Shown here: positions 1 to 64,000 of the stretch, in pieces
Position numbering within the stretch: position 1 is the stretch's first letter
How the letters are laid out: each line of letters starts with the position of its first letter
Source: Oligoflexia bacterium
GTDB taxonomy: Bacteria > Bdellovibrionota > UBA1018 > CAIPTA01 > JAALKR01
Length of the DNA stretch: 64,000 nt
Direction of reading: 5' to 3'
Assembly: GCA_011087955.1 (NCBI GenBank)
Contig: JAALKR010000008.1
Coordinates: 4,356 to 68,355 of the forward strand
Position numbers and translations under genes: made by a program
Notes under the pieces: model-generated
Databases searched by the model: none
What the model was told of the DNA's origin: nothing
Seen by the model: only the letters and a program-made list of their open reading frames with translations

Positions 1-267
1 GCGGGCGGCATTCGTGACATAGAATTCCTCAATTTGTTCGCTGTTATAAATTGCATAGTATTGACCACGATCTAATATGATGCGACAGGGGATCAACTCT
101 GATTCAATACCTATCCAGCCTCGAATTTTTAATTTTTCTAGCTCTGAATCGACTTCATCCGCAGGCGTAACAAGAGACAGAAGGCAAAAACTAATAAGTA
201 GTGCGGTGATTATGACGGAACTTGGACGAAAATCTTTTTTGAGGAAGCGAATCGAATTTTTGAACAA
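1..267 (-). CDS. Hypothetical exported protein, partial; the 3' part runs off the window
   Basis: The minus-strand frame is open from a TTG at 267 to the window edge. It is absent from the ORF track because it has no stop in the window. The N-terminus FKNSIRFLKKDFRPSSVIITALLISFCLLSLVTPA has signal-peptide shape. The start is uncertain, and the ORF overlaps the upstream ORF by 77 nt. Confidence 0.3.
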   Translation of the reverse strand, partial: MFKNSIRFLKKDFRPSSVIITALLISFCLLSLVTPADEVDSELEKLKIRGWIGIESELIPCRIILDRGQYYAIYNSEQIEEFYVTNAAR

Positions 268-412
268 TTCGGTTTCTTTCTTGTCGGATTGTGATTTGTC
301 GACTCTGCAATTGCTCAAAAATGACCAGTGACGTTTGAAAGAGAACCGCAAAGATAGAGAGGAGCATGACGGTCTCCAAGAGTAAAGAGCCTTTTTCATT
401 TTTTGTATGCAT
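191..412 (-). CDS. Small TadE-like pseudopilin candidate
   Basis: The N-terminus EKGSLLLETVMLLSIFAVLF resembles the G/xxxxE plus hydrophobic-helix signature of Flp-type prepilins and pseudopilins. It lies downstream of flp on the same strand. Confidence 0.35.
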   Translation of the reverse strand: MHTKNEKGSLLLETVMLLSIFAVLFQTSLVIFEQLQSRQITIRQERNRIVQKFDSLPQKRFSSKFRHNHRTTY

Positions 413-1214
413 AGCTTAAGTGGTTCCATCGTAGTGATTCATCTCCATATAATGAAATTTTGGTTCGACTATCTCGACTCAAAGACTTTGGGTTCCAGCA
501 TTGAGTAGTAAATATTTGGTGAATTGCTTGTGTAAGATAGAGATGGCCGGCTACGTCCCGAAAGGGAGTTTTTTTGCGACGAAGTGTTTGAGGGCGAATT
601 TTAGGCTGTCGGCAAATGAGTGGATGGGAAGAGAATTTGCTATGTCTGCAGCGGATCGCGATAGTATTTTGAATACGAGTCTTCTTAATTAAACTGTTCT
701 GAGAGAGTTGAAGTAGCTTCAGAGACTTTAAGGCAATCTTTTCAGCAACAGTCGCAACCACGCTGCCCGCACCTGGGACTAGTCTAGCTGTTCGGAGAGA
801 AATAACCGTGGCACGAAGTGGAATCATTATCTGATTTAGTCTTCTTAGTTCTTTAAGTAGCTTACTGTGGCGATTTATGCTCTCTAATGCGCAAACTTGA
901 AGTCTATGTTTGATCGATAAATGCTCTTGCTGCTTCAGGGCAATAGATATTCCAGTAAAAAGAACTGTTGTCGCCAGGCAGATAAATAGAATTCCAATAA
1001 CAGAGATAAATCCAGATTCATTTATGTTCCTTGGCAATCTCTCATTACGATTGATTCGATCCAGATATTCATTTTCTTGCTGATAGTTTTTTTGGATTAG
1101 ACCACCTAATCGAAGCCAAGTGGCTCCAATTGCGGAAATAGCAAAAATTAAAATAGAGCAAGCGATTACGGCTTCAATAAGAATTTGTCCTTGCTCTTTC
1201 CCGCAAAAAACTAT
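396..1214 (-). CDS. TadE/TadG-like pilus-assembly membrane protein(s); start codon unresolved
   Basis: This is the 3' 273 codons of the 354-aa track ORF. It contains GKEQGQILIEAVIACSILIFAISA and, later, NESGFISVIGILFICLATTVLF, both prepilin-like N-terminal helices. No ATG, GTG or TTG lies in frame between the flp stop (1211) and these motifs. The first codon after the flp stop is ATA (1214-1212). Confidence 0.4.
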   Translation of the reverse strand: MVFCGKEQGQILIEAVIACSILIFAISAIGATWLRLGGLIQKNYQQENEYLDRINRNERLPRNINESGFISVIGILFICLATTVLFTGISIALKQQEHLSIKHRLQVCALESINRHSKLLKELRRLNQIMIPLRATVISLRTARLVPGAGSVVATVAEKIALKSLKLLQLSQNSLIKKTRIQNTIAIRCRHSKFSSHPLICRQPKIRPQTLRRKKTPFRDVAGHLYLTQAIHQIFTTQCWNPKSLSRDSRTKISLYGDESLRWNHLSYAYKK

Positions 1215-1441
1215 CTTGGTGAAATACGAACTTCGACTTTGTCTTGGATTTTTTGTTTTACTTCGTTCATCTTTTTTGAAATTACGGAGCCCACGGACCG
1301 AACTGCTGTAACGGATACAAGCGCGATTAGCGCGACTAGAATGACATATTCGATTAGACTTTGCCCTCGTTCGGAATATCTCCACGAGACTGGACATCGA
1401 TACGGTAGGCTTCGATTTTTGGCTTGCAGTTTTCGATTCAT
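1211..1441 (-). CDS. flp: Flp/Fap family type IVb pilin
   Basis: The 76-aa product has a long basic leader, then ERG|QSLIEYVILVALIALVSVTAV, matching the Flp motif G/xxxIEY followed by a hydrophobic helix. An SD (AAGGGAG) lies 7 nt upstream of the ATG. Confidence 0.75.
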   Translation of the reverse strand: MNRKLQAKNRSLPYRCPVSWRYSERGQSLIEYVILVALIALVSVTAVRSVGSVISKKMNEVKQKIQDKVEVRISPR

Positions 1442-1637
1442 AATTAACTCCCTTATTCATAATTTACGGCTAAAAGCAATTCTTGTGCCCTATTAAGGTA
1501 AAATTAAGAGGGTCTAAGGGAGAAAAATTGTCTTTAATATGGATTTCTAACTGAACCAGCGGTCAAAAAGCTTTCCCCCCTTCGGCTTGCCCTATATACT
1601 TGAATGCGGCTGTTGCAACGCTTGTGGGAGGATATCA

Positions 1638-2396
1638 ATGTCAAAGAAGCCATCGCTTTTTGTTGTGGAGCGCAAGGAAGTATTCATTCTAGGACTCCTT
1701 TTCTTGCTATCAGTCGCGCTTACGTTCACCGTCGGTGTGAAGTATGGGGAGATCGTTGGTCGTAAGGCCGCAATGGAAGAAATAACGGCTAAAGAAGGAT
1801 TGCGAGAAGCTAGGCCAATTGAGGGTAGCACTCTCGGCAGTGAAAATAAAGTAGGGAAGAAAATAGAAGAGCAGAGTGTGCTTGATCCCAGTCAACCGGC
1901 GGACAACTCAAATAAAAACACAAAAGATACAAAGGATCAATCCAGTATTGAGTCCGATATCGAGTCGGATATCGAACCAGGTACTGTTGAGGTTGAACCC
2001 AATTATGCTGATCCAAAAGGTTCGGTTGAGGACTCCGATGTAGAGTTACTCGAAGCACTACAAAAGGCAGGAATTGAAAAACGTACTGAGGAAGGCGTGG
2101 ATGAACCCGCTACGGACAGGACAGGATCTCTCGAGAAAGAGCTTGTCTTTACTGGACCTCATTTTGTAATTCAGGTAGGTTCCTACCCAACAAAACGAGA
2201 TGCTGAGCGACATATTCGTCGATTACAATCGCAGAGTTTAGAACCGCGAATTTTGCCTTCGATTGAGTCTAAGAACGGTCGTTGGTTTCGCGTGGCTTTA
2301 GGCAAGTATGAATCTCGTAGTTCTGCATTGAAAACGGCTCGTTCATATAAGCAAGAAGGCCTAATTAAGGATTTTTTTGTGAGGAAGGTTCAGTGA
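1638..2396 (+). CDS. SPOR-domain (peptidoglycan-binding) membrane protein
   Basis: The ATG at 1638 is preceded by GGGAGGA. An N-terminal TM helix (VFILGLLFLLSVALTFTV) is followed by an acidic low-complexity linker with an ESDIESDIE repeat. The C-terminus FVIQVGSYPTKRDAERHIRRL...WFRVALGKYESRSSA is typical of SPOR domains. Confidence 0.75.
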   Translation: MSKKPSLFVVERKEVFILGLLFLLSVALTFTVGVKYGEIVGRKAAMEEITAKEGLREARPIEGSTLGSENKVGKKIEEQSVLDPSQPADNSNKNTKDTKDQSSIESDIESDIEPGTVEVEPNYADPKGSVEDSDVELLEALQKAGIEKRTEEGVDEPATDRTGSLEKELVFTGPHFVIQVGSYPTKRDAERHIRRLQSQSLEPRILPSIESKNGRWFRVALGKYESRSSALKTARSYKQEGLIKDFFVRKVQ

Positions 2397-2773
2397 AACA
2401 GATCCCTGAAATTCGGTTAGTAGAAAAACCATGGGGGCATGAAGAGATATTTGCCCACACGAGAGATTATGTTGGGAAAGTTCTAGTCATTAAAGCGGGT
2501 CATGAACTGTCGTTTCAATTTCATAATGTAAAAGAAGAAAGTATTTACGTAACTGAAGGCGAGTTGGCCCTCGAGCTGGAAAACGACAGTGGCGAAGTGG
2601 TGACACATACTTTAAGGCCAGGTCAGGCCGCACATGTTGCACCTAAGAGGAAGCATCGAATGCGAGCTGTCTCCGATTGCCGGATTTTTGAAGTCTCCAC
2701 GCCGTATTTGGATGATGTAGTTCGTTTGGAAGATCGTTATGGAAGAGTAGATAGTTCTGAAAAAACAACATGA
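2393..2773 (+). CDS. Cupin-domain protein (mannose-6-phosphate isomerase type II-like cupin)
   Basis: EKPWGHEEIF...GKVLVIKAGHELSFQFHNVKEESIYVTEGE...PKRKHRM is a cupin two-His signature. The GTG start overlaps the SPOR gene stop, and the junction with the next gene is an ATGA overlap. Confidence 0.7.
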   Translation: MKQIPEIRLVEKPWGHEEIFAHTRDYVGKVLVIKAGHELSFQFHNVKEESIYVTEGELALELENDSGEVVTHTLRPGQAAHVAPKRKHRMRAVSDCRIFEVSTPYLDDVVRLEDRYGRVDSSEKTT

Positions 2774-3861
2774 GTGAGCTCAGTGGTAAATGTTGGTTAG
2801 TAATTATGGCAGGCGGCAGTGGTACGCGATTTTGGCCTCGTTCCCGTGCTCTGAAACCAAAGCAAACCCTAAATATTATCGAAGACAAATCTTTATTACA
2901 GGCAACAGTCGAACGTTTTGAGACTTCGCTGAAAACTGAAAATATTATTATTATTACGACTAAAAAATTACTTTCGATTACGAAAGAGTCCCTACCTGAG
3001 TTTAAGGGAGAGATACTTTGTGAGCCCGAGGGGAAAAATACGGCTCCTTGTATAACGATGGCGATGGAGTGGTTGCGAGCTAAAGACCCGGAAGCTGTGG
3101 CGATGGTGGTACCGGCAGATCATTGGATTTCTGAAGTTGATGCCTATTTGTCTGTCATGCGCATGGCCAGTGAGGTGGCGGCGACACAAAATAAGCTTAT
3201 TACCGTCGGTATTACACCTTCTCGTGCGGAGACGGGTTATGGGTATATCCGTTGCGCTGAACCTCTCGCGGAAGATGACCGAGTGAATGCTGTAGATCGT
3301 TTTGTGGAGAAGCCTAAACGGGAAGTAGCAGAAACAATGATCCAAGATCCGCAATACTTTTGGAATGCAGGTATGTTTATCTGGTCTGTTGGGACTTTTT
3401 TTACTGAAATGCAGAAGACGAACTCCGCACTGCTGGATGCGTTTATAGACTTCCGCAACGGACTGGTATCGGGAGAGGCGGATGACGGATCGAGCTTGCG
3501 GAAGTCCTATGAAAAAGCAGAAACGATTAGCATTGATTACGCCCTAATGGAGAAGAGTGAATCTGTTGTCGTTATTCCGGCTAGTTTTGATTGGAATGAC
3601 TTGGGTTCTTTTCAGTCACTATATGAATTGTATCCAGATACAGAGGGTGGTGTAGGAAAAGCAAAACAAATCATGGCAATCGATTCGACAAATAATCTAG
3701 TCGACGCACCAATGAAAACAGTGGCCTTACTCGGTGTAACCAATATGATGGTGATCGATACGGTTGATGTAATTCTTGTAGCGGCCAAAGAAAGGTCCCA
3801 GGACGTGAAGAAGTTTGTGGCCCGTTTGAAAGAGGAAAAAGATCCGGACGGACTCCTCTAA
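2770..3861 (+). CDS. manC: Mannose-1-phosphate guanylyltransferase (GDP-mannose pyrophosphorylase)
   Basis: The N-terminus VIMAGGSGTRFWPRSRALKPKQ is the nucleotidyltransferase G-rich loop. YGYI, FVEKP and WNAGMFIW motifs are also present. At 363 aa it lacks the C-terminal cupin of bifunctional ManC. Confidence 0.85.
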   Translation: MSELSGKCWLVIMAGGSGTRFWPRSRALKPKQTLNIIEDKSLLQATVERFETSLKTENIIIITTKKLLSITKESLPEFKGEILCEPEGKNTAPCITMAMEWLRAKDPEAVAMVVPADHWISEVDAYLSVMRMASEVAATQNKLITVGITPSRAETGYGYIRCAEPLAEDDRVNAVDRFVEKPKREVAETMIQDPQYFWNAGMFIWSVGTFFTEMQKTNSALLDAFIDFRNGLVSGEADDGSSLRKSYEKAETISIDYALMEKSESVVVIPASFDWNDLGSFQSLYELYPDTEGGVGKAKQIMAIDSTNNLVDAPMKTVALLGVTNMMVIDTVDVILVAAKERSQDVKKFVARLKEEKDPDGLL

Positions 3862-4110
3862 TGGCTTTTTGCGCCGCCTTCTCTGTAACGAAAAAAACAC
3901 CACAGTTGGCAAACTAATAACGCTCTGAATCGAGAGAATTCTATCACAATATCACAAGGCCCATAAAAAATCTTTAAAATAGTGTAATTTCAGAAGTTAA
4001 CAGTCTTTGTTAGTAAATAACAAATAGAGATTTTTGCGACGCTGCCGCTCTTTTGGTCTAATCCTTTTGAAGTGCAAAGAAAAAAGAAGTTCAAGCAAAA
4101 GGGGGAAGTA

Positions 4111-6258
4111 ATGAAAAGTGCCTGGAAACAAATGGGAAGCTTTGGAACAAGAAGTTTTGGATTGTTCGCTGTAATGGTCATGTTGCTGATGCCAGCCGTT
4201 GCGTCGGCAGAGCCAAGCCCTATTCAACTTAAGGTGGGAGCGATAGGCGTAGACTCGCTTAGTCTTCTAGCAGTGGGGGATACGAAAAATCAATCCAACC
4301 TCTGGTTAGTGCAATGGAAGTCTTCCATTCACGAGCATGAGAAGCGGAAGCTTCAAGCCATTGGTTCCACAGTTTTACGCTATATTCCAAACAATACCCT
4401 CCTCGTTCGATTGCTTGGCGAAGGTTCAAAAGCAAAGTTAGCGCGCTTTGATTTTGTCGAGCGCGTGATCGCGTACGGTCAGGGTCTAAATGTTGAGCCG
4501 GGACTAACTGGATTTGGAATTTTCTCTGCTAACGAGAATATTCTGGTAACAGTTGTCGTGTACGACGGAGCAGACACTCAACCCATTCTATCACTTTTCA
4601 AAGCAGAGCTTGGTCGAGTCGGAAAGAATATTTTTGCTGGCCGAATTACTCGCGGCGATGTTTCTCGCTTAGCCGCTATGGAAGGAGTGCTTTGGGTGGA
4701 ACGCTATATTCCCGTGAAGTCATTCCATCTAAAGAGAAACGAGCTCTTGACCGAAGGTGATGAACCAGAAGCAGCGCCGACGGAAATTACCGGTTATGAA
4801 AGTGGAACTAAGATTCTAAACGTGGAGAAAGCCTATGCGGCTGGTGTAGATGGCACTGGGCAATTCATTGCCTATGCAGACACTGGCCTCGATAAAGGTA
4901 GTAAGACGGACATACATTTAGATTTTATTGGTAATTTCCACACCGGCCGGGCGCTAGGCTTAGGTGGCACGAGCTGGGGCGATCCACACTCGCATGGAAC
5001 GCATGTGGCTGGATCGATTGCCGGAAATGGCGCAAACTCAGGGGGTGCGATTCGTGGCACTGCCTACAGAGCGAAGCTAGTTGTGCAAGGTATGTGGAGC
5101 GATATTTTCAATAACCTTTTCCCACCAGGCGCAGACACGCTCTTCAACAACGCCTACCAGGACGGCGCTCGTATTCACTCTAACTCTTGGGGACGCGAAG
5201 CGAACGGTCGTTACGACACTATGGCTCGTCAGGTCGATGCCTATATGTTTGAAAACCAGGATTTCTTGGCTATTTTTGCGGCAGGCAATTCCGGTAAAGA
5301 CTTGAATCATGACGGTATAATCGATGAGGGATCGCTTAGTTCCCCTGGGTCTGCTAAGAATTCTTTAACTGTTGGGTCGTCGAAGAACTACCTAATAGCT
5401 GGTGGTATTCAGCGCACTATGCAGGAGTTGCGAGGCGGTGAAAAGAACTGGGGCGTTGAGCCCATTGCAAGCTCTCGTTTGTCGGACCACGAAAATGGAC
5501 TAGCCGCGTTCTCTTCTCGTGGTCCAGCTGCTGATGGTCGGGTGAAGCCGGACGTAGTTGCGCCGGGAACAAATATTGTTGCCGCCCGCTCTCGTAATTC
5601 AAAAGCAGGGGAAGGTTGGGGGGCTTTCAATGACCACTACCTCTATATGGGTGGTACTTCCATGTCGACCCCCCTAGTTGCTGGTGCGATGGGACTGATT
5701 CGTCAGCATATCCTAGCTGTGACGGGTGCTGGCAAATTGTCTGCTGCGCTGCTTAAGGCGGCGGTGGTCAACTCGGCTTTTGACTTGTACCCAGGTCAGT
5801 TTGGCGAACGATCACGAGGACAGGAGCATCCTACGACCCGTCCGAACAACCACCAGGGCTATGGCCGTGTGGACGTAGATGCGATGGTTGATAGTGGTCG
5901 GACCTATACATTTGTGGATCGTGAAATCGGCCTAGCCACGGGTGAATCGGAAGATGTAGCGAAGCTTCAGGTAAGTGCGGGACAAGTTATTCGCGTTACG
6001 CTCGCTTACACAGATGCAGCTGGGGCCGCATTGGCTTCGAAGGCACTAGTAAACGACCTCGATTTAAAAGTAGTGAACGCCGCTGGCGAGCAGTTTTTTC
6101 CGAATCATGGTTCTACTGCAGATCGCACAAATAATGTGGAACAGGTGGACTATAAGGCCCAAGCCGATACTACGCTTTCTATTCGCGTGAAAGGCCACAA
6201 TATACCGATGGGACGCTCTGGAAAACAACCCTATGCAATTGTAGTGTCTGTTGAATAG
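4111..6258 (+). CDS. Secreted subtilisin-like serine protease (peptidase S8)
   Basis: The ATG at 4111 follows AAGGGGGA. The signal peptide ends AVASA. The catalytic triad motifs are AYADTGLD, HGTHVAGSIAG and GGTSMSTPLVAG. Confidence 0.9.
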   Translation: MKSAWKQMGSFGTRSFGLFAVMVMLLMPAVASAEPSPIQLKVGAIGVDSLSLLAVGDTKNQSNLWLVQWKSSIHEHEKRKLQAIGSTVLRYIPNNTLLVRLLGEGSKAKLARFDFVERVIAYGQGLNVEPGLTGFGIFSANENILVTVVVYDGADTQPILSLFKAELGRVGKNIFAGRITRGDVSRLAAMEGVLWVERYIPVKSFHLKRNELLTEGDEPEAAPTEITGYESGTKILNVEKAYAAGVDGTGQFIAYADTGLDKGSKTDIHLDFIGNFHTGRALGLGGTSWGDPHSHGTHVAGSIAGNGANSGGAIRGTAYRAKLVVQGMWSDIFNNLFPPGADTLFNNAYQDGARIHSNSWGREANGRYDTMARQVDAYMFENQDFLAIFAAGNSGKDLNHDGIIDEGSLSSPGSAKNSLTVGSSKNYLIAGGIQRTMQELRGGEKNWGVEPIASSRLSDHENGLAAFSSRGPAADGRVKPDVVAPGTNIVAARSRNSKAGEGWGAFNDHYLYMGGTSMSTPLVAGAMGLIRQHILAVTGAGKLSAALLKAAVVNSAFDLYPGQFGERSRGQEHPTTRPNNHQGYGRVDVDAMVDSGRTYTFVDREIGLATGESEDVAKLQVSAGQVIRVTLAYTDAAGAALASKALVNDLDLKVVNAAGEQFFPNHGSTADRTNNVEQVDYKAQADTTLSIRVKGHNIPMGRSGKQPYAIVVSVE

Positions 6259-6433
6259 AAAATTCCTCTGGTTAAAGCCTCCACAACGCCTTAGAATTAA
6301 TAGGGTTTTGGGGGGCTTTTTGTTATGCTAGTTTGACGGACATTTAGAAGCCTGTTATTACGGGTCTTTGAGGTTTTGTTTGAGTTTAATATTCAAATTT
6401 AATGTTTACAGGAGGAGCTGAGTTCTGAAAAAA

Positions 6434-7081
6434 ATGAGCGGAGGAGGAGGCGGACGATATCGTAGAGAAGGGCCGCATGCTGATAAGACGAGGTTAAATG
6501 AACGTATTCGTGTGCCGGAAGTGCGCCTTATCGATGAAAATGGAGAGCAATTAGGGGTTGTAAAGACCCAGGAGGCCCTAGGTATGGCACGGAGTCGCGG
6601 CCTAGACCTCGTTGAAGTAGCCCCTGAGGCTAAACCTCCGGTCTGCAAAATACTCGACTACGGAAAGCTGAAGTATACAAAGAAAAAGAAGGAGCAAGAG
6701 GCTAAGAAGAAGCAGGTCAATATTAGCCTAAAAGAGATTCAGCTTCGCCCTCGTATCGAAGAGCATGATTTTAATGTGAAATATCGCCGTATGGAGGAAT
6801 TCCTTGGGCGTGGCAATAAGGTAAAAGTGGTTTTATTATTTCGCGGTCGGGAGATGGCCTACGCAAGGGCACATGGTAAAGAGATGATGGACCGATTAAT
6901 TGCACTTACCGAGGAAATTGCTGCCCCGGAAAGTCATCCAAAGCTTGAAGGACGGCGTATGATTATGATACTAGTGCCGTACAAGGCTAAGTCTCCGGTG
7001 GCTGCGAAGAAAAAGGCTTCTTCGCCAGAGAACGCAGATCCTGCAGAGGCATCACCGGCAAAAGCAGCAAAGGCCCCATAG
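6434..7081 (+). CDS. infC: Translation initiation factor IF-3
   Basis: RINERIRVPEVRLIDENGEQLGVV and KEIQLRPRIEEHDFNVK are IF3 N- and C-domain signatures, and rpmI-rplT follow. The true start may be non-canonical (see findings). Confidence 0.95.
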   Translation: MSGGGGGRYRREGPHADKTRLNERIRVPEVRLIDENGEQLGVVKTQEALGMARSRGLDLVEVAPEAKPPVCKILDYGKLKYTKKKKEQEAKKKQVNISLKEIQLRPRIEEHDFNVKYRRMEEFLGRGNKVKVVLLFRGREMAYARAHGKEMMDRLIALTEEIAAPESHPKLEGRRMIMILVPYKAKSPVAAKKKASSPENADPAEASPAKAAKAP

Positions 7082-7089
7082 GAGTTGGT

Positions 7090-7317
7090 ATGACTTGCAA
7101 ACCAGGTAAAGGTGGAAAAATCAAGACTCGTCGTGCGGCAGCAAAGCGCTTTAAGCAAACTGGCTCTGGGAAGTTTAAGTTTTCACGAGTAGGGGTTCGC
7201 CACTTGAACGTTGGTTCTCCACGGAAGCAACTTCGAAACCTTCGTGGAACAGGTGTTGTTCATGAGTCAGATGCGCAAAATTTTGCCCGTATTCTACCAT
7301 ATGGTTGCACAATGTAG
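7090..7317 (+). CDS. rpmI: 50S ribosomal protein L35
   Basis: It carries the KIKTRRAAAKRFKQTGSGKFK signature and sits between infC and rplT. An AGGAG SD lies 5 nt upstream. Confidence 0.9.
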   Translation: MTCKPGKGGKIKTRRAAAKRFKQTGSGKFKFSRVGVRHLNVGSPRKQLRNLRGTGVVHESDAQNFARILPYGCTM

Positions 7318-7350
7318 TTTAGAATTTTGTTGAGAAGAAGGAATTAAACA

Positions 7351-7725
7351 ATGTCACGAGTTAAGCGCGGAACGAAAGCCCGACAACGAAGGAATAAAGT
7401 TTTAAAGGCCGCTAAGGGGTTTGTCCTTGGGCGCAAGAACAAATTTAAAGTGGCTTTACAAACCTTACATCGCTCGCTAGCGTACGCATTTCGCGATCGT
7501 AAGAACCGTAAGCGTGAGTTCCGCGCTCTATGGAATACTCGTATATCTGCAGCAGCAAAGCTGAATGGAACGAGCTATAGTCGCCTTATCCATGGTTTAA
7601 AAGAGAATAAGATCGAGCTTAACCGCAAGATGCTTTCTGAGATTGCTGTACATGACCCAGTAGCGTTTACGGCTATCGTTAAGAAAGCTGCTCCTACCTC
7701 TGCCACCACCACCGCAGCATCTTAG
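7351..7725 (+). CDS. rplT: 50S ribosomal protein L20
   Basis: [24 protein letters not shown]...[16 protein letters not shown] is the canonical L20 sequence. Confidence 0.95.
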
Positions 7726-7800
7726 TTCTCCATGTATCTTAATTTTTCTATGTAATTGAAATTGCGGGTGTTGGGCTGTTTCGTTAGAGTGGTGAGTACT

Positions 7801-8844
7801 ATGTCGACCGTTGTAGATAGATTATTGGATCGATTAGCTGAATTAAAAACGGAAGCGAATGCTAAGATCCAAGAGATCACCTCTGAGCCTCAGGTTCAAG
7901 ATCTGCGCACTATGTATTTGGGGAAAAAGGGGAAGGTTTCGGAAGTCCTCAAAAGCCTGGGTGATGTAGATGGTAAAGATCGGCCTAAAATCGGGCAAGA
8001 GGCAAACGAATTGCGCGATTTCTTAGAGTCGGAGCTACGTTCTGGACAAACGCGACTAGAAACGGCTCGTATTGAAGCGGAGATAGCTAAGGAATCGATT
8101 GATATTACCTTATCGGGGATGCGGGCTCCACTCGGCGCACTTCACCCCCTAATGCAAGTTCGCGACCGTATGATTGATATCTTCTCGGGTATTGGATTTT
8201 CTGTAGTTGAGGGACCGGAAATCGAAACGGATTTTTGCAATTTCGAAGCATTGAATGTACCGGCCGATCACCCCGCTCGAGACATGCAGGACACGCTCTA
8301 TGTGCGCGAAAATATTGTTTTGCGCACGCAGACTAGTTCTGTTCAGATTCGTACTATGCTCGCAGAAAAGCCCCCAATCAAAGTGATTGCCCCAGGTGCG
8401 GTTTATCGCAATGATGATGTGGACGCTACCCACTCGCCAATGTTTCATCAGGTGGAAGGGCTCTATGTAGATGAGAGTGTTTCTCTAGAGGAGCTGAAGG
8501 GCACGCTCGAGTATTTCGCTAAAGAAATGTTTGGTCCGAAAACGAAGATCCGTTTGCGAAACTCATACTTCCCATTCACCGAGCCATCGGTGGAAGTGGA
8601 TTGTACTTGTATTTTCTGTAAAGGGAGAGGCTGCCGCATCTGTAAACAAAGCGGTTGGATTGAAATTTTGGGGGCTGGAATGGTTCACCCGTCTTTGTTC
8701 GAAAAAGTTGGTTACCCAGAAGGTAAGTATACAGGCTTCGCCTTCGGTATGGGAATAGAACGAATTGCGATGCTGCTTTATGGAGTAGATGATATCCGCC
8801 TCTTTTACGAGAACGATATTCGATTCCTGGAACAGTTTCGATAA
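7801..8844 (+). CDS. pheS: Phenylalanyl-tRNA synthetase alpha subunit
   Basis: It has class II aaRS motifs (HPARDMQDTLY, FRNDDVDATHSPMFHQVEG, GFAFGMGIERIAML). The ATG at 7801 is preferred over the TTG at 7756 used by the track ORF. Confidence 0.95.
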   Translation: MSTVVDRLLDRLAELKTEANAKIQEITSEPQVQDLRTMYLGKKGKVSEVLKSLGDVDGKDRPKIGQEANELRDFLESELRSGQTRLETARIEAEIAKESIDITLSGMRAPLGALHPLMQVRDRMIDIFSGIGFSVVEGPEIETDFCNFEALNVPADHPARDMQDTLYVRENIVLRTQTSSVQIRTMLAEKPPIKVIAPGAVYRNDDVDATHSPMFHQVEGLYVDESVSLEELKGTLEYFAKEMFGPKTKIRLRNSYFPFTEPSVEVDCTCIFCKGRGCRICKQSGWIEILGAGMVHPSLFEKVGYPEGKYTGFAFGMGIERIAMLLYGVDDIRLFYENDIRFLEQFR

Positions 8845-8859
8845 AGGTTTTTAGTTTGT

Positions 8860-11403
8860 ATGAAGATTTCTCTATCCTGGCTAAAAGAATATGTGGATCT
8901 GCCGCAAAATGTGACGGCGGATAAAATTGCAGAAAAGCTCACTTACGCAGGTCTTGAAGTGGAAGCTATTGAAGACCAAGGTATGGGGCTAGATAAAGTA
9001 TTTGTTGGGGCAGTTTTAGAGAAGAGACAACATCCAAATGCGGATCGCTTGTCACTGACGAAAGTTTCTGTAGGCAAAGCATTAGGAGATGAAGAAAAAA
9101 TCCTCCATATTGTCTGTGGTGCGCAAAATATTGCCAAAGGTCAGAAGGTTCCGGTTGCCACTATCGGCGCAGTGATTCCGGATGGCTTGGAAATTAAGCT
9201 CTCCAAAATTCGCGATGAAACCTCTGAGGGCATGCTTTGCTCACCAACAGAATTGAAAATCAACCATCCCGAAGGTGAAAAAGGGATTTATATCCTCGAT
9301 AATTCTGCTGAGACCGGTACTCCTTTTGCCGAGTACTTGGGAAAGAATGATGTAGTTTTTGATCTCAGCATTACGCCTGATCGAGGCGACGCGCTTTCAC
9401 ATATTGGGGTGGCGCGGGATTTAGCAGCGCTTTTTGATTGCAAGTTAAAGATACCAGAACCGAGACTTTCAGAAATGGAATCCCCTTGCGAAGTGTCTAT
9501 AACCTCGGAGATCCCCAAGCACTGCCCAGCCTATTTTGTTCGCTACATAGAAGGCGTGAAAGTTGGACCAAGTCCGAGCTGGTTGCGTAAACGTATTGAG
9601 GCAATTGGCTTACGCTCAACTAATAATGTTGTAGATATTTCTACCTATGTGATGTTCGAAATTGGACAACCGATTCATACATTTGATGCAAACACACTCG
9701 TGGAAGATAATCGTATTAAGATCACCATTCGAGATGGCAAAGAGGGTGAAGAGTTTCTGACAATTTCTCATCGAGAATTGAATTTAAATTCCAATGACAT
9801 TGTGATTGCTGCTGGCGAGAAGGAACAGATTACAGCCGCAATGGCAGGCGTAATGGGCTCGAATCAAACAGAAGTGTCCGATGCCACTTCAAATATCTTA
9901 ATTGAGTCTGCTATTTTTGATGCAGCCAGAGTGCGTGCAACAAGTCGGAACTATACGATGCTTACAGATGCTGCCTATCGCTTTGAGCGTAAGGTGGATC
10001 CGGCGCGCCTCGCCTGGGCTTGTGATCGCACAGCAGAACTGATTGTGAAGGTTGCAGGTGGCAAGGTTGGCCACCGAGTAGAGAACGCAGAAGCAAAAAC
10101 TGCACTTGAGGTCAACACTCACACAATTACAGTTTCTCTTCGTGAAATTACGCGCCTTCTCGGCAAGGCACCAGAGCCGGCTACCATTACAAAATTAATA
10201 GGGCGGCTGGGGTTTGGTGTAAAGGCACTTGGAGAAGAAGGTTTCGTCTTCACTGTCCCGACCTGGCGGAATGATGTGCATGTTGCGGAAGATATTATTG
10301 AAGAAATTATCCGCCTTTGGGGATTTGATAAATTAACATCAAAATTACCAGAAGCATTTGTCAAAAATGAGACTGCAGTAACTGTGCAAGAACGACAATT
10401 GCGGACAATACGGAAGCTTCTCACCGCTTGGGGATTTTCAGAGGCTTTGAATTTTACATTTACGAATATGGAAGCTGAACTTTTAGGGCTAAACAATTGG
10501 TTAAAGGCCTCTAAGTCAATTGATGATGAAGTAATACAAAAGGAATTGGATAAGGACTTCGTTCGTTTAGAGTCTCCACTCGGGGAAAGCTTTAATTTAT
10601 TACGCCGAGACTTATTGCCAGGGCTTGTGCGCAATGCACGATTAAATGCTTCTCACCGCATGCATGATATTCGTTTCTTTGAGATTCGCCCAACCTTTCA
10701 TTCTGTAGGTCCAACTAAAAAGAGTGATCCACGGACAGAAACCTTAACAAAAGAGAATTTGCGGCTAGCTTTTTTAGCTGGTGGTGCGACGATTCATGAA
10801 GACTGGCAAGGAGAAAAAGACAGCATTCATTTTTACGACATGAAGGGTTGGCTAGAATTAGTCCTTGGCGCTTTTGGTAAACAAAGTGGTGTGCGTTTTG
10901 TGAAGCCTGATAAAGTGGAAGAGATTCCTTATCACATGCACCCTGGGCAAACGGCGTTGCTCATGCAAGGAAATCGACCATTGGGGTACGTAGGACAAGT
11001 CCATCCATACGTATGCAAACAGAACGATATTCGTGTGAACCTCTATGGGGCTGACCTTGATTTAAATTGGGCCCTAAGTTTTGAAGAGCGAAAGCATCGC
11101 TTTAAGACGTTTGGTAAGTTTCCCAATGTGGAACGAGATTTTTCGGCGACAGTTGCAGAATCAATTTCTGCCGACAACTTGCGCAATACGATTAAATCCT
11201 CTGTAAAAGATTTACTGCGAGACATTAAATTCTTTGATGTCTATCGTGGTGAACGGATTCCAAAAGGGCATGTATCCTATGCATTCCGGGTTGTGCTTGG
11301 CTCGGATAAGGGCACGCTAGCGGATAAAGAAGTTCAGGACGTACAACAAAAAATCATCTCTACCCTTCAAGACAAATATCAGGCTCAATTTGCTGGACTC
11401 TAA
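8860..11403 (+). CDS. pheT: Phenylalanyl-tRNA synthetase beta subunit
   Basis: The 847-aa product starts MKISLSWLKEY and has an N-terminal tRNA-binding domain (HPNADRLSLTKV). It lies immediately downstream of pheS. Confidence 0.95.
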   Translation: MKISLSWLKEYVDLPQNVTADKIAEKLTYAGLEVEAIEDQGMGLDKVFVGAVLEKRQHPNADRLSLTKVSVGKALGDEEKILHIVCGAQNIAKGQKVPVATIGAVIPDGLEIKLSKIRDETSEGMLCSPTELKINHPEGEKGIYILDNSAETGTPFAEYLGKNDVVFDLSITPDRGDALSHIGVARDLAALFDCKLKIPEPRLSEMESPCEVSITSEIPKHCPAYFVRYIEGVKVGPSPSWLRKRIEAIGLRSTNNVVDISTYVMFEIGQPIHTFDANTLVEDNRIKITIRDGKEGEEFLTISHRELNLNSNDIVIAAGEKEQITAAMAGVMGSNQTEVSDATSNILIESAIFDAARVRATSRNYTMLTDAAYRFERKVDPARLAWACDRTAELIVKVAGGKVGHRVENAEAKTALEVNTHTITVSLREITRLLGKAPEPATITKLIGRLGFGVKALGEEGFVFTVPTWRNDVHVAEDIIEEIIRLWGFDKLTSKLPEAFVKNETAVTVQERQLRTIRKLLTAWGFSEALNFTFTNMEAELLGLNNWLKASKSIDDEVIQKELDKDFVRLESPLGESFNLLRRDLLPGLVRNARLNASHRMHDIRFFEIRPTFHSVGPTKKSDPRTETLTKENLRLAFLAGGATIHEDWQGEKDSIHFYDMKGWLELVLGAFGKQSGVRFVKPDKVEEIPYHMHPGQTALLMQGNRPLGYVGQVHPYVCKQNDIRVNLYGADLDLNWALSFEERKHRFKTFGKFPNVERDFSATVAESISADNLRNTIKSSVKDLLRDIKFFDVYRGERIPKGHVSYAFRVVLGSDKGTLADKEVQDVQQKIISTLQDKYQAQFAGL

Positions 11404-11490
11404 TTTATTGCGTTATTTCCGTGTTGCCTTTTGATTTAGATACGTTAGCATTAAACGATAGAGGTTTGCATGGACGTAAGAGGGGGCACC

Positions 11491-11841
11491 ATGACGAAAG
11501 CAGACTTAATCGAATCCGTTCACGAGAAGATTGGTTTTTCAAAGAAAGAGTCAGCAGATCTCGTCGAGCTGATCTTTAGTACGATGAAGGGCACACTTTC
11601 CCAGGGGAAGAAGATCAAAATTTCGGGCTTCGGTAATTTTGTTGTGCGAGAGAAGCGCTCCCGGATGGGACGTAACCCACAAACTGGCGAGGTTATGGAA
11701 ATTTCAGCTCGTCGAGTGTTGACCTTCCGTCCGTCGCAGGTCCTAAAAAATGGTCTAAATGGCGACAGCAGTCCAGTCGACAATGACAATAATCACAATC
11801 ACAGTTACCACGATAATAATGATAATGACGATTTTAGCTAA
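11491..11841 (+). CDS. ihfA: Integration host factor alpha / HU-family DNA-binding protein with an Asn/Asp/His-rich tail
   Basis: MTKADLIESVHEKIGFSKKESADLVE...ISGFGNFVVREKRSRMGRNPQTGEVMEISARRVLTFRPS is the IHF-alpha signature. The ATG at 11491 follows AGGGGG. Confidence 0.85.
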   Translation: MTKADLIESVHEKIGFSKKESADLVELIFSTMKGTLSQGKKIKISGFGNFVVREKRSRMGRNPQTGEVMEISARRVLTFRPSQVLKNGLNGDSSPVDNDNNHNHSYHDNNDNDDFS

Positions 11842-12244
11842 AGAGACTACTGCGGATAAGGATGCAGATGCAGGTATCACTGTGATTCCAGACAAGGTGT
11901 ATTTCCGCATTGGTGATGTTGCAGAAATTACTGGGGTCAAGCCTTACATTTTACGGTTTTGGGAAAAAGAATTTGGTCTTCTGCAGCCTATGAAAAATAG
12001 CTCCGGGCAAAGAATCTTCCGTAAAAAAGATGTGGAATCCGTTCTGCTGATTAAGCGCCTACTTTATAGAGAGCGGTATTCGATTGAAGGCGCAAAAAAG
12101 CGAATTAAAGAATTACGTAAGCAGAAGAAATTAGGTTCCGAAAAGCGGAAACGTGGTGAGCTCGATGAGACTAAGCTAAAAACCTTAGAAACGGTTCGCT
12201 CCGGCTTAAATGAGTTAATCAAATTAGCATCTCGGACAGGGTAA
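11825..12244 (+). CDS. MerR-family transcriptional regulator
   Basis: YFRIGDVAEITGVKPYILRFWEKEFGLLQPMKNSSGQRIFRKKDV is a MerR HTH. The start is taken at ATG 11825, which overlaps the ihfA end by 17 nt. The longer track ORF runs through the ihfA tail in another frame. Confidence 0.8.
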   Translation: MTILAKETTADKDADAGITVIPDKVYFRIGDVAEITGVKPYILRFWEKEFGLLQPMKNSSGQRIFRKKDVESVLLIKRLLYRERYSIEGAKKRIKELRKQKKLGSEKRKRGELDETKLKTLETVRSGLNELIKLASRTG

Positions 12245-12292
12245 CTTGTACGATTAAGTGCAAAACTTTTACATCTGAATACGATACGAGCT

Positions 12293-12321
12293 CGCGCTAA
12301 CTACATGCTGTAGTTAGCGCG
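12293..12321. terminator. Perfect 13-bp stem with a 3-nt loop between convergent merR and gspN; possible bidirectional terminator
   Basis: cgcgctaactaca (12293-12305), tgc, then tgtagttagcgcg (12309-12321). No U-tract follows on either strand, so terminator function is inferred from position only. Confidence 0.5.
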
Positions 12322-12329
12322 CTTACGGT

Positions 12330-13331
12330 CTAGGGTCCCGGCTTATAGGGCTTTGGCTTCGGGGCGCCGATTGACCCTTCCAGCTTGGTGGCGAATCTGC
12401 CTCGGGCATCTTTAGCAAACACGCTTGATAGTAGCGGATTTTCTAGGATCGGCCTTAATTTATCTCTCGGGGTCACGCGAACGATAAGGTCCATGGAGCT
12501 GCGATTGATCGGGTCACTGAGCTTTACTTCTCCATCTAAGTCCGCCTCTAGGTCCGTACCTTTGCCTTTTAACGTGGCTTGATTAAAGCGAAGCCGGCCC
12601 TTTTTAGCGTTCCCTTTTAGACTGAGATCTCCAAATTTTAATATACCCAAGCTCTTCACAAAATTATCATTCACAAAAACACCTGGATTAAACTCCAGCC
12701 CTTTAACTGCAATGGAAAGCTCACCGTCCGCAATTCCGAGCCGTCCGCGTTGCGAGGACATTTCAAATCCCAACTCATTAATAAGGCCTTTTATGCTTGA
12801 AGTGTGTTGCAAAGCGCGGACGCGAGAGAGCGAAATATTCTTCGCATAGATTTCAGTCTCAACCTTACCAATCATCGAAAAGGATCCGGAAATTTCACCA
12901 CCAAAAGCATCGGCCGAAAAGGAGCCGCCCGGCATCGCATCCTTTTTAAATTGAGCTTGAATCAATTGTAAAATACTGGGCCTGAACACAAACTCTTCGA
13001 ATGTAATCCCCTCCGTAACTAGAGCCTGCTGGAGCTCGGATTTATTATCTTGACGCATCTTCGATCCAGAACGAGCTCGAATTTGCAAATTTTTAATTAT
13101 GACTCGAGGGCCAAGAATAAAGGAGATGTTTACATCCGAAGCATCGAAATCTATTTGTGTGGCTTTCGAGAGCTCTACTAGCACCCGGCCACCAAATCGA
13201 TCAAAAGGGATCTTTGTGACTAAAACTAGAGCAAAGACCGTTAAGCTAAAAAGTGCATAGCCCACTTGAATGCGATTAACCTTCGGTTTACCTTTCGCAT
13301 TTTCATTTTGCTTTATCTTTCGCATTCTCAT
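12330..13331 (-). CDS. gspN: Putative type II secretion system protein N
   Basis: This is the last gene of the gsp operon. It has a single N-terminal TM helix (VGYALFSLTVFALVLV) and a large periplasmic domain. The call rests mainly on its position after gspM. The start is taken at ATG 13331. Confidence 0.5.
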   Translation of the reverse strand: MRMRKIKQNENAKGKPKVNRIQVGYALFSLTVFALVLVTKIPFDRFGGRVLVELSKATQIDFDASDVNISFILGPRVIIKNLQIRARSGSKMRQDNKSELQQALVTEGITFEEFVFRPSILQLIQAQFKKDAMPGGSFSADAFGGEISGSFSMIGKVETEIYAKNISLSRVRALQHTSSIKGLINELGFEMSSQRGRLGIADGELSIAVKGLEFNPGVFVNDNFVKSLGILKFGDLSLKGNAKKGRLRFNQATLKGKGTDLEADLDGEVKLSDPINRSSMDLIVRVTPRDKLRPILENPLLSSVFAKDARGRFATKLEGSIGAPKPKPYKPGP

Positions 13332-13938
13332 TTTGTTCCGAGTTCCTAGCCTGTGAAGAAGTTTTTTGTAAAGTGACTTTGGCCCACATATATCCTTTGC
13401 GGTCATTTTTTAAGTCAACGTCGAGTCCCGTAATTGCTACGAGTGCTCCAGATGCTTCGATCGAATGGATTGCACCCATCAATTGTCGGATGGAAATTTT
13501 ATTCAAGCTCATCGTAATACTGGCTGCCGCTCCCTCATCTTCTTTGATTTCAACAGAGGCTTCGCTCACGGAAGCTTTCGACGCACTCTTGGCTGCTATT
13601 TCTTGCAAACTCGCATTTGGATCGACAGACTTACGTTTTGCTTGATTCGTTTGTCGAACTTGATCATTGAGAGAGGAAATTTCTTTCTTAGACTTTTTTA
13701 AGAAGTAAATGGTTTCTTGGGCAGAATGGATTGCAGATTTTTTATTGGACACTGACATTGCGAGTGAAACTGGAATATAGAGCACAATTAAGGTCACGAC
13801 TCCAGCAATACTCAATGTAGCAATCTGCTGTGTCTTCGGTTCTAGCTCGGAGAAGCGACTCTGGAATTCAATAAAGAGTTCCGAATCTTGAATTTGGTCA
13901 CGTAGGCGAATAAATACTGGTTCAAATTTTTCCCACAT
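13303..13938 (-). CDS. gspM: Type II secretion system protein M
   Basis: The 211-aa product has a short cytoplasmic N-terminus, one TM helix (ATLSIAGVVTLIVLYIPVSLA) and a periplasmic C-domain. It lies immediately after gspL. Confidence 0.6.
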   Translation of the reverse strand: MWEKFEPVFIRLRDQIQDSELFIEFQSRFSELEPKTQQIATLSIAGVVTLIVLYIPVSLAMSVSNKKSAIHSAQETIYFLKKSKKEISSLNDQVRQTNQAKRKSVDPNASLQEIAAKSASKASVSEASVEIKEDEGAAASITMSLNKISIRQLMGAIHSIEASGALVAITGLDVDLKNDRKGYMWAKVTLQKTSSQARNSEQNENAKDKAK

Positions 13939-13939
13939 C

Positions 13940-15595
13940 TTACAAACCCTTCTCGAGCGTATAAGTCACTCTGGCTGTAAAGCCACTCGGGTTTTTCGTG
14001 ATATTTGGCTCTTCTGGTCCCTTGCTAATCCATTTCAGCTTTCTAATCGAGTTAATTGCAGATTCGAGGTCCGTTTGACTAGATGATTCGAGTTCTAGAT
14101 TAAGGTTTGGTGTGGCCAAGTTTAGTTTCCGAATTTCTAAAACCACTGTACGTGGCACGGACTCACTGAGAGCTCGCAATAGGTTCAGCACGGAGTATTC
14201 CTCTTCGGAGATGGAAGTACCAATCTGTACTTTTAAATCATTGATCATGCGATTGACTTTGCGCTTGAGAGAGGCTGATTGCCCTGTCCGTTCCATTTCT
14301 CGGCGATATTTCGCTCGATCACTCCGTTTTGAGCTTGGTAAGGTGCTCTTTATCTCAGAAGCTAGACGCTGCTGTAATTTTTTTCGTTGCGGAGCAAGGA
14401 AAGTATTTTGAAATATCAGGCTCACAATAATTACCACATAGACAATTGCGAGCAAGCGAATCGGATGAGCAAGATTGCGTAGGTTTAAGGAGTCAAATAC
14501 AGACTTCTTCGAACGCAAATCACCTTGGCGGAAATTTAGTGCCTGTTTAGAGCGCCCTTCAAGTTGAGAAAGCCCTAGAGCTAAAGACTCGGACAAAACA
14601 AGTTCTTCACTAGAGTTTAATTTGTGCGATTGATTTTCGAAGCTTGAGGAGATATCCAGCGGGTGGGTAGGGATTTGCCAGCGAGCCGCTAGATAGTCAC
14701 AAATACCCGGAGTCTGGCTTGTGCCACCTGTGATAAAAATTTGATCGATGCGAGCATTATTGCGTGAAAAATGTGCCATTAAGCATTGATGAAAATCATG
14801 GAGTACAGGATCGAGTACGCTAGCAATTAAATTTGAAAAAACCTTTTGCTCCTCTGTTTGTTCCACGCCAGGGGGAGCAAGAAAGCCAGACTTGCGTTTT
14901 GCCGCTTCTGCTTCTTCGCGCGTAATATTATAGTTTTTGGCAATTGCTGTGGATATATGAAAGCCACCAACCATAGATGTGCGATTCAGTACTGGAATGG
15001 AGTTTTGGAAAATGCATATCGAGCTTTTGCGGGAGCCAAGGTTAATAATTGCTGTCGATTTATCGCCAAAGATTTGTTTTTGACGCTTAAAAAATGAGGT
15101 TAAGGCGGAATGAGGGCTAGTGATGACGTCCACATCTAGGCCAGCTTGAGATTGGATTGTTTCCAAAAAGGCGCGCAATTGATTAGTTTGAGCGACAGCG
15201 CACATTGCCGAAGTCTTTTTTGAAGATTGCGAAAAAATTTGCATAGCTATGATGCATTTATCTAAATCAAAAGGAACTTCGTCTTCGATTTGAAATCTTG
15301 CCGACTGAGTAATCCGTTTCTTATCTGAAAAAGGGAAATTCAACACCCGAATGGTGAATAGGTTATTCGGCACATTCGTGACAATACGATCCACTTTGCC
15401 ATTATAAATCTCTGCCACTTGTCGGAGGCTATTTATTTGGGATTCTGAAAGACCTCCGCGAGAGATAGCAAAATCGCCGAGCGCATCAGGCAAAGGAATT
15501 ACTTGGTGCTGGATAAACTCAAAGTGATTGAAGCGCGAATCGAATAAACAAACTTTGACTTGCGCAGATCCAATATCAATTGCGAGCAGCTTCAA
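13940..15595 (-). CDS. gspL: Type II secretion system protein L (actin-like/PilM-like cytoplasmic domain)
   Basis: It starts MKLLAIDIGSAQVKVCLFD (actin-ATPase fold phosphate-1 motif) and also has GGTSQTPG. A central TM helix (IRLLAIVYVVIIVSLIF) separates a periplasmic C-domain. Confidence 0.75.
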   Translation of the reverse strand: MKLLAIDIGSAQVKVCLFDSRFNHFEFIQHQVIPLPDALGDFAISRGGLSESQINSLRQVAEIYNGKVDRIVTNVPNNLFTIRVLNFPFSDKKRITQSARFQIEDEVPFDLDKCIIAMQIFSQSSKKTSAMCAVAQTNQLRAFLETIQSQAGLDVDVITSPHSALTSFFKRQKQIFGDKSTAIINLGSRKSSICIFQNSIPVLNRTSMVGGFHISTAIAKNYNITREEAEAAKRKSGFLAPPGVEQTEEQKVFSNLIASVLDPVLHDFHQCLMAHFSRNNARIDQIFITGGTSQTPGICDYLAARWQIPTHPLDISSSFENQSHKLNSSEELVLSESLALGLSQLEGRSKQALNFRQGDLRSKKSVFDSLNLRNLAHPIRLLAIVYVVIIVSLIFQNTFLAPQRKKLQQRLASEIKSTLPSSKRSDRAKYRREMERTGQSASLKRKVNRMINDLKVQIGTSISEEEYSVLNLLRALSESVPRTVVLEIRKLNLATPNLNLELESSSQTDLESAINSIRKLKWISKGPEEPNITKNPSGFTARVTYTLEKGL

Positions 15596-15606
15596 TGCAA
15601 TACTCC

Positions 15607-16977
15607 TTAGTCCGTCCTCAAGTATACTATGGGGGGCGGATTATTGTCATTCTTTGAAGTCGTCTTTTCCTGATTGTCTTTGCTCTCTTTGCGAGCCTCG
15701 TCTGGACTCATTAACTTCCGTTGTTCTGGTGGTGCAGCTCCCAATTGTGCGACCCAAACTCGACGAGCATCGCCGCTTTTCGCTTCAATCAGAACACGGA
15801 AAGCGGTTTCAGTAGTGGTCAGAGCTAATTCTCGTTTCTCCAATTCCTTTTTATCGTCTTCCGAGAACTCAAACTCATCCTGCATATATTTCCAAAAATC
15901 TTCAATCTTAGAAAAACCCACTTCTCTGCTATGCTTACTAAGCTGCTGAGTCATATCCTCATTAAAACTTGGAAAGAGTGCTTGAATTAGAGCCTCACTC
16001 ATACGATTAATGTTGATTCCATCCGTGAGTGCTGCAGTAAAATTCTGCGAGACGAATTCCACGAGTTCGTCATCAAAGCCCTTCACCATATGCAATTCAG
16101 ACAAAGAGTAGAGTGGAGCGTTCTTTAGCGCATACGGAGGATCATGATTACTATAAAAGCTTTCCTTAGGTGCGCCTTCAGCGTCCAGAAAAGTTTCCTT
16201 ATCAATCCAAGCGAGAATATTTCCTACTAATTCATCCGCAGTAATAGAGTCATATTTTTGTGCAAAATCTTCGTCATCCTCAAACTTCTTATCCATCAAG
16301 GCTTGCAGGGTCTCACTGATCGTGGCGCGAACGGTTTGCAATCGTTTGCCTCGGTCCTCTTCTGTCTCTTTGTCTGAATCTTCCTCTTTTTCTGAATTTT
16401 CATCGTCATCATCATCTTCGCCCTCCCCATCCTCATCGTCACTGTCTTCATCTTCATCCTTATCACTATCCTTGTCCTTCTTTCTCTCCGCAAGCCAAAT
16501 GAGTCGATTAAGGTTTAATTTCGACGAATCGGGGACAAGCTTTACAGAAACTTGACTGTTGTGAAGCCCCAGTTCTTCATTAAAATTGTCTAAAGCTGAT
16601 CTAGCAACTAAGGTGGCACTGGAGGGTAGAGGGGGGGGTAGAATGAGAGGAATATTATAAATTTGGTTAACATCGGTGTTTTTGACCGGGGAATTTTTAC
16701 CAATCTGTTTAATTTTCTGAAGTGCTTTATTAGCTGCATGCACTTGCAAACGTCCCAGCTGTAGTGCACCTCGAGCTAAGTATTTGGCCCGTAAATTGTC
16801 GACCGTATTATTAACAACCTTTTGATAGACTGCGACCTCATAAATTAACTCCGCCGTTAATATTGCAATCACCGTAACCGTCGTAATGGATAGCATCATT
16901 GCAATACCGTGCTCATTACGCAGCAATTTTTGCATACCTTTCTTATCATTGTGCACTATGGATCGACTCGGCTTCAT
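15607..16977 (-). CDS. gspK: Type II secretion system minor pseudopilin K, with a poly-acidic insertion
   Basis: The N-terminal hydrophobic helix is HGIAMMLSITTVTVIAILTAELIY. Size and position after gspJ fit GspK. Residues 165-211 are an Asp/Glu-rich insert. Confidence 0.75.
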   Translation of the reverse strand: MKPSRSIVHNDKKGMQKLLRNEHGIAMMLSITTVTVIAILTAELIYEVAVYQKVVNNTVDNLRAKYLARGALQLGRLQVHAANKALQKIKQIGKNSPVKNTDVNQIYNIPLILPPPLPSSATLVARSALDNFNEELGLHNSQVSVKLVPDSSKLNLNRLIWLAERKKDKDSDKDEDEDSDDEDGEGEDDDDDENSEKEEDSDKETEEDRGKRLQTVRATISETLQALMDKKFEDDEDFAQKYDSITADELVGNILAWIDKETFLDAEGAPKESFYSNHDPPYALKNAPLYSLSELHMVKGFDDELVEFVSQNFTAALTDGININRMSEALIQALFPSFNEDMTQQLSKHSREVGFSKIEDFWKYMQDEFEFSEDDKKELEKRELALTTTETAFRVLIEAKSGDARRVWVAQLGAAPPEQRKLMSPDEARKESKDNQEKTTSKNDNNPPPIVYLRTD

Positions 16978-16981
16978 CGGT

Positions 16982-17752
16982 TTAACGCCCTACTTTCTGT
17001 TTGAGAGAGGCATTCAGAGATAGAATTGGCGCAAATTCGGAGCGCCATTTGCGTACGTTCTTTTCGTCTGCCGGATCAACAATCTCAAATTCAATAGCAA
17101 CCAAAGAAGGGAAGCGACTCTCATCCTGCACATAAGCGCCTTCCGAATCCCAGGTACTTTCCCATTTTTCCTTGTCCGCACGATAAAATTCGAATTTTGC
17201 ACTCTGTAAATTCTCTAAAACGGCAAATTTTTTTAGATCATCTGAAGAGCTAAACTCCTCTCGGTAGTCATAGATATTAAAATCTACAGACTTCATAATC
17301 CGATACTGCCCCTCCTTATCCTGTTCAATTTCATAAATCACTCGCTGCAAAGTAGACTCCTTGGAGTCTACAATAAGGCGACGATTAGAATTAGCGATGA
17401 AGGAAATTTTCTCTTGAGCCCCTTTGAATCTAGTTCGACGCAAACCATCTAGTCTTTGCTCTGCGGACCAAAATTCATCCGGACGATTATCCGAAGGAGG
17501 ATTTGTTTTCCCCAATAACGGTGAAAACATTTGCGAGATATCGCGATCTATCGAAGCTGTCGCAATTGAAATGGAGAGCATAATATCAGTTTCCGACGAA
17601 AGCTCTCGATTGATTTCAAAGCTAGACACGATCACGTTATAGATTCCCACACTCATTAAGGCAAGGATTGCCGTTGAGACTAAAACCTCAATTAGCGTAA
17701 AGCCTGCCTCCACAGCATTCAATTTTTTAGATCGATGTTCTAAACTCTGCAT
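16982..17752 (-). CDS. gspJ: Type II secretion system minor pseudopilin J
   Basis: It carries the prepilin motif EAG|FTLIEVLVSTAILALMSV. Operon position supports the call. Confidence 0.8.
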   Translation of the reverse strand: MQSLEHRSKKLNAVEAGFTLIEVLVSTAILALMSVGIYNVIVSSFEINRELSSETDIMLSISIATASIDRDISQMFSPLLGKTNPPSDNRPDEFWSAEQRLDGLRRTRFKGAQEKISFIANSNRRLIVDSKESTLQRVIYEIEQDKEGQYRIMKSVDFNIYDYREEFSSSDDLKKFAVLENLQSAKFEFYRADKEKWESTWDSEGAYVQDESRFPSLVAIEFEIVDPADEKNVRKWRSEFAPILSLNASLKQKVGR

Positions 17753-18251
17753 TATATCTCACTAAGAAGGTGCTAAATTCTTCCTCCTGAATCTTGCCGT
17801 CCTCATCCCAAATAATTGTAATTTTGAGCATGCGCACAGAGTCTTTCAAGTAGTTCAAAAAAGTTTGCATGATAAGATTCTGCGCTTCTTCTGGAGCTTC
17901 ATCATCTTTTTCTGTAGCAATAGCTCCAGAAAGAATTTTCGCAAGTGCTGTGAAATCTACTTCTTTAACTTCACGTTTCCATTTGAAATTATCATAAGGC
18001 TCTTTGAATTCACCTTCTTCTTCTTTTTTAAGAAGCTGAAACTCTTTATTACCTAGCTCGACTTCAGATTTTTCGAGCATGGTACGAGCTAGGTTAGCTG
18101 CCTTGAGTGTGTTCTCTGCTCGACTCGTGGAAAGAATTCCTGAACTTTGAGCAATATAGGCGCTCAATAGAACTATCGTTAGAATTGAAAAGGCGACCAT
18201 TACTTCTAGGAGAGTAAATCCCTTATTCTTCAATCGCATCATCTGTGTCAT
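17727..18251 (-). CDS. gspI: Type II secretion system minor pseudopilin I
   Basis: It carries the prepilin motif NKG|FTLLEVMVAFSILTIVLL. Operon position supports the call. Confidence 0.8.
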   Translation of the reverse strand: MTQMMRLKNKGFTLLEVMVAFSILTIVLLSAYIAQSSGILSTSRAENTLKAANLARTMLEKSEVELGNKEFQLLKKEEEGEFKEPYDNFKWKREVKEVDFTALAKILSGAIATEKDDEAPEEAQNLIMQTFLNYLKDSVRMLKITIIWDEDGKIQEEEFSTFLVRYNAEFRTSI

Positions 18252-18847
18252 CGCCTATCCTCTGCTGGGAAATAAAACCCAACCTCCACCTTCGTTTTTC
18301 CTGTGGTCGGTTGCACGACGAGTGAGCGTTTTTCTCCCTCAATATTCTCAATGTGAATGATCGCATTTTCAGCCGCGCCATGAGGAAAATAATAGAATTC
18401 GCCAATCCCCTCCTCGAGGAGTTCTGCTGAGCGTGGTGTGAGCATTCCAGACACGCGTATTCCATCCGGAACTGGAGTCTTTCGTCTCGTGATTGAGTCC
18501 ACCATGCGAAAGGGATCGGAAAACTCTGATTTTTCCTCTTCAGAGAGACGCTCGAGTTTGCGTTCCCGCTCTTCCAAAGACTTCTTAGTGGGCAGAAGAA
18601 AGTATCCATCGGCTTCTTCAACCCAATATTTTTGTTCATCTAAATCAAATCGAACTCGAACAACCCGTGACGTGAGTAGAGCATGGTCACGCGCCTCACG
18701 AAAGAGGTTGGAACTCTTGCGGGCATAGGCCTCTAGACTTTCACGGAAAATTTGGCCAATATCGGGGATCACGATTGCGGAGATAATGGCAATTAAGCTG
18801 ATCGTAACGAGCACTTCCAGGAGTGTGAAGCCTTCTTCATTGAACAT
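18248..18847 (-). CDS. gspH: Type II secretion system minor pseudopilin H
   Basis: It carries the prepilin motif MFNEEG|FTLLEVLVTISLIAIISAIV. The start is taken at ATG 18847, which gives a 6-aa leader. Confidence 0.8.
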   Translation of the reverse strand: MFNEEGFTLLEVLVTISLIAIISAIVIPDIGQIFRESLEAYARKSSNLFREARDHALLTSRVVRVRFDLDEQKYWVEEADGYFLLPTKKSLEERERKLERLSEEEKSEFSDPFRMVDSITRRKTPVPDGIRVSGMLTPRSAELLEEGIGEFYYFPHGAAENAIIHIENIEGEKRSLVVQPTTGKTKVEVGFYFPAEDRR

Positions 18848-18884
18848 GAAGCCTTGTTCACTAGAAGACTGTTTTATTTCGACT

Positions 18885-19316
18885 TTACGGAAGTTCATCA
18901 GAGCGAATATCCGCATCTGATCCTTCTCCACCTTCAATCCCATCCGCGCCTAAACTAAAAATGACAAACTTATTGCGGCCTTCGAGTTCGTATAGATACG
19001 GGTTATCCCAGGGATCGTTGGGTAATTTCCCGTCGGCCAAGAATCCACCCTCTGGATAGCGCTTACATTCCTTGCCCTGACTCGGCTTTTCTGCCAAGGC
19101 TTCTAAACTTGGCGGGTAGGCGTAACATTTACGCTTATATTCTCGAACTGCGCCAGACAAGGCGCGCATCTGAATATGCGCCGACTTAATATTACCTTCC
19201 TCTAACTGTTGAAAGACCTGTGGGCCAACAAATGCGGCAGCCAGGGCAAGAAGCGTTAGTACGACCATAACCTCGAGGATCGTAAAACCACTTTGACTTC
19301 GACGACGCGTTCTCAT
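18885..19316 (-). CDS. gspG: Type II secretion system major pseudopilin G
   Basis: MRTRRRSQSG|FTILEVMVVLTLLALAAAF, NDPWDNPYLY and GADGIEGGEGSDADI are GspG hallmarks. The ATG at 19316 has an AAAGGAG SD. Confidence 0.95.
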   Translation of the reverse strand: MRTRRRSQSGFTILEVMVVLTLLALAAAFVGPQVFQQLEEGNIKSAHIQMRALSGAVREYKRKCYAYPPSLEALAEKPSQGKECKRYPEGGFLADGKLPNDPWDNPYLYELEGRNKFVIFSLGADGIEGGEGSDADIRSDELP

Positions 19317-19354
19317 TAGGTTGGCTCCTTTCAAAGCATCTTTAAACAAACCAC

Positions 19355-20572
19355 TTAAACCATCTGCTGAAGTTGTAACAGCGGGGCGAATACGGCTAAT
19401 ACAATTACCCCTACTGCCCCTCCCATGACAAGGATCATCAAAGGTTCAAGTAGTGTAGTAAAGCGTTCTATTTTAATACTGACTTGCTCCTCATAGGTGC
19501 TAGCCACCATTTCTAGCATGCCTGGTAGCTCACCAGTCCTTTCGCCTACGGATATCATATGTATGATAAGTGCTGGAAATTCTCCACTTTTTTTCAAGGG
19601 ACCGGCCAAAGATTGGCCCTCAGTGATATTTTCTTGAGCCATAGTGATGGCGTCGGCAAGAACCGTATTATTTACAACCGTTTTGGCAATGCCAAGTGCG
19701 GTAATAATAGGAACGCCACCATTTAGGAGAGTGCTCATCGTGTTTGCAAAGCGTGAGACACCGACCATGCGCAAAACATCACCAAAGCCAGGAGCTCGGA
19801 GCACGAATGCATCTTTCTTGGCTTTTCCGGCTTTGCTGCCAACATAGGCGCGGAATAGAGCGCCACCCACTAGGGAAATTAGCACTAACAAGAACCAATA
19901 GGACACGAGGAAATTAGAAATATTAAGGATCACTTCCGTGTACCAAGGCAGAGCTTTATTCATGGAATTAAAAATTTTGGCGATTCTGGGAATAACAAAG
20001 GTAAAGATTCCCAGCATAAGACCGCCACCAACCACCATCATTAGCATGGGGTAGATCATCGCCGAACGAACTTTCGTTTGTAGACGCAATTGCGACTCCA
20101 TAAAGTCGGCGAGTCGAACTAATACAAGAGGTAAAGTACCCGACGCCTCACTTGCATCAATCATATTGATAAAAAGAGGAGAAAATACTTTTGGGTGCTT
20201 AGCGCAAGCATTGGAAAATGAAGAGCCTTCATTCACATTTTGGCGGACATCAGCAAGAATTGCTTTCATCGTATCATGTTCAGATTGCTCCATGACGGCA
20301 GTGATGGATTCCACGAGTGGAATGTTTGCTTTCACTAGGGAAGCGAGTTGCCTTGTCATCATCGTCATTTCTGTAATCGGCACAGATTTATGACCAAAGA
20401 GTAAGCGCAACAATTCACTTTGGCCCTTTTTAGCGGATTGTTCGTCGATAGAAAAAATTAAAACCCCAGAACGCTTTAATTTTTGACGAGCGCCTTTAGA
20501 GGAGTCAGCCTCAATTTGCCCTTTAATGTTATTTCCTTCTTTGTCAGAACCTGTGTATAGATAGATTGGCAT
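19355..20572 (-). CDS. gspF: Type II secretion system inner-membrane platform protein F
   Basis: The 405-aa product has the duplicated T2SS-F organisation with three TM segments. Its position after gspE supports the call. Confidence 0.95.
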   Translation of the reverse strand: MPIYLYTGSDKEGNNIKGQIEADSSKGARQKLKRSGVLIFSIDEQSAKKGQSELLRLLFGHKSVPITEMTMMTRQLASLVKANIPLVESITAVMEQSEHDTMKAILADVRQNVNEGSSFSNACAKHPKVFSPLFINMIDASEASGTLPLVLVRLADFMESQLRLQTKVRSAMIYPMLMMVVGGGLMLGIFTFVIPRIAKIFNSMNKALPWYTEVILNISNFLVSYWFLLVLISLVGGALFRAYVGSKAGKAKKDAFVLRAPGFGDVLRMVGVSRFANTMSTLLNGGVPIITALGIAKTVVNNTVLADAITMAQENITEGQSLAGPLKKSGEFPALIIHMISVGERTGELPGMLEMVASTYEEQVSIKIERFTTLLEPLMILVMGGAVGVIVLAVFAPLLQLQQMV

Positions 20573-20583
20573 AAGCTAAACGT

Positions 20584-22338
20584 CTAGGAGACACCCTCCT
20601 CAACCACAGAGATGCTTAATACGCGCGTCAATTCTTGCACGGTTGTGACCCCCGCTAGTACTTTTCGCGCTCCATCTTCCTGCATAGAGATCATACCTTT
20701 TTCCATCGCTTTACGACGAATCTGCGATGCATCTGCGTTTTGTATAATTAGGGCACGGATATCGTCATCCATTTTTAAAACTTCATGCACGTTGATTCGT
20801 CCAGAGTAGCCCGTGTTATTACAACTCGCGCAACTCTTGGCGCAGTAGAGCTTAATATCTCCGCGCACAGCTTGTGTGTTTATGCCTAGAGTCTGCAGCT
20901 CTAGAGCAGACGGAGTATAAGCCTCGCGACATTTCTCACAAACACGCCGCAAAAGCCTTTGAGCAATCACGCCTTCGATGGACGACGCCACCAGGAAGGG
21001 TTCAATTCCCATATCAGTAATTCGTGGGAAAGTACCGGAGGCATCATTCGTGTGCATGGATGAAAACACTAAGTGACCGGTGAGGGATGCAGTTATTGCA
21101 AGATCCGCAGTTTCTGAATCCCGAATCTCACCAACCATAATCACGTCTGGATCTTGCCGCAGGAAGGAGCGAAGTGCCTTTGCAAAGGTAAGGTCAATCT
21201 TGTCATTAGTTTGCACCTGTCCCGCACCTGGTAATTGATATTCGATTGGATCTTCAATCGTCAGAATATTAATATCTGGACTGGATATTTTTCTGAGAGC
21301 TGCGGCCATCGTGGTCGATTTACCAGAACCGGTCGGCCCCGTAATGAGGACAATGCCGTTCTCTAGCTTGCATAATCGATTAATAATTTTAAGTGTTTCA
21401 CCCTCAAAACCTAAAGCTTCGAGTGAAGTTACGAGTGAACCACCTTTCTCCAGAAGCCGCATGACAAGGCGTTCACCATATTGCGTAGGCACCGTAGAAA
21501 GACGAATATCGATCTCCTTACCCGCTACCTTCCTAAATATACGACCATCCTGGGGTAAACGTTTTTCGGCAATATCTAGATTGGCCATAATCTTAATTCT
21601 AGAAGTCACTGCCGCATGCACGTGCCGTGGTTGGTGTAAGATATCCTGCAAAACACCGTCAATACGGAAGCGGATTACGACCTCCTTATCATAGGGCTCC
21701 ACATGAATATCGGAAGCTTTTTCCTTAACTGCTCGATGGATCATCGAGTTCACAAAGCGAATCACCGGCGCTTCATCTTCCGTCGCATCCAAAATATCCA
21801 CCGAAGATTCTAAGTCGTAGCTTTCTTCATCTTCTTCGGAAATATTTTCAATGACGTCACCCGTGTTACGTTCATAGACTTTATTGATAGCGTCTTGAAT
21901 CCGCATTGGGCTGGAAATTACTGGGCGAATATCAACAGCTTCAAAGAAGACTCGCATATCTTCTAAGCCTTCTAAGTTGAAGGGGTCGCCTACGGCAACA
22001 GTCACCGATTCTTCACCCTTGACTAAGGGAAGAATGCCGCGCTGTTTAGCATAATTAATGGGAATATTATTTACGAGTGCTGGATCAATCTCTATTGGCT
22101 TTAAATCTTCTTCGTAGCGAAGTCCCATTTGTACGCAAAGAGCACGCATCATTTCATGAGGCAGCACAAATTTTTTGGCTAGAAGAATATCACCAAGACG
22201 TCCACCTTCTTTATCTTTAGCTGCTAGCGCTTCATCAAGCTGTTCGTTCGTTAGGCTTGTATGTTTTAGAAGGATCTCACCGATACGCGGGTCATTCGGC
22301 AAATGGTCCACTATCTGATTTTGTAATTTTGTGTCCAC
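20584..22338 (-). CDS. gspE: Type II secretion system ATPase E
   Basis: Walker A is GPTGSGKST and the Asp box and Walker B region is VIMVGEIRD. It has a C-terminal tetracysteine cluster (CEKC...CASC) and an N-terminal T2SS-E N-domain. Confidence 0.95.
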   Translation of the reverse strand: MDTKLQNQIVDHLPNDPRIGEILLKHTSLTNEQLDEALAAKDKEGGRLGDILLAKKFVLPHEMMRALCVQMGLRYEEDLKPIEIDPALVNNIPINYAKQRGILPLVKGEESVTVAVGDPFNLEGLEDMRVFFEAVDIRPVISSPMRIQDAINKVYERNTGDVIENISEEDEESYDLESSVDILDATEDEAPVIRFVNSMIHRAVKEKASDIHVEPYDKEVVIRFRIDGVLQDILHQPRHVHAAVTSRIKIMANLDIAEKRLPQDGRIFRKVAGKEIDIRLSTVPTQYGERLVMRLLEKGGSLVTSLEALGFEGETLKIINRLCKLENGIVLITGPTGSGKSTTMAAALRKISSPDINILTIEDPIEYQLPGAGQVQTNDKIDLTFAKALRSFLRQDPDVIMVGEIRDSETADLAITASLTGHLVFSSMHTNDASGTFPRITDMGIEPFLVASSIEGVIAQRLLRRVCEKCREAYTPSALELQTLGINTQAVRGDIKLYCAKSCASCNNTGYSGRINVHEVLKMDDDIRALIIQNADASQIRRKAMEKGMISMQEDGARKVLAGVTTVQELTRVLSISVVEEGVS

Positions 22339-22352
22339 TACAAAACCTTTCT

Positions 22353-24917
22353 CTACTCGGAACCTGATGGAACTCCACCAGGCATACCAGAGCTCCTCGG
22401 ATCTTTCCAGAGCGGACTACTTTCCACAGGAGTCGGCGCAAGTTGCTCTAGTGGGAAAGCTTCCTCATCTTTTGGTGGATACTCATCCTCCTCTGGTCGA
22501 ATCGGTGTGATGATCGAAGAACTCGACTTTGAGTCATTTGGTCGAGGATTAATATTCATTAGATTTGGTAGGCTTGCACGCATCTTATTAAGGTAGCGAA
22601 TATTTGGATCACTTCCACCCAGGTGCTCTTGCACATAATCCCCACGCTCGCGTAAGCGCTGCTTGAGCACGTTGCGGATCTTATTGTATTGCTTAATAAT
22701 CTTCGGCGTAATGAAGATCGCAAGATCGGATTTAACCGTCTCGTACTCAGCATTCTTAAAGAGCCAGCCAAGGACTGGAATATCCCCCAGGATCGGTACT
22801 TTATTTATATTCTCCACGCGACTTTCTCGAATTAAACCACTCATTACTACGGTATCTTCGTTTTGTACAATAAGCTTAGTCTTTGTTGATCTTGTTCGTT
22901 TACCAATCGCCTGACCACGGACTTCTGCCGGAGTATTTGTATCATCAAATTCTTCTAGCGTTTGCTCTACATCAAGCCGCACAAAATCAGAGGCCTTATT
23001 AATATGCGGCGTGATCTTTAAGAGCATGCTTGCTTTTTCTTGTTTAAATGAGAAGGAGTCTGCCCCTCCGTTTTGTGAAGCAGTTCGTGTTTGTTGTGGA
23101 ACAGTTTCTGCAATTTCTACTTCTGCTTGCTCGTTGTCCATTGCAATGATTTGCGGTCTTGCAAGTACGTTTGAGTTACCCGTAGATTGCAAGAGTTCGA
23201 CTAGGCCCTGGAGGCCAAACACCTCTCGACTACCAAATGTGACCTTATTACCGCTATTAAAACCAAGTGAAAGGCCAGTGGGGGGAACTCCATCGAGCAG
23301 AGAAAAGAGGTTTTTCGATGGGAAGGCGATGCCGCGGTCAGGGCTAACAACAGAGACACCGAAACCATCGTCATTTCTAAGATTTAGTTCCATAATAATT
23401 GCTTCGACAAATACTTGGTCTCTGGGCACGTCGAGCTGTTCGATCACGCGCTTTATCGTCATAAAATCTTGAGGGGAAGCGGTAATAATAAGCGATTGTG
23501 TTGCCTTATCTGGGCTTACTTTGATTTCACCTTGAAAAATATTGGCTACGAGACCTTCATTACCTGGTGTAAAGCTACCAACTCTACTTCCGGTTCTACG
23601 GCGGCTATTTATTGGTGAGCTATTCTCTTTAGCAATTGCACCCAGTGCTTTGGCTAACTCCTCTGCGTCGGCAAATTCGAGGCGAACCACATGGATGCGA
23701 CCTGAGCCCTGAGAAACAGCGCGTTTTGTATCTAATTTTCTCACAAGCAAGCGAACTTCAACGAGTCCGGCGTTATTGGCTTTCACGATGAGAGAGTTTG
23801 TGCGTTCGTCAGCAATAATTTGCGAGATCGATGCGCCGCCGGCACGCTTAGTGGAATCACTGGAGGAGGTTGAATTGCGTCTTGAAGAACTTCCGCCTCT
23901 CGGTCGTGACCTAGAACGACGACTAGAGCTGGAAGTTCTGGTTTGGCCAAATATAATCTTCTCAATAATTTTTGCTAAATTCTGTGCGTCTGCATATTTA
24001 ATTGGAATTACGGTTAAGCTCTCTTGATAACCACGAACATCGAGCATGCGGATTAGCTCCATAAAGGTTTTAATGTGTGCCGCTGTATCTGTAATAATCA
24101 AAGTATTTGTTTGTTCGTAGGCATACATACGGCCTTGACGTGGGATCCAAAGTCTAAAGGTTTGCTCTACGTCTTTGGCATTAATAAAGCGTAGTGGAAT
24201 GATCCGTGTAATATATTGATCCGTGTCGGGAGCATAGCTGCCGGCATAGAGCGGTACTTGCTTTTCTTTTGCAGCTTGCGCTCGTTCGATTCGTAAATAT
24301 TCACCAGAAGGAATAACTGTGTAGCCTTTCATATCTAAGGCTGTTAGAAAGGCTTTCCAAGCATCATGGACTGTAATTGGTGTTTCCGAAACGATAGAAA
24401 TTCTACCTTTTATTTCTTGTGGATTATAGATAAAATTTCGACCCGTGAGTTTAGAAATTGCTTTTGCTACGTCGAGTAGCTCTGCATTTGGGTAATTAAA
24501 ATTTTCCACAACTTCGCGGTTCTTTGCAAAATCAATGAGCTTTGCTTTTCCAACGGTTAAGACATCTGGACCTTTGCCTGGACGCTCTGAGCTTGCGCCA
24601 AAAGACTTATTATCACGAGAGCCCACTCCACTTGCATTAGAAGATCTATCACTGCGAGAGCTGGATGAGTCTTTCTTTCGTCGATTGCGTAGGCGTTCTA
24701 GAGCACGGGAGCGTCGATCTTTAAAAGCCTCTTTATCGGAACCTGGATTAATCGGCATTTGGCGGAAGGGGTTCGCTTCATCATCTGGGACGCTGCGCTC
24801 GTCTTGCGCATCATCATTAGTATCATCTTGTGCGATAGCTATGGAGGCGCTCAGTGGCAGCGTCAGCAAATCAACAACTAAGAAGAAATAGGCTAGCAAT
24901 GTTTTGCATTTGGACAT
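22353..24917 (-). CDS. gspD: Type II secretion system secretin D
   Basis: It has a signal peptide, N-domains and the secretin C-domain (VPILGDIPVLGWLFKN). Two Ser/Arg-rich low-complexity inserts are present. Confidence 0.95.
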   Translation of the reverse strand: MSKCKTLLAYFFLVVDLLTLPLSASIAIAQDDTNDDAQDERSVPDDEANPFRQMPINPGSDKEAFKDRRSRALERLRNRRKKDSSSSRSDRSSNASGVGSRDNKSFGASSERPGKGPDVLTVGKAKLIDFAKNREVVENFNYPNAELLDVAKAISKLTGRNFIYNPQEIKGRISIVSETPITVHDAWKAFLTALDMKGYTVIPSGEYLRIERAQAAKEKQVPLYAGSYAPDTDQYITRIIPLRFINAKDVEQTFRLWIPRQGRMYAYEQTNTLIITDTAAHIKTFMELIRMLDVRGYQESLTVIPIKYADAQNLAKIIEKIIFGQTRTSSSSRRSRSRPRGGSSSRRNSTSSSDSTKRAGGASISQIIADERTNSLIVKANNAGLVEVRLLVRKLDTKRAVSQGSGRIHVVRLEFADAEELAKALGAIAKENSSPINSRRRTGSRVGSFTPGNEGLVANIFQGEIKVSPDKATQSLIITASPQDFMTIKRVIEQLDVPRDQVFVEAIIMELNLRNDDGFGVSVVSPDRGIAFPSKNLFSLLDGVPPTGLSLGFNSGNKVTFGSREVFGLQGLVELLQSTGNSNVLARPQIIAMDNEQAEVEIAETVPQQTRTASQNGGADSFSFKQEKASMLLKITPHINKASDFVRLDVEQTLEEFDDTNTPAEVRGQAIGKRTRSTKTKLIVQNEDTVVMSGLIRESRVENINKVPILGDIPVLGWLFKNAEYETVKSDLAIFITPKIIKQYNKIRNVLKQRLRERGDYVQEHLGGSDPNIRYLNKMRASLPNLMNINPRPNDSKSSSSIITPIRPEEDEYPPKDEEAFPLEQLAPTPVESSPLWKDPRSSGMPGGVPSGSE

Positions 24918-24939
24918 AAGTCCTCCCTCATTAGACGTC

Positions 24940-25917
24940 TTACTGGATGTCGTACGTCATATTTATTGTCTGTCGATTGCGCTTAATACAAAGCTCCACG
25001 CGAGTCGTGTTCTTTAAATCTTCAAAAAGTTTTAATGCCTTCGACATATCGCTGATCTCTTCACCATTGATGCCGCAGATAACATCGCCGTTTTTCATGC
25101 CAATCTGATCATAGATGGATCCTGGGGTAATTTGGTAACAACGATAACCGGCAGGACGCCCATTTTCCATATGCGGTGTGCAGCGTGCTTGCGTAAGAAT
25201 TTGACTCAGGTTACTAAGTGCTTTGTCCACTTCGGAGCGATCGATTTGCATTTGTGTTGCCGAAATATTTTTAATCCCAGTGCCAGTCTTCACTGTTTTA
25301 GTGCGTGAGCGAGTGCGGAGCTTTTGTTTCTGTTCAGGCAACTCAATAAATTCTTTTTGATTAGTGCGCTTGTTATAAAAAATAATTCGACCAACTTCGA
25401 TTTCTTTTAGAGTAGCGGTTTTATTAATAGGCTCATTGATCTTTACAGAAATTACTTGCTTAGTGGAGCGATCATTCACAGAGGCTACAGATTTCATGCG
25501 GTCTTTTACAAGGATAATTCCAATTAAATCGAGTGGGAGGCTAGACTTGATAGCTGGGCCACTTAGGTCCATCTCGAAGCTGGCAGTGTCAGGAATCAAG
25601 CCATCCTTGTTAAAAAGGTTTCGGCTCGTGATAATCGAATAATCATCAATTGTTTTCACTCTCTGAGCTTTTCTTGTTTTACGCTTTGCTATCGAATGCT
25701 CGGGAATCATCGGATTTATGAGTGTTGCAGCAAGGTCCGCAGTGAAATAGGAAATAATTGCAATTGTAGCTAAGTTCAGACAGAGTAAAGCTTGCTTATT
25801 AAATTTGAAATCTCGTGGAATGTGACTGAGTTTCGAAGCCTCGGGAAGAGGGCTTAAGCCAGATAGGCGCTTGAGGTCTTTTTGAAAAATCTGTTTAAGC
25901 TTATCCATAAACTTCAT
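24940..25917 (-). CDS. gspC: Type II secretion system protein C (PDZ-containing)
   Basis: It has an N-terminal TM helix (LLCLNLATIAIISYF) and a C-terminal PDZ-like segment (GYRCYQITPGSIYDQIGMKNGDVICGINGEEI). It is the first gene of the operon. Confidence 0.8.
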   Translation of the reverse strand: MKFMDKLKQIFQKDLKRLSGLSPLPEASKLSHIPRDFKFNKQALLCLNLATIAIISYFTADLAATLINPMIPEHSIAKRKTRKAQRVKTIDDYSIITSRNLFNKDGLIPDTASFEMDLSGPAIKSSLPLDLIGIILVKDRMKSVASVNDRSTKQVISVKINEPINKTATLKEIEVGRIIFYNKRTNQKEFIELPEQKQKLRTRSRTKTVKTGTGIKNISATQMQIDRSEVDKALSNLSQILTQARCTPHMENGRPAGYRCYQITPGSIYDQIGMKNGDVICGINGEEISDMSKALKLFEDLKNTTRVELCIKRNRQTINMTYDIQ

Positions 25918-26127
25918 ATAGGGGATTAAGGCAATTTTCGGGCCACACGCAAACGTGCGGACGCAGCTCTCCTCTCAATAGATTTTAAGATTATCGTCGA
26001 GAAAGAAAAAAATGGAAAAAATTACTGAAGAAAGTTCGCTAATTAGGCGAATGCAGTTTCCCCTAGTTGCGAATAAAAGTAATGGGCGTTCTACACAAAA
26101 TAAGGTCTATGGCAAAATGCCAGGAAC

Positions 26128-26150
26128 GGTCGTGACAAAATGTCATGACC
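26128..26150 (+). promoter_or_regulatory. 10-bp-arm imperfect palindrome / RNA hairpin upstream of the helicase-nuclease gene
   Basis: ggtcgtgaca-aaa-tgtcatgacc. The only arm mismatch is a G.U pair if read as RNA. It lies about 180 nt upstream of the ATG at 26327. Function is unknown. Confidence 0.3.
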
Positions 26151-26326
26151 GCATAAATATGCAGGTTGATCAATCCAACCTAAAAATGAGGAAATACTGT
26201 TGAGATAAATTAAAGTCAAAAAAGTAATATGCCGATACCGCAAGGACTATTTGGCCCTTAGGCCGACAGTTTCCACTAAATAATGACATTAGGGTAGACA
26301 AAAGAACAAAGCACAGGTGGCAAAAA

Positions 26327-29300
26327 ATGAATCAAGTCCGAGCCGTTAATTCAAATACTGAATTTGTTCAAGAGTGTATTGAGAAGTATAGAGCGAAGCT
26401 TCTTGATACCTCTCGTAGAAACAGCTTGATATCTTTTAATCATAGTGAGAGATCTCGCCAGCATATCCGTGTAATCGATGAATTGCCGGATTTTCTTTAT
26501 GGTGAATTTTTGAATGGTAAAAAGTTAACATTCCGTGCGTTACCGGAAGAGGATCAGGTTCCACCAGACGAAAAGACCTCGGAATTTTTAAGTCATCTTG
26601 AACAGGCTAAGCTGACTGATGAAGAGTACATCAAGGCCATAGATTCCATTGATGAAGATGAAGAAGGCGCGCTGGATAAGCTCAAAGAAATCGAGCGTGA
26701 GCTTCGCAATAAAATCCGTGAAAATCTGGCGTTGCCTGTATGGAAAGAGCAACAGAGCCTAACCAATACCGAGGTTGCTAAAAAGCATGGTCTTGGCCCC
26801 AGCTATGAAATGCCCGAGCCAAGCACTGAAAATCAGGATAATGCCAATCGCCACATCGATAAATTCATCCAGACGCTTTTGAAGCCTGAGGAAATGTCGC
26901 GAAAATTAGGCGGCTTGAATTCTTATATGCGGACGGATATTGAAGAATCCGGCGTAAACACGCTCTATACCGCCTTTGGGTTTTTGGAGTGGTATGAATC
27001 AGCCGGCTCGGACAAGAAATGCATCTCGCCTTTATTGCTACTTCAGCTTGAAATTGAAAAAAAACAATCTCGCGAAGGATACACATACCATGTTGAGGCT
27101 ACTGGCGAGGAGCCTGAGATCAATCTCCCTTTGTCGGAACGCCTCCGGAACGATTTCGGGATTGAATTGCCTGAATTTAGAGAAGAGGACCGGCCGGAAA
27201 ATTACATGGGTAAAGTGGCTAGGCTCATTGAGAAAGCCAATGTCCCTAAAAAAGAACAATGGAAGATCAGACGCTTTATAACTATAGGCCGCTTCCGCTT
27301 TGCACGACTGGTGATGTTCCATGATCTAAGTGCCAGCAAATGGCCTGGCGATAGCGAGGTTTCCAGCAATGAGATCGTGCAAAGTCTGTTTACCGGATCC
27401 GATAGTGAGCCAAGCGGTGAGCATGCAGAGGATTACAATATCGACACGCCGGAGGTTGAAAAAACCGTTCCGCTGCTGATCACCTCTGCTGACGCTTCGC
27501 AGCACAGCGCCCTGGTCGATGTGATGAAGGGTAAGAGTTTAGCTATTAAAGGGCCACCCGGGACAGGAAAATCCCAGACGATCACGAATATAATTGCCAA
27601 TGCTTTGGCGGCAGGAAAGACCGTTCTTTTTCTTGCAGAAAAGATGGCGGCACTGAATGTGGTGCACTCGCGTTTAAATGGCGCGAATTTAGGCCCGTAT
27701 TGCCTTGAATTGCACTCTACAAAGGCCAAAAAGACGGCGTTGTTAAAATCTATCGAGGAGCGCATTAAACTCCGCCGAGGGCGCGGCAATGGCAGTCGTC
27801 TGGACTCTAAGCTGCAGGACTTTAAACGCCATAGGGACCACATCACGGAATATGTTGATGTGATGAACGCCAATTTTGGGCGGCAGGACAAGCCCGTTCA
27901 TGATTATTTATGGGGAGCGCAGCTTCGTAAAGACCGGATCGGTAATCTTTTATCCTCGATCAACCAGTGCAAAATTCCTTTTGAACAAGCCGATTTAACC
28001 GTCAGCGAATTGAGCGACTATACCGATGAGCTGGAGAGAATTGCAGCGCTTAAAAAACAGGTTGAGAATGATTCAGACAAAAATAAGCACCCATGGGATT
28101 TTATCGGCAATTCCGAGTTAGATCTTTTCCAGCAACGCGACCTGAAATTCACCGTGGAAAAATGGAAAGATGCACTTGAAAAAACCGCGATCGCGCTAGA
28201 GGCGTTTAACAAGGATTTCAGTTTAACTATCGGCGGCACCATACAGGACATCAATGCGTTCTATGATGACCTGAACCAGCTGATTGAGGTTGATGTCGGC
28301 CGGTTGGATGAGGAGTTTATTGCCTCCCTTTTCGATAAGCAGATCGCCGCTGCGATGGCTTCTTTTGTTAAACAGATCCATGTGTACAGAGCGACGAAAA
28401 AAGAAATCCAGTCTTTGCAGAATCTATCGAAGGCCATTGATGCGATCGAAGAGATTGAAAAACAGGTTCTCTTAGCACAGGACCTCAAGGTTGATCATAT
28501 GACTACCCTTGATATTGGGGCGCAGATTAAGAACCTGGAAGAAGAGCGGAAGCTCTGGAATAGGAATTTAAAAAGGCTTCTTGGCATTGGCGAGCGCTTT
28601 GGAGTCTCGGAAAACGAAGATCTCGGCAAAATTTATGCACTGGCAGAAATGGCGGATTACATCTCATCCGTTCCGCGCGATTACTTACTGTTCCGAACAA
28701 GCGATATTATAGATGAAACTAATGCGCCGCGCTTAAAAACCGCCGCCGAAACACAAGAGCGCATCCTATCAAGACTGGAGGATCAGGAGGCACGCTATGA
28801 TCTATCCATGATGGGACAACCGCATGAAATTCGCATGCATGCCGCCGCGCTGGGGAATGCCGGATTCTTTGCTATTTTTAATTCCTCATACCGCCAGGCC
28901 AAAAAGCTCGTCATGCTGGCCTCCAAGCATAAAAGCAAATTCGATGCGGGAAAAGCCGCCAGCACGCTGCACTCGATTGCAGACAACAAAGAAGAAAAAG
29001 AAAAGATCGAACAGGATGGCCAGCTGAGTGATATATGCGGATCCTCATTCAATGGCATGCAAACCGACTTTAAAAAACTGCGGCAGATCAACGAATGGGC
29101 ATCAAGTGTGCGCCAACGCTATTCCTCCGGTGATGAGTTCTCACGCAATGTGCGCCAATGCCTTTTAAAAGGCGGTATGGAGGAGCTGGATTCTGTAAGA
29201 GAGCTGGCGCGTGATGATTGTTTTACTGCGCTGAAAACCAAAATATCTGAGATTACGGGCAGCATTTTACCCGATATACCCGTCAAAAAATATCTAGACG

Positions 29301-31600
29301 GGCTGGTTGGAAAAACCGAAAAGCTCAACACGCTAAAAAACCACTTGCAAAACACAGCCTCGAGCGAGGCTATAACTTATGCAAATATTGCCATGGATCT
29401 GCCTCGTCTTCAAAAGGCCAAGGAAGCACGCGATGGCATTGATCAGGACAAGGCCGTAAAAAAGTTTCTCGGTGATGCCTATAACGGCGCAGACACTAAT
29501 ATTGATGCCTTTGACGAGACAGCACAGTTTGTTGGAGGCTGTTTGGCCATACCGGAGCTGGAGAATGGCTTTGATATGTTTTTGGATACACAGCTCGCAA
29601 AAAAATGGAAACGCTTTAGGGAGCAACTGGAGGCTTTAACCAACATCGTTAAAAAAGCGACTGATGAGGCTTCGGAACTGCATGCACATGCCAACCTTCG
29701 TTTTGGTTCGTCACCCTATGAAAATAACTGGCTGAATATCAAGCTGGAATCGTTGATAAAACAATTATCACAAGCCTTGAAAAATCCGGATGCACTCAAT
29801 CGTTGGGTAAAATTAAATAGCTACTATGCCGAGGCTGCAGAGGGCATCACAGGCAAATTACTTAAAATATATGATCAGGAAAATTTAGACTTCGAAACAC
29901 TGCCGACCGCCTTTGAATATATGGTCTATAGCGCCGTGGCACGCAAAATTTACCAGCGCAATCCGGTTATATTCAAAACAAACGGCATGAGCCTTGAGCA
30001 AGCTAGATCCCGTATTAAAGAACTGGATAAGGAGATTTTGCAGCTTCAACAAGACAAACTATGTAATAAACTCAATAGCGCACGGCCCAGGACTGGAAAT
30101 GGCCATGGCAGAAAAAGCACATGGACAGAAGGTGCTTTACTCCACAACGAGATCAATAAAAAACGCGCTCATCTCTCAATCAGGACATTAATGAAACGCG
30201 CCGGCCAATCGATCCAGAAACTAAAGCCTTGCTTCCTTATGTCACCTTTGACAGTGGCGCAGTATCTAGAACCTGGGAAATTCAAGTTTGATCTTGTGGT
30301 GATCGACGAAGCCTCCCAAATGCGCCCCGAGGATGCGCTGGGTGGCGTGGCGCGTGCAGGCCAGATTGTTGTGGTGGGGGATCCGGAGCAGCTTCCGCCC
30401 ACATCGTTTTTTCAATCCACTGGTAAAGGTGACGACGGTGTGGAGGAAGATTTTACATCCGAAGCCATTATGGATATGGCGCTTTCATCGTTCCGTCCAT
30501 CCCGTATTTTAAGCCGTCATTATCGCTCACAGCATGAGAGCCTGATTGCGTTTTCGAATTATCACTTCTATGACCAGAGCCTTATTTTATTCCCATCGCC
30601 CATCGAAAACCCTGACGAGCTGGGCGTAAAGCTGGAATATGTGGGCGGCAGATATACCTCCAAGTCCAACATGGATGAAGTTAAGGCTGTTGTAAAAGCC
30701 GCGCTTGAGTTTATGCGGAAACATCCGGATAGCAGCCTTGGCATAGCCACCATGAATCAGACGCAAAAAAATCTCATCGAAGATGAGATGGATCGCGCCT
30801 TTATGGAGAATCCGCATGCGGCAAGTTATAAGGCAAAGTGGCAGGACACACTGGAATCCTTCTTTGTGAAAAACCTTGAAAATGTCCAAGGCGATGAGCG
30901 CGATGCTATTTTTATCTCGACCGTGTACGGCTCTGATAAAAACGATATGGTTATGCAGCGATTTGGCTCGATAAACCACGCCGAAGGCCACAGACGATTG
31001 AATGTATTATTCTCCCGCGCCAAGAAAAACATGGTGATCTTCACATCACTAAGGCCAGAGGATATTAAAATCAGCGATACATCGTCCAAAGGCATACACG
31101 CATTGAGAGGTTTTTTGGCCTATGCCTCTGAAGGCATTATGGACGGAGGGCGGCGTGATATAGACGAAGTACCGGACAGCGACTTTGAGGTCTGGGTCAA
31201 AGAAAAACTAGAAAGCATCGGCTGTGAAGTGCATCCGCAAGTGGGTGTGGCCGGATATCGCATTGATCTAGGCATAAAACATTCAAAATATCCGCATGGT
31301 TATCTCCTGGGAGTTGAATGCGACGGTGCCACATATCACTCCTCCAAATCGGCACGTGAACGCGATGTCATCCGCCAGCAAGTACTTGAAGGGCTTGGCT
31401 GGAAAATTTTCCGTATATGGTCAACGGACTGGTTCTCCAATCCTGTGCAAGAATTTGAAAAGCTTAAAAAATACATACAGAAGCTTTTGGAGGACGATGA
31501 CCCACAAGCAACGCCTGAGACGGGCACGGTGATTGAACATGATTTTGTACCCGATGACCAAGATGAGGAGCTTAGCTATCTCGTTAAGGCTGCAAAGTAA
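26327..31600 (+). CDS. DUF4011-like N-terminal region + split SF1 (AAA_11/AAA_12, Upf1-like) helicase + C-terminal DUF559/Vsr-like PD-(D/E)xK nuclease (HheA-like)
   Basis: The ORF encodes 1757 aa, with an AGGTGG SD 8 nt upstream. The N-terminus has KLLDTSRRNSLISF. Helicase motifs are GPPGTGKS (aa 409-416), VVIDEASQ (1324-1331), VVVGDPEQLPPT (1348-1359), VQGDERD (1520-1526) and RRLNVLFSRAK (1556-1566). The nuclease region is YRIDLGI...LGVECDGATYH...GWKIFRIW (aa 1644-1698). Confidence 0.9.
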   Translation: MNQVRAVNSNTEFVQECIEKYRAKLLDTSRRNSLISFNHSERSRQHIRVIDELPDFLYGEFLNGKKLTFRALPEEDQVPPDEKTSEFLSHLEQAKLTDEEYIKAIDSIDEDEEGALDKLKEIERELRNKIRENLALPVWKEQQSLTNTEVAKKHGLGPSYEMPEPSTENQDNANRHIDKFIQTLLKPEEMSRKLGGLNSYMRTDIEESGVNTLYTAFGFLEWYESAGSDKKCISPLLLLQLEIEKKQSREGYTYHVEATGEEPEINLPLSERLRNDFGIELPEFREEDRPENYMGKVARLIEKANVPKKEQWKIRRFITIGRFRFARLVMFHDLSASKWPGDSEVSSNEIVQSLFTGSDSEPSGEHAEDYNIDTPEVEKTVPLLITSADASQHSALVDVMKGKSLAIKGPPGTGKSQTITNIIANALAAGKTVLFLAEKMAALNVVHSRLNGANLGPYCLELHSTKAKKTALLKSIEERIKLRRGRGNGSRLDSKLQDFKRHRDHITEYVDVMNANFGRQDKPVHDYLWGAQLRKDRIGNLLSSINQCKIPFEQADLTVSELSDYTDELERIAALKKQVENDSDKNKHPWDFIGNSELDLFQQRDLKFTVEKWKDALEKTAIALEAFNKDFSLTIGGTIQDINAFYDDLNQLIEVDVGRLDEEFIASLFDKQIAAAMASFVKQIHVYRATKKEIQSLQNLSKAIDAIEEIEKQVLLAQDLKVDHMTTLDIGAQIKNLEEERKLWNRNLKRLLGIGERFGVSENEDLGKIYALAEMADYISSVPRDYLLFRTSDIIDETNAPRLKTAAETQERILSRLEDQEARYDLSMMGQPHEIRMHAAALGNAGFFAIFNSSYRQAKKLVMLASKHKSKFDAGKAASTLHSIADNKEEKEKIEQDGQLSDICGSSFNGMQTDFKKLRQINEWASSVRQRYSSGDEFSRNVRQCLLKGGMEELDSVRELARDDCFTALKTKISEITGSILPDIPVKKYLDGLVGKTEKLNTLKNHLQNTASSEAITYANIAMDLPRLQKAKEARDGIDQDKAVKKFLGDAYNGADTNIDAFDETAQFVGGCLAIPELENGFDMFLDTQLAKKWKRFREQLEALTNIVKKATDEASELHAHANLRFGSSPYENNWLNIKLESLIKQLSQALKNPDALNRWVKLNSYYAEAAEGITGKLLKIYDQENLDFETLPTAFEYMVYSAVARKIYQRNPVIFKTNGMSLEQARSRIKELDKEILQLQQDKLCNKLNSARPRTGNGHGRKSTWTEGALLHNEINKKRAHLSIRTLMKRAGQSIQKLKPCFLMSPLTVAQYLEPGKFKFDLVVIDEASQMRPEDALGGVARAGQIVVVGDPEQLPPTSFFQSTGKGDDGVEEDFTSEAIMDMALSSFRPSRILSRHYRSQHESLIAFSNYHFYDQSLILFPSPIENPDELGVKLEYVGGRYTSKSNMDEVKAVVKAALEFMRKHPDSSLGIATMNQTQKNLIEDEMDRAFMENPHAASYKAKWQDTLESFFVKNLENVQGDERDAIFISTVYGSDKNDMVMQRFGSINHAEGHRRLNVLFSRAKKNMVIFTSLRPEDIKISDTSSKGIHALRGFLAYASEGIMDGGRRDIDEVPDSDFEVWVKEKLESIGCEVHPQVGVAGYRIDLGIKHSKYPHGYLLGVECDGATYHSSKSARERDVIRQQVLEGLGWKIFRIWSTDWFSNPVQEFEKLKKYIQKLLEDDDPQATPETGTVIEHDFVPDDQDEELSYLVKAAK

Positions 31601-31746
31601 AATCCTGCCACCAACGGTGACGTAGTCAATCTGTAAACCATATCAAACAGCTTCACCGTGAGCTGGACGAATGAAGCCTTGGAAACAAAATAATTGGATC
31701 CACTTTTGACGATTGCCATGTTTGTTGTGGTGTTTTTAGGGAGATT

Positions 31747-32196
31747 TTAGCGACGATCAGCAATCGCTACGGAGTCGCCAACGATGACTGTAGGGTATTC
31801 ACCAATTGGCGTTTTCGCGGGTGGAAGAACTTCAATAATACGTCCGACAGACATATCACTCTCAGCGTGAATAATACGAAGCTTAGCAAATTTGAAAGTG
31901 ATACCATGGGCGTTGCGGTTATTAAGGTTGTCGGAGCTTGTTATAGAACGAAACACATCGAGGACAGAGCCAACTTTCACGCCTGCATTACTGCCGATAT
32001 TAACGTAGAAATCTCGACGAGGACGCTCTCCATCAGCCATAGGAATCTCTGTCTTAACACCAAAAACAATATGCTCAGGAGCAGCCTTCGCTTCCAGTGA
32101 GCCGATTAATTCATTTCCTGGCGCCACAAATACTAGTGCCAGAAGAGCTGTAAAAAAAATCGTGTAAATAAATTTTATTTTAAGAAAACTCCACAT
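31747..32196 (-). CDS. Hypothetical exported protein
   Basis: The signal peptide is MWSFLKIKFIYTIFFTALLALVFVAPG. I recognise no family. Confidence 0.6.
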   Translation of the reverse strand: MWSFLKIKFIYTIFFTALLALVFVAPGNELIGSLEAKAAPEHIVFGVKTEIPMADGERPRRDFYVNIGSNAGVKVGSVLDVFRSITSSDNLNNRNAHGITFKFAKLRIIHAESDMSVGRIIEVLPPAKTPIGEYPTVIVGDSVAIADRR

Positions 32197-32259
32197 ACTA
32201 GTTTCTCATCGGAGACAGGGGGAAAAAATTGAGTGCGTTTCGAAAATTATTTACAAAAC

Positions 32260-33387
32260 TTAGTTACGCAAAACTCCAAGGCTGCGCGCAGCACCACGAG
32301 CAGGACCATTGCCACCGTCGCCCCCCTTAGATCTCTGACGAGTTTTTAGGCGGACTCCTAAATCATTATTTAGGTCATTATCGAGAGCGTTGTGAGTACC
32401 ACAATTACCAAAGACTGCGGACTTATCACATCTCGCCATATCATGCTCTTTCGGGTCAAAACGAATGAAATCCGGCATCCCACTCGGAGCTTCTGAATTT
32501 AATGCTTGGGCTTGTGAAAATTCAGATACGGGAACAACACGTGTAGTAAGGTGGCTAAAATTGCCAGTAAAATCCTCATTGATAACTCTCTCATGACTAT
32601 CGTTTTCTTCTAAAATAATTGGCGATCCACAGATTTGTAATTTCATGTCAAGATGTCGCAATAGCACTTGGCCAAAGCGAGATGGTCTCGAACCATCAAC
32701 CTTATTAAAACGATTATTCGAAGTCGCAAGTTCCTGCATCTTTTTAATACCCTCAGCCGTAGAGCAGCCCATTAATTGCCGTGGATCATCGAAATGAATA
32801 TAGATATTTACTAAGTGAGTAGCTTCTCGAGCTTTAATTCTATCTAGGTCTTGATCGGAACGTACGGCACGACCCTGACATTGCACCATTAAAACAATTC
32901 CGCGCTTATCCGAAGGCAGACCAGTAATATTATGCTGTGTTTCCGCTTCTTTGACGGTCATGGGAGTAACATCATGAAATGGATTGCCACTTGAGTTTTT
33001 AGAATAACAAGCTGCAATTTGCTGGCCGCCTAGACGTAAACCTAATGCGCCTGCACCTGGAGATACACGAAAAACACCATTTTCACGGAGCTCTGTAAGG
33101 CGCTTATTTTTTATAGCTCTAGCGCCGTGACGAAGACCATCTAGTGGAAGTAGTCGGTGTAAAACACGATCCTTCGCCAACTTAATGGCTGCCTTTGCTC
33201 GCGCTCTTTTTACTTTAAGAGCAGCAGCCTCAAAGTCTGTAATAAGATCGGAATCTCCAACCGTTGGAACTAATGCAGTGCCTTCAATAGCCATTTCCAT
33301 AGAAGCCTCACCCGCTTGGGCGAAGCCAGATGTCATCAGTGACAATCCAAGTATTAGGCTTGCGAGTAAAGTATATTTAGCCATCAA
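32260..33387 (-). CDS. Hypothetical secreted Cys-containing protein
   Basis: The signal peptide is MMAKYTLLASLILGLSLMTSGFAQA. The product is 375 aa and I recognise no family. Confidence 0.65.
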   Translation of the reverse strand: MMAKYTLLASLILGLSLMTSGFAQAGEASMEMAIEGTALVPTVGDSDLITDFEAAALKVKRARAKAAIKLAKDRVLHRLLPLDGLRHGARAIKNKRLTELRENGVFRVSPGAGALGLRLGGQQIAACYSKNSSGNPFHDVTPMTVKEAETQHNITGLPSDKRGIVLMVQCQGRAVRSDQDLDRIKAREATHLVNIYIHFDDPRQLMGCSTAEGIKKMQELATSNNRFNKVDGSRPSRFGQVLLRHLDMKLQICGSPIILEENDSHERVINEDFTGNFSHLTTRVVPVSEFSQAQALNSEAPSGMPDFIRFDPKEHDMARCDKSAVFGNCGTHNALDNDLNNDLGVRLKTRQRSKGGDGGNGPARGAARSLGVLRN

Positions 33388-33573
33388 ACTTGGAAATGCA
33401 GGGATAGTGCCAACAAAGCCTTTGTAATATCAGAGGCTTAAAGGACTAAAATGCGATGAAGTTGTGAATAAAGCGAGCAATTGTATAAAATTTAAACACG
33501 TTTTCGTGATCAAATTAGGTTAGGTTAGGCCCTAGATTAGCTCTGAGGCTTCCTAGCTCCCCTGGCACCGGCT

Positions 33574-33906
33574 TTGCAACTACTTCAGGTAGTTGAGAAA
33601 GCGAATGTTGATCTACCAGTGGAGTTGTACGTGGCCAAATTAGATAAGTCTCAAGGTTTTACCTTTGTCTGCACCGACCTATATGAACCCTATCAAAAAA
33701 CAAAAGAAAGCGAAGCTGCCCTAAGGGATATCGAAGTTGCAAGCCCTTTAGTAGTGAAGCGTCCCAAAGCAGCAAGACGTAAAGCCATTCCTTCTGCAAT
33801 GGATCCTTTAGAGTCCCTGCGTAAAAACATTGATAGGCTAGGTGAAGCGCAAAGTCGTCTACGTTTTTTGATCCAAGAATTAGATAATCTTACAAAAAAT
33901 AGGTAA
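33574..33906 (+). CDS. Hypothetical small protein with a coiled-coil C-terminus; start uncertain
   Basis: The track ORF starts at a TTG with no SD. GTG at 33619 and GTG at 33631 are alternative starts. The C-terminus DPLESLRKNIDRLGEAQSRLRFLIQELDNL has a heptad-like pattern. Confidence 0.4.
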   Translation: MQLLQVVEKANVDLPVELYVAKLDKSQGFTFVCTDLYEPYQKTKESEAALRDIEVASPLVVKRPKAARRKAIPSAMDPLESLRKNIDRLGEAQSRLRFLIQELDNLTKNR

Positions 33907-33950
33907 ACTAATCTTGGTTGTGGGTTGAGCTATTGGAGGGGCAGCTAGGG

Positions 33951-34856
33951 ATGGCTACAAAATCGTTTGCGTACGGGCATTTCTGTCAAAACTGTCGGAA
34001 ACCGCTTGATTTGGATGACCAGGTTTATTTTGTAGAAGATAAAACGGGCAACTATTTCTGTTCCGAACCTTGTATACAAAAATTCTACGGCCCAATGGCT
34101 CGCTTCTATTACCAAGAACATCAGAAACTACGTGACCCACACGATATCCACGAACAGGACTTTGAGCAGTTTGAGAAATATTCGATTTTAACCGTAGACT
34201 CCCCGGATGAGCTTTGGCTTGAAAAAAGCAACGCAAGTGAGGAATATTATTTCTATATTAAAGAGTTTTCCAATCCGGGTGGAAAGTTCTATTACGTGAT
34301 CATGACTTTTTGTTTAGAGCGGGATCCGACTTTCGTGCTACTTTCGATCCCAACGCGGGACAAACGAATCCTCGATCATTATCGTCGAGGAAAGCGTTTA
34401 GCAAAGCAAGGCGAGGAGCAGGAAGCTCCATTGCCAGTGAATTATCTGGCTCAGCAATCAAAAACTCCTCAGCACGAAAACCTAATGAGTGAACGAGCAA
34501 TGGCACTAAAAGAGGAAATGCTCCGCAACCGCCGCCAGGAAGATATCGATACACATAAATTTGATGAACACTCCTATTTACTGGATGAAACAATCGAGAA
34601 CCCGGATGAAGCCTGGGAAATGGAAGTCGGCGAAAAAGGGGATGACTCAATTTTGACTTTGATTACGCAACACGACGATCGCTTGCACTATATCGTGATT
34701 TGCGGGGTCGATGACCATTCAGACACGGATACTCCAGCCTGGCGTGTGCTCTATCACTTTCCTACAGGAGATGCGGGACTCGTGCAGCATTACCGCAGAG
34801 GAATGCCGAAAGCGGGAGTAACACCCAATCACACAGCACCTGAGGCGATTCACTAG
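33951..34856 (+). CDS. TRASH/FCS-type zinc-finger protein with two internally duplicated ...PDExW...HYRRG domains
   Basis: The ATG at 33951 follows GGAGGGG. CQNC-x21-CSEPC fits C-x2-C-x19-22-C-x3-C. Two homologous ~70-aa repeats each end in HYRRG. Confidence 0.7.
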   Translation: MATKSFAYGHFCQNCRKPLDLDDQVYFVEDKTGNYFCSEPCIQKFYGPMARFYYQEHQKLRDPHDIHEQDFEQFEKYSILTVDSPDELWLEKSNASEEYYFYIKEFSNPGGKFYYVIMTFCLERDPTFVLLSIPTRDKRILDHYRRGKRLAKQGEEQEAPLPVNYLAQQSKTPQHENLMSERAMALKEEMLRNRRQEDIDTHKFDEHSYLLDETIENPDEAWEMEVGEKGDDSILTLITQHDDRLHYIVICGVDDHSDTDTPAWRVLYHFPTGDAGLVQHYRRGMPKAGVTPNHTAPEAIH

Positions 34857-35488
34857 AACGAAACGGACGCCCACACTTGGAATGGCATTAGATCATCAAT
34901 CAGGCCTTGAGACATACTTGGATAGGAATCAGATGAAGCGGCTGGGTTTGTGGCCCAATTACTAAAGGCGTCTAGGTCACTCTGAAAGATTACGGTAATT
35001 ACGTTGAACTCATCCCGAGCCATAGTAAATACGCCTTCGCCATTTGGAACTGAACCACAACGTCGCTCGCTGAGGTCATCTAAGAAGAAAGATCCAACTC
35101 CATAGGGATCTGAAGAAAACTCCACACCTGTCATGAGACAAATCACTTGGCCATTGTTTAGATTCGGTGCTGTGATGCGAAGAATTTTCTTATCCGTTTT
35201 GTGGCGAGCAATGAGAATGCCCTCCAGTTGAGTTGTTGCATTTACAGCTGCATAATACGCGATAGAGACATCGGCTTCGAAAAGTGAAGCTCTTGTGCTT
35301 TCATTTATGTTCCCAGCAGTGTCCGTTCCTACAGGATTATTTAATGGAGCCCTTGAAGAAATTCTAGTACCGGAATCATCTTCAGCATTAGGGCGCTCAA
35401 TATATTGACCAGGATTACAGCCCACAACAATAAGGGCTGCGACAAAGGGACTCAAAAAAATAAAACCACTTTGGCAAAAAAATTTCAT
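34853..35488 (-). CDS. Hypothetical lipoprotein
   Basis: MKFFCQSGFIFLSPFVAALIVVGC|NPG has a lipobox (VVGC). The start is taken at ATG 35488 rather than the track start. Confidence 0.65.
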   Translation of the reverse strand: MKFFCQSGFIFLSPFVAALIVVGCNPGQYIERPNAEDDSGTRISSRAPLNNPVGTDTAGNINESTRASLFEADVSIAYYAAVNATTQLEGILIARHKTDKKILRITAPNLNNGQVICLMTGVEFSSDPYGVGSFFLDDLSERRCGSVPNGEGVFTMARDEFNVITVIFQSDLDAFSNWATNPAASSDSYPSMSQGLIDDLMPFQVWASVSF

Positions 35489-35693
35489 CTTTAAGTGTAA
35501 CATCCTTAACCTCATCTCAAACAGCACCAAGGGTATCTCCTGTTGGATATGCAGGGGCAGTGCCAAATTTGCTTTTCTGACTGAAAATTAGTTTTCGGCA
35601 TAAATAATCATTATTTATCTATCTGGGAGTGGGTTTTAGAATGCGGGATCTGCGTAGTTACTGTACAGGTAGAGTACAAGCTGTCAAAAGACT

Positions 35694-37298
35694 TTACAGT
35701 GCTTCCAGCCTATCAGTTAAGGCATGTCGAATATAAAGACAACCCGCAGCACCCAGGGTGAGAAAGGTCAGAATCCAAGCTAAGAGCTCTCCATGAGCGC
35801 GATAGAAGGTCTCCACTGGCTGCAACGGAATGGGAAAGTCCATCTCGACAATCTTTGGTTGAAAGAGCGGGCCCGACTTTACGAGCTCCCCCGTCACATC
35901 AATAAAGCCCGTAATGCCTGTATTCGTCGAACGAATCATCGGAATGCCGTTTTCAATAATTCGATGAGCAGTAACCATTAAATGCTGATAAGGCTCATTG
36001 CCTGGCCCAAACCAGGAGTCATTGGAAAAGTTAATAAAGACTTCTGCGCCATTCCGCGCAAGCTCCCGCATATAGTTCATAATCAAAGCCTCATAACAAA
36101 TATTCACGCCCATGCGCAGCGGAGGCTTATCTTTACGGTCCCAAATAATAGGGTAGGGGCCGCGACCACGACCAAAATCACCCAATTGTGGATTCAATTT
36201 TTTAAGAACCGGGAACCAATCGGAAAAAGGCATATATTCGCCAAAAATTAAAAGGTGACTCTTCTTATAGGAAGTTTGTGGAACGCCGTTTTCATCTATC
36301 AAAACTACAGCATTATGCTCTTTATTATGCGCACGCTCATAGGTACCAATGAGTAGCGCATGTCCAAGTGTACGCGCTTGCCGCTGTAAGAAATCCGCCT
36401 CCATGCGCGAAAGAGAGGAGCTTTGTGAATCAGGTGATACGGGGTAGGACATCGGATAGGCCGTTTCAGGCCAGAGAATAATATCTGGCTTTGTCTGCGC
36501 CGCAAGTGCGGTCATGTCCTTATAGTCACGAATAATATTCTTCAATCCTTTGCGAACTCCAGCAAAGGCGATTGCCTTATTAGCGTTTGCAATATTAGCT
36601 TGTACCATCGCAACCTTCACCGATTGGGTGGGCAATTCTTTTAAACGATCTATTCTAGCTGCACCCCAAAAATGCGCGGCAATCACTAATCCAAGCGACA
36701 GAGCAAGTGAGGCATACGCTTTCTTATTATGATAATCGCGCGCGATATAAAAAAATGAGGCCCCCACAAAGGCCACGATAAAGGACGTAGCAGATGTACC
36801 GCCAAAAGAGACAATTTGACTGACACTCAGCCAAGGCCAAAGCGTATTGCCAATCATCTCAGGGAAAATTTTTATAAACCGAAACAGGAACTCATTCACC
36901 GTCCAAAAGCTTGCCCAAAATAGTGGGCGCAGATATAACGGCAATTTCTCCACTGATTCCCGCAAGAAGAACCCAAAAAAGAAGAAGGAATTATAATTGG
37001 GGATACAAATAATATTAAAGCCAGTATGCATCAGTAGAGTGATCATAATTGGCAGGTCACCCATTTCGGATAAAACGTAAGTAATCCACGTATATCCACC
37101 ATAACCAGCAATCATGGAGGCAATAAGCCCAAGGCGCACGGCATCCCACTTAGACCGTAGAGAATACAGGGCGTCGAGTAGAAAGGGGAGTATAATAAAA
37201 GCGAGGGGGAAAATACCCCAACGCGGGTACGCAAAAATTGCTATACTCATCCCGAGTGCGATAGAAATTATTGAGCGACGCGGAAGTATTTTATCCAT
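35694..37298 (-). CDS. lnt: Apolipoprotein N-acyltransferase
   Basis: It has a multi-TM N-terminal half and a C-terminal CN-hydrolase domain (ILWPETAY, VNICYEALI, FSNDSWFG). Confidence 0.9.
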   Translation of the reverse strand: MDKILPRRSIISIALGMSIAIFAYPRWGIFPLAFIILPFLLDALYSLRSKWDAVRLGLIASMIAGYGGYTWITYVLSEMGDLPIMITLLMHTGFNIICIPNYNSFFFFGFFLRESVEKLPLYLRPLFWASFWTVNEFLFRFIKIFPEMIGNTLWPWLSVSQIVSFGGTSATSFIVAFVGASFFYIARDYHNKKAYASLALSLGLVIAAHFWGAARIDRLKELPTQSVKVAMVQANIANANKAIAFAGVRKGLKNIIRDYKDMTALAAQTKPDIILWPETAYPMSYPVSPDSQSSSLSRMEADFLQRQARTLGHALLIGTYERAHNKEHNAVVLIDENGVPQTSYKKSHLLIFGEYMPFSDWFPVLKKLNPQLGDFGRGRGPYPIIWDRKDKPPLRMGVNICYEALIMNYMRELARNGAEVFINFSNDSWFGPGNEPYQHLMVTAHRIIENGIPMIRSTNTGITGFIDVTGELVKSGPLFQPKIVEMDFPIPLQPVETFYRAHGELLAWILTFLTLGAAGCLYIRHALTDRLEAL

Positions 37299-37989
37299 GC
37301 ATTACAATAATATCGAGGAACTAACGAGGCGCAAGGAGATTCGCTGTGAGGACTGTAACCATAGTTATCTCGTACGCGCAGAAGCAATTTCTTCAGCTTG
37401 CAGTAAGTGTGGGAATCTAGCTTATCATCCGATGGGCTTTTCGGGCAGCGAGGCTAACGATTTAGACTCTCTTGCTAATGATTTAAGTTTCCCTGCTAGC
37501 GATTTAGGTTTCCTTGGGCCAGTGGAGCCAGTCGAAAATCCATCTCCAGACCCTAGTGCAAAAATTCCTGCGGAAAGTCGTATGGTTGACGTGATTCTCT
37601 TACAGAATCAGAGAGAATGGCAGCTTTGGTCCCAACTCGTGCAACATTTCAACGACGAGAATAACCATCAAGCCTATCTGACTTTTGTCTCCTTCAACTC
37701 TTTTTGGGAAAAAGCAGTCGAACGCTATACCCAGCATCGCAAAACGTTTCTACCGATTGCTAAAGAGCGCTGGCAAGCAGAGATCGCCGATCAAAAACTC
37801 GATGCGCTAGCTTCGATTTGTCAGGTACAAATGGAGCGAATTACCCAGGATCCAATACGGCCTAATTTCTCCGATTGGCTCATTCAAACTAGAGATTCTG
37901 GGAAACATTTACGGCCAGGGTTTTCACTTCTTTTTGTCGCGATCGGCTTGCTTTTGGGAGCTTCAGTCACAATCTCTCTAGCGATGTAA
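37297..37989 (+). CDS. Zinc-ribbon protein with a C-terminal TM anchor (hypothetical)
   Basis: CEDC-x17-CSKC forms a zinc ribbon near the N-terminus, and the C-terminal TM helix is FSLLFVAIGLLLGASVTISLA. The ATG at 37297 shares the CATG tetranucleotide with the lnt start on the other strand. Confidence 0.55.
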   Translation: MHYNNIEELTRRKEIRCEDCNHSYLVRAEAISSACSKCGNLAYHPMGFSGSEANDLDSLANDLSFPASDLGFLGPVEPVENPSPDPSAKIPAESRMVDVILLQNQREWQLWSQLVQHFNDENNHQAYLTFVSFNSFWEKAVERYTQHRKTFLPIAKERWQAEIADQKLDALASICQVQMERITQDPIRPNFSDWLIQTRDSGKHLRPGFSLLFVAIGLLLGASVTISLAM

Positions 37990-39162
37990 AGCGCCTTCTT
38001 TGGCTTTCTCCAAACGGAACAACTTAGCTTCCGCAAGTTGGACATTGTTCGATTTTGACTGAACTCTCTTGATCGCGGCGTAGGCATTAATCCGACCGCT
38101 AGAGCGAATTCGATTTTTCAGAGTTACAATTTTGTCTACCGTTTCCACAATTACCTTCCGGACCTCTTTAGGACTCATATCCCTGTTTTCAGCAAGGATC
38201 AAGGCACCCAAACCAGAAACGAAAGCTGTGCCTTGGCTTGTGCCAGTTAAGAATCCATACTTACCGCCAGGTAGTGTAGAAAAAATATTTTTACCAGGCG
38301 CTGCTACGTGTACCGAACGCTTGCCCCAATTCGAAGAAGGAAGAAGCTTATTGTGGATATCCGTTGCAGCTACAGAAATGATATTCTCTAAACCATAAGC
38401 ACCAGGGTAATACTTATTATCGGTAATGTCTGTATTGCGATGCTCGTTACCAGCTGCAGCTACGAAAAGAATTCCCTTGCGCTTTGCCTTTTCGATGGCT
38501 CTTAGTTCAGCTCCGGAAAATTCTGCGCCGCCACCGGAGTAATTGATAATATCCGCACCGTTATCAATCGCATAATGAATTGCTTTAATTGTGTTCGCTA
38601 AGTTCTTTGCACCAGAAGCAGATTTTGAATAATAACGAATGGCCATAATACTAACCTTGCGCGCCACACCTGCGGCTCCAGAATTTGCTTTTGCCGTTGC
38701 GCCAACGATCCCGGCTACGTGAGTGCCATGGCCATGATTATCGTGAGGGTTGCGCTTATTAGTCACAAAATCCCAGCCGTACTCACAGTCTTTCAAACGC
38801 TTCGCTAGTGATATATTTTTCTTTAAGTGATTGCCGTTTTTACACCAAAGGTTATCGCGCAAGTCAGGGTGCTTGGGATCAATCCCTGTATCAATCACGG
38901 CAACTACGATTTCTCTCGATCCATTATTTATACTCCAAGCCTTACGTACATTGATATGAGATGCATATGCGTTCTCTAAACCCCAGTTTCGAAGGGTCAA
39001 TTTAGATTTTTTTCTCAGAGTGGATTTTGTTTTTGGCGCTCCAATCAGTGCATGAGCTCTATCCAAGAACAAGAACGAGATAGGGCTGACTGCAATCAGT
39101 AGCGCAAACACTCTGTACGTTATATATCTATTCATACTCACTAAGGGTTTATTGGGTTTCAT
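37978..39162 (-). CDS. Secreted subtilisin-like serine protease (peptidase S8)
   Basis: It has a signal/TM segment and the triad motifs VAVIDTGID, HGTHVAGIVGA and GTSQGTAFVSG. Confidence 0.9.
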   Translation of the reverse strand: MKPNKPLVSMNRYITYRVFALLIAVSPISFLFLDRAHALIGAPKTKSTLRKKSKLTLRNWGLENAYASHINVRKAWSINNGSREIVVAVIDTGIDPKHPDLRDNLWCKNGNHLKKNISLAKRLKDCEYGWDFVTNKRNPHDNHGHGTHVAGIVGATAKANSGAAGVARKVSIMAIRYYSKSASGAKNLANTIKAIHYAIDNGADIINYSGGGAEFSGAELRAIEKAKRKGILFVAAAGNEHRNTDITDNKYYPGAYGLENIISVAATDIHNKLLPSSNWGKRSVHVAAPGKNIFSTLPGGKYGFLTGTSQGTAFVSGLGALILAENRDMSPKEVRKVIVETVDKIVTLKNRIRSSGRINAYAAIKRVQSKSNNVQLAEAKLFRLEKAKEGALHR

Positions 39163-39288
39163 TTACTGCTCCGCTTGTAACAACTCAACATATGACTTAC
39201 GTTCGATGCCCCCTCAGATGCAATGCTCAGGCCAAGTGCAGTGAGGAGAAGTGCTAAGTGAAATAAAGCTGCTAACCCTATGAAAATA

Positions 39289-39317
39289 AACTTAAATAAA
39301 TGAATTTTATTTAAGTT
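39289..39317. repeat. Perfect 12-bp AT-only inverted repeat (5-nt spacer) in a divergent promoter region
   Basis: aacttaaataaa-tgaat-tttatttaagtt lies between the S8 protease start (39162, minus) and the HExxH protein start (39411, plus). Confidence 0.4.
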
Positions 39318-39410
39318 ATTAGCTAAAAAATACGAGGTTGTAAGGATCCTGACAGAGCTACACTGTATAAGTTTTTAACAATTGCTCAATCCCTACCGAT
39401 ACATCTTCTG

Positions 39411-40400
39411 ATGGAAGTTGTTAGTCCTCTAATTTCCCTACTCATCGCTCTAGCGTCCATGCCAGCCGTAGCAGCAAAGGACACAGCGATTAAATGGCCA
39501 GTCAAAAGCACCGAGAAAATTCAGTGGCAGGACTCATATTGGTGGCAGAAAAAATGGGTGCCTGCGAAGCCTACTCTAGAAACGGATCGCAAAGCGCTTT
39601 ATGGGCTTCTCCAGATCATCCAGAAAACGAAGTTTGGCAAAAAGCTGATACGCTCCGTTTCTAAGCGGTATCCAAAATTTTATAATCGCATCAGCATCGG
39701 CCAGCGCTCTTTTACAGAGAGCACCTATTTACGAACCTATTCGTTGAAGGATGGATCTGAAGAACTCGAGATCAAAAATCATCTAACAATTAACCGTAGG
39801 CTTTCGCGCATCGATGCCGTGTATGATCTAACTCACGAGTTAGTGCATTTCCTCTTTCGTAAACCACACAATCCCTATCACATGAGATTCTCCATGCCAG
39901 AGTTCGTGCGGCACGGAATTGAGGGCAAAGGTGGTGAGCTGCAAGCATTTGAGGCCGAATGTCGCATTGCTTGGGAAATTGAAAAGAAAGCGCACGTGGA
40001 GCCGCACCAATTATGCTCCAAATATGGCAAGAAAAAACATACACACAAATTTAATCAATTTAACAGCAGACAGGCGGCCAAAGACTTCTATGCGGTTGGA
40101 AACTATTTCGTAACCCTACAGGGGTTGCAGATTGAGCTTCCTGCTCTGTCGAATGCACATCCGACGTTTATCTCTTCCTTGGAGAACTCTCCCTATCCAT
40201 ATGCATTAATTCAGGAATTCGTGAATGTGCGAAAAATGGCTTGCCAGAACAATGCGCGCAAGGCACGATTGATTCAACAGCAAGCCGCGCGAGCCAGAGC
40301 AGGGCGTGATCCTTCTGCGGATGCTTCCTTACTTAGTGAGGAATACGCAAGACTCTCTAAGTATTTTCGCTGGCATTGCCAAACTGAAATCCATAAATAG
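39411..40400 (+). CDS. Putative secreted zinc metallopeptidase (HExxH)
   Basis: It has a signal peptide (ALASMPAVAA) and a single HELVH motif within DLTHELVHFLF. I do not recognise the family. Confidence 0.6.
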   Translation: MEVVSPLISLLIALASMPAVAAKDTAIKWPVKSTEKIQWQDSYWWQKKWVPAKPTLETDRKALYGLLQIIQKTKFGKKLIRSVSKRYPKFYNRISIGQRSFTESTYLRTYSLKDGSEELEIKNHLTINRRLSRIDAVYDLTHELVHFLFRKPHNPYHMRFSMPEFVRHGIEGKGGELQAFEAECRIAWEIEKKAHVEPHQLCSKYGKKKHTHKFNQFNSRQAAKDFYAVGNYFVTLQGLQIELPALSNAHPTFISSLENSPYPYALIQEFVNVRKMACQNNARKARLIQQQAARARAGRDPSADASLLSEEYARLSKYFRWHCQTEIHK

Positions 40401-40409
40401 GCTTTAGCT

Positions 40410-40922
40410 ATGGGGCATAAATCATTGATTGCAGTGAGCTTGGCGCTCACACTTGGTTCTGATTGCTTCTTCTCCCAAGCCGTTGCGCAGCAATTCGAAT
40501 CTGGAAATACTCCTCCAGAAACAGCCCGAAACCGTGTAAAATTTCCGAAAAAGAAGTTGCTCATAGGTGCTCAAAGGTTGACTGTAGAAATTGCGGAAAC
40601 GGCTATGCAGCAGCGGATTGGACTTATGCATCGAAAGAGGCTTTCGGATAAGGAAGGTATGCTTTTTGTGTATTCCAAGCCAGCAAGACTCTCCTTTTGG
40701 ATGAAAAGTACACTGATCCCGTTGAGTGTAGGTTTTTTCAATAAAGACCGTGAACTAATTGAAATCGTCGATATGGAGGTGGACCCCATTCTAATACGCG
40801 ACAAAAAGCGCCCACGCTATCGTTCGAAAGGTAACGCCAAATACGCACTTGAAGTGCCAAAAGGCTGGTTCCAGAAATACAAAATCAGAGCAGATTCAGG
40901 TATTACCTTTGAATTGAAATAA
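40410..40922 (+). CDS. DUF192-family protein
   Basis: VEIAETAMQQRIGLMHRKRLSDKEGMLFVY...FWMKSTLIPLSVGFF...ALEVPKGW is the DUF192 signature. A signal peptide is present. Confidence 0.8.
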   Translation: MGHKSLIAVSLALTLGSDCFFSQAVAQQFESGNTPPETARNRVKFPKKKLLIGAQRLTVEIAETAMQQRIGLMHRKRLSDKEGMLFVYSKPARLSFWMKSTLIPLSVGFFNKDRELIEIVDMEVDPILIRDKKRPRYRSKGNAKYALEVPKGWFQKYKIRADSGITFELK

Positions 40923-41041
40923 CTTGAATATGATATCCTCGCTATAAAAAATCGTATCAATCAAGAAAATCAACATTACCAAAGCAATAGGCGCCAATTC
41001 TCAAAAAATCTTAAACAAGACGTCATCAAAAACGGTATATT

Positions 41042-41055
41042 GTAAGCGCGCTAAC
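41042..41055 (+). repeat. Copy (opposite orientation) of the GC-rich motif GTTAGCGCGCTTAC
   Basis: gtaagcgcgctaac is the exact reverse complement of the 14-mer at 12313-12326 and 43536-43549. Confidence 0.6.
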
Positions 41056-41227
41056 CCTGGTCTTAATTTTCCTAATCGCTTTTGATCCATTGTCTGCATA
41101 ATCAAAAGTTGAAGAATAGAAAATATCTTGAAGTCTAATAAGAGATAGAAGACCACAGGACCCTGTATTAAAAATATTCAATTTGTAAGTTTAAATATTT
41201 GAGACGGTCTACTATATTTTGAAAAAA

Positions 41228-41779
41228 TCAAATGAACAGATCATCAGAGAGGTCCCGGTTAACTTTTTGGAGTTGATCAACTGAAATGGGTTTGACGGGT
41301 TCGACAAAGACTTCTGTTACATTACCCCCACGCTCATATGAGTTAAATTCAGTCATACGGAGTCCAAAATCATTCATCACTTTTTGGATGGAGATTTGGT
41401 CGATTGCAGCTAGAGTTGGAGTTGGATATACTATTCTTAATTTTCTTGGGAGATAATTTAAGAAACCTCCTTCTCTAGCGGCTAGACGGTATTGATCACG
41501 GATGATATCAGTCAGATCATAGCCACTCCCGTCACTCTCATCCATATCGTTTAGCATGAATTCCATGAGATCTCTGGAGAAACGGTTAATAAATTTAGAT
41601 TTCCTATGAACACCGATTGTCCATATAACCATATTTTCTCTCTGCACTGGTCCATTGTTGTAGAGGATCAGGAGTGAGAAACCTTCCGAGTGCAGGATCG
41701 TAGTAGCGATTGTTGAAGTAGTAGAGCCCACTTGATTCAAAATATTTTTGCCCGGTAAACTCTGGAGAGAGGTTCTCAT
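41228..41779 (-). CDS. Hypothetical protein in an AT-rich orphan locus; start uncertain (ATG 41779 or ATG 41632)
   Basis: It is the only ORF over 60 aa in about 1 kb. I recognise no motifs. It is flanked by 305-nt and 174-nt non-coding stretches. Confidence 0.45.
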
Positions 41780-41953
41780 TTGAAGTTTTTGCTTGGCTTA
41801 AACAGTTGGTGCTTAAACAAAGTACGGCGTGGATAAAAAAATTGTTACAAATCTATTCATCAAGAATGCTATCCTGTGGCGCTATTATACGGTGTTTTGC
41901 TTATTTATCAAAGTTCCTTAGGAGTTTTAGAGTCCACCATGGCGGGCTCTACG

Positions 41954-42469
41954 CTATGATCTAAATTCTAACCCGCGCTCTTTTTTGACAAACTCCAAAA
42001 ATTCGTGGCAGGAATCGGAGAGTAGGGTGAAAACGCGCTCAAATCCGTCATAACCACCGTAATAGGGGTCCGGTACATTCAGTCCCAGAATATGATCCTT
42101 CACTTGAAATTCAAGCATGTGTTTTATTTTCTGCTCATATTTCGGAGAAGGGCAGCAGCTTTGTAGGTCCGACCAATTCGATTCATCCATCGCCAGAATA
42201 AAATCGAATTCTTTGTAATCCGTGCTGCACACTGGACGGCTAGTGCCTGTGATTGGAATATTATGCCGCTCGCATACCCCCTGAGTATCACGATGATAGG
42301 GTTTGCCCTCATGCCAGCCACTCGTTCCAGCGGAATCTACATAGAAAGAATCCTGCAAGCTGGCTTGATTGATCAAATGATTGAAAATAGCCTCTGCCAT
42401 TGGTGAGCGACAAATATTTCCTAAGCAAACGAAGAGGACTTTTATTACAGGCGTATGTTTAGAAGTCAT
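41954..42469 (-). CDS. Low-molecular-weight protein-tyrosine phosphatase
   Basis: VLFVCLGNICRSPMAEAIF is the CX5R(S/T) P-loop, and a DPYY motif follows. Confidence 0.9.
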   Translation of the reverse strand: MTSKHTPVIKVLFVCLGNICRSPMAEAIFNHLINQASLQDSFYVDSAGTSGWHEGKPYHRDTQGVCERHNIPITGTSRPVCSTDYKEFDFILAMDESNWSDLQSCCPSPKYEQKIKHMLEFQVKDHILGLNVPDPYYGGYDGFERVFTLLSDSCHEFLEFVKKERGLEFRS

Positions 42470-42496
42470 CTACCTACCTAGAACCCGCCGGAGCTT

Positions 42497-43399
42497 TTAT
42501 GGACCGTCGTGATGATCATCTTGGCCGTGGTCGCTTTCTCCCTGGCAACCGTTTGCCGGGCGGCCTTCCTCGCCATCACATTCCGGAGCCCACACAGCGA
42601 TTTCTAGAGTCAAAGCACCGCCATAACCTGTAACAGTTGCTGTCGCATGCACGAAGCCTATGTATTGGAACATAGATCCCGCTACACCAAGAGATACCAT
42701 ACCACCTTGACCATAGGTCTGGTAATCGCCACCAGATAGAGCCGCTTTAAGCTGCACACTAGCGCCTAGGAAATTATGCGGGCCAATCCCTAAACCATGA
42801 ATACGCATAATGCCTTCTTCGATATGAGTCTTCCAGCCAATACCGATTTCAGCACCAACGATGCGAGCAACAGTTGTAAATTCTTCGCCGCGAATACCTT
42901 TCGAGCAGGTAATCAACATTTCACCATCTACGTAGCCCAGAAAAATGCGGAACTTGGACTCCTTAATAAACTCCGCTTCGCATTCCACATAAGGAACTAG
43001 TGTTCCAAGTAGCTCTGCAAATTCATAGTGGTCATGGTGGTGATGATCATGGTTATCGCCATGGCCGTGCTCGTGTTTCGTATCAGAGTTGATATCAGAG
43101 TTATTAATAACTTGCTCGTCAGCTTTAGCCTGCAAGCGCTTGACTAGCTCACGTTGGGCTTCCAACTCTGCCTGTGCAGCAACTAACTCTTCTTTTAGTC
43201 TTTCAGCACGAAGTTGGGCGGTAAGCACACGAATCTCTGCGCTCTGAACACCTTGAGCCGTCTGACCTCCGGCAGCTTGATCCGCTCTGGCCGACGTAGC
43301 TAATAATACTAACGCCAAAACTACTAAAGATGAGTGTTTCACCCCTATGTTCCTCTCTTGTCTTTCTGTTAACGCTCTCATCAAATGGAGCGGGGGCAA
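42497..43399 (-). CDS. Secreted His-rich protein (putative metal-binding); start uncertain
   Basis: The signal peptide is SLVVLALVLLATSARA, followed by a coiled coil. His clusters are HEHGHGDNHDHHHHDH and, at the C-terminus, SDHGQDDHHDGP. A GTG at 43342 with a GAGAGGA SD is an alternative start. Confidence 0.65.
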   Translation of the reverse strand: MPPLHLMRALTERQERNIGVKHSSLVVLALVLLATSARADQAAGGQTAQGVQSAEIRVLTAQLRAERLKEELVAAQAELEAQRELVKRLQAKADEQVINNSDINSDTKHEHGHGDNHDHHHHDHYEFAELLGTLVPYVECEAEFIKESKFRIFLGYVDGEMLITCSKGIRGEEFTTVARIVGAEIGIGWKTHIEEGIMRIHGLGIGPHNFLGASVQLKAALSGGDYQTYGQGGMVSLGVAGSMFQYIGFVHATATVTGYGGALTLEIAVWAPECDGEEGRPANGCQGESDHGQDDHHDGP

Positions 43400-43422
43400 G
43401 CTATCATTTCTATATTAAAAAA

Positions 43423-43457
43423 GTCAATTTATTTAATTAAGGTCAATTTATTTGATT
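43423..43457 (-). promoter_or_regulatory. Two direct repeats (19-nt period) upstream of the His-rich protein gene
   Basis: gtcaatttatttaatt (43423-43438) and gtcaatttatttgatt (43442-43457). On the coding (minus) strand each reads AAATAAATTGAC, containing a -35-like TTGAC. Confidence 0.4.
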
Positions 43458-43531
43458 TTCCATAGTCTACTAAACCTTTCGCTTCATAAGGCGGCGGAGT
43501 CTACTTAAAATTCTTTGGTCTGGGAAGATGG

Positions 43532-43549
43532 TGTAGTTAGCGCGCTTAC
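43532..43549. repeat. 18-nt exact copy of the GC-rich motif tgtagttagcgcgcttac
   Basis: It is identical to 12309-12326. Here it directly abuts the stop codon of a minus-strand gene (stop at 43550-43552). The 12309-12326 copy lies 3 nt from the gspN stop (12330-12332). Confidence 0.6.
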
Positions 43550-44269
43550 CTAAAAGAAGAACAGAATATTCGTTGTAAAGGAGAAAAGAGCACCGGTTGT
43601 GTCCTCAATTCCACTAACTAAGTACTCTTGGCTAAAGCGATCCTGAAAGAATACTTGCTCAACTCGAAATTCGGTTCCGAGTGAAATTTTTCTTGGCTTT
43701 AGAGCAAACTCAAATCCAACACCTGCGCCCAAAGTTAGAGCCGTATCCTTGTCCGTATTGCCGAAGTGGTGAAAAATTTGGGAACGGAAAGTGTTTGCGA
43801 CTCCGGCGATGATATATGGATTCGATGCGGTGAGAGGTGCGGATAAATTTTTTGTATCAACGTAATATTTTAAATCAATCCCAAGCTTTAAGAGAGAAGC
43901 TTCAACATATCCATTCGGAGCAGCTGAAAAGGAATGGCTAGCTGAAGAAAAATGTAATTGCCCAGCGAAGCGAAAATCAAAGAAATAAAGCAAATTGAAG
44001 TGAAACGTCGGGAGCGCAGTATTATAGAGCTTTCCAATATTGCCGCCGAAGGTTTGTGTCCCCGCTCCAAGGCCAACGGCAAAGAAACGCCCAAAATACA
44101 TAAAGCGCTCATTTTCATCGACATCGTACTCATCCTCAAAAGGCACATAGTCCGCAAATGGATTGTGATATTGCGTCTCTTGAGCTTCCCCCTGGGCGAG
44201 TGCCAGTTGCGACAGCAGAGGAGAAGCCCAGAGAATAGATAGCAGCAGCAGAACTCTCAATACGAACAT
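43550..44269 (-). CDS. Outer-membrane beta-barrel protein
   Basis: It has a signal peptide (LSQLALAQG), alternating amphipathic strands and a C-terminus ending TTNILFFF (terminal aromatic residue). Confidence 0.7.
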   Translation of the reverse strand: MFVLRVLLLLSILWASPLLSQLALAQGEAQETQYHNPFADYVPFEDEYDVDENERFMYFGRFFAVGLGAGTQTFGGNIGKLYNTALPTFHFNLLYFFDFRFAGQLHFSSASHSFSAAPNGYVEASLLKLGIDLKYYVDTKNLSAPLTASNPYIIAGVANTFRSQIFHHFGNTDKDTALTLGAGVGFEFALKPRKISLGTEFRVEQVFFQDRFSQEYLVSGIEDTTGALFSFTTNILFFF

Positions 44270-44426
44270 CCCTCCCTACACGTTTACTCCTATTGAGGGA
44301 GTATCTCCCATTGCGTAGATTGCGTCAAATTGGGCTATAACAAAGAGCGCAAACACACAGACAATAAAGGCGAATTTGCTCAAATTCCTGAATGCGTTTT
44401 TCATGAATTCACGGTATATAGAGAGC

Positions 44427-45065
44427 ATGAATTGGGCAGATCTGCATGAATTAATCATAAGTAACATTCGCTCCATTTCCGTGGCTGTCGGCGGCCTAGT
44501 GATTGTACTTGCTTTAGCAGCAGGTGCCGTGGAGCTCAAAAATCGAAAGGAAGCTTCTGCTGTAACGGCGCTATACGAAGCTCGCCAGGAGATTGAAGCT
44601 AATAAGAACATAGACTTGGCTGGAAAAGTTGCAGCGCTTACAAAGGTTGCAGACTCACACAGCGGCACACGAGCAGCCTATGAAGCCCTACTCGAAATTG
44701 GCGATTTGCACATGGATAATAAGGATTACGATGCTGGTATTTCAGCCTATGGCCAAGCTGTAGATGCAGCTACGGAGCCTTTTGCCCGAGTGCTCGCTCG
44801 CTACAACAAAGCAACCGCACAAGAAATTGCGCAAAAGTGTGTGGAAGCTATTCCATCCTATGCGGCAGTACTGGCAGAGCCTAGTGCAGAGTTTTTAAAG
44901 CCAGAAGTTTTGATGGCTCAGGCTCGTTGCAACGAGCAGGCAGGAAATAATACAGCTGCTATCGACCTTTACCAGAAGCTCCAGGACGAGTTTTCGGACA
45001 AAGCGTACTACGCCAATTCAGCCTCCGTTTACTTGCAAAAACTAAAGAAGCGGCAGAAGAACTAA
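44427..45065 (+). CDS. YfgM-like TPR membrane protein
   Basis: It has an N-terminal TM helix (VAVGGLVIVLALAAGAV) and a TPR-like helical domain. The position immediately upstream of bamB mirrors the yfgM-bamB order known from E. coli. ATG 44403 is an alternative start. Confidence 0.6.
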   Translation: MNWADLHELIISNIRSISVAVGGLVIVLALAAGAVELKNRKEASAVTALYEARQEIEANKNIDLAGKVAALTKVADSHSGTRAAYEALLEIGDLHMDNKDYDAGISAYGQAVDAATEPFARVLARYNKATAQEIAQKCVEAIPSYAAVLAEPSAEFLKPEVLMAQARCNEQAGNNTAAIDLYQKLQDEFSDKAYYANSASVYLQKLKKRQKN

Positions 45066-45106
45066 AGCGCAACTCTGATCCTAGTCCATCCAAAGAGGAG
45101 ATTTTT

Positions 45107-46297
45107 TTGCAAAACCTAAAGCGTAGCTATTCTGGAGTTGGACTAGTGGGGGGTATCCTTTTCTCCATCACCGTTAGCGCCTGTAGTGGTGTGAGCTTCA
45201 AACCGGAGCGCGAGGAGCTACAGCTGGACTCGGTTCAGCGGGGCTGGGCCTTCATTGAGTCCAGTGATGAAATGGCGGATATGGAAATCAGCTCTCCTCC
45301 CATTAACTTCTCTTCTGCCATTCTTCAGGGTGATCTTTTATACGTAGGCACGGGGCGCTTTGGCATTCAGGTCTTCAATAAACATAGTGGCAACCTGGTT
45401 TGGCGAAGGAAAGTCCCTGGTGGAATCACATCCGATATTGCAATTTTGAATAAAAAAATTGTGGTTGGCACAAATGAGGGCTTTGCTCACGCCTATCCTC
45501 TGGGAGGCGGTAAGGTGCTCTGGACTCAGAATTTACGCTTTCCTGTAGTCGGTAAACCTGTATTTCTGGCAGGTAGAATTCTAATCGGTACTGTGGACCA
45601 CGCCTTACACTCCCTAGATGCGAGTACTGGCAAAATTCTGTGGACCTATCGCAGATCTTCAGCCACAGGCACTACGATCAAAGGCGGCGGCAATGCGACC
45701 GTTATTGCTGGAAAATTTTGGGTGGGTTTTGCCGATGGCTCCCTTGCGGTGCTCGAACCAAATGATGGATCAGTTCTGAGAGAGAAGCAATTTCGCGATA
45801 ATTTGAAGTTCACAGATATCGATGCACCCCCAGTTCCTTGGCGCTCAGGAGTTTTTGTATCCACCTATGACGGACGCCTTCGCTATATAAAGCGTAATGG
45901 TTTGCCTATTTGGACCTTCCCTAAAGGGTCGGCTAAGCCTGTGATACCCGGGGGAGAGAAGGGTAGCCTCTTCTTGCCAAGTTCGGACGGCACCATATAC
46001 GCAATCAGTGAGAAAAGCGGAAAACGTATCTGGTCCTACACGGTAGACCGAGGTGTTCCCACTGGACTTGCCTATTTCCCTAGCTTGGCTGCTAAAGGAA
46101 CGACAGCCGGACTTCTAGTCGCAGCAAGCTCCGATAATTTCCTATACATCCTCGATGCTTCCAACGGATCGCTAAAGCAACGCATAAGTTTAGGGTCATC
46201 GTCTGGAGCTTACGGGTCGATCGCAGTAGACAACAAAGAGAAAGCCTTCTACCTCGTCTCTCACTATGGGCGTGTCTATCAGTTTCAGGTGCACTAA
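45107..46297 (+). CDS. bamB: BamB-like PQQ beta-propeller lipoprotein
   Basis: The TTG start follows AAGAGGAG. The lipobox is ITVSAC. G-x-L/V-W-type propeller blades repeat through the sequence (GNLVWRRKV, GKVLWTQN, GKILWTYR, GLPIWTF, GKRIWSY). Confidence 0.75.
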   Translation: MQNLKRSYSGVGLVGGILFSITVSACSGVSFKPEREELQLDSVQRGWAFIESSDEMADMEISSPPINFSSAILQGDLLYVGTGRFGIQVFNKHSGNLVWRRKVPGGITSDIAILNKKIVVGTNEGFAHAYPLGGGKVLWTQNLRFPVVGKPVFLAGRILIGTVDHALHSLDASTGKILWTYRRSSATGTTIKGGGNATVIAGKFWVGFADGSLAVLEPNDGSVLREKQFRDNLKFTDIDAPPVPWRSGVFVSTYDGRLRYIKRNGLPIWTFPKGSAKPVIPGGEKGSLFLPSSDGTIYAISEKSGKRIWSYTVDRGVPTGLAYFPSLAAKGTTAGLLVAASSDNFLYILDASNGSLKQRISLGSSSGAYGSIAVDNKEKAFYLVSHYGRVYQFQVH

Positions 46298-46314
46298 ATA
46301 TACTCGGACACCAC

Positions 46315-47016
46315 TTAAGGAAACTTAAGTTTGTGGGAGGCGCCCGCCTTTTTTTCTTTTTCCAGAAGGTCTAGGAAGTCTAGACGAGATACGTAGCGCC
46401 CACCCAGACGCTCGAGTAGTGGAGTGACCATTTGAATATCCATCCACTCAATCCCTTTTTCCTGTAGGCATTCAATTAAAGAAATAAGCGCGATCTTTGA
46501 AGCGTTTGAAGCACGGTGGAACATAGATTCCCCGGAGAATACCCCATTGATATAAACCCCATAAAGTCCGCCTAGTAAGTTATTGTCTTCATCCCATACT
46601 TCAATGGAGTGAGCATAGCCGGCATTGTGGAACTTTTCGTAGGCGGGAATAAAATTAGGCAAAATCCAAGTGCTGTCCTGGCCGCTACGCTTTTGTTTGG
46701 CGCAAGCCTCAATCACATCTTTAAAACAAGTATTAAACCTCACACAGTAATTTGCTTGTCGACGAAAGCGCTGCAAGCTTTTCGGAATACGCAGATCCTT
46801 AAATTCAAGAATGCCCCGCGCGTCCGGGCAGTGCCAAAGCAGTGGATAGCCTTCTACAGGCCACGGAAAAATCCCTGTAGCATAAGCTTGCTTAAGTGTG
46901 GATACAGCAAGGTTACCACCAACGTAAACAATGCCATCAATCCCTGGAAAATGCCGAGGGTTGGGGAAGGCTACTGTCTCTGTACTCTCTTGCGAATAAT
47001 CCTTCGTACGAGTCAT
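46315..47016 (-). CDS. aat: Leucyl/phenylalanyl-tRNA--protein transferase
   Basis: GIFPWPVEGYPLLWHCPDARGIL...GGLYGVYINGVFSGESMFH...MDIQMVTPLLERLGG is the Aat signature. The start is taken at ATG 47016. Confidence 0.9.
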   Translation of the reverse strand: MTRTKDYSQESTETVAFPNPRHFPGIDGIVYVGGNLAVSTLKQAYATGIFPWPVEGYPLLWHCPDARGILEFKDLRIPKSLQRFRRQANYCVRFNTCFKDVIEACAKQKRSGQDSTWILPNFIPAYEKFHNAGYAHSIEVWDEDNNLLGGLYGVYINGVFSGESMFHRASNASKIALISLIECLQEKGIEWMDIQMVTPLLERLGGRYVSRLDFLDLLEKEKKAGASHKLKFP

Positions 47017-47078
47017 AGAATATGCGCTGCACTTTTTTATCGATAAGCTACTATAATGGCAGCTTCCCCTAACTTCCA

Positions 47079-47702
47079 TTATAGCCGTTTATCGGGGTGA
47101 TGTCTTTTCTTCTTATAGTATTTGACGACTACTACCAGCCCAACAAGCAGGATCAAGCCAACAATTCCATACTCAATATTCTTAATGATACGGATTACGC
47201 GGTCCATGTATTCCCCAAAATACCAAATCGAATAGATGATGGCAGGAACTGAAATCAGTGCAGCAAAGCCATCATAAAATAAAAATACACGGTAAGGTAG
47301 ATGTAAGGTTCCAGCCGTAAAGAATATTGGGGCTCGCAAACCAGGCATGAAGCGTCCAGCAAATATCACTCGATTTCCTTTAACGCGAAAACGAGCCTTA
47401 GCCGCCTGATACCGCTCTTCACTTAGAATACGATTAAAAGGAGAACGCATTCTCAGCTTAGAGCCCCAGCGACTGCCGATGTAAAAGATGAAGGAATCGC
47501 CGAGAAGTACAGCAAACATAGAAAGAGCAACCATCCAATGTACATCAGCTTTCCCGTAGTAGGATAGAACTCCTGCACCAAAAAGGGTAATGTCCTCCGG
47601 CAACGGCAACCCAAGGCCGCAAGCCATCAAGGCAATGAAAACAGCAGCATAGGCCTTCCAGTCACTAAATCCCAGAAAGAAGTCAAAAACAGATTGCATC
47701 AT
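47079..47702 (-). CDS. DedA-family inner-membrane protein
   Basis: GLPLPEDITLFGAGVL...FAGRFMPGLRAPIFFTAG is the DedA/SNARE-associated signature. Confidence 0.85.
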   Translation of the reverse strand: MMQSVFDFFLGFSDWKAYAAVFIALMACGLGLPLPEDITLFGAGVLSYYGKADVHWMVALSMFAVLLGDSFIFYIGSRWGSKLRMRSPFNRILSEERYQAAKARFRVKGNRVIFAGRFMPGLRAPIFFTAGTLHLPYRVFLFYDGFAALISVPAIIYSIWYFGEYMDRVIRIIKNIEYGIVGLILLVGLVVVVKYYKKKRHHPDKRL

Positions 47703-47820
47703 AACAAGGCCTCAAAAATATTTACATAATATATATTATCCGACGTCACATGAGAATGTCGACGAATCTATAGGCATATTATTCCTTAATTCTGATAAAT
47801 TTACCTGCTAATAGTAGAGC

Positions 47821-49539
47821 ATGAGAAAATTTCTAGTTACCTCTGCTCTTCCCTACGCTAACGGACCTTTGCACTTTGGTCATCTGGCCGGAGCCTACCT
47901 GCCGGCTGATATTTTTGTCCGTCACCAACGAAATAATGGAAACTTAGTGCGATTCATCTGTGGTTCGGACGAGCATGGAGTTGCGATCATGCTAAACGCG
48001 GAAATGGCTGGACAGAGTTACCAGGAATATGTGGACCATTGGCACAAAGACCATGCAGAGCTGTTTCGACAACTGGAGGTGCATTTTGATTTCTTTGGCC
48101 GCACTTCAGCTAAATATCATGCAGAAGAAACAAAGGACTGGTTTAAAACTTTATTCGATGCAGGTCTGATCATTGAAAAAACGGAAAAGCAATTGTTTTG
48201 CATCGATGATGATCGCTTCCTCGCAGACCGATATGTTGAGGGCACCTGCTACGTGTGCGGCTTTGAAAATGCCCGTGGAGATGAATGCCCAAGTTGCGGT
48301 GAGTGGATTGATCCGATCAAACTAAAAAATCCGAGATCAAAAGTTTCAGGTTCAACCAATATTGAAGTTCGTGAAGCAAAGAACTTTTTTTTACGAATGA
48401 CCAAACTCGAAGCAGAATACACTGAGACTTTTAAACAAAAATCTGTAGAGAAACAGTGGCGCAAATTAGTCACTGGCTATGTAAACGGAATGTTGAAACA
48501 GGGTCTAGAAGATCGATGCATTACACGTGATCTTGATTGGGGAATTGAGGTTCCCCTACCAGATCAGCCCGCCAATAAACGGATCTATGTTTGGTTCGAT
48601 GCTCCTATTGGTTATGTCTCTAATCTAAAGCAATACTTCAAGGGAGCGAATATAGATGAGGATTATCGTAAGGACTGGTGGCAGGCAAACGATGTAGAAC
48701 TTCTTCACTTTATTGGTAAAGATAATATCGTTTTTCATTCGATGATTTTTCCAATGATGGGGATAGGCTCCGGATATATGAAGTTTGTAGACGACGTACC
48801 AGCCAATGAGTTTTTAACCTTAGCTGGGAAACAGTTCTCTAAGTCGTCTGGTTGGTATATCGATGCGAAAGAAGCATTGGATATATTTGGCGTGGATTCT
48901 TTACGCTTTTATTTAACGTCCATTATCCCTGAATCGGGCGACACTAACTTTTCTTGGGGTAATTTTGCATTGAACTATGCAGAATTTGGCAATAAAATTG
49001 GCAATTTTGTGCACCGCTCGATGAGCTTCATCTATAAAAATTGGCCGGATGGATTACCTGGATCGGCTTTTACTCAATTTTATCAGTCAGGAGAAGCTCA
49101 GAAGATTGATGAAAAGCTAAAGTCAGTGAAAGAACTATTGGATAGAAAATTGATTGTTAGGGCGCAAAGCGAACTCCTTAATTTGGGACAATTGGCAAAT
49201 GAATATTTTCAGGAGCAGGCCCCTTGGAAACAATGTAAAGAGGACTCAGCAAAAGCAGAAGCTTCCTTAGCCGGTGCTACCATTTTTGTCTTGGCTCTGA
49301 CAGTTGCGTTAGAGCCATTTGTTCCTTCTGTGTCAGCAAAAATGAAGCAGAACTTTTCTGCGCTTTTCAATAAGGAAGGACATTGTGAGAAAAAAGAATT
49401 TCGAAAAATTTATCAAAATGGAATCCAGACTTACCTGCCTGCCTTCGAAAAATCTGGCTTTAAGCTTCATTCCCCACCGAAAGTCCTGCTCCCACGCCTA
49501 GACCCTGACCTACTAGCCTCTTGGGAGGCCCGCTTGTAA
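47821..49539 (+). CDS. metG: Methionyl-tRNA synthetase
   Basis: ALPYANGPLHFGHL is the HIGH motif. A zinc knuckle (CYVCGF...CPSCGE) and KQFSKSSG (KMSKS) are present. Confidence 0.95.
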   Translation: MRKFLVTSALPYANGPLHFGHLAGAYLPADIFVRHQRNNGNLVRFICGSDEHGVAIMLNAEMAGQSYQEYVDHWHKDHAELFRQLEVHFDFFGRTSAKYHAEETKDWFKTLFDAGLIIEKTEKQLFCIDDDRFLADRYVEGTCYVCGFENARGDECPSCGEWIDPIKLKNPRSKVSGSTNIEVREAKNFFLRMTKLEAEYTETFKQKSVEKQWRKLVTGYVNGMLKQGLEDRCITRDLDWGIEVPLPDQPANKRIYVWFDAPIGYVSNLKQYFKGANIDEDYRKDWWQANDVELLHFIGKDNIVFHSMIFPMMGIGSGYMKFVDDVPANEFLTLAGKQFSKSSGWYIDAKEALDIFGVDSLRFYLTSIIPESGDTNFSWGNFALNYAEFGNKIGNFVHRSMSFIYKNWPDGLPGSAFTQFYQSGEAQKIDEKLKSVKELLDRKLIVRAQSELLNLGQLANEYFQEQAPWKQCKEDSAKAEASLAGATIFVLALTVALEPFVPSVSAKMKQNFSALFNKEGHCEKKEFRKIYQNGIQTYLPAFEKSGFKLHSPPKVLLPRLDPDLLASWEARL

Positions 49540-49545
49540 GTTTGC

Positions 49546-51102
49546 TTACTTGGACCTTCCTTTGCTTTCCGGCTTTTGCGTCTGCTTATCAGCCTTTTCA
49601 CCGGTCTTTTCTTCATAAAAGTCGCCGTTCTTATAGCAATAAACTTTCTTCTCTCCTTCTACAATCGTTGCAACATTAGCAGGCCTACCCCAAAGGCGAG
49701 ACAGGTTCGCCAAAGTGAACCGCGCATACTGTAGATCCAATTCACGTCCTTGATAACGGTGTTGCAGTAAAAGCTCTCCACGGTTATGAAAGTTTCCATC
49801 TAGCACTTCAATCACCGGATTGCCACCATTAGTAATTGAGGTAAGAACCTCTTCCTTGACCTCACGCCAATCTCGAGTTTTAATCTCATATTTATTCGTT
49901 CGTGGGTTTAAAGCGTAGGTGTAATAGCGTTGGTCTTCACAGAAGTCTTCTGTGAAAAATTCATCAATAAATGTCACATCATTATGAAACTTCCGAACTT
50001 CGAAAATTTTTTCACGACCCTTATTCAGTTTTTTATCCCAAGCACGCTTTCCCACCATATCTTGGCACTCTTCATACTCTTTACCAAAACGTCCTTTATT
50101 CCAAGCGTCTTCAATATGACGGAACAACTCAATGCCCAGTTTATACGGATTGAGTTGTCCAGGCTGCACTACCATTACACCTGCATGCCGATCTGCAAAT
50201 TCAACAATTTCTGAAGGGTTCAGTGCTTTTTCTGTCAGAATTTTTGAGTGCCAATAGGAAGCCCAACCTTCATTCATAATTTTGGTTACTCGTTGAGGTG
50301 CAAAATAGTAGGCTTCTTCCCGCACCATGGAAAGTACGTCTGCTTGCCAGGTTTCAAGCGGAGCGTTCTCTAAGATAAAGCGCATTACATCACGTCCTGG
50401 ATTTTCTGGAAATCGATTTGAACGAGATTGCGCTTCCTTTACTTTTTGTTTTTGTTTATCCAAGTACTCTTTCGGATTCATATATTGATCCAAGTATTGA
50501 CGAGGCACCTTTAAGCGAGGAGGATTTTTCGGCGAAAAGTTTGAATCCGCAAACTCATCCACTTCTTCATCATCTTCCTTCGTCGCAATAAACGGCGAAT
50601 AGGGATCAATTAAATCCTCAATGGAAAGACAACAGTCAACAAACTCTTCAACCGTGTCTTCATCAAAACGATCCATATAATGGCGGATGCGAGATGCATG
50701 ATTGGCCATCTGGTCTAACATTTTTCGATTCGTCTTAGAGAAACAGTAATTATTTTTAAAAAAATCATTGTGACCATAGACATGGGCCATAACTAATTTT
50801 TGATCAATATAGGCATTACTCTTCATTAAGTACGCGTAACAAGGGTCTGTATTGATTACAAGTTCGTAAATTTTCTGCACTCCCCAAGAATAGCCCTTAG
50901 AAAGCTGGTCATAGCTCATACCAACGCGCCAATGTGGATAGCGTTTTGGGAATCCTCCACCAGCAGCCACTGCATTTAAAGAGTCATAGTCTAAGACTTC
51001 GAAAATTTGTGAAAAAAACTCGAGTCCATACTCCTTAGCGTAGCCTTCGATCTCAATCTGTAATTCGGCTAAATCCTGCGACAGATCTGTTTCTAAAATC
51101 AC
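49546..51102 (-). CDS. SpoVR-family protein
   Basis: It shows the sequence pattern of SpoVR/YcgB ([20 protein letters not shown]) and is the last gene of the prkA-yeaH-spoVR cluster. Confidence 0.9.
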
Positions 51103-52211
51103 TTGCCTTTACCTAAGAACGTCTTGATAGAATCCATAATCCCATCTTTATTTTCAATTTTGGATATAATAAGGAATTCTTCTTCATTTTTGAAATGCTC
51201 CTCTAAATCTTTCATAAACTGCCCTGAACCATAGCGCGACTCAACCTGTCCGTAACAAAAGAGATTTATGTTCGGAAATAGTTGCTGCTTCATAATTTCA
51301 AAACAAAGCTTAGTATCTTCGCCAGACCAGTTATCTCCATCTGAAAAATGGAATAAATATATATTCCACTGTTCTGGTGAATAGTTTTGTTCAATAATCT
51401 GCTGGGCAGAACGATACGCCGAAGAAATTAACGTCCCACCGCTTTCGCGCGTAGAATAGAAAGTTTGTTCATCCACCTCTCGAGCTACTGTATCGTGAAT
51501 TACATAGCGAGTATCTAGCCCCTTATACTGAGAGCGTAACCAAGTGTCGATCCAGAAAGATTCCGTACGTACAATCTCTTTTTGTTCGTCACCCATAGAT
51601 CCAGAAACATCCATCATATAGATTATCACAGCATTGGCTTCATACTCCTGGTGCGTCTTCCAAGAGCGATAGCGAAAATCTCGCTTAATAGGAGCAATGA
51701 TTGGATCTTTTGGGTTATAGGTGCCTGAAGAAATTTGTCGCTTTAGCGCTTCCTTAAAAGAACGACGAAAATTGATCAAAGAGTTCGGCCCTTGCATCGC
51801 AATGCCTGTGTATCGATCCTTTTCCTTTTCTAAAACTTCTTTGCCTTTGGCTTCAATATTAGGAAGCTCTAACTCTTCCCCCAGAATTTCAGCCAACTCA
51901 TCCAAAGAAAGCTCGATCTCTAAGGAGTGCTCCCCCTCTTGATTCCCTGCTTGACCTTCACCATTGCCGGACTGTGGCTCTCCTTGCCCTACTTCATCAC
52001 CAGGCTCTCCTTCACCCTGAGCAACCCCACTCTTGGCATCACCAAATTTAAAACGAGGAATATTGATCTGAGGCATTGGAATTGAAACTTTTTCCTTACC
52101 CTTTTTAACGATCATATCCCCATTGGAAATATACTTCTTCAGATCGCGCTTCACTCGTCCTTTAACGATATTCTTAAACCGTGCGTGGTCACGAGATACG
52201 GAATAAATCAC
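51099..52211 (-). CDS. YeaH/YhbH (DUF444) protein
   Basis: It has the [19 protein letters not shown]-terminus and a vWA-like MDVSGSMG motif. The GTG start follows GGAGGAA and overlaps the upstream stop by 1 nt (TAGTG). Confidence 0.9.
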
Positions 52212-52636
52212 TAGATATTCCTCCGTTGAGATCGATTTGCACGAGTTGTCCTAAGCGCGCGAAAAAGATTCTCAAGCTTCAACTCTTCTGCCTTCAGAGC
52301 AAAGTCACAGCCACGACTTTGGTTATGAAATTGATAGGAACATCCAGAAGCCTGCGCAGACAGGTTCTGCGCATCTAAAAGTAAGCCCAAACAATGTTTG
52401 CCACCTTCTACTTGTGTCATTTCGCACGTTAACCCTGTATCGGTCTGTAAAATTAGGCGAATCGGATCTTTCCGATTGAGCGGATGAGTGACATGTAACT
52501 CGCCAAACTTCACTTCATAAATTTGCCTCACGACAAACGGGGAATCCTCTCCTTTTGGAAGCCCTCGTTCCGCAGCAATTGCCACTCCACCCATGCAGAA
52601 TAGAAGTAATAAATTATGAATAGAAATTTTCGTCAC
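52211..52636 (-). CDS. Small exported Cys-containing protein inserted between prkA and yeaH
   Basis: It starts at GTG 52636 and has a signal-like N-terminus ([16 protein letters not shown]) and 4 further Cys. It is translationally coupled to yeaH. I recognise no family. Confidence 0.5.
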
Positions 52637-52651
52637 TTACTTATTCTCTAC

Positions 52652-54730
52652 TTACTTATTGTCTTTTTCCTTTGCATCGCCACGTGCGTAAATCGATGCC
52701 ACATAATTCAATACGTCGCTCGCTGAAATTTCGTCATAACCAAAATCCTTAATTAGCCTAGCCTTGACCACATCGATCTTCTCTTGCATCGACTTATCCA
52801 TGACGTTGGAAACCAAAGATGATAACTTGATTGAATCCTTTTGGTCTTCGAACAGCTTTAGCTCAAGTGCCTTATGAAGGCGTTCATTCGTTTTGTAATC
52901 GAACTTCTTACCTTCAATCGCAAGAGCACCGATATAGTTCATAATCTCTCGACGAAAATCATCTTTACGTGATTCAGGAATGTCAATTTTCTCTTCAATT
53001 GATCGCATTAGGCGTTCATCGGGTTCTTCCACTTGACCAGTATACTGGTTGCGAACTTTTTCCTTCTGTGTATACGCTTTCACGTTATCAATATAATTCG
53101 CACAGAGATTAGAAATCGCCGATTCATCTGCTGAAATTGCTCTTTGGACTTCGTTCTTAATGATATCCTCATATTCCTGTCGAACGATAGAAAGCATCTC
53201 TTTATAATTCCGTCGCTTTTCTTCCGAAGAAATCAAAGCATGATTTCGTAGACCGCCCTCAAGCTCATTAAAGACCATGAATGGGTTAATGCAGCCTAGA
53301 TGTGAGTACTTCACCAATGCATTAGATATTTTATCTTGGACATATCGCGCGGATATACCGTCTAGACCTTCACGAAGCGCTTCTTTACGTAGCTCTTTGA
53401 CATTATCTTCAGTGTAACCACTCAAGCTCTTCCCGTCGTAAAGTTTTAGCTTTTGTAACAAGGCAAGATCAGCCTTCTTTGGCTGTTCTAAACGTGTGAG
53501 CACTGCCCACATCGCCGCCATTTTCACCGTGTGTGGAGCAATAGCCAGCCCCTTTATCTTATCTGTCGCAAAATCTTTCTCGTAGATTTTAATCTCTTCA
53601 TGGAGCTTCGTAATATAAGGCACATCGATCTTCACCGTACGGTCACGAAGCGCTTCCATAAACTCATTATTCTGTAGTTTACGGAACTCTGGCTCGTTCG
53701 TATGACCGATGATTACTTCATCTATATAGGTTTGTGCAAACTTCTTCGGTTTTACCACATGCTCTTGTGAAGCCCCCAGGAGATCGTAAAGGAAGGCTAC
53801 ATCTAACTTCAACACCTCTACGAATTCAATCATACCGCGGTTAGCAACCTGGAATTCACCATCGAAATTAAACGCTCTTGGATCCGAATCCGATCCATAC
53901 TCGGCGATTTTTCGGTAATTGATGTCACCAGTGAGTTCAGTTGAATCTTGGTTCTTTTCATCCTTCGGCTGGAACGTACCAATACCTACTCGATCTTTTT
54001 CAGAAAGCACAAAACGATTTACGCGAACATGTTTAACAATTTTTTCCCAGTCTCCGTTATATCGATCCATCAATTTTTGATATACGAATCGGCATGGAGG
54101 AGAGAGTTCGCCAGCGATCTTAATCTTGTAAGAGGACTTATTGCCACGATTCAACTCCTCTTCAACTTGCCCTCGCAGTTCCGTTGGAATTAAGAGTAAT
54201 GGTTCTTCGTTCATCGGAGATTCTAGACGATAAGTACTACCCAGAATTTCCGTGTTTCCTTCATCAAACCACTCAAAAGTATATAAAGCGCCTTCGTCTT
54301 TATAGGAATACTGCTCAACCCCTTTCTTTAGTAAGCGGGCAATGGTCGACTTAGCGGAACCAACTGGACCGTGAAGAAGAAGCACTCGTTTTTCCGTTCC
54401 GTAACCCAGAGCTGCCGAACGTAAAAAATTCGCTAGCTTCATTAGCTGTACGTCGAGGCCAAAGACCGCATCCTTACCGTTATCAATTGGATCGTCGAAG
54501 AAATTATAATGCGTAACTTCTTTTTTATATTCAGTATAGGTCCGAGTACCGAAACTCATAATCATGTCATACATTCGCTGGAATGCATTTCGTGTTATGC
54601 CTGGGTTTTTTTTAACGAGATCTAGGTAATCCGAAAAATGACCTTCCCAATGCAGATTTTTATAGTCCTCCACACGGTGCAGTTTCGTAATCATTGAGAT
54701 AATGTCGGAATTCTTTCCACCGGTAGCCAT
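52652..54730 (-). CDS. prkA: PrkA/YeaG serine protein kinase (AAA-type P-loop)
   Basis: The ATG at 54730 follows GGAGGGAG. The N-terminus ...[18 protein letters not shown]... parallels the B. subtilis PrkA N-terminus. The P-loop is [13 protein letters not shown]. Confidence 0.95.
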
Positions 54731-54764
54731 TCTGCTCCCTCCACAAATTCTAATCCTAGCTCTA

Positions 54765-54793
54765 ATTCTCCGTCGAAACCCGAGCACTGTCAA
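54765..54793 (-). promoter_or_regulatory. Candidate sigma-70 promoter of the prkA operon
   Basis: On the minus strand this reads TTGACA (54793-54788), a 17-nt spacer, then GAGAAT (54770-54765), about 35 nt upstream of the prkA ATG. The call is by pattern only. Confidence 0.3.
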
Positions 54794-54908
54794 AGTATTG
54801 CATTCCCTGCACACGCTTTTTGGCTCTATGCAGTAAATTAAAGAATCCATTTTGTTATAAACACTTACCTTGATACACTGTGTGTAATCGTCAAGAATGT
54901 GAGAGCAA

Positions 54909-55658
54909 ATGGGGCAAACACGACTGGAGTCGGTGGGCAACACCGACGTAGGGCGCAAACGGAAAGTAAACCAGGATTCTTTTCGTATTGATCATGAGCA
55001 TGACGTCCTGGTAGTTGCCGATGGAATGGGCGGCCACGCCGGTGGAGAGTTCGCTTCCCGGGTTTGCATAGAAACCATTGCTGAATCGATTCATGAAGAC
55101 CGCAACTCTGGGCTATCTTTAAATGCCAATGATTTGGCTATGGGAGCTATTCACAGAGCAAACATGGTAGTTTTCAACGCCGGCAAAGAGAATGAAGTGC
55201 TGCTCGGTATGGGTACAACTGTAGACCTTTTGCTGTTTGATGACGGCGAACTGTTAATTGGACATGTCGGTGACTCGAGGGTCTATCTCCTCCGAAAAAA
55301 CATGATCTGGCAACTAACTCGGGATCATTCCTTGGTAAACGAAAAATTCAAGATAGGCTTGATCACTCGGGAGCAAATGAAGACAGATAAAGATAAAAAC
55401 GTTATCACTCGTTCTGTTGGATTTGAGTCTTCCGTTTTGGTGGACATCTACCGTCGAAAAATTGAGCCGGGTGACCTCTATTTAACTTGTTCTGACGGCC
55501 TTTCCGGTATGGTGGAAAATGACCAAATTCTCCAGATTACTGACGAGCATGCTTTTAATCGTGACGACCTGCAGTCTGCCGTCGAGACTTTGATCCATTC
55601 TGCAAACGAAAATGGCGGCGACGACAACATTACAGTCATCCTATCACGAGCGCTGTAA
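54909..55658 (+). CDS. PP2C-family Ser/Thr protein phosphatase
   Basis: It carries [40 protein letters not shown] and GGDDNITVI motifs. Confidence 0.9.
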
Positions 55659-55757
55659 GCCGCCTTCATACAACACGTTAGAAGCTAGGCAAAAAGGCTC
55701 CGCCGCTACGCCTCTCTTATTGTAAGCCTCCCGGAAAACTGCTAAGTTTCTAGGGAG

Positions 55758-57146
55758 ATGAATAAGTTTTTTACAATCCTATTTATCCCGGAAAAAACAG
55801 ATCAAATTAAGAAGCTTTTGATCCCTGCCGTGTACTTGCATGTAGCTCTGATTCTGGGGTTCTTTAGCTGTTTCTTTCTTTGTTTCATGATTTATGACTA
55901 TGTCAAAGTTATGCAGCAACTAGCGGAAAACCGTAAGCTTGTAGTGGAGAACCGGGAGCTAAGAGAACGGATTCAGGGTTTCTCCAACAAGCTCCATGTC
56001 GTCGAGGAAAGCCTGGAACGGATTCAGACTTTTGCTACCAAGCTTCGCATCATTACGAATCAGAGCGATGAGAATACGGAATTCCTAAAAGAGAAGGCGA
56101 CAAAGAACTTTCCTGGGAAGCCCATGGATGATCATTCGGTAACGCCAGGAACTACAATTCATCGTCAAATTCGAAAACCAATGCTGCCGGAGGAGGAACG
56201 CACCGTAGTTGTAATTCACACACACCATCCGGACTGCGACCACGGAGATGAGTCCAAATTCACCTACGGGAGCGAAATTAAATTTGGCTTTAGCCCTATC
56301 CAAACGGGGGCGGCGGAAGCGGCTATTCATGAGAGCTTCGACACGAAATTATTGTGGCATCCGTCAAACTCCGTTGGCGGACCAGAAACTGCCCTCGACA
56401 AACCAATATTTCATCTAGCAAGAGTTTCCGCAGAGCCCAGGCATCTAGGAGGCAAGAAATCCGTGCAATCAGCCCCTCCTGCCATTCCTGTAACGACTTC
56501 TGTAACTTCTACAGCTCAGATGAGTGCCCCTGCAACTAAACTCTCTCAGGAGGGCACACGAAAACAAGCCCGCTTCAAGCGAATTTCGGAGCTTTTGCAA
56601 TCGGAAGGAGAGCTTCAACTCGACAAACGCCTAGATAACGATTTTACTCAACTCTACCAGTCCCTACAGAAGATGCAACGGATGGCTGAATCGGTCGCAA
56701 TCGACGTGCAGGACCTCAGATCCACACTGCTGGATCAAAAGGACTATCTAGGCTCCATGCCTACGTTGAAGCCGGCGCGTGGCTGGTATACCTCCGGCTT
56801 TGGTATGCGCCTTTCGCCCTATACAGGTCAACCTACGATGCACGAAGGACTAGACATAGCAAACCACTACGGTAAACAAATAATCGCTCCGGCTGCTGGA
56901 ATGGTTTCCTTCGTGGGTGTCCGTCCTGGCTACGGAAAACTAGTGACGATTGATCACGGCTATGGAATACAGACACAATATGGCCATGTGTCGAAATTTT
57001 TTGTAAAAGAAGGTACACGCGTGACGCGTGGGATGAGAATTGCCGCTATCGGCAGCACTGGGCGATCAACAGGTCCGCATGTGCATTATGAGGTTCGTGT
57101 AAATGGCATCCCCGTCGATCCGTATTTTTATATTCTAAATGATTAA
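55758..57146 (+). CDS. M23-family metallopeptidase (EnvC/NlpD-like) with a TM anchor and coiled coil
   Basis: HEGLDIA...GYGKLVTIDHGYGIQTQYGH...STGPHVHYEVRVNG is the M23 signature. Confidence 0.9.
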   Translation: MNKFFTILFIPEKTDQIKKLLIPAVYLHVALILGFFSCFFLCFMIYDYVKVMQQLAENRKLVVENRELRERIQGFSNKLHVVEESLERIQTFATKLRIITNQSDENTEFLKEKATKNFPGKPMDDHSVTPGTTIHRQIRKPMLPEEERTVVVIHTHHPDCDHGDESKFTYGSEIKFGFSPIQTGAAEAAIHESFDTKLLWHPSNSVGGPETALDKPIFHLARVSAEPRHLGGKKSVQSAPPAIPVTTSVTSTAQMSAPATKLSQEGTRKQARFKRISELLQSEGELQLDKRLDNDFTQLYQSLQKMQRMAESVAIDVQDLRSTLLDQKDYLGSMPTLKPARGWYTSGFGMRLSPYTGQPTMHEGLDIANHYGKQIIAPAAGMVSFVGVRPGYGKLVTIDHGYGIQTQYGHVSKFFVKEGTRVTRGMRIAAIGSTGRSTGPHVHYEVRVNGIPVDPYFYILND

Positions 57147-57161
57147 GCAAATGTACATTTT

Positions 57162-57185
57162 GAGTTTGAGCTTGAGTTTGAGATT
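57162..57185 (+). repeat. Four tandem hexamers GAG(T/C/A)TT immediately upstream of the secA start
   Basis: gagttt gagctt gagttt gagatt ends 3 nt before the secA ATG (57189). Confidence 0.5.
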
Positions 57186-57188
57186 GCC

Positions 57189-59819
57189 ATGCTGTCCATA
57201 GTAAAGAAAATTTTTGGTACGCAGAATGACCGTGAGCTGACACGTATGCAGCCCATGGTCCAGCGAATTAATGACCTCGAAAAAGACATTAAACCCCTGA
57301 GTGATTCCGCTCTCCAAGCAAAGACTAGCGAATTTCGTGAGCGCATTGAGCGCGGCCAGAGTTTAGACGAAATTTTACCCGAAGCGTTTGCTGTTTGTCG
57401 TGAGGCCGCCTGGCGACGTTTAGGGCAACGCCATTACGACGTGCAGTTGGTCGGTGGCATGACCTTGCATGAGGGCAAGATCTCGGAAATGCGCACCGGT
57501 GAAGGGAAAACATTGGTGGCAACTTTGCCGACGTACTTAAATGCTTTAGCGGGCAAAGGCGTTCATGTTGTAACCGTCAATGATTACCTAGCTGCACGGG
57601 ATGCGGAGTGGATGGCTACCATCTATCGTTGGATGGGTCTTAGTGTCGGCACAATCTTGCATGGAAAAGATGATCGTCAACGGCAAGATGCCTATAATTC
57701 CGATGTCACTTACGGTACAAATAACGAATTTGGCTTCGATTACCTTAGAGACAATATGAAGTTCCGTATCGAGGATTACACTCAACGTGAACTCCATTAC
57801 TGTATTGTGGATGAGGTCGACTCGATTTTGATCGATGAAGCTCGGACTCCGTTGATTATTTCTGGTCCGACGGATGATTCTTCCGATAAATATACTTCGA
57901 TCAATAAGGTTATTCCGAGCTTAAGTGCAGAAACACATTTCACAGTTGAAGAAAAAACGAAATCTGCCACCTTAACAGACGAAGGCATTGCCAGAGTTGA
58001 AGAGCTTTTAAACGTGGGCAATCTATACGACCCCACGAATATTGATACGCTTCACCACATTCAGCAAGCGGTAAAGGCCCATGCCATTATGAAACGAGAT
58101 GTGGACTATCTTGTCCAAGATGGCAAGATTGTTATCGTTGATGAGTTTACTGGCCGAGCGATGGAGGGGCGACGCTGGTCCGACGGTTTGCACCAAGCAA
58201 TTGAAGCAAAAGAAAGCGTTCATATTGAAAATGAAAACCAAACACTTGCCTCCATCACATACCAAAACTATTTCCGAATGTATAACAAGCTTGCGGGTAT
58301 GACCGGTACAGCGGATACTGAGGCGACGGAATTTAAAAACATTTATAAACTAGATGTAATGGTTATCCCTACGCATCGACCAGTCCAGCGTATGGACCAA
58401 AATGATTTGATCTATAGTGATGTTCCATCAAAATATAAAGCAATCATTGAGCAGATTCACAAATGTTACGAACGACAGCAGCCAGTCCTAGTCGGTACAA
58501 GCTCTATTGAGAGCTCAGAGTTGCTCAGCCGTGAGCTGAAAAGTGCCCAGATTAAGCACAATGTTTTGAATGCAAAACAGCACGCTCGAGAAGCAATGAT
58601 TGTTTCCCAAGCTGGTCGAAAGAGTGCAATCACCATCGCTACCAATATGGCTGGTCGTGGTACGGATATTAAGCTCGGCGGCGATCCAGGAGCGCTGGCG
58701 CGAGATGAATTCGAAGAGGGAACGCCGGAATATGACGATGCTCTGAAGCGGGTTACCACTCAATGTGAGGAAGAGAAAGAAGAAGTATTAAAATCAGGTG
58801 GACTCTTCATTCTTGGTACGGAACGGCATGAATCTCGTCGTATTGATAATCAGCTCCGTGGTCGATCCGGTCGCCAAGGTGATCCAGGTGAATCAAGATT
58901 CTTCCTATCCTTGGACGATGAACTATTCCGCAACTTTGGTGGTGAACGAATTAAATCTTTGATGGGCAACAACCTTGATGACGAACCAATTGAACACCCT
59001 TGGCTATCCCGTGCCATCGAGAATGCCCAAAAGAAGGTGGAAGGCCGTAACTACGATATCCGGAAGCATGTGCTCCAATACGATGATGTAATGAACATGC
59101 AGCGGAAGGTTATCTATAGCCTTCGTAGAAAAATTCTTGCAGATAAAGAAGTTCGTCCAATTCTAGAAAGCTATATTGAAGATATTACGAGTGGACTCGC
59201 TGAAGACTATGCTCAGCCACGCGCTCCAATTTCAGACTGGGACCTTCACGGACTCCACCAGACTATTCTGAGTATTTTTTTAAAGCCTGTGGATGTTAGG
59301 CCAGAAGAAATTACAGAAATTTCAGTCGACGGTTTGCAGAAGTTACTGCATACGAAATTTATGGGTCACTACAACGATAAAATTGCTGAACTTGGCGAGT
59401 TTATGGATGAAGTTGAGCTGATGTTTACACTCTCTACTATTGACCATCGCTGGAAAGAGCACCTACTCCAAATGGATCACTTGCGCGAAGGTATTGGCTT
59501 ACGAGGATATGCGCAAAAGGATCCATTGCTCGAGTATAAGAAAGAGTCCTTTTATCTCTTTCAATCGATGCAGGTGGAAATCAAACAAGAAACAATCGCA
59601 AAAATTTTTAACGTACAACTACGAGACGAAGAAGCAGAAGCGGAAATTGAGCGCTACGAGCGGGAAAAACAAAAAGATGTTGATATGGCAATGCATATGG
59701 GGTCACCAGATGGGGGCGTACATGCAGAGCCTGTACGTAATGATGGTCCAAAAGTAGGAAGAAACGATCCTTGCCCATGCGGAAGTGGCAAGAAGTATAA
59801 AAAATGTCATGGTAGATAA
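57189..59819 (+). CDS. secA: Preprotein translocase ATPase SecA
   Basis: It has [14 protein letters not shown] (Walker A), [20 protein letters not shown] (DEAD) and a C-terminal zinc finger ([14 protein letters not shown]). Confidence 0.97.
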
Positions 59820-61002
59820 CTCTGGTAACGATGATGACCTAGAAACTCTTGGCGATCTTTTTATCGATCCAATTACTGGCGAAGCTCAGACCCCTAGCGA
59901 GCAGGTGCTAGAAGAGGAAGAAGAAAACAACCCAGCCACAGCCGATGCCTCAAGCCTCTCCCCTCTTCCACCACCCTCTATCCCGGATACGGATACAAAA
60001 ATAACACAAACACTTCTGGACGCCTCCGTAAACGCTTACGCAGAGAACCTGCCTACGACAATCTTACATGACGCATTAGAATCAAAAACCACTCTCCAGC
60101 CCTTTTCTACGACCGAAGAATTAGACTCCGCGAAAAAAGTTATGGCGGAAGAAGCTGCTGCCGTCGATGGAATATTGGAGACAGCAGTTTTGGCTTCGGA
60201 CACAATGCTAGAAGACGAGAGAAGGGAGAAAAATACTAGCACCACTGAGGACCCACAAGCATCTTTTTTTCAGATCTCAATTCGTAACGTCAGTAGCGAC
60301 AGCATAAAGTTACGCATACTTCGTGTGGCAGAACGTGAAAGCCTAGCCTCCGATTTAAAGATTCTTAAGAAGAGACTCGATGATTTAGGCGGGTACAGAT
60401 TTTCTCATTTACGCGAATACCAAGCGACAGTGTTGATGCAGGAATTACAGCAATTTAATGTGGAGTGCCGCTTAGATTTACCTGTATTTGGTGGACCATC
60501 AGATTTTCCAGAACACCCAACTGCATCGTTTTTTCACCAAAAAGAAAATGAAGTGGAAAGTACCGGTGCCCAGGCAGTTGAACTTCCAAAAAACTCAAAA
60601 GAAGTCTTACTTTCTACGTTAGATCAAATTTCTGGCCATGAAGTTCTTGAGGAGAAAGGAATTCTTTCTGCACATTCTTCAGTTGCCCGCACTTTCTTTC
60701 GTAGTGATGAGCAGGAAATTCGGCTTTCTCAGAAAATTGACCACTTACAACCTAACTCAGAGCAAGGAAAGGAGCCCCACCTACCTAGGGCCGAAATGGA
60801 TAATGTCTTTGAAAAGCTCTTAAAACGTATCCAAAGAGAGGCGATGCGCCGGGGAGCGAACGCAGTTATCGGCATTCAAATTAGCGGGTTCCCGGAAGCG
60901 AGCGCCATTGATCCAGAGGCCGATCAAATTCATCTGATTGCAAGTGGGACCGCTGTAATTCTTCGTAGTCAAATTGAGCAGGATTCCTACAATACACTCT
61001 AA
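59809..61002 (+). CDS. Hypothetical protein with an acidic disordered N-terminus and a C-terminal YbjQ-like (UPF0145) domain
   Basis: The ATG at 59809 overlaps the secA end by 11 nt. The C-terminus [17 protein letters not shown]...[11 protein letters not shown] resembles YbjQ-family domains. Confidence 0.6.
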
Positions 61003-61080
61003 GAAAATCTTGTGTGCCTGGCTCGCCATCTCCTAGAATTTCCGGTAGAATTTCTACTAGTTTCGTGATTAAAAGCAGTT

Positions 61081-63480
61081 ATGATGGATAAGGAAAAGAC
61101 AGAGGGTGCTGGTGTTGGACGAGTGAAACGTAGTCCGTTCGAAGTGCAATTCTCACGCCGAAATCCTAGCTTACCAATCGAGGCTGTAAATAAGGCACTA
61201 GCTTATGCGGCAGAAGGCATGCCCGTTCCAACTATTTTCAAAGAAAAAGCTTCCGACGTTGCGGGCTTAAAAGAAAGTAATGTGTACCTGGCTATTGACG
61301 AGAAAGAAATCGCCGATCAAGTCGAGCGCCAAAAGGAGCATTTAATCCGTGAGATCGAAGCTCAGGGTAAGTTAAGTCCAGAATTGAAGGCTAAGATCAA
61401 CAGCTCCCATAACTTGAATATCCTTGATGACATTTATCTACCATTTAAATTAAAAGGCCGAACTATTGCAACAGCTGCGAAGGAAGTCGGCCTAGCGCCG
61501 CTGGCTGATTGGGTTTGGGAGCAAGGAAAGTCTGAAACCCTAGATTCAACGAAGTTTGAAGATAAAGCGAAAGATTTTGTAAAGGAAGACACTAGTTATA
61601 CTGATATCGACTCAGTAAAGACTGGAGTACAAAATATTATTGCCGAAAAAATTGCAGAGACTGCAGAGCTTCGTGCGATTGTACGGCAGTCAATCATGCG
61701 AAAGAGTAAGCTAAAATGCACCAAGGGGCCGAAGGCTAAAGATAGATCAAAGTACCAACGATTCTTTAACTATAAAGAACCCATTGGCTCCCTGAAAAAA
61801 ATGAGCGGAGCTCAGCGATATCTTACAATTCGTAAGGGTGCTGCAGCCAACGAGCTGGTTCTTGCTTTTGATCGCGCCGACGAAGGAATCATTGCAGATA
61901 AATTTGAGAAATTTGCCTGTCCAAATGAGTTGAGTCCGCTAAAAGAAATCCTTACCAAGTCAGCTCGACTTGCTCTGAACAGTCAAGTTTATACGGCAAT
62001 CGAACACGAAGCGCATAAAATGCTTAAGGACTTTTCAGAACGCTCCATTCTCGATTATCTGACTAAGGGGCTGCGCAAGCGCCTGATGACTGCTCCTTTC
62101 GGCGCTAAGACTGTTATTGGAATTGATCCCGGTTTGGAAAAAAAAACCTCTTCAGTAGCTTTAGTTTCCGACACCGGAGAAATGCTTGCTCACTCTAATT
62201 TTCCGATTAATAACGAGTCCGATTGGGAGAAATTCCGAATAGAGTTTGTCACTAGTCTGGAAAAGGTCAATGTAGAAGCCATTGCGATAGTCCATGGACC
62301 TAAAGGCAAAGTAGTTCGCCGTGAAATTGAAAAGCTTCTTAATGAAAAGAATTTAAACTCTCCAGTTGTTATGGTTTATGAGCAAGCAACAACAATCTAT
62401 TCAACAAGCTCCGTAGCGAAGGAAGAGTTGCCAGAGCTAGACCCTTCCGTTCGTCGAGCAATTTTTGTGGGCCGTCTCCTTCAAGACCCGTTGCGCGAAA
62501 TGATTAAGGTGGACCCAAAGTTCTTAGCCACGGGTGCTTTCCAGTATGACATCAATGCGAACCGCCTTGGTAAGGAGCTACATCGAACAATTCAGTCCGC
62601 CGTTTGCGCAGTTGGGGTAAATGCAAATTCAGCTTCACGTTCTCTCCTGTCCTATCTGCCTGGTTTTGATCATGCGATTGCAAAGGCAGTTATAAAATTC
62701 AGAGAAAACAAAGGCAAGTTTGAGAAACTTGAAGACATGCTAGCTGTGCCAGAATTTAATATTTCTAGATTGAATTTGGCTAAACCGTTTTTAACATTTG
62801 AGGATGCGGAGTCGGCGCCCCGAGGTGAATTCAAGCCCCTCGAATATCAAAATGAATTCTCTCATTTCGATGCCATCGAGGTGAATAAGGAAGTAAGTGG
62901 CGTTATTACCAATATTACTAATTTTGGTATGTTCATTGACATTGGCCTAGACCAAGATGGACTAGTTCATATTTCGGAATTTACAGACTCTGCTGAACTA
63001 TATTGCTCGCTTGCTATCGGTGACCAAGTTAAAGTTTGGACCTCTGCTGTAGAAAAGAAGAAAGAGCAATTATCCCTATCTTTCCGCAGCCCAGAAGAAC
63101 GCAAGAAACGCGCTCGACCACGCCGTCCTTCTGGAAGGATGGAGGGGCCTAGAAAACCTCGTGGTCCCAGACGTGCTCCAGGTGAGAGTGCTCCAGAGGG
63201 TGGGCAACAAGAGTTTCGTGGACGTCCCAACAATGAAGCAAATGCAAATAGTGGCAAACCCCGCAAGGGGGGGAAGGATAAGAATGCGCCAGCTAAAAAA
63301 CAGCTGCCGCAACGAGATCCGAAGACTGGCGCTGTAATGAAAATGAATGATTCCGTTTACGTGTCAGAGAGACGCAACAAAAGTCAACGATCGAAATTTA
63401 AGACGAAGACTGACGTAACAACCTTCAACCCATTTGCTAATCTAGATAAGCTAGTTAGCAACAGTTCTGAAAAAAAGTAA
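61081..63480 (+). CDS. tex: Tex-like transcription accessory protein (YqgF/HHH/S1) with a long basic C-terminal tail
   Basis: It has a Tex N-terminal helical region, a YqgF-like segment (VIGIDPG) and an S1 domain (VSGVITNITNFGMFIDIGLDQDGLVHISE). About 130 Arg/Lys/Pro-rich residues follow the S1 domain. Confidence 0.9.
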   Translation: MMDKEKTEGAGVGRVKRSPFEVQFSRRNPSLPIEAVNKALAYAAEGMPVPTIFKEKASDVAGLKESNVYLAIDEKEIADQVERQKEHLIREIEAQGKLSPELKAKINSSHNLNILDDIYLPFKLKGRTIATAAKEVGLAPLADWVWEQGKSETLDSTKFEDKAKDFVKEDTSYTDIDSVKTGVQNIIAEKIAETAELRAIVRQSIMRKSKLKCTKGPKAKDRSKYQRFFNYKEPIGSLKKMSGAQRYLTIRKGAAANELVLAFDRADEGIIADKFEKFACPNELSPLKEILTKSARLALNSQVYTAIEHEAHKMLKDFSERSILDYLTKGLRKRLMTAPFGAKTVIGIDPGLEKKTSSVALVSDTGEMLAHSNFPINNESDWEKFRIEFVTSLEKVNVEAIAIVHGPKGKVVRREIEKLLNEKNLNSPVVMVYEQATTIYSTSSVAKEELPELDPSVRRAIFVGRLLQDPLREMIKVDPKFLATGAFQYDINANRLGKELHRTIQSAVCAVGVNANSASRSLLSYLPGFDHAIAKAVIKFRENKGKFEKLEDMLAVPEFNISRLNLAKPFLTFEDAESAPRGEFKPLEYQNEFSHFDAIEVNKEVSGVITNITNFGMFIDIGLDQDGLVHISEFTDSAELYCSLAIGDQVKVWTSAVEKKKEQLSLSFRSPEERKKRARPRRPSGRMEGPRKPRGPRRAPGESAPEGGQQEFRGRPNNEANANSGKPRKGGKDKNAPAKKQLPQRDPKTGAVMKMNDSVYVSERRNKSQRSKFKTKTDVTTFNPFANLDKLVSNSSEKK

Positions 63481-63482
63481 AT

Positions 63483-63887
63483 ATGTCGACCCTGTTCTCT
63501 AAAGTTATTGAAGGCAAAATCTCTTCCTTTAAGATCTACGAAGATGAACATACATTTGCATTTCTAGACATTCGTCCGGTCAATCCTGGCCACACATTAA
63601 TTATTCCAAAAATCGAAGTGGACTATTTCGTGGACGTTCCAGACCCCTATTATTCAGCCGTTTTTCAAACAGCTAAAAAAATTTCTCCAGCTATCGAGGC
63701 TGCCAGCGGGTGTTCTCGTATCGGCACTGCAATTGTGGGTTTTGAAGTACCTCATTTCCATTATCATTTGATTCCGCTTGTGGAGATCTCCGACCTCGAT
63801 TTTTCACGCGCAAAAGAAGTTAGCAAAGAGTCACTCCAAAAAATGCATGAAAAAATTATGGCTAAGTTCGACAGTTTCCCCTTGTAA
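63483..63887 (+). CDS. HIT-family nucleotide hydrolase
   Basis: It has FLDIRPVNPGHTLIIPK and the histidine triad VPHFHYHLIP. Confidence 0.9.
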   Translation: MSTLFSKVIEGKISSFKIYEDEHTFAFLDIRPVNPGHTLIIPKIEVDYFVDVPDPYYSAVFQTAKKISPAIEAASGCSRIGTAIVGFEVPHFHYHLIPLVEISDLDFSRAKEVSKESLQKMHEKIMAKFDSFPL

Positions 63888-63902
63888 TGACACTTTCTCA
63901 AG

Positions 63903-64000
63903 TTAGGGATAGCGTACAATATGAACGGCTGAATCCTTCAGACTAGTATGGCGTTTATCATAGCGCTCAATCATCAGTGGTGAAGACCAACCAGCCATTT
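63903..64000 (-). CDS. Tyrosine recombinase/integrase, C-terminal 32 codons only (gene enters from the right edge)
   Basis: The minus-strand frame reads ..AGWSSPLMIERYDKRHTSLKDSAVHIVRYP*. The G-W/H-S-S-x-x-M-x-x-R-Y pattern matches the catalytic-Tyr box of tyrosine recombinases. It is not in the ORF track because the start lies outside the window. Confidence 0.45.
   Translation of the reverse strand, partial: MAGWSSPLMIERYDKRHTSLKDSAVHIVRYP

What the first reader, a model, noticed from the sequence alone, without database searches (positions are those of the whole stretch)
26327..31600. Stand-alone 1757-aa DUF4011-like / split SF1 helicase / PD-(D/E)xK nuclease gene: candidate single-gene (Hhe-like) defence locus
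Seen in sequence:
- It is one uninterrupted ORF with its own SD.
- It is divergent from gspC across a 409-nt spacer and convergent with the next gene, so it forms a monocistronic unit with no operon partners.
- Its neighbours are unrelated in function: a T2SS operon on one side and unknown secreted proteins on the other.
- The N-terminal ~330 aa (KLLDTSRRNSLISF, NTLYTAFGFLEW) look like DUF4011.
- A full SF1 motif set is present: GPPGTGKS, VVIDEASQ, GDPEQLPPT, YRS, VQGDERD and NVLFSRAK.
- Residues ~1618-1705 (YRIDLGI...VECDGATYH...GWKIFRIW) match the DUF559/Vsr-like restriction-endonuclease fold.

Established knowledge:
- As far as I recall, DUF4011 + helicase + Vsr-like nuclease is the architecture of HheA, the one-protein Hhe anti-phage system reported by Gao et al. 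2020. Its trigger and mechanism remain uncharacterised.
- Helicase-nuclease fusions are a recurrent defence-effector design.

Inference:
- This is a defence-type gene.
- It appears to lack the DUF3320-type tail I associate with the family. Only about 50 acidic residues follow the nuclease.
- It carries an exceptionally long insertion in the helicase core (reported separately), so it may be a divergent subtype.
Basis: partly seen in the sequence, partly recalled or inferred. Interest (0 to 1): 0.75.

Follow-up and report, generated by a model that had tools for sequence, protein, structure and literature searches.

The report
Acquired Hhe-like helicase-nuclease defence gene
This is a single, intact 1757-residue helicase-nuclease gene of the Hhe anti-phage superfamily that was inserted on its own into a conserved spot next to the type II secretion operon of an Oligoflexia-like bacterium. 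It is a believable but untested defence gene of a known kind, not a new kind of system.

Summary
The 918 residues between Walker A and motif II are a family-wide, all-helical module, also present in bona fide Hhe, so they do not mark a special subtype.

The protein is collinear with plasmid-borne Hhe at 33% identity. It scores below NCBIfam's equivalog cut-offs for Hhe (1344 vs 2000 bits) and ProA (1085 vs 1500 bits). It therefore sits in a separate branch of the superfamily.

Its closest relatives (59-81% identity) mostly end in a GreA/GreB C-terminal domain. This copy lacks that domain.

Three related genomes keep the same neighbours (orf375, orf149, gspC, gspD, gspE) but have no such gene. 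Here a block of about 5.5 kb (about 26189..31708) holding only this gene has been inserted.

Relatives lie in prophages, an integrase island with restriction genes, and a phage head module, in genomes of 35-68% GC. dN/dS against the nearest relative is 0.09.

Verdict: an accessory, horizontally acquired, probably functional single-gene defence candidate, and a new member of a known kind. Its trigger and mechanism remain inferred.

The parts
26189..31708 (+). Inserted single-gene block (about 5.5 kb; boundaries approximate to a few tens of nt): 138 nt of 5' leader, the gene, and about 108 nt of 3' sequence
   Evidence: Alignment with the gspC upstream regions of three relatives that lack the gene. 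Native intergenic sequence runs 25918..~26188 on the left and ~31709..31746 on the right. No tRNA, integrase, target-site duplication or terminal repeat was found.
26315..26320 (+). Shine-Dalgarno-like AGGTGG, 6 nt before the ATG
   Evidence: Read directly from the sequence.
26327..31600 (+). CDS of the 1757-aa Hhe-superfamily helicase-nuclease (stop codon included)
   Evidence: dN/dS is 0.09 against the 81%-identical relative in L002.
26396..27145 (+). DUF4011 N-terminal domain (aa 24-273; the folded N-terminal module extends to about aa 380)
   Evidence: Pfam PF13195, E 5e-35. AlphaFold model pLDDT 86, pTM 0.76. No fold match at E <= 1e-3 in PDB or BFVD.
27491..27733 (+). First part of helicase domain 1A, with Walker A GPPGTGKS (aa 409-416, nt 27551-27574)
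   Evidence: Pfam AAA_30/AAA_19. The Walker A columns are invariant in 77 sequences.
27734..30193 (+). All-alpha-helical module of about 820 aa inserted in domain 1A (aa 470-1289), at the position of the 1B/1C accessory domains of Upf1-like helicases
   Evidence: DSSP of model m136f70951667, pLDDT 86. Homologous region found in 984 representative clusters. dN/dS 0.11.
30194..31063 (+). Rest of domain 1A and domain 2A (aa 1290-1579), with motif II DEAS (aa 1327-1330, nt 30305-30316), GDPEQLPP, HYRS, QGDERD and RRLNVLFSRAK
   Evidence: Pfam AAA_11 and AAA_12. Foldseek matches to Senataxin/Sen1, Dna2, Upf1 and IGHMBP2 at E 1e-9 to 6e-11.
31184..31474 (+). MTES_1575 / Vsr-like PD-(D/E)xK nuclease (aa 1620-1716; D1647, E1664, D1666)
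   Evidence: Pfam PF18741, E 1e-35. Motifs align with Hhe.
31475..31597 (+). Short acidic tail (aa 1717-1757), ending where the closest relatives continue into a GreA/GreB C-terminal domain
   Evidence: Alignment A1. PF01272 in P0002 at 1771-1832.
25918..26188 (.). Native gspC upstream region, not part of the insertion, holding two conserved 13-nt palindromes (26110-26122, 26133-26145)
   Evidence: Conserved in L093, L094 and L095. Unique in the window.
31747..32196 (-). Native flanking gene orf149 (small protein with a signal-peptide-like N-terminus). In relatives it lies directly upstream of gspC.
   Evidence: tblastn 62-77% identity in L093, L094 and L095.

Best explanation
The gene is a horizontally acquired, stand-alone member of the DUF4011 / SF1B helicase / Vsr-like nuclease superfamily, whose tested member is the one-protein anti-phage system Hhe. 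It most likely protects the cell against phages or other invading DNA.

Proposed working, by step:
1. The Upf1/Dna2-like motor uses ATP to move 5'->3' along single-stranded nucleic acid exposed in replicating or recombining foreign DNA (inferred from the fold family).
2. The C-terminal PD-(D/E)xK nuclease cuts DNA (inferred from conserved catalytic residues and from the reported loss of defence in a nuclease-site mutant of E. coli Hhe).
3. The N-terminal DUF4011 module and the 820-aa helical module inserted in helicase domain 1A hold the enzyme inactive, or select the substrate, until infection-specific DNA metabolism appears (inferred only).

Shown here: domain identity, intact motifs, purifying selection along the whole gene, accessory status at this locus, and the mobile-element or defence context of relatives.

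Not shown: any anti-phage activity, the substrate, or the trigger.
For: **Domains and family scores.**
- Pfam finds DUF4011, AAA_11/AAA_12 and MTES_1575.
- NCBIfam Hhe_antiphage matches in one collinear stretch, aa 18-1726 to model positions 2-1689, at 1344 bits.
- PADLOC gives PDC-S37 1215 bits and Hhe 912 bits.
- The protein is 33% identical to PGAP-named Hhe over aa 178-1750.
- The helicase core matches Senataxin/Sen1, Dna2, Upf1 and IGHMBP2 by fold and by sequence.

**The gene looks functional.**
- dN/dS against L002 is 0.09 overall. By region: DUF4011 0.064, helical module 0.114, nuclease 0.063.
- All catalytic columns are conserved.

**Accessory status.**
- Three contigs with GspC orthologues (76, 71 and 64% identity) have orf375-orf149-gspC-gspD-gspE with 216-279 nt between orf149 and gspC. 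None has an Hhe-like gene.
- The junctions were mapped.
- DNA similarity to the nearest homologues covers only the gene body, 26363..31482.
- GC3 is 0.498, the highest of the 39 long ORFs scored in the window.

**Mobility and defence context of relatives.**
- L001: integrase plus D5 primase island with GmrSD and an Eco57I-type restriction-modification gene.
- L002: MmeI, Mrr and GmrSD_N next to prophage tail and lysis genes.
- L087: serine recombinase plus phage lysozyme.
- L089: between phage terminase and portal. L090: next to a phage integrase.
- 562 plasmid records hold a match.
- Host flanks range from 35 to 68% GC while the gene stays at 42-55%.
- No conserved partner gene is present.

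**Literature.**
- Hhe protects against lambda, T3, T7 and PhiV-1, and E1731A abolishes protection (bioRxiv 10.1101/2022.06.16.496414).
- Candidate triggers lie among T7 class II DNA-metabolism genes (PMC11482910).
Against: - There is no functional test.
- Scores fall below both curated equivalog cut-offs: Hhe 1344 against 2000 and ProA 1085 against 1500.
- PDC-S37 is an untested candidate. Its profile does not discriminate, because true Hhe scores 1290 on it.
- In this genome the gene is not in a defence island. Its neighbours are T2SS genes, native secreted-looking proteins and lnt, and the window further holds pheT, metG and secA. No flanking ORF hits PADLOC.
- A large DUF4011 gene is a core gene in all P. 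aeruginosa isolates (PMC10250203), so the architecture alone does not prove defence.
- This copy lacks the C-terminal domain that its closest relatives carry, which could impair it.
- The compositional deviation is modest.
- The three comparison genomes are only 64-76% identical in GspC, so the insertion may be old and fixed in this species.
Confidence: 0.72

Rival explanations
1. A housekeeping DNA repair or replication helicase-nuclease, working like Dna2 or like the core DUF4011 gene of Pseudomonas aeruginosa, with no role in immunity.
For: The helicase core matches Dna2 and Senataxin by fold. The gene sits in a chromosomal region of core genes. A DUF4011 gene is core in P. aeruginosa. It is under strong purifying selection.
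Against: It is absent from the same locus in three syntenic relatives. The nearest homologues sit in prophages, integrative islands, a phage head module and plasmids, in hosts of 35-68% GC. DNA similarity to those homologues stops at the gene ends.
Confidence: 0.07
2. A weapon or selfish cargo of mobile elements rather than a host defence. It would be carried by phages for superinfection exclusion or competition between elements. It may even promote its own movement with its helicase and nuclease, which would explain an insertion of one gene with no recombinase.
For: Relatives lie inside phage genomes and at prophage ends. The inserted block here holds only the gene, with no integrase, tRNA or repeats. 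Homology between loci is confined to the gene.
Against: Here it is not on a recognisable mobile element. No terminal repeats or target duplication exist that would suggest transposition or homing. Exclusion of rival phages is still defence from the cell's point of view. Ordinary recombination during transfer can leave a single gene behind.
Confidence: 0.12
3. A functionally impaired or decaying copy. Loss of the GreA/GreB-like C-terminal domain disabled the system and the ORF merely persists.
For: The closest relatives (59-81% identity) end in PF01272 and this copy stops in the linker before it.
Against: The 1757-codon ORF is intact with all motifs. dN/dS is 0.09 in every region. Other full-length relatives (P0009, P0012, P0017) also lack the tail, each ending at a different point. 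Bona fide Hhe has no Gre domain at all. A test for a remnant of the tail after the stop codon was not significant.
Confidence: 0.09

Closest known systems
Hhe, the one-protein anti-phage system (Gao et al. 2020; NCBIfam NF042953; PADLOC PDLC02194)
   Same: Single gene. Same order of DUF4011, split Upf1-like SF1 helicase with about 900 aa between Walker A and motif II, and MTES_1575/Vsr-like nuclease. Collinear alignment at 33% identity over aa 178-1750.
   Different: It scores half as much as true Hhe: 1344 against 2744 bits on NCBIfam and 912 against 2444 on PADLOC. It lacks Hhe's tail of about 120 aa after the nuclease. The host is an Oligoflexia-like bacterium, not an enterobacterial plasmid.
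Anti-phage protein ProA (NCBIfam NF058533)
   Same: Shares the helicase C-terminal half and the nuclease (best stretch aa 995-1732 to model positions 973-1718, 1085 bits).
   Different: The score is below the 1500-bit cut-off, as it is for every relative tested. The model is longer at both ends (1903 positions). I could not find the paper that describes ProA.
PADLOC PDC-S37, an untested 'phage defence candidate' found by guilt-by-embedding
   Same: Best-scoring PADLOC profile, 1215 bits.
   Different: The profile is generic for the superfamily: true Hhe scores 1290 on it. PDC systems are predictions without experimental support (bioRxiv 10.1101/2024.01.29.577857).
Upf1-like SF1B helicases (Senataxin/Sen1, Dna2, Upf1, IGHMBP2)
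   Same: The RecA-like core matches by fold (E 6e-11 to 1e-9) and by motifs. Accessory modules are inserted in domain 1A. Dna2 also couples a PD-(D/E)xK nuclease to the motor.
   Different: The inserted module here is about 820 aa and all-helical, against roughly 100-200 aa for 1B/1C (their usual size is from my own knowledge). The nuclease is C-terminal and of the Vsr/MTES_1575 type. An N-terminal DUF4011 module is present with no structural match.
Core DUF4011 gene flanking defence hotspot cDHS1 of Pseudomonas aeruginosa (Johnson et al. 2023, PMC10250203)
   Same: A large DUF4011 protein encoded in the chromosome.
   Different: That gene is present in every isolate. This one is absent from three syntenic relatives.

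Membership tests
Hhe (single-protein anti-phage system) | Acts as a single gene, with no conserved partner | tested here: met
   The gene is divergent from gspC and convergent with orf149. The inserted block holds only this gene. Upstream and downstream genes differ among five relatives, and only L002 and L087 share a neighbour.
Hhe (single-protein anti-phage system) | N-terminal DUF4011 domain | tested here: met
   PF13195, aa 24-273, E 5e-35, 121 bits against a cut-off of 22.
Hhe (single-protein anti-phage system) | Upf1-like SF1 helicase with intact ATPase motifs, split by a long insertion | tested here: met
   AAA_30/AAA_19, AAA_11 and AAA_12. Walker A lies at 409 and DEASQ at 1327, against 440 and 1379 in PGAP-named Hhe. 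Fold matches to Sen1, Dna2 and Upf1.
Hhe (single-protein anti-phage system) | C-terminal Vsr-like / MTES_1575 nuclease with catalytic acidic residues | tested here: met
   PF18741, E 1e-35. D1647 and E1664-C-D1666 align with IDL and ECDG of Hhe.
Hhe (single-protein anti-phage system) | Tail of about 120 aa after the nuclease (DUF3320-like in part of the family) | tested here: not met
   Only 41 residues follow the nuclease. There is no DUF3320 hit. The Hhe tail has no counterpart in the alignment.
Hhe (single-protein anti-phage system) | NCBIfam equivalog score of at least 2000 bits | tested here: not met
   1344 bits. True Hhe scores 2744.
Hhe (single-protein anti-phage system) | Protects against phage, dependent on the nuclease site | not testable with these tools
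   Known only for E. coli Hhe.
ProA (NCBIfam NF058533) | Equivalog score of at least 1500 bits | tested here: not met
   1084.8 bits in two stretches.
PADLOC PDC-S37 candidate | Best match to profile PDLC05009 | tested here: inconclusive
   It is the top PADLOC hit at 1215 bits. True Hhe scores 1290 on the same profile, and no curated cut-off is available here.
Accessory (non-core) defence gene | Presence/absence polymorphism at a conserved locus | tested here: met
   L093, L094 and L095 have orf149 directly upstream of gspC, and tblastn finds no hit for the protein.

The most novel reading that the evidence does not exclude
The gene may belong to a third, uncharacterised branch of the Hhe superfamily that is neither an Hhe nor a ProA equivalog. 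Members of this branch ancestrally carry a GreA/GreB C-terminal domain, the module that anchors Gre factors on RNA polymerase (that role is from my own knowledge). If the tail does the same here, these helicase-nucleases would patrol transcription complexes, much as the structurally closest helicase Sen1/Senataxin acts on RNA polymerase. The window copy would then be a natural tail-less derivative that has uncoupled from polymerase. A separate reading, still not excluded, is that the protein mobilises its own gene. That would explain a clean one-gene insertion with no recombinase.
Probability: 0.12. Interest if true: 0.65.

Novelty: new member of a known kind. Interest (0 to 1): 0.3.

Why it matters
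Hhe is one of the Gao 2020 systems for which I found no published mechanism, and Foldseek found no close solved structure in the PDB copy up to April 2026.

- This locus gives a clean natural experiment: one gene inserted into an otherwise conserved site, in a little-studied predator-related phylum.
- It shows that the huge helical module and DUF4011 are conserved under purifying selection across the superfamily.
- It points to a sister group whose members carry a GreA/GreB-type tail, a testable lead on how such enzymes find their targets.
- For genome annotation, it shows that proteins scoring half the Hhe cut-off still carry the full catalytic set and behave as mobile accessory genes.

It does not change what is known about defence systems.

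Tried and rejected
- **Genome scan with GspC.** No relative was found.
- **Genome scan with GspE.** The best hit was 69% identical, in an Oligoflexia MAG. That contig ends 524 nt upstream of gspE, so it gave no synteny.
- **Exact-sequence look-ups.** The Hhe-like protein and GspF are not on record, so the window's own genome seems to be withheld.
- **Metagenome scan with GspD.** It returned only two short contigs, 100% identical and pointing away from the locus.
- **Remnant of a lost Gre-type tail after the stop codon.** tblastn ran through the stop to 31633. However, 277 of 300 shuffles reached the same score, so I dropped the idea.
- **Island hallmarks.** No tRNA was found. Repeats were at chance level only. 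There was no consensus promoter or terminator beyond expectation and no Rfam match in the window.
- **Defence genes among the neighbours.** PADLOC and NCBIfam found nothing in ORFs between 31747 and 41779.
- **Fold of DUF4011.** A confident model gave no match at E <= 1e-3 in PDB or BFVD.
- **Literature.** Nothing was found on PDC-S37 or ProA. No plasmid record is annotated as ProA.
- **A conserved upstream partner (T5orf172 / DUF4357).** Only L002 and L087 share it, so I rejected it as a system component.
Full report
**Observation.** The window holds one uninterrupted ORF at 26327..31600 on the + strand (ATG, 1757 aa). AGGTGG lies 6 nt upstream of the start (26315-26320). The ORF is divergent from gspC (24940..25917, -; T2SSC plus PDZ domains) across 409 nt. 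It is convergent with a 149-aa ORF (31747..32196, -) 146 nt downstream.

Pfam finds these domains:
- DUF4011, aa 24-273, E 5e-35
- AAA_30/AAA_19, aa 389-449
- AAA_11, aa 1316-1360
- AAA_12, aa 1391-1573
- MTES_1575, aa 1620-1716, E 1e-35
- no DUF3320

**Family placement.** NCBIfam's Hhe_antiphage model aligns in one collinear stretch (aa 18-1726 to positions 2-1689 of 1797). The score is 1344 bits against a curated cut-off of 2000. ProA scores 1085 against 1500. In PADLOC the best profile is PDC-S37 (1215 bits), then Hhe (912).

To calibrate these scores I fetched PGAP-named Hhe genes from Klebsiella plasmids. True Hhe scores 2744 bits on NCBIfam Hhe, 2444 on PADLOC Hhe and 1290 on PDC-S37. 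Four relatives of the window protein score 1334-1455, 895-979 and 1206-1338 respectively. So PDC-S37 is a generic profile for the superfamily. It is also an untested 'guilt-by-embedding' candidate. The window protein belongs to a branch that is neither an Hhe nor a ProA equivalog.

Pairwise, the protein is 33% identical to Hhe over aa 178-1750 with the same Pfam set.

**The 'exceptional insertion'.** Walker A and motif II are 918 residues apart here (409 to 1327) and 939 apart in Hhe. The region alone (aa 470-1289) finds 984 representative clusters at E <= 0.001 and 488 at E <= 1e-10. Nearly all are proteins of 1650-2100 aa matched at the equivalent position. An AlphaFold model of aa 380-1579 (pLDDT 86) shows the region to be all-helical. 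The RecA-like parts match Senataxin/Sen1, Dna2, Upf1, IGHMBP2, Aquarius and nsp13 at E 6e-11 to 1e-7, as does a sequence search. The insertion is therefore a family-wide module at the place where Upf1-like helicases carry their 1B/1C accessory domains. It does not mark a subtype.

The N-terminal 400 residues fold confidently (pLDDT 86, pTM 0.76). They have no structural match in PDB or BFVD at E <= 1e-3.

**Is it a working gene?** Against the closest homologue with DNA in hand (L002, 81% identical), dN/dS is 0.09. By region it is 0.064 for the DUF4011 region, 0.114 for the helical module, 0.053 for the helicase C-terminal part and 0.063 for the nuclease. Walker A, DEAS, GDPxQLPP, HYRS, QGDERD, RRLNV, D1647 and E1664-C-D1666 sit in invariant or nearly invariant columns of a 77-sequence alignment.

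**C-terminus.** About 45 of the 119 listed relatives carry PF01272, the GreA/GreB C-terminal domain, after the nuclease. These include the closest ones (59-81% identity). P0068 has both that domain and DUF3320. The window protein stops in the linker before this domain. Three other full-length relatives also lack it, each ending at a different point. A possible remnant after the stop codon did not survive a shuffle test. Loss here is the parsimonious reading, but it is not proven.

- The host is an Oligoflexia/Bdellovibrionota-like bacterium. Its GspE is 69% identical to one in an Oligoflexia MAG, and named GspC homologues come from Oligoflexia and Bdellovibrionota.
- Direct scans failed. GspC orthologues at 76, 71 and 64% identity led to three contigs.
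- All three have orthologues of orf375 and orf149 followed by gspC, gspD, gspE and so on, with 216-279 nt between orf149 and gspC. tblastn finds no Hhe-like sequence on them.
- One contig also keeps the PBECR2, orf110 and orf237 orthologues.
- Aligning the intergenic DNA places native sequence at 25918..~26188 and ~31709..31746. The window therefore carries an insertion of about 5.5 kb (about 26189..31708) made of 138 nt, the gene and about 108 nt.
- There is no tRNA, integrase, target duplication or terminal repeat.
- DNA similarity to the nearest homologues (81% and 73%) covers only 26363..31482.
- GC3 (0.498) is the highest, and codon fit among the lowest, of 39 ORFs in the window. The two flanking native genes fit best. 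The deviation is modest.

**Context of relatives.**

| Locus | Context |
|---|---|
| L001 (74% identity) | integrase plus D5-primase island with GmrSD and an Eco57I-type enzyme |
| L002 (81%) | beside MmeI, Mrr, GmrSD_N and T5orf172, abutting prophage lysis and tail genes |
| L087 (75%) | serine recombinase upstream, phage lysozyme downstream |
| L085 | next to an N6_N4 methylase with a RAMA domain |
| L086 | next to DUF4917 |
| L089 (IMG/VR contig) | between terminase and portal |
| L090 (IMG/VR contig) | next to a phage integrase |

In addition, 562 plasmid records hold a match. Flanking GC ranges from 35% to 68% while the gene stays at 42-55%. No neighbour is shared across these loci except between L002 and L087. 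This is the pattern of a mobile, single-gene accessory function that travels with defence genes and phages.

**Mechanism.**
- *Shown:* a complete SF1B motor, a complete Vsr-type nuclease and two large conserved non-catalytic modules, all under purifying selection.
- *From the literature:* E. coli Hhe protects against lambda, T3, T7 and PhiV-1, and needs its nuclease glutamate. T7 class II DNA-metabolism genes and Bas63 g40 behave as candidate triggers.
- *Inferred:* the enzyme is kept inactive by DUF4011 and/or the helical module. It loads on single-stranded regions of replicating or recombining foreign DNA, translocates 5'->3' and cuts DNA.

**Weaknesses.**
- There is no functional test.
- Family scores are below the curated thresholds.
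- There is no defence island in this genome. The neighbours and the wider window are T2SS, lnt, pheT, metG, secA, prkA and tex, and the flanking ORFs have no PADLOC hits.
- A DUF4011 gene is core in P. aeruginosa.
- The tail found in the closest relatives is missing here.

**Verdict.** This is a new, divergent and tail-less member of a known kind of single-gene helicase-nuclease defence system. It was cleanly inserted next to the T2SS operon of an Oligoflexia-like genome. Interest is moderate to low. The most useful leads are the GreA/GreB-type tail in sister proteins and the well-defined empty site for testing how the gene arrived.

Noticed in passing
window 26110-26122 and 26133-26145: Two 13-nt palindromes, TGGCAAAATGCCA and TGACAAAATGTCA, lie 23 nt apart (start to start) in the native gspC upstream region. 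They are conserved in the gspC upstream regions of three related genomes and are unique in the window. They are probably an operator or promoter element of the gsp operon. The Hhe-like gene was inserted about 45 nt to their right.
   Followed up: partly
relatives P0002-P0008, P0026, P0056-P0072 and others; L001 and L002 10001-15511: About 45 of the 119 listed relatives end in a GreA/GreB C-terminal domain (PF01272, passing Pfam's cut-off in P0002 and P0068). I found no description of this helicase-nuclease fusion in the searchable literature. It suggests docking on RNA polymerase. P0068 carries both the Gre domain and DUF3320.
   Followed up: partly
L089 3188-8755 (IMG/VR UViG_3300027968_000109): An 1855-aa relative (43% identity) sits between the large terminase gene (1128-3101) and the lambda-type portal gene (8912-10327) of a phage contig of about 68% GC. 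The gene itself is 52.5% GC, so it looks like foreign cargo inserted in the head module.
   Followed up: partly
window 33918-34856 (+), with 33574-33906 (+): A 312-aa ORF has two PBECR2 (Barnase/EndoU/colicin-like nuclease) stretches and an N-terminal Cys-rich segment, preceded by a 110-aa ORF. Both are conserved (68% and 52%) at the same locus in relative L094, so they are native genes and not part of the insertion.
   Followed up: partly
window 15607-16977 (-) and 22353-24917 (-): The GspK-like protein carries a run of about 50 residues made almost entirely of Asp/Glu. GspD has a long Ser/Arg-rich low-complexity insert and an extended N-terminus. Both are unusual features for T2SS components.
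   Followed up: no
L091, L092 (WLWG01022649.1, WLWF01019364.1): Two short metagenome contigs are 100% identical to the 3' part of gspD. The same organism is therefore present in those public metagenomes, although its genome could not be retrieved from the collections.
   Followed up: no
window 26012-26203 (+): A 63-aa ORF with no recognisable domain overlaps the conserved palindromes in the native intergenic region. It is probably not a gene.
   Followed up: no
L085 15974-16453: In one relative that lacks the Gre-type tail (P0009), the Hhe-like gene lies two genes away from the host's own greA. This is probably coincidence.
   Followed up: no
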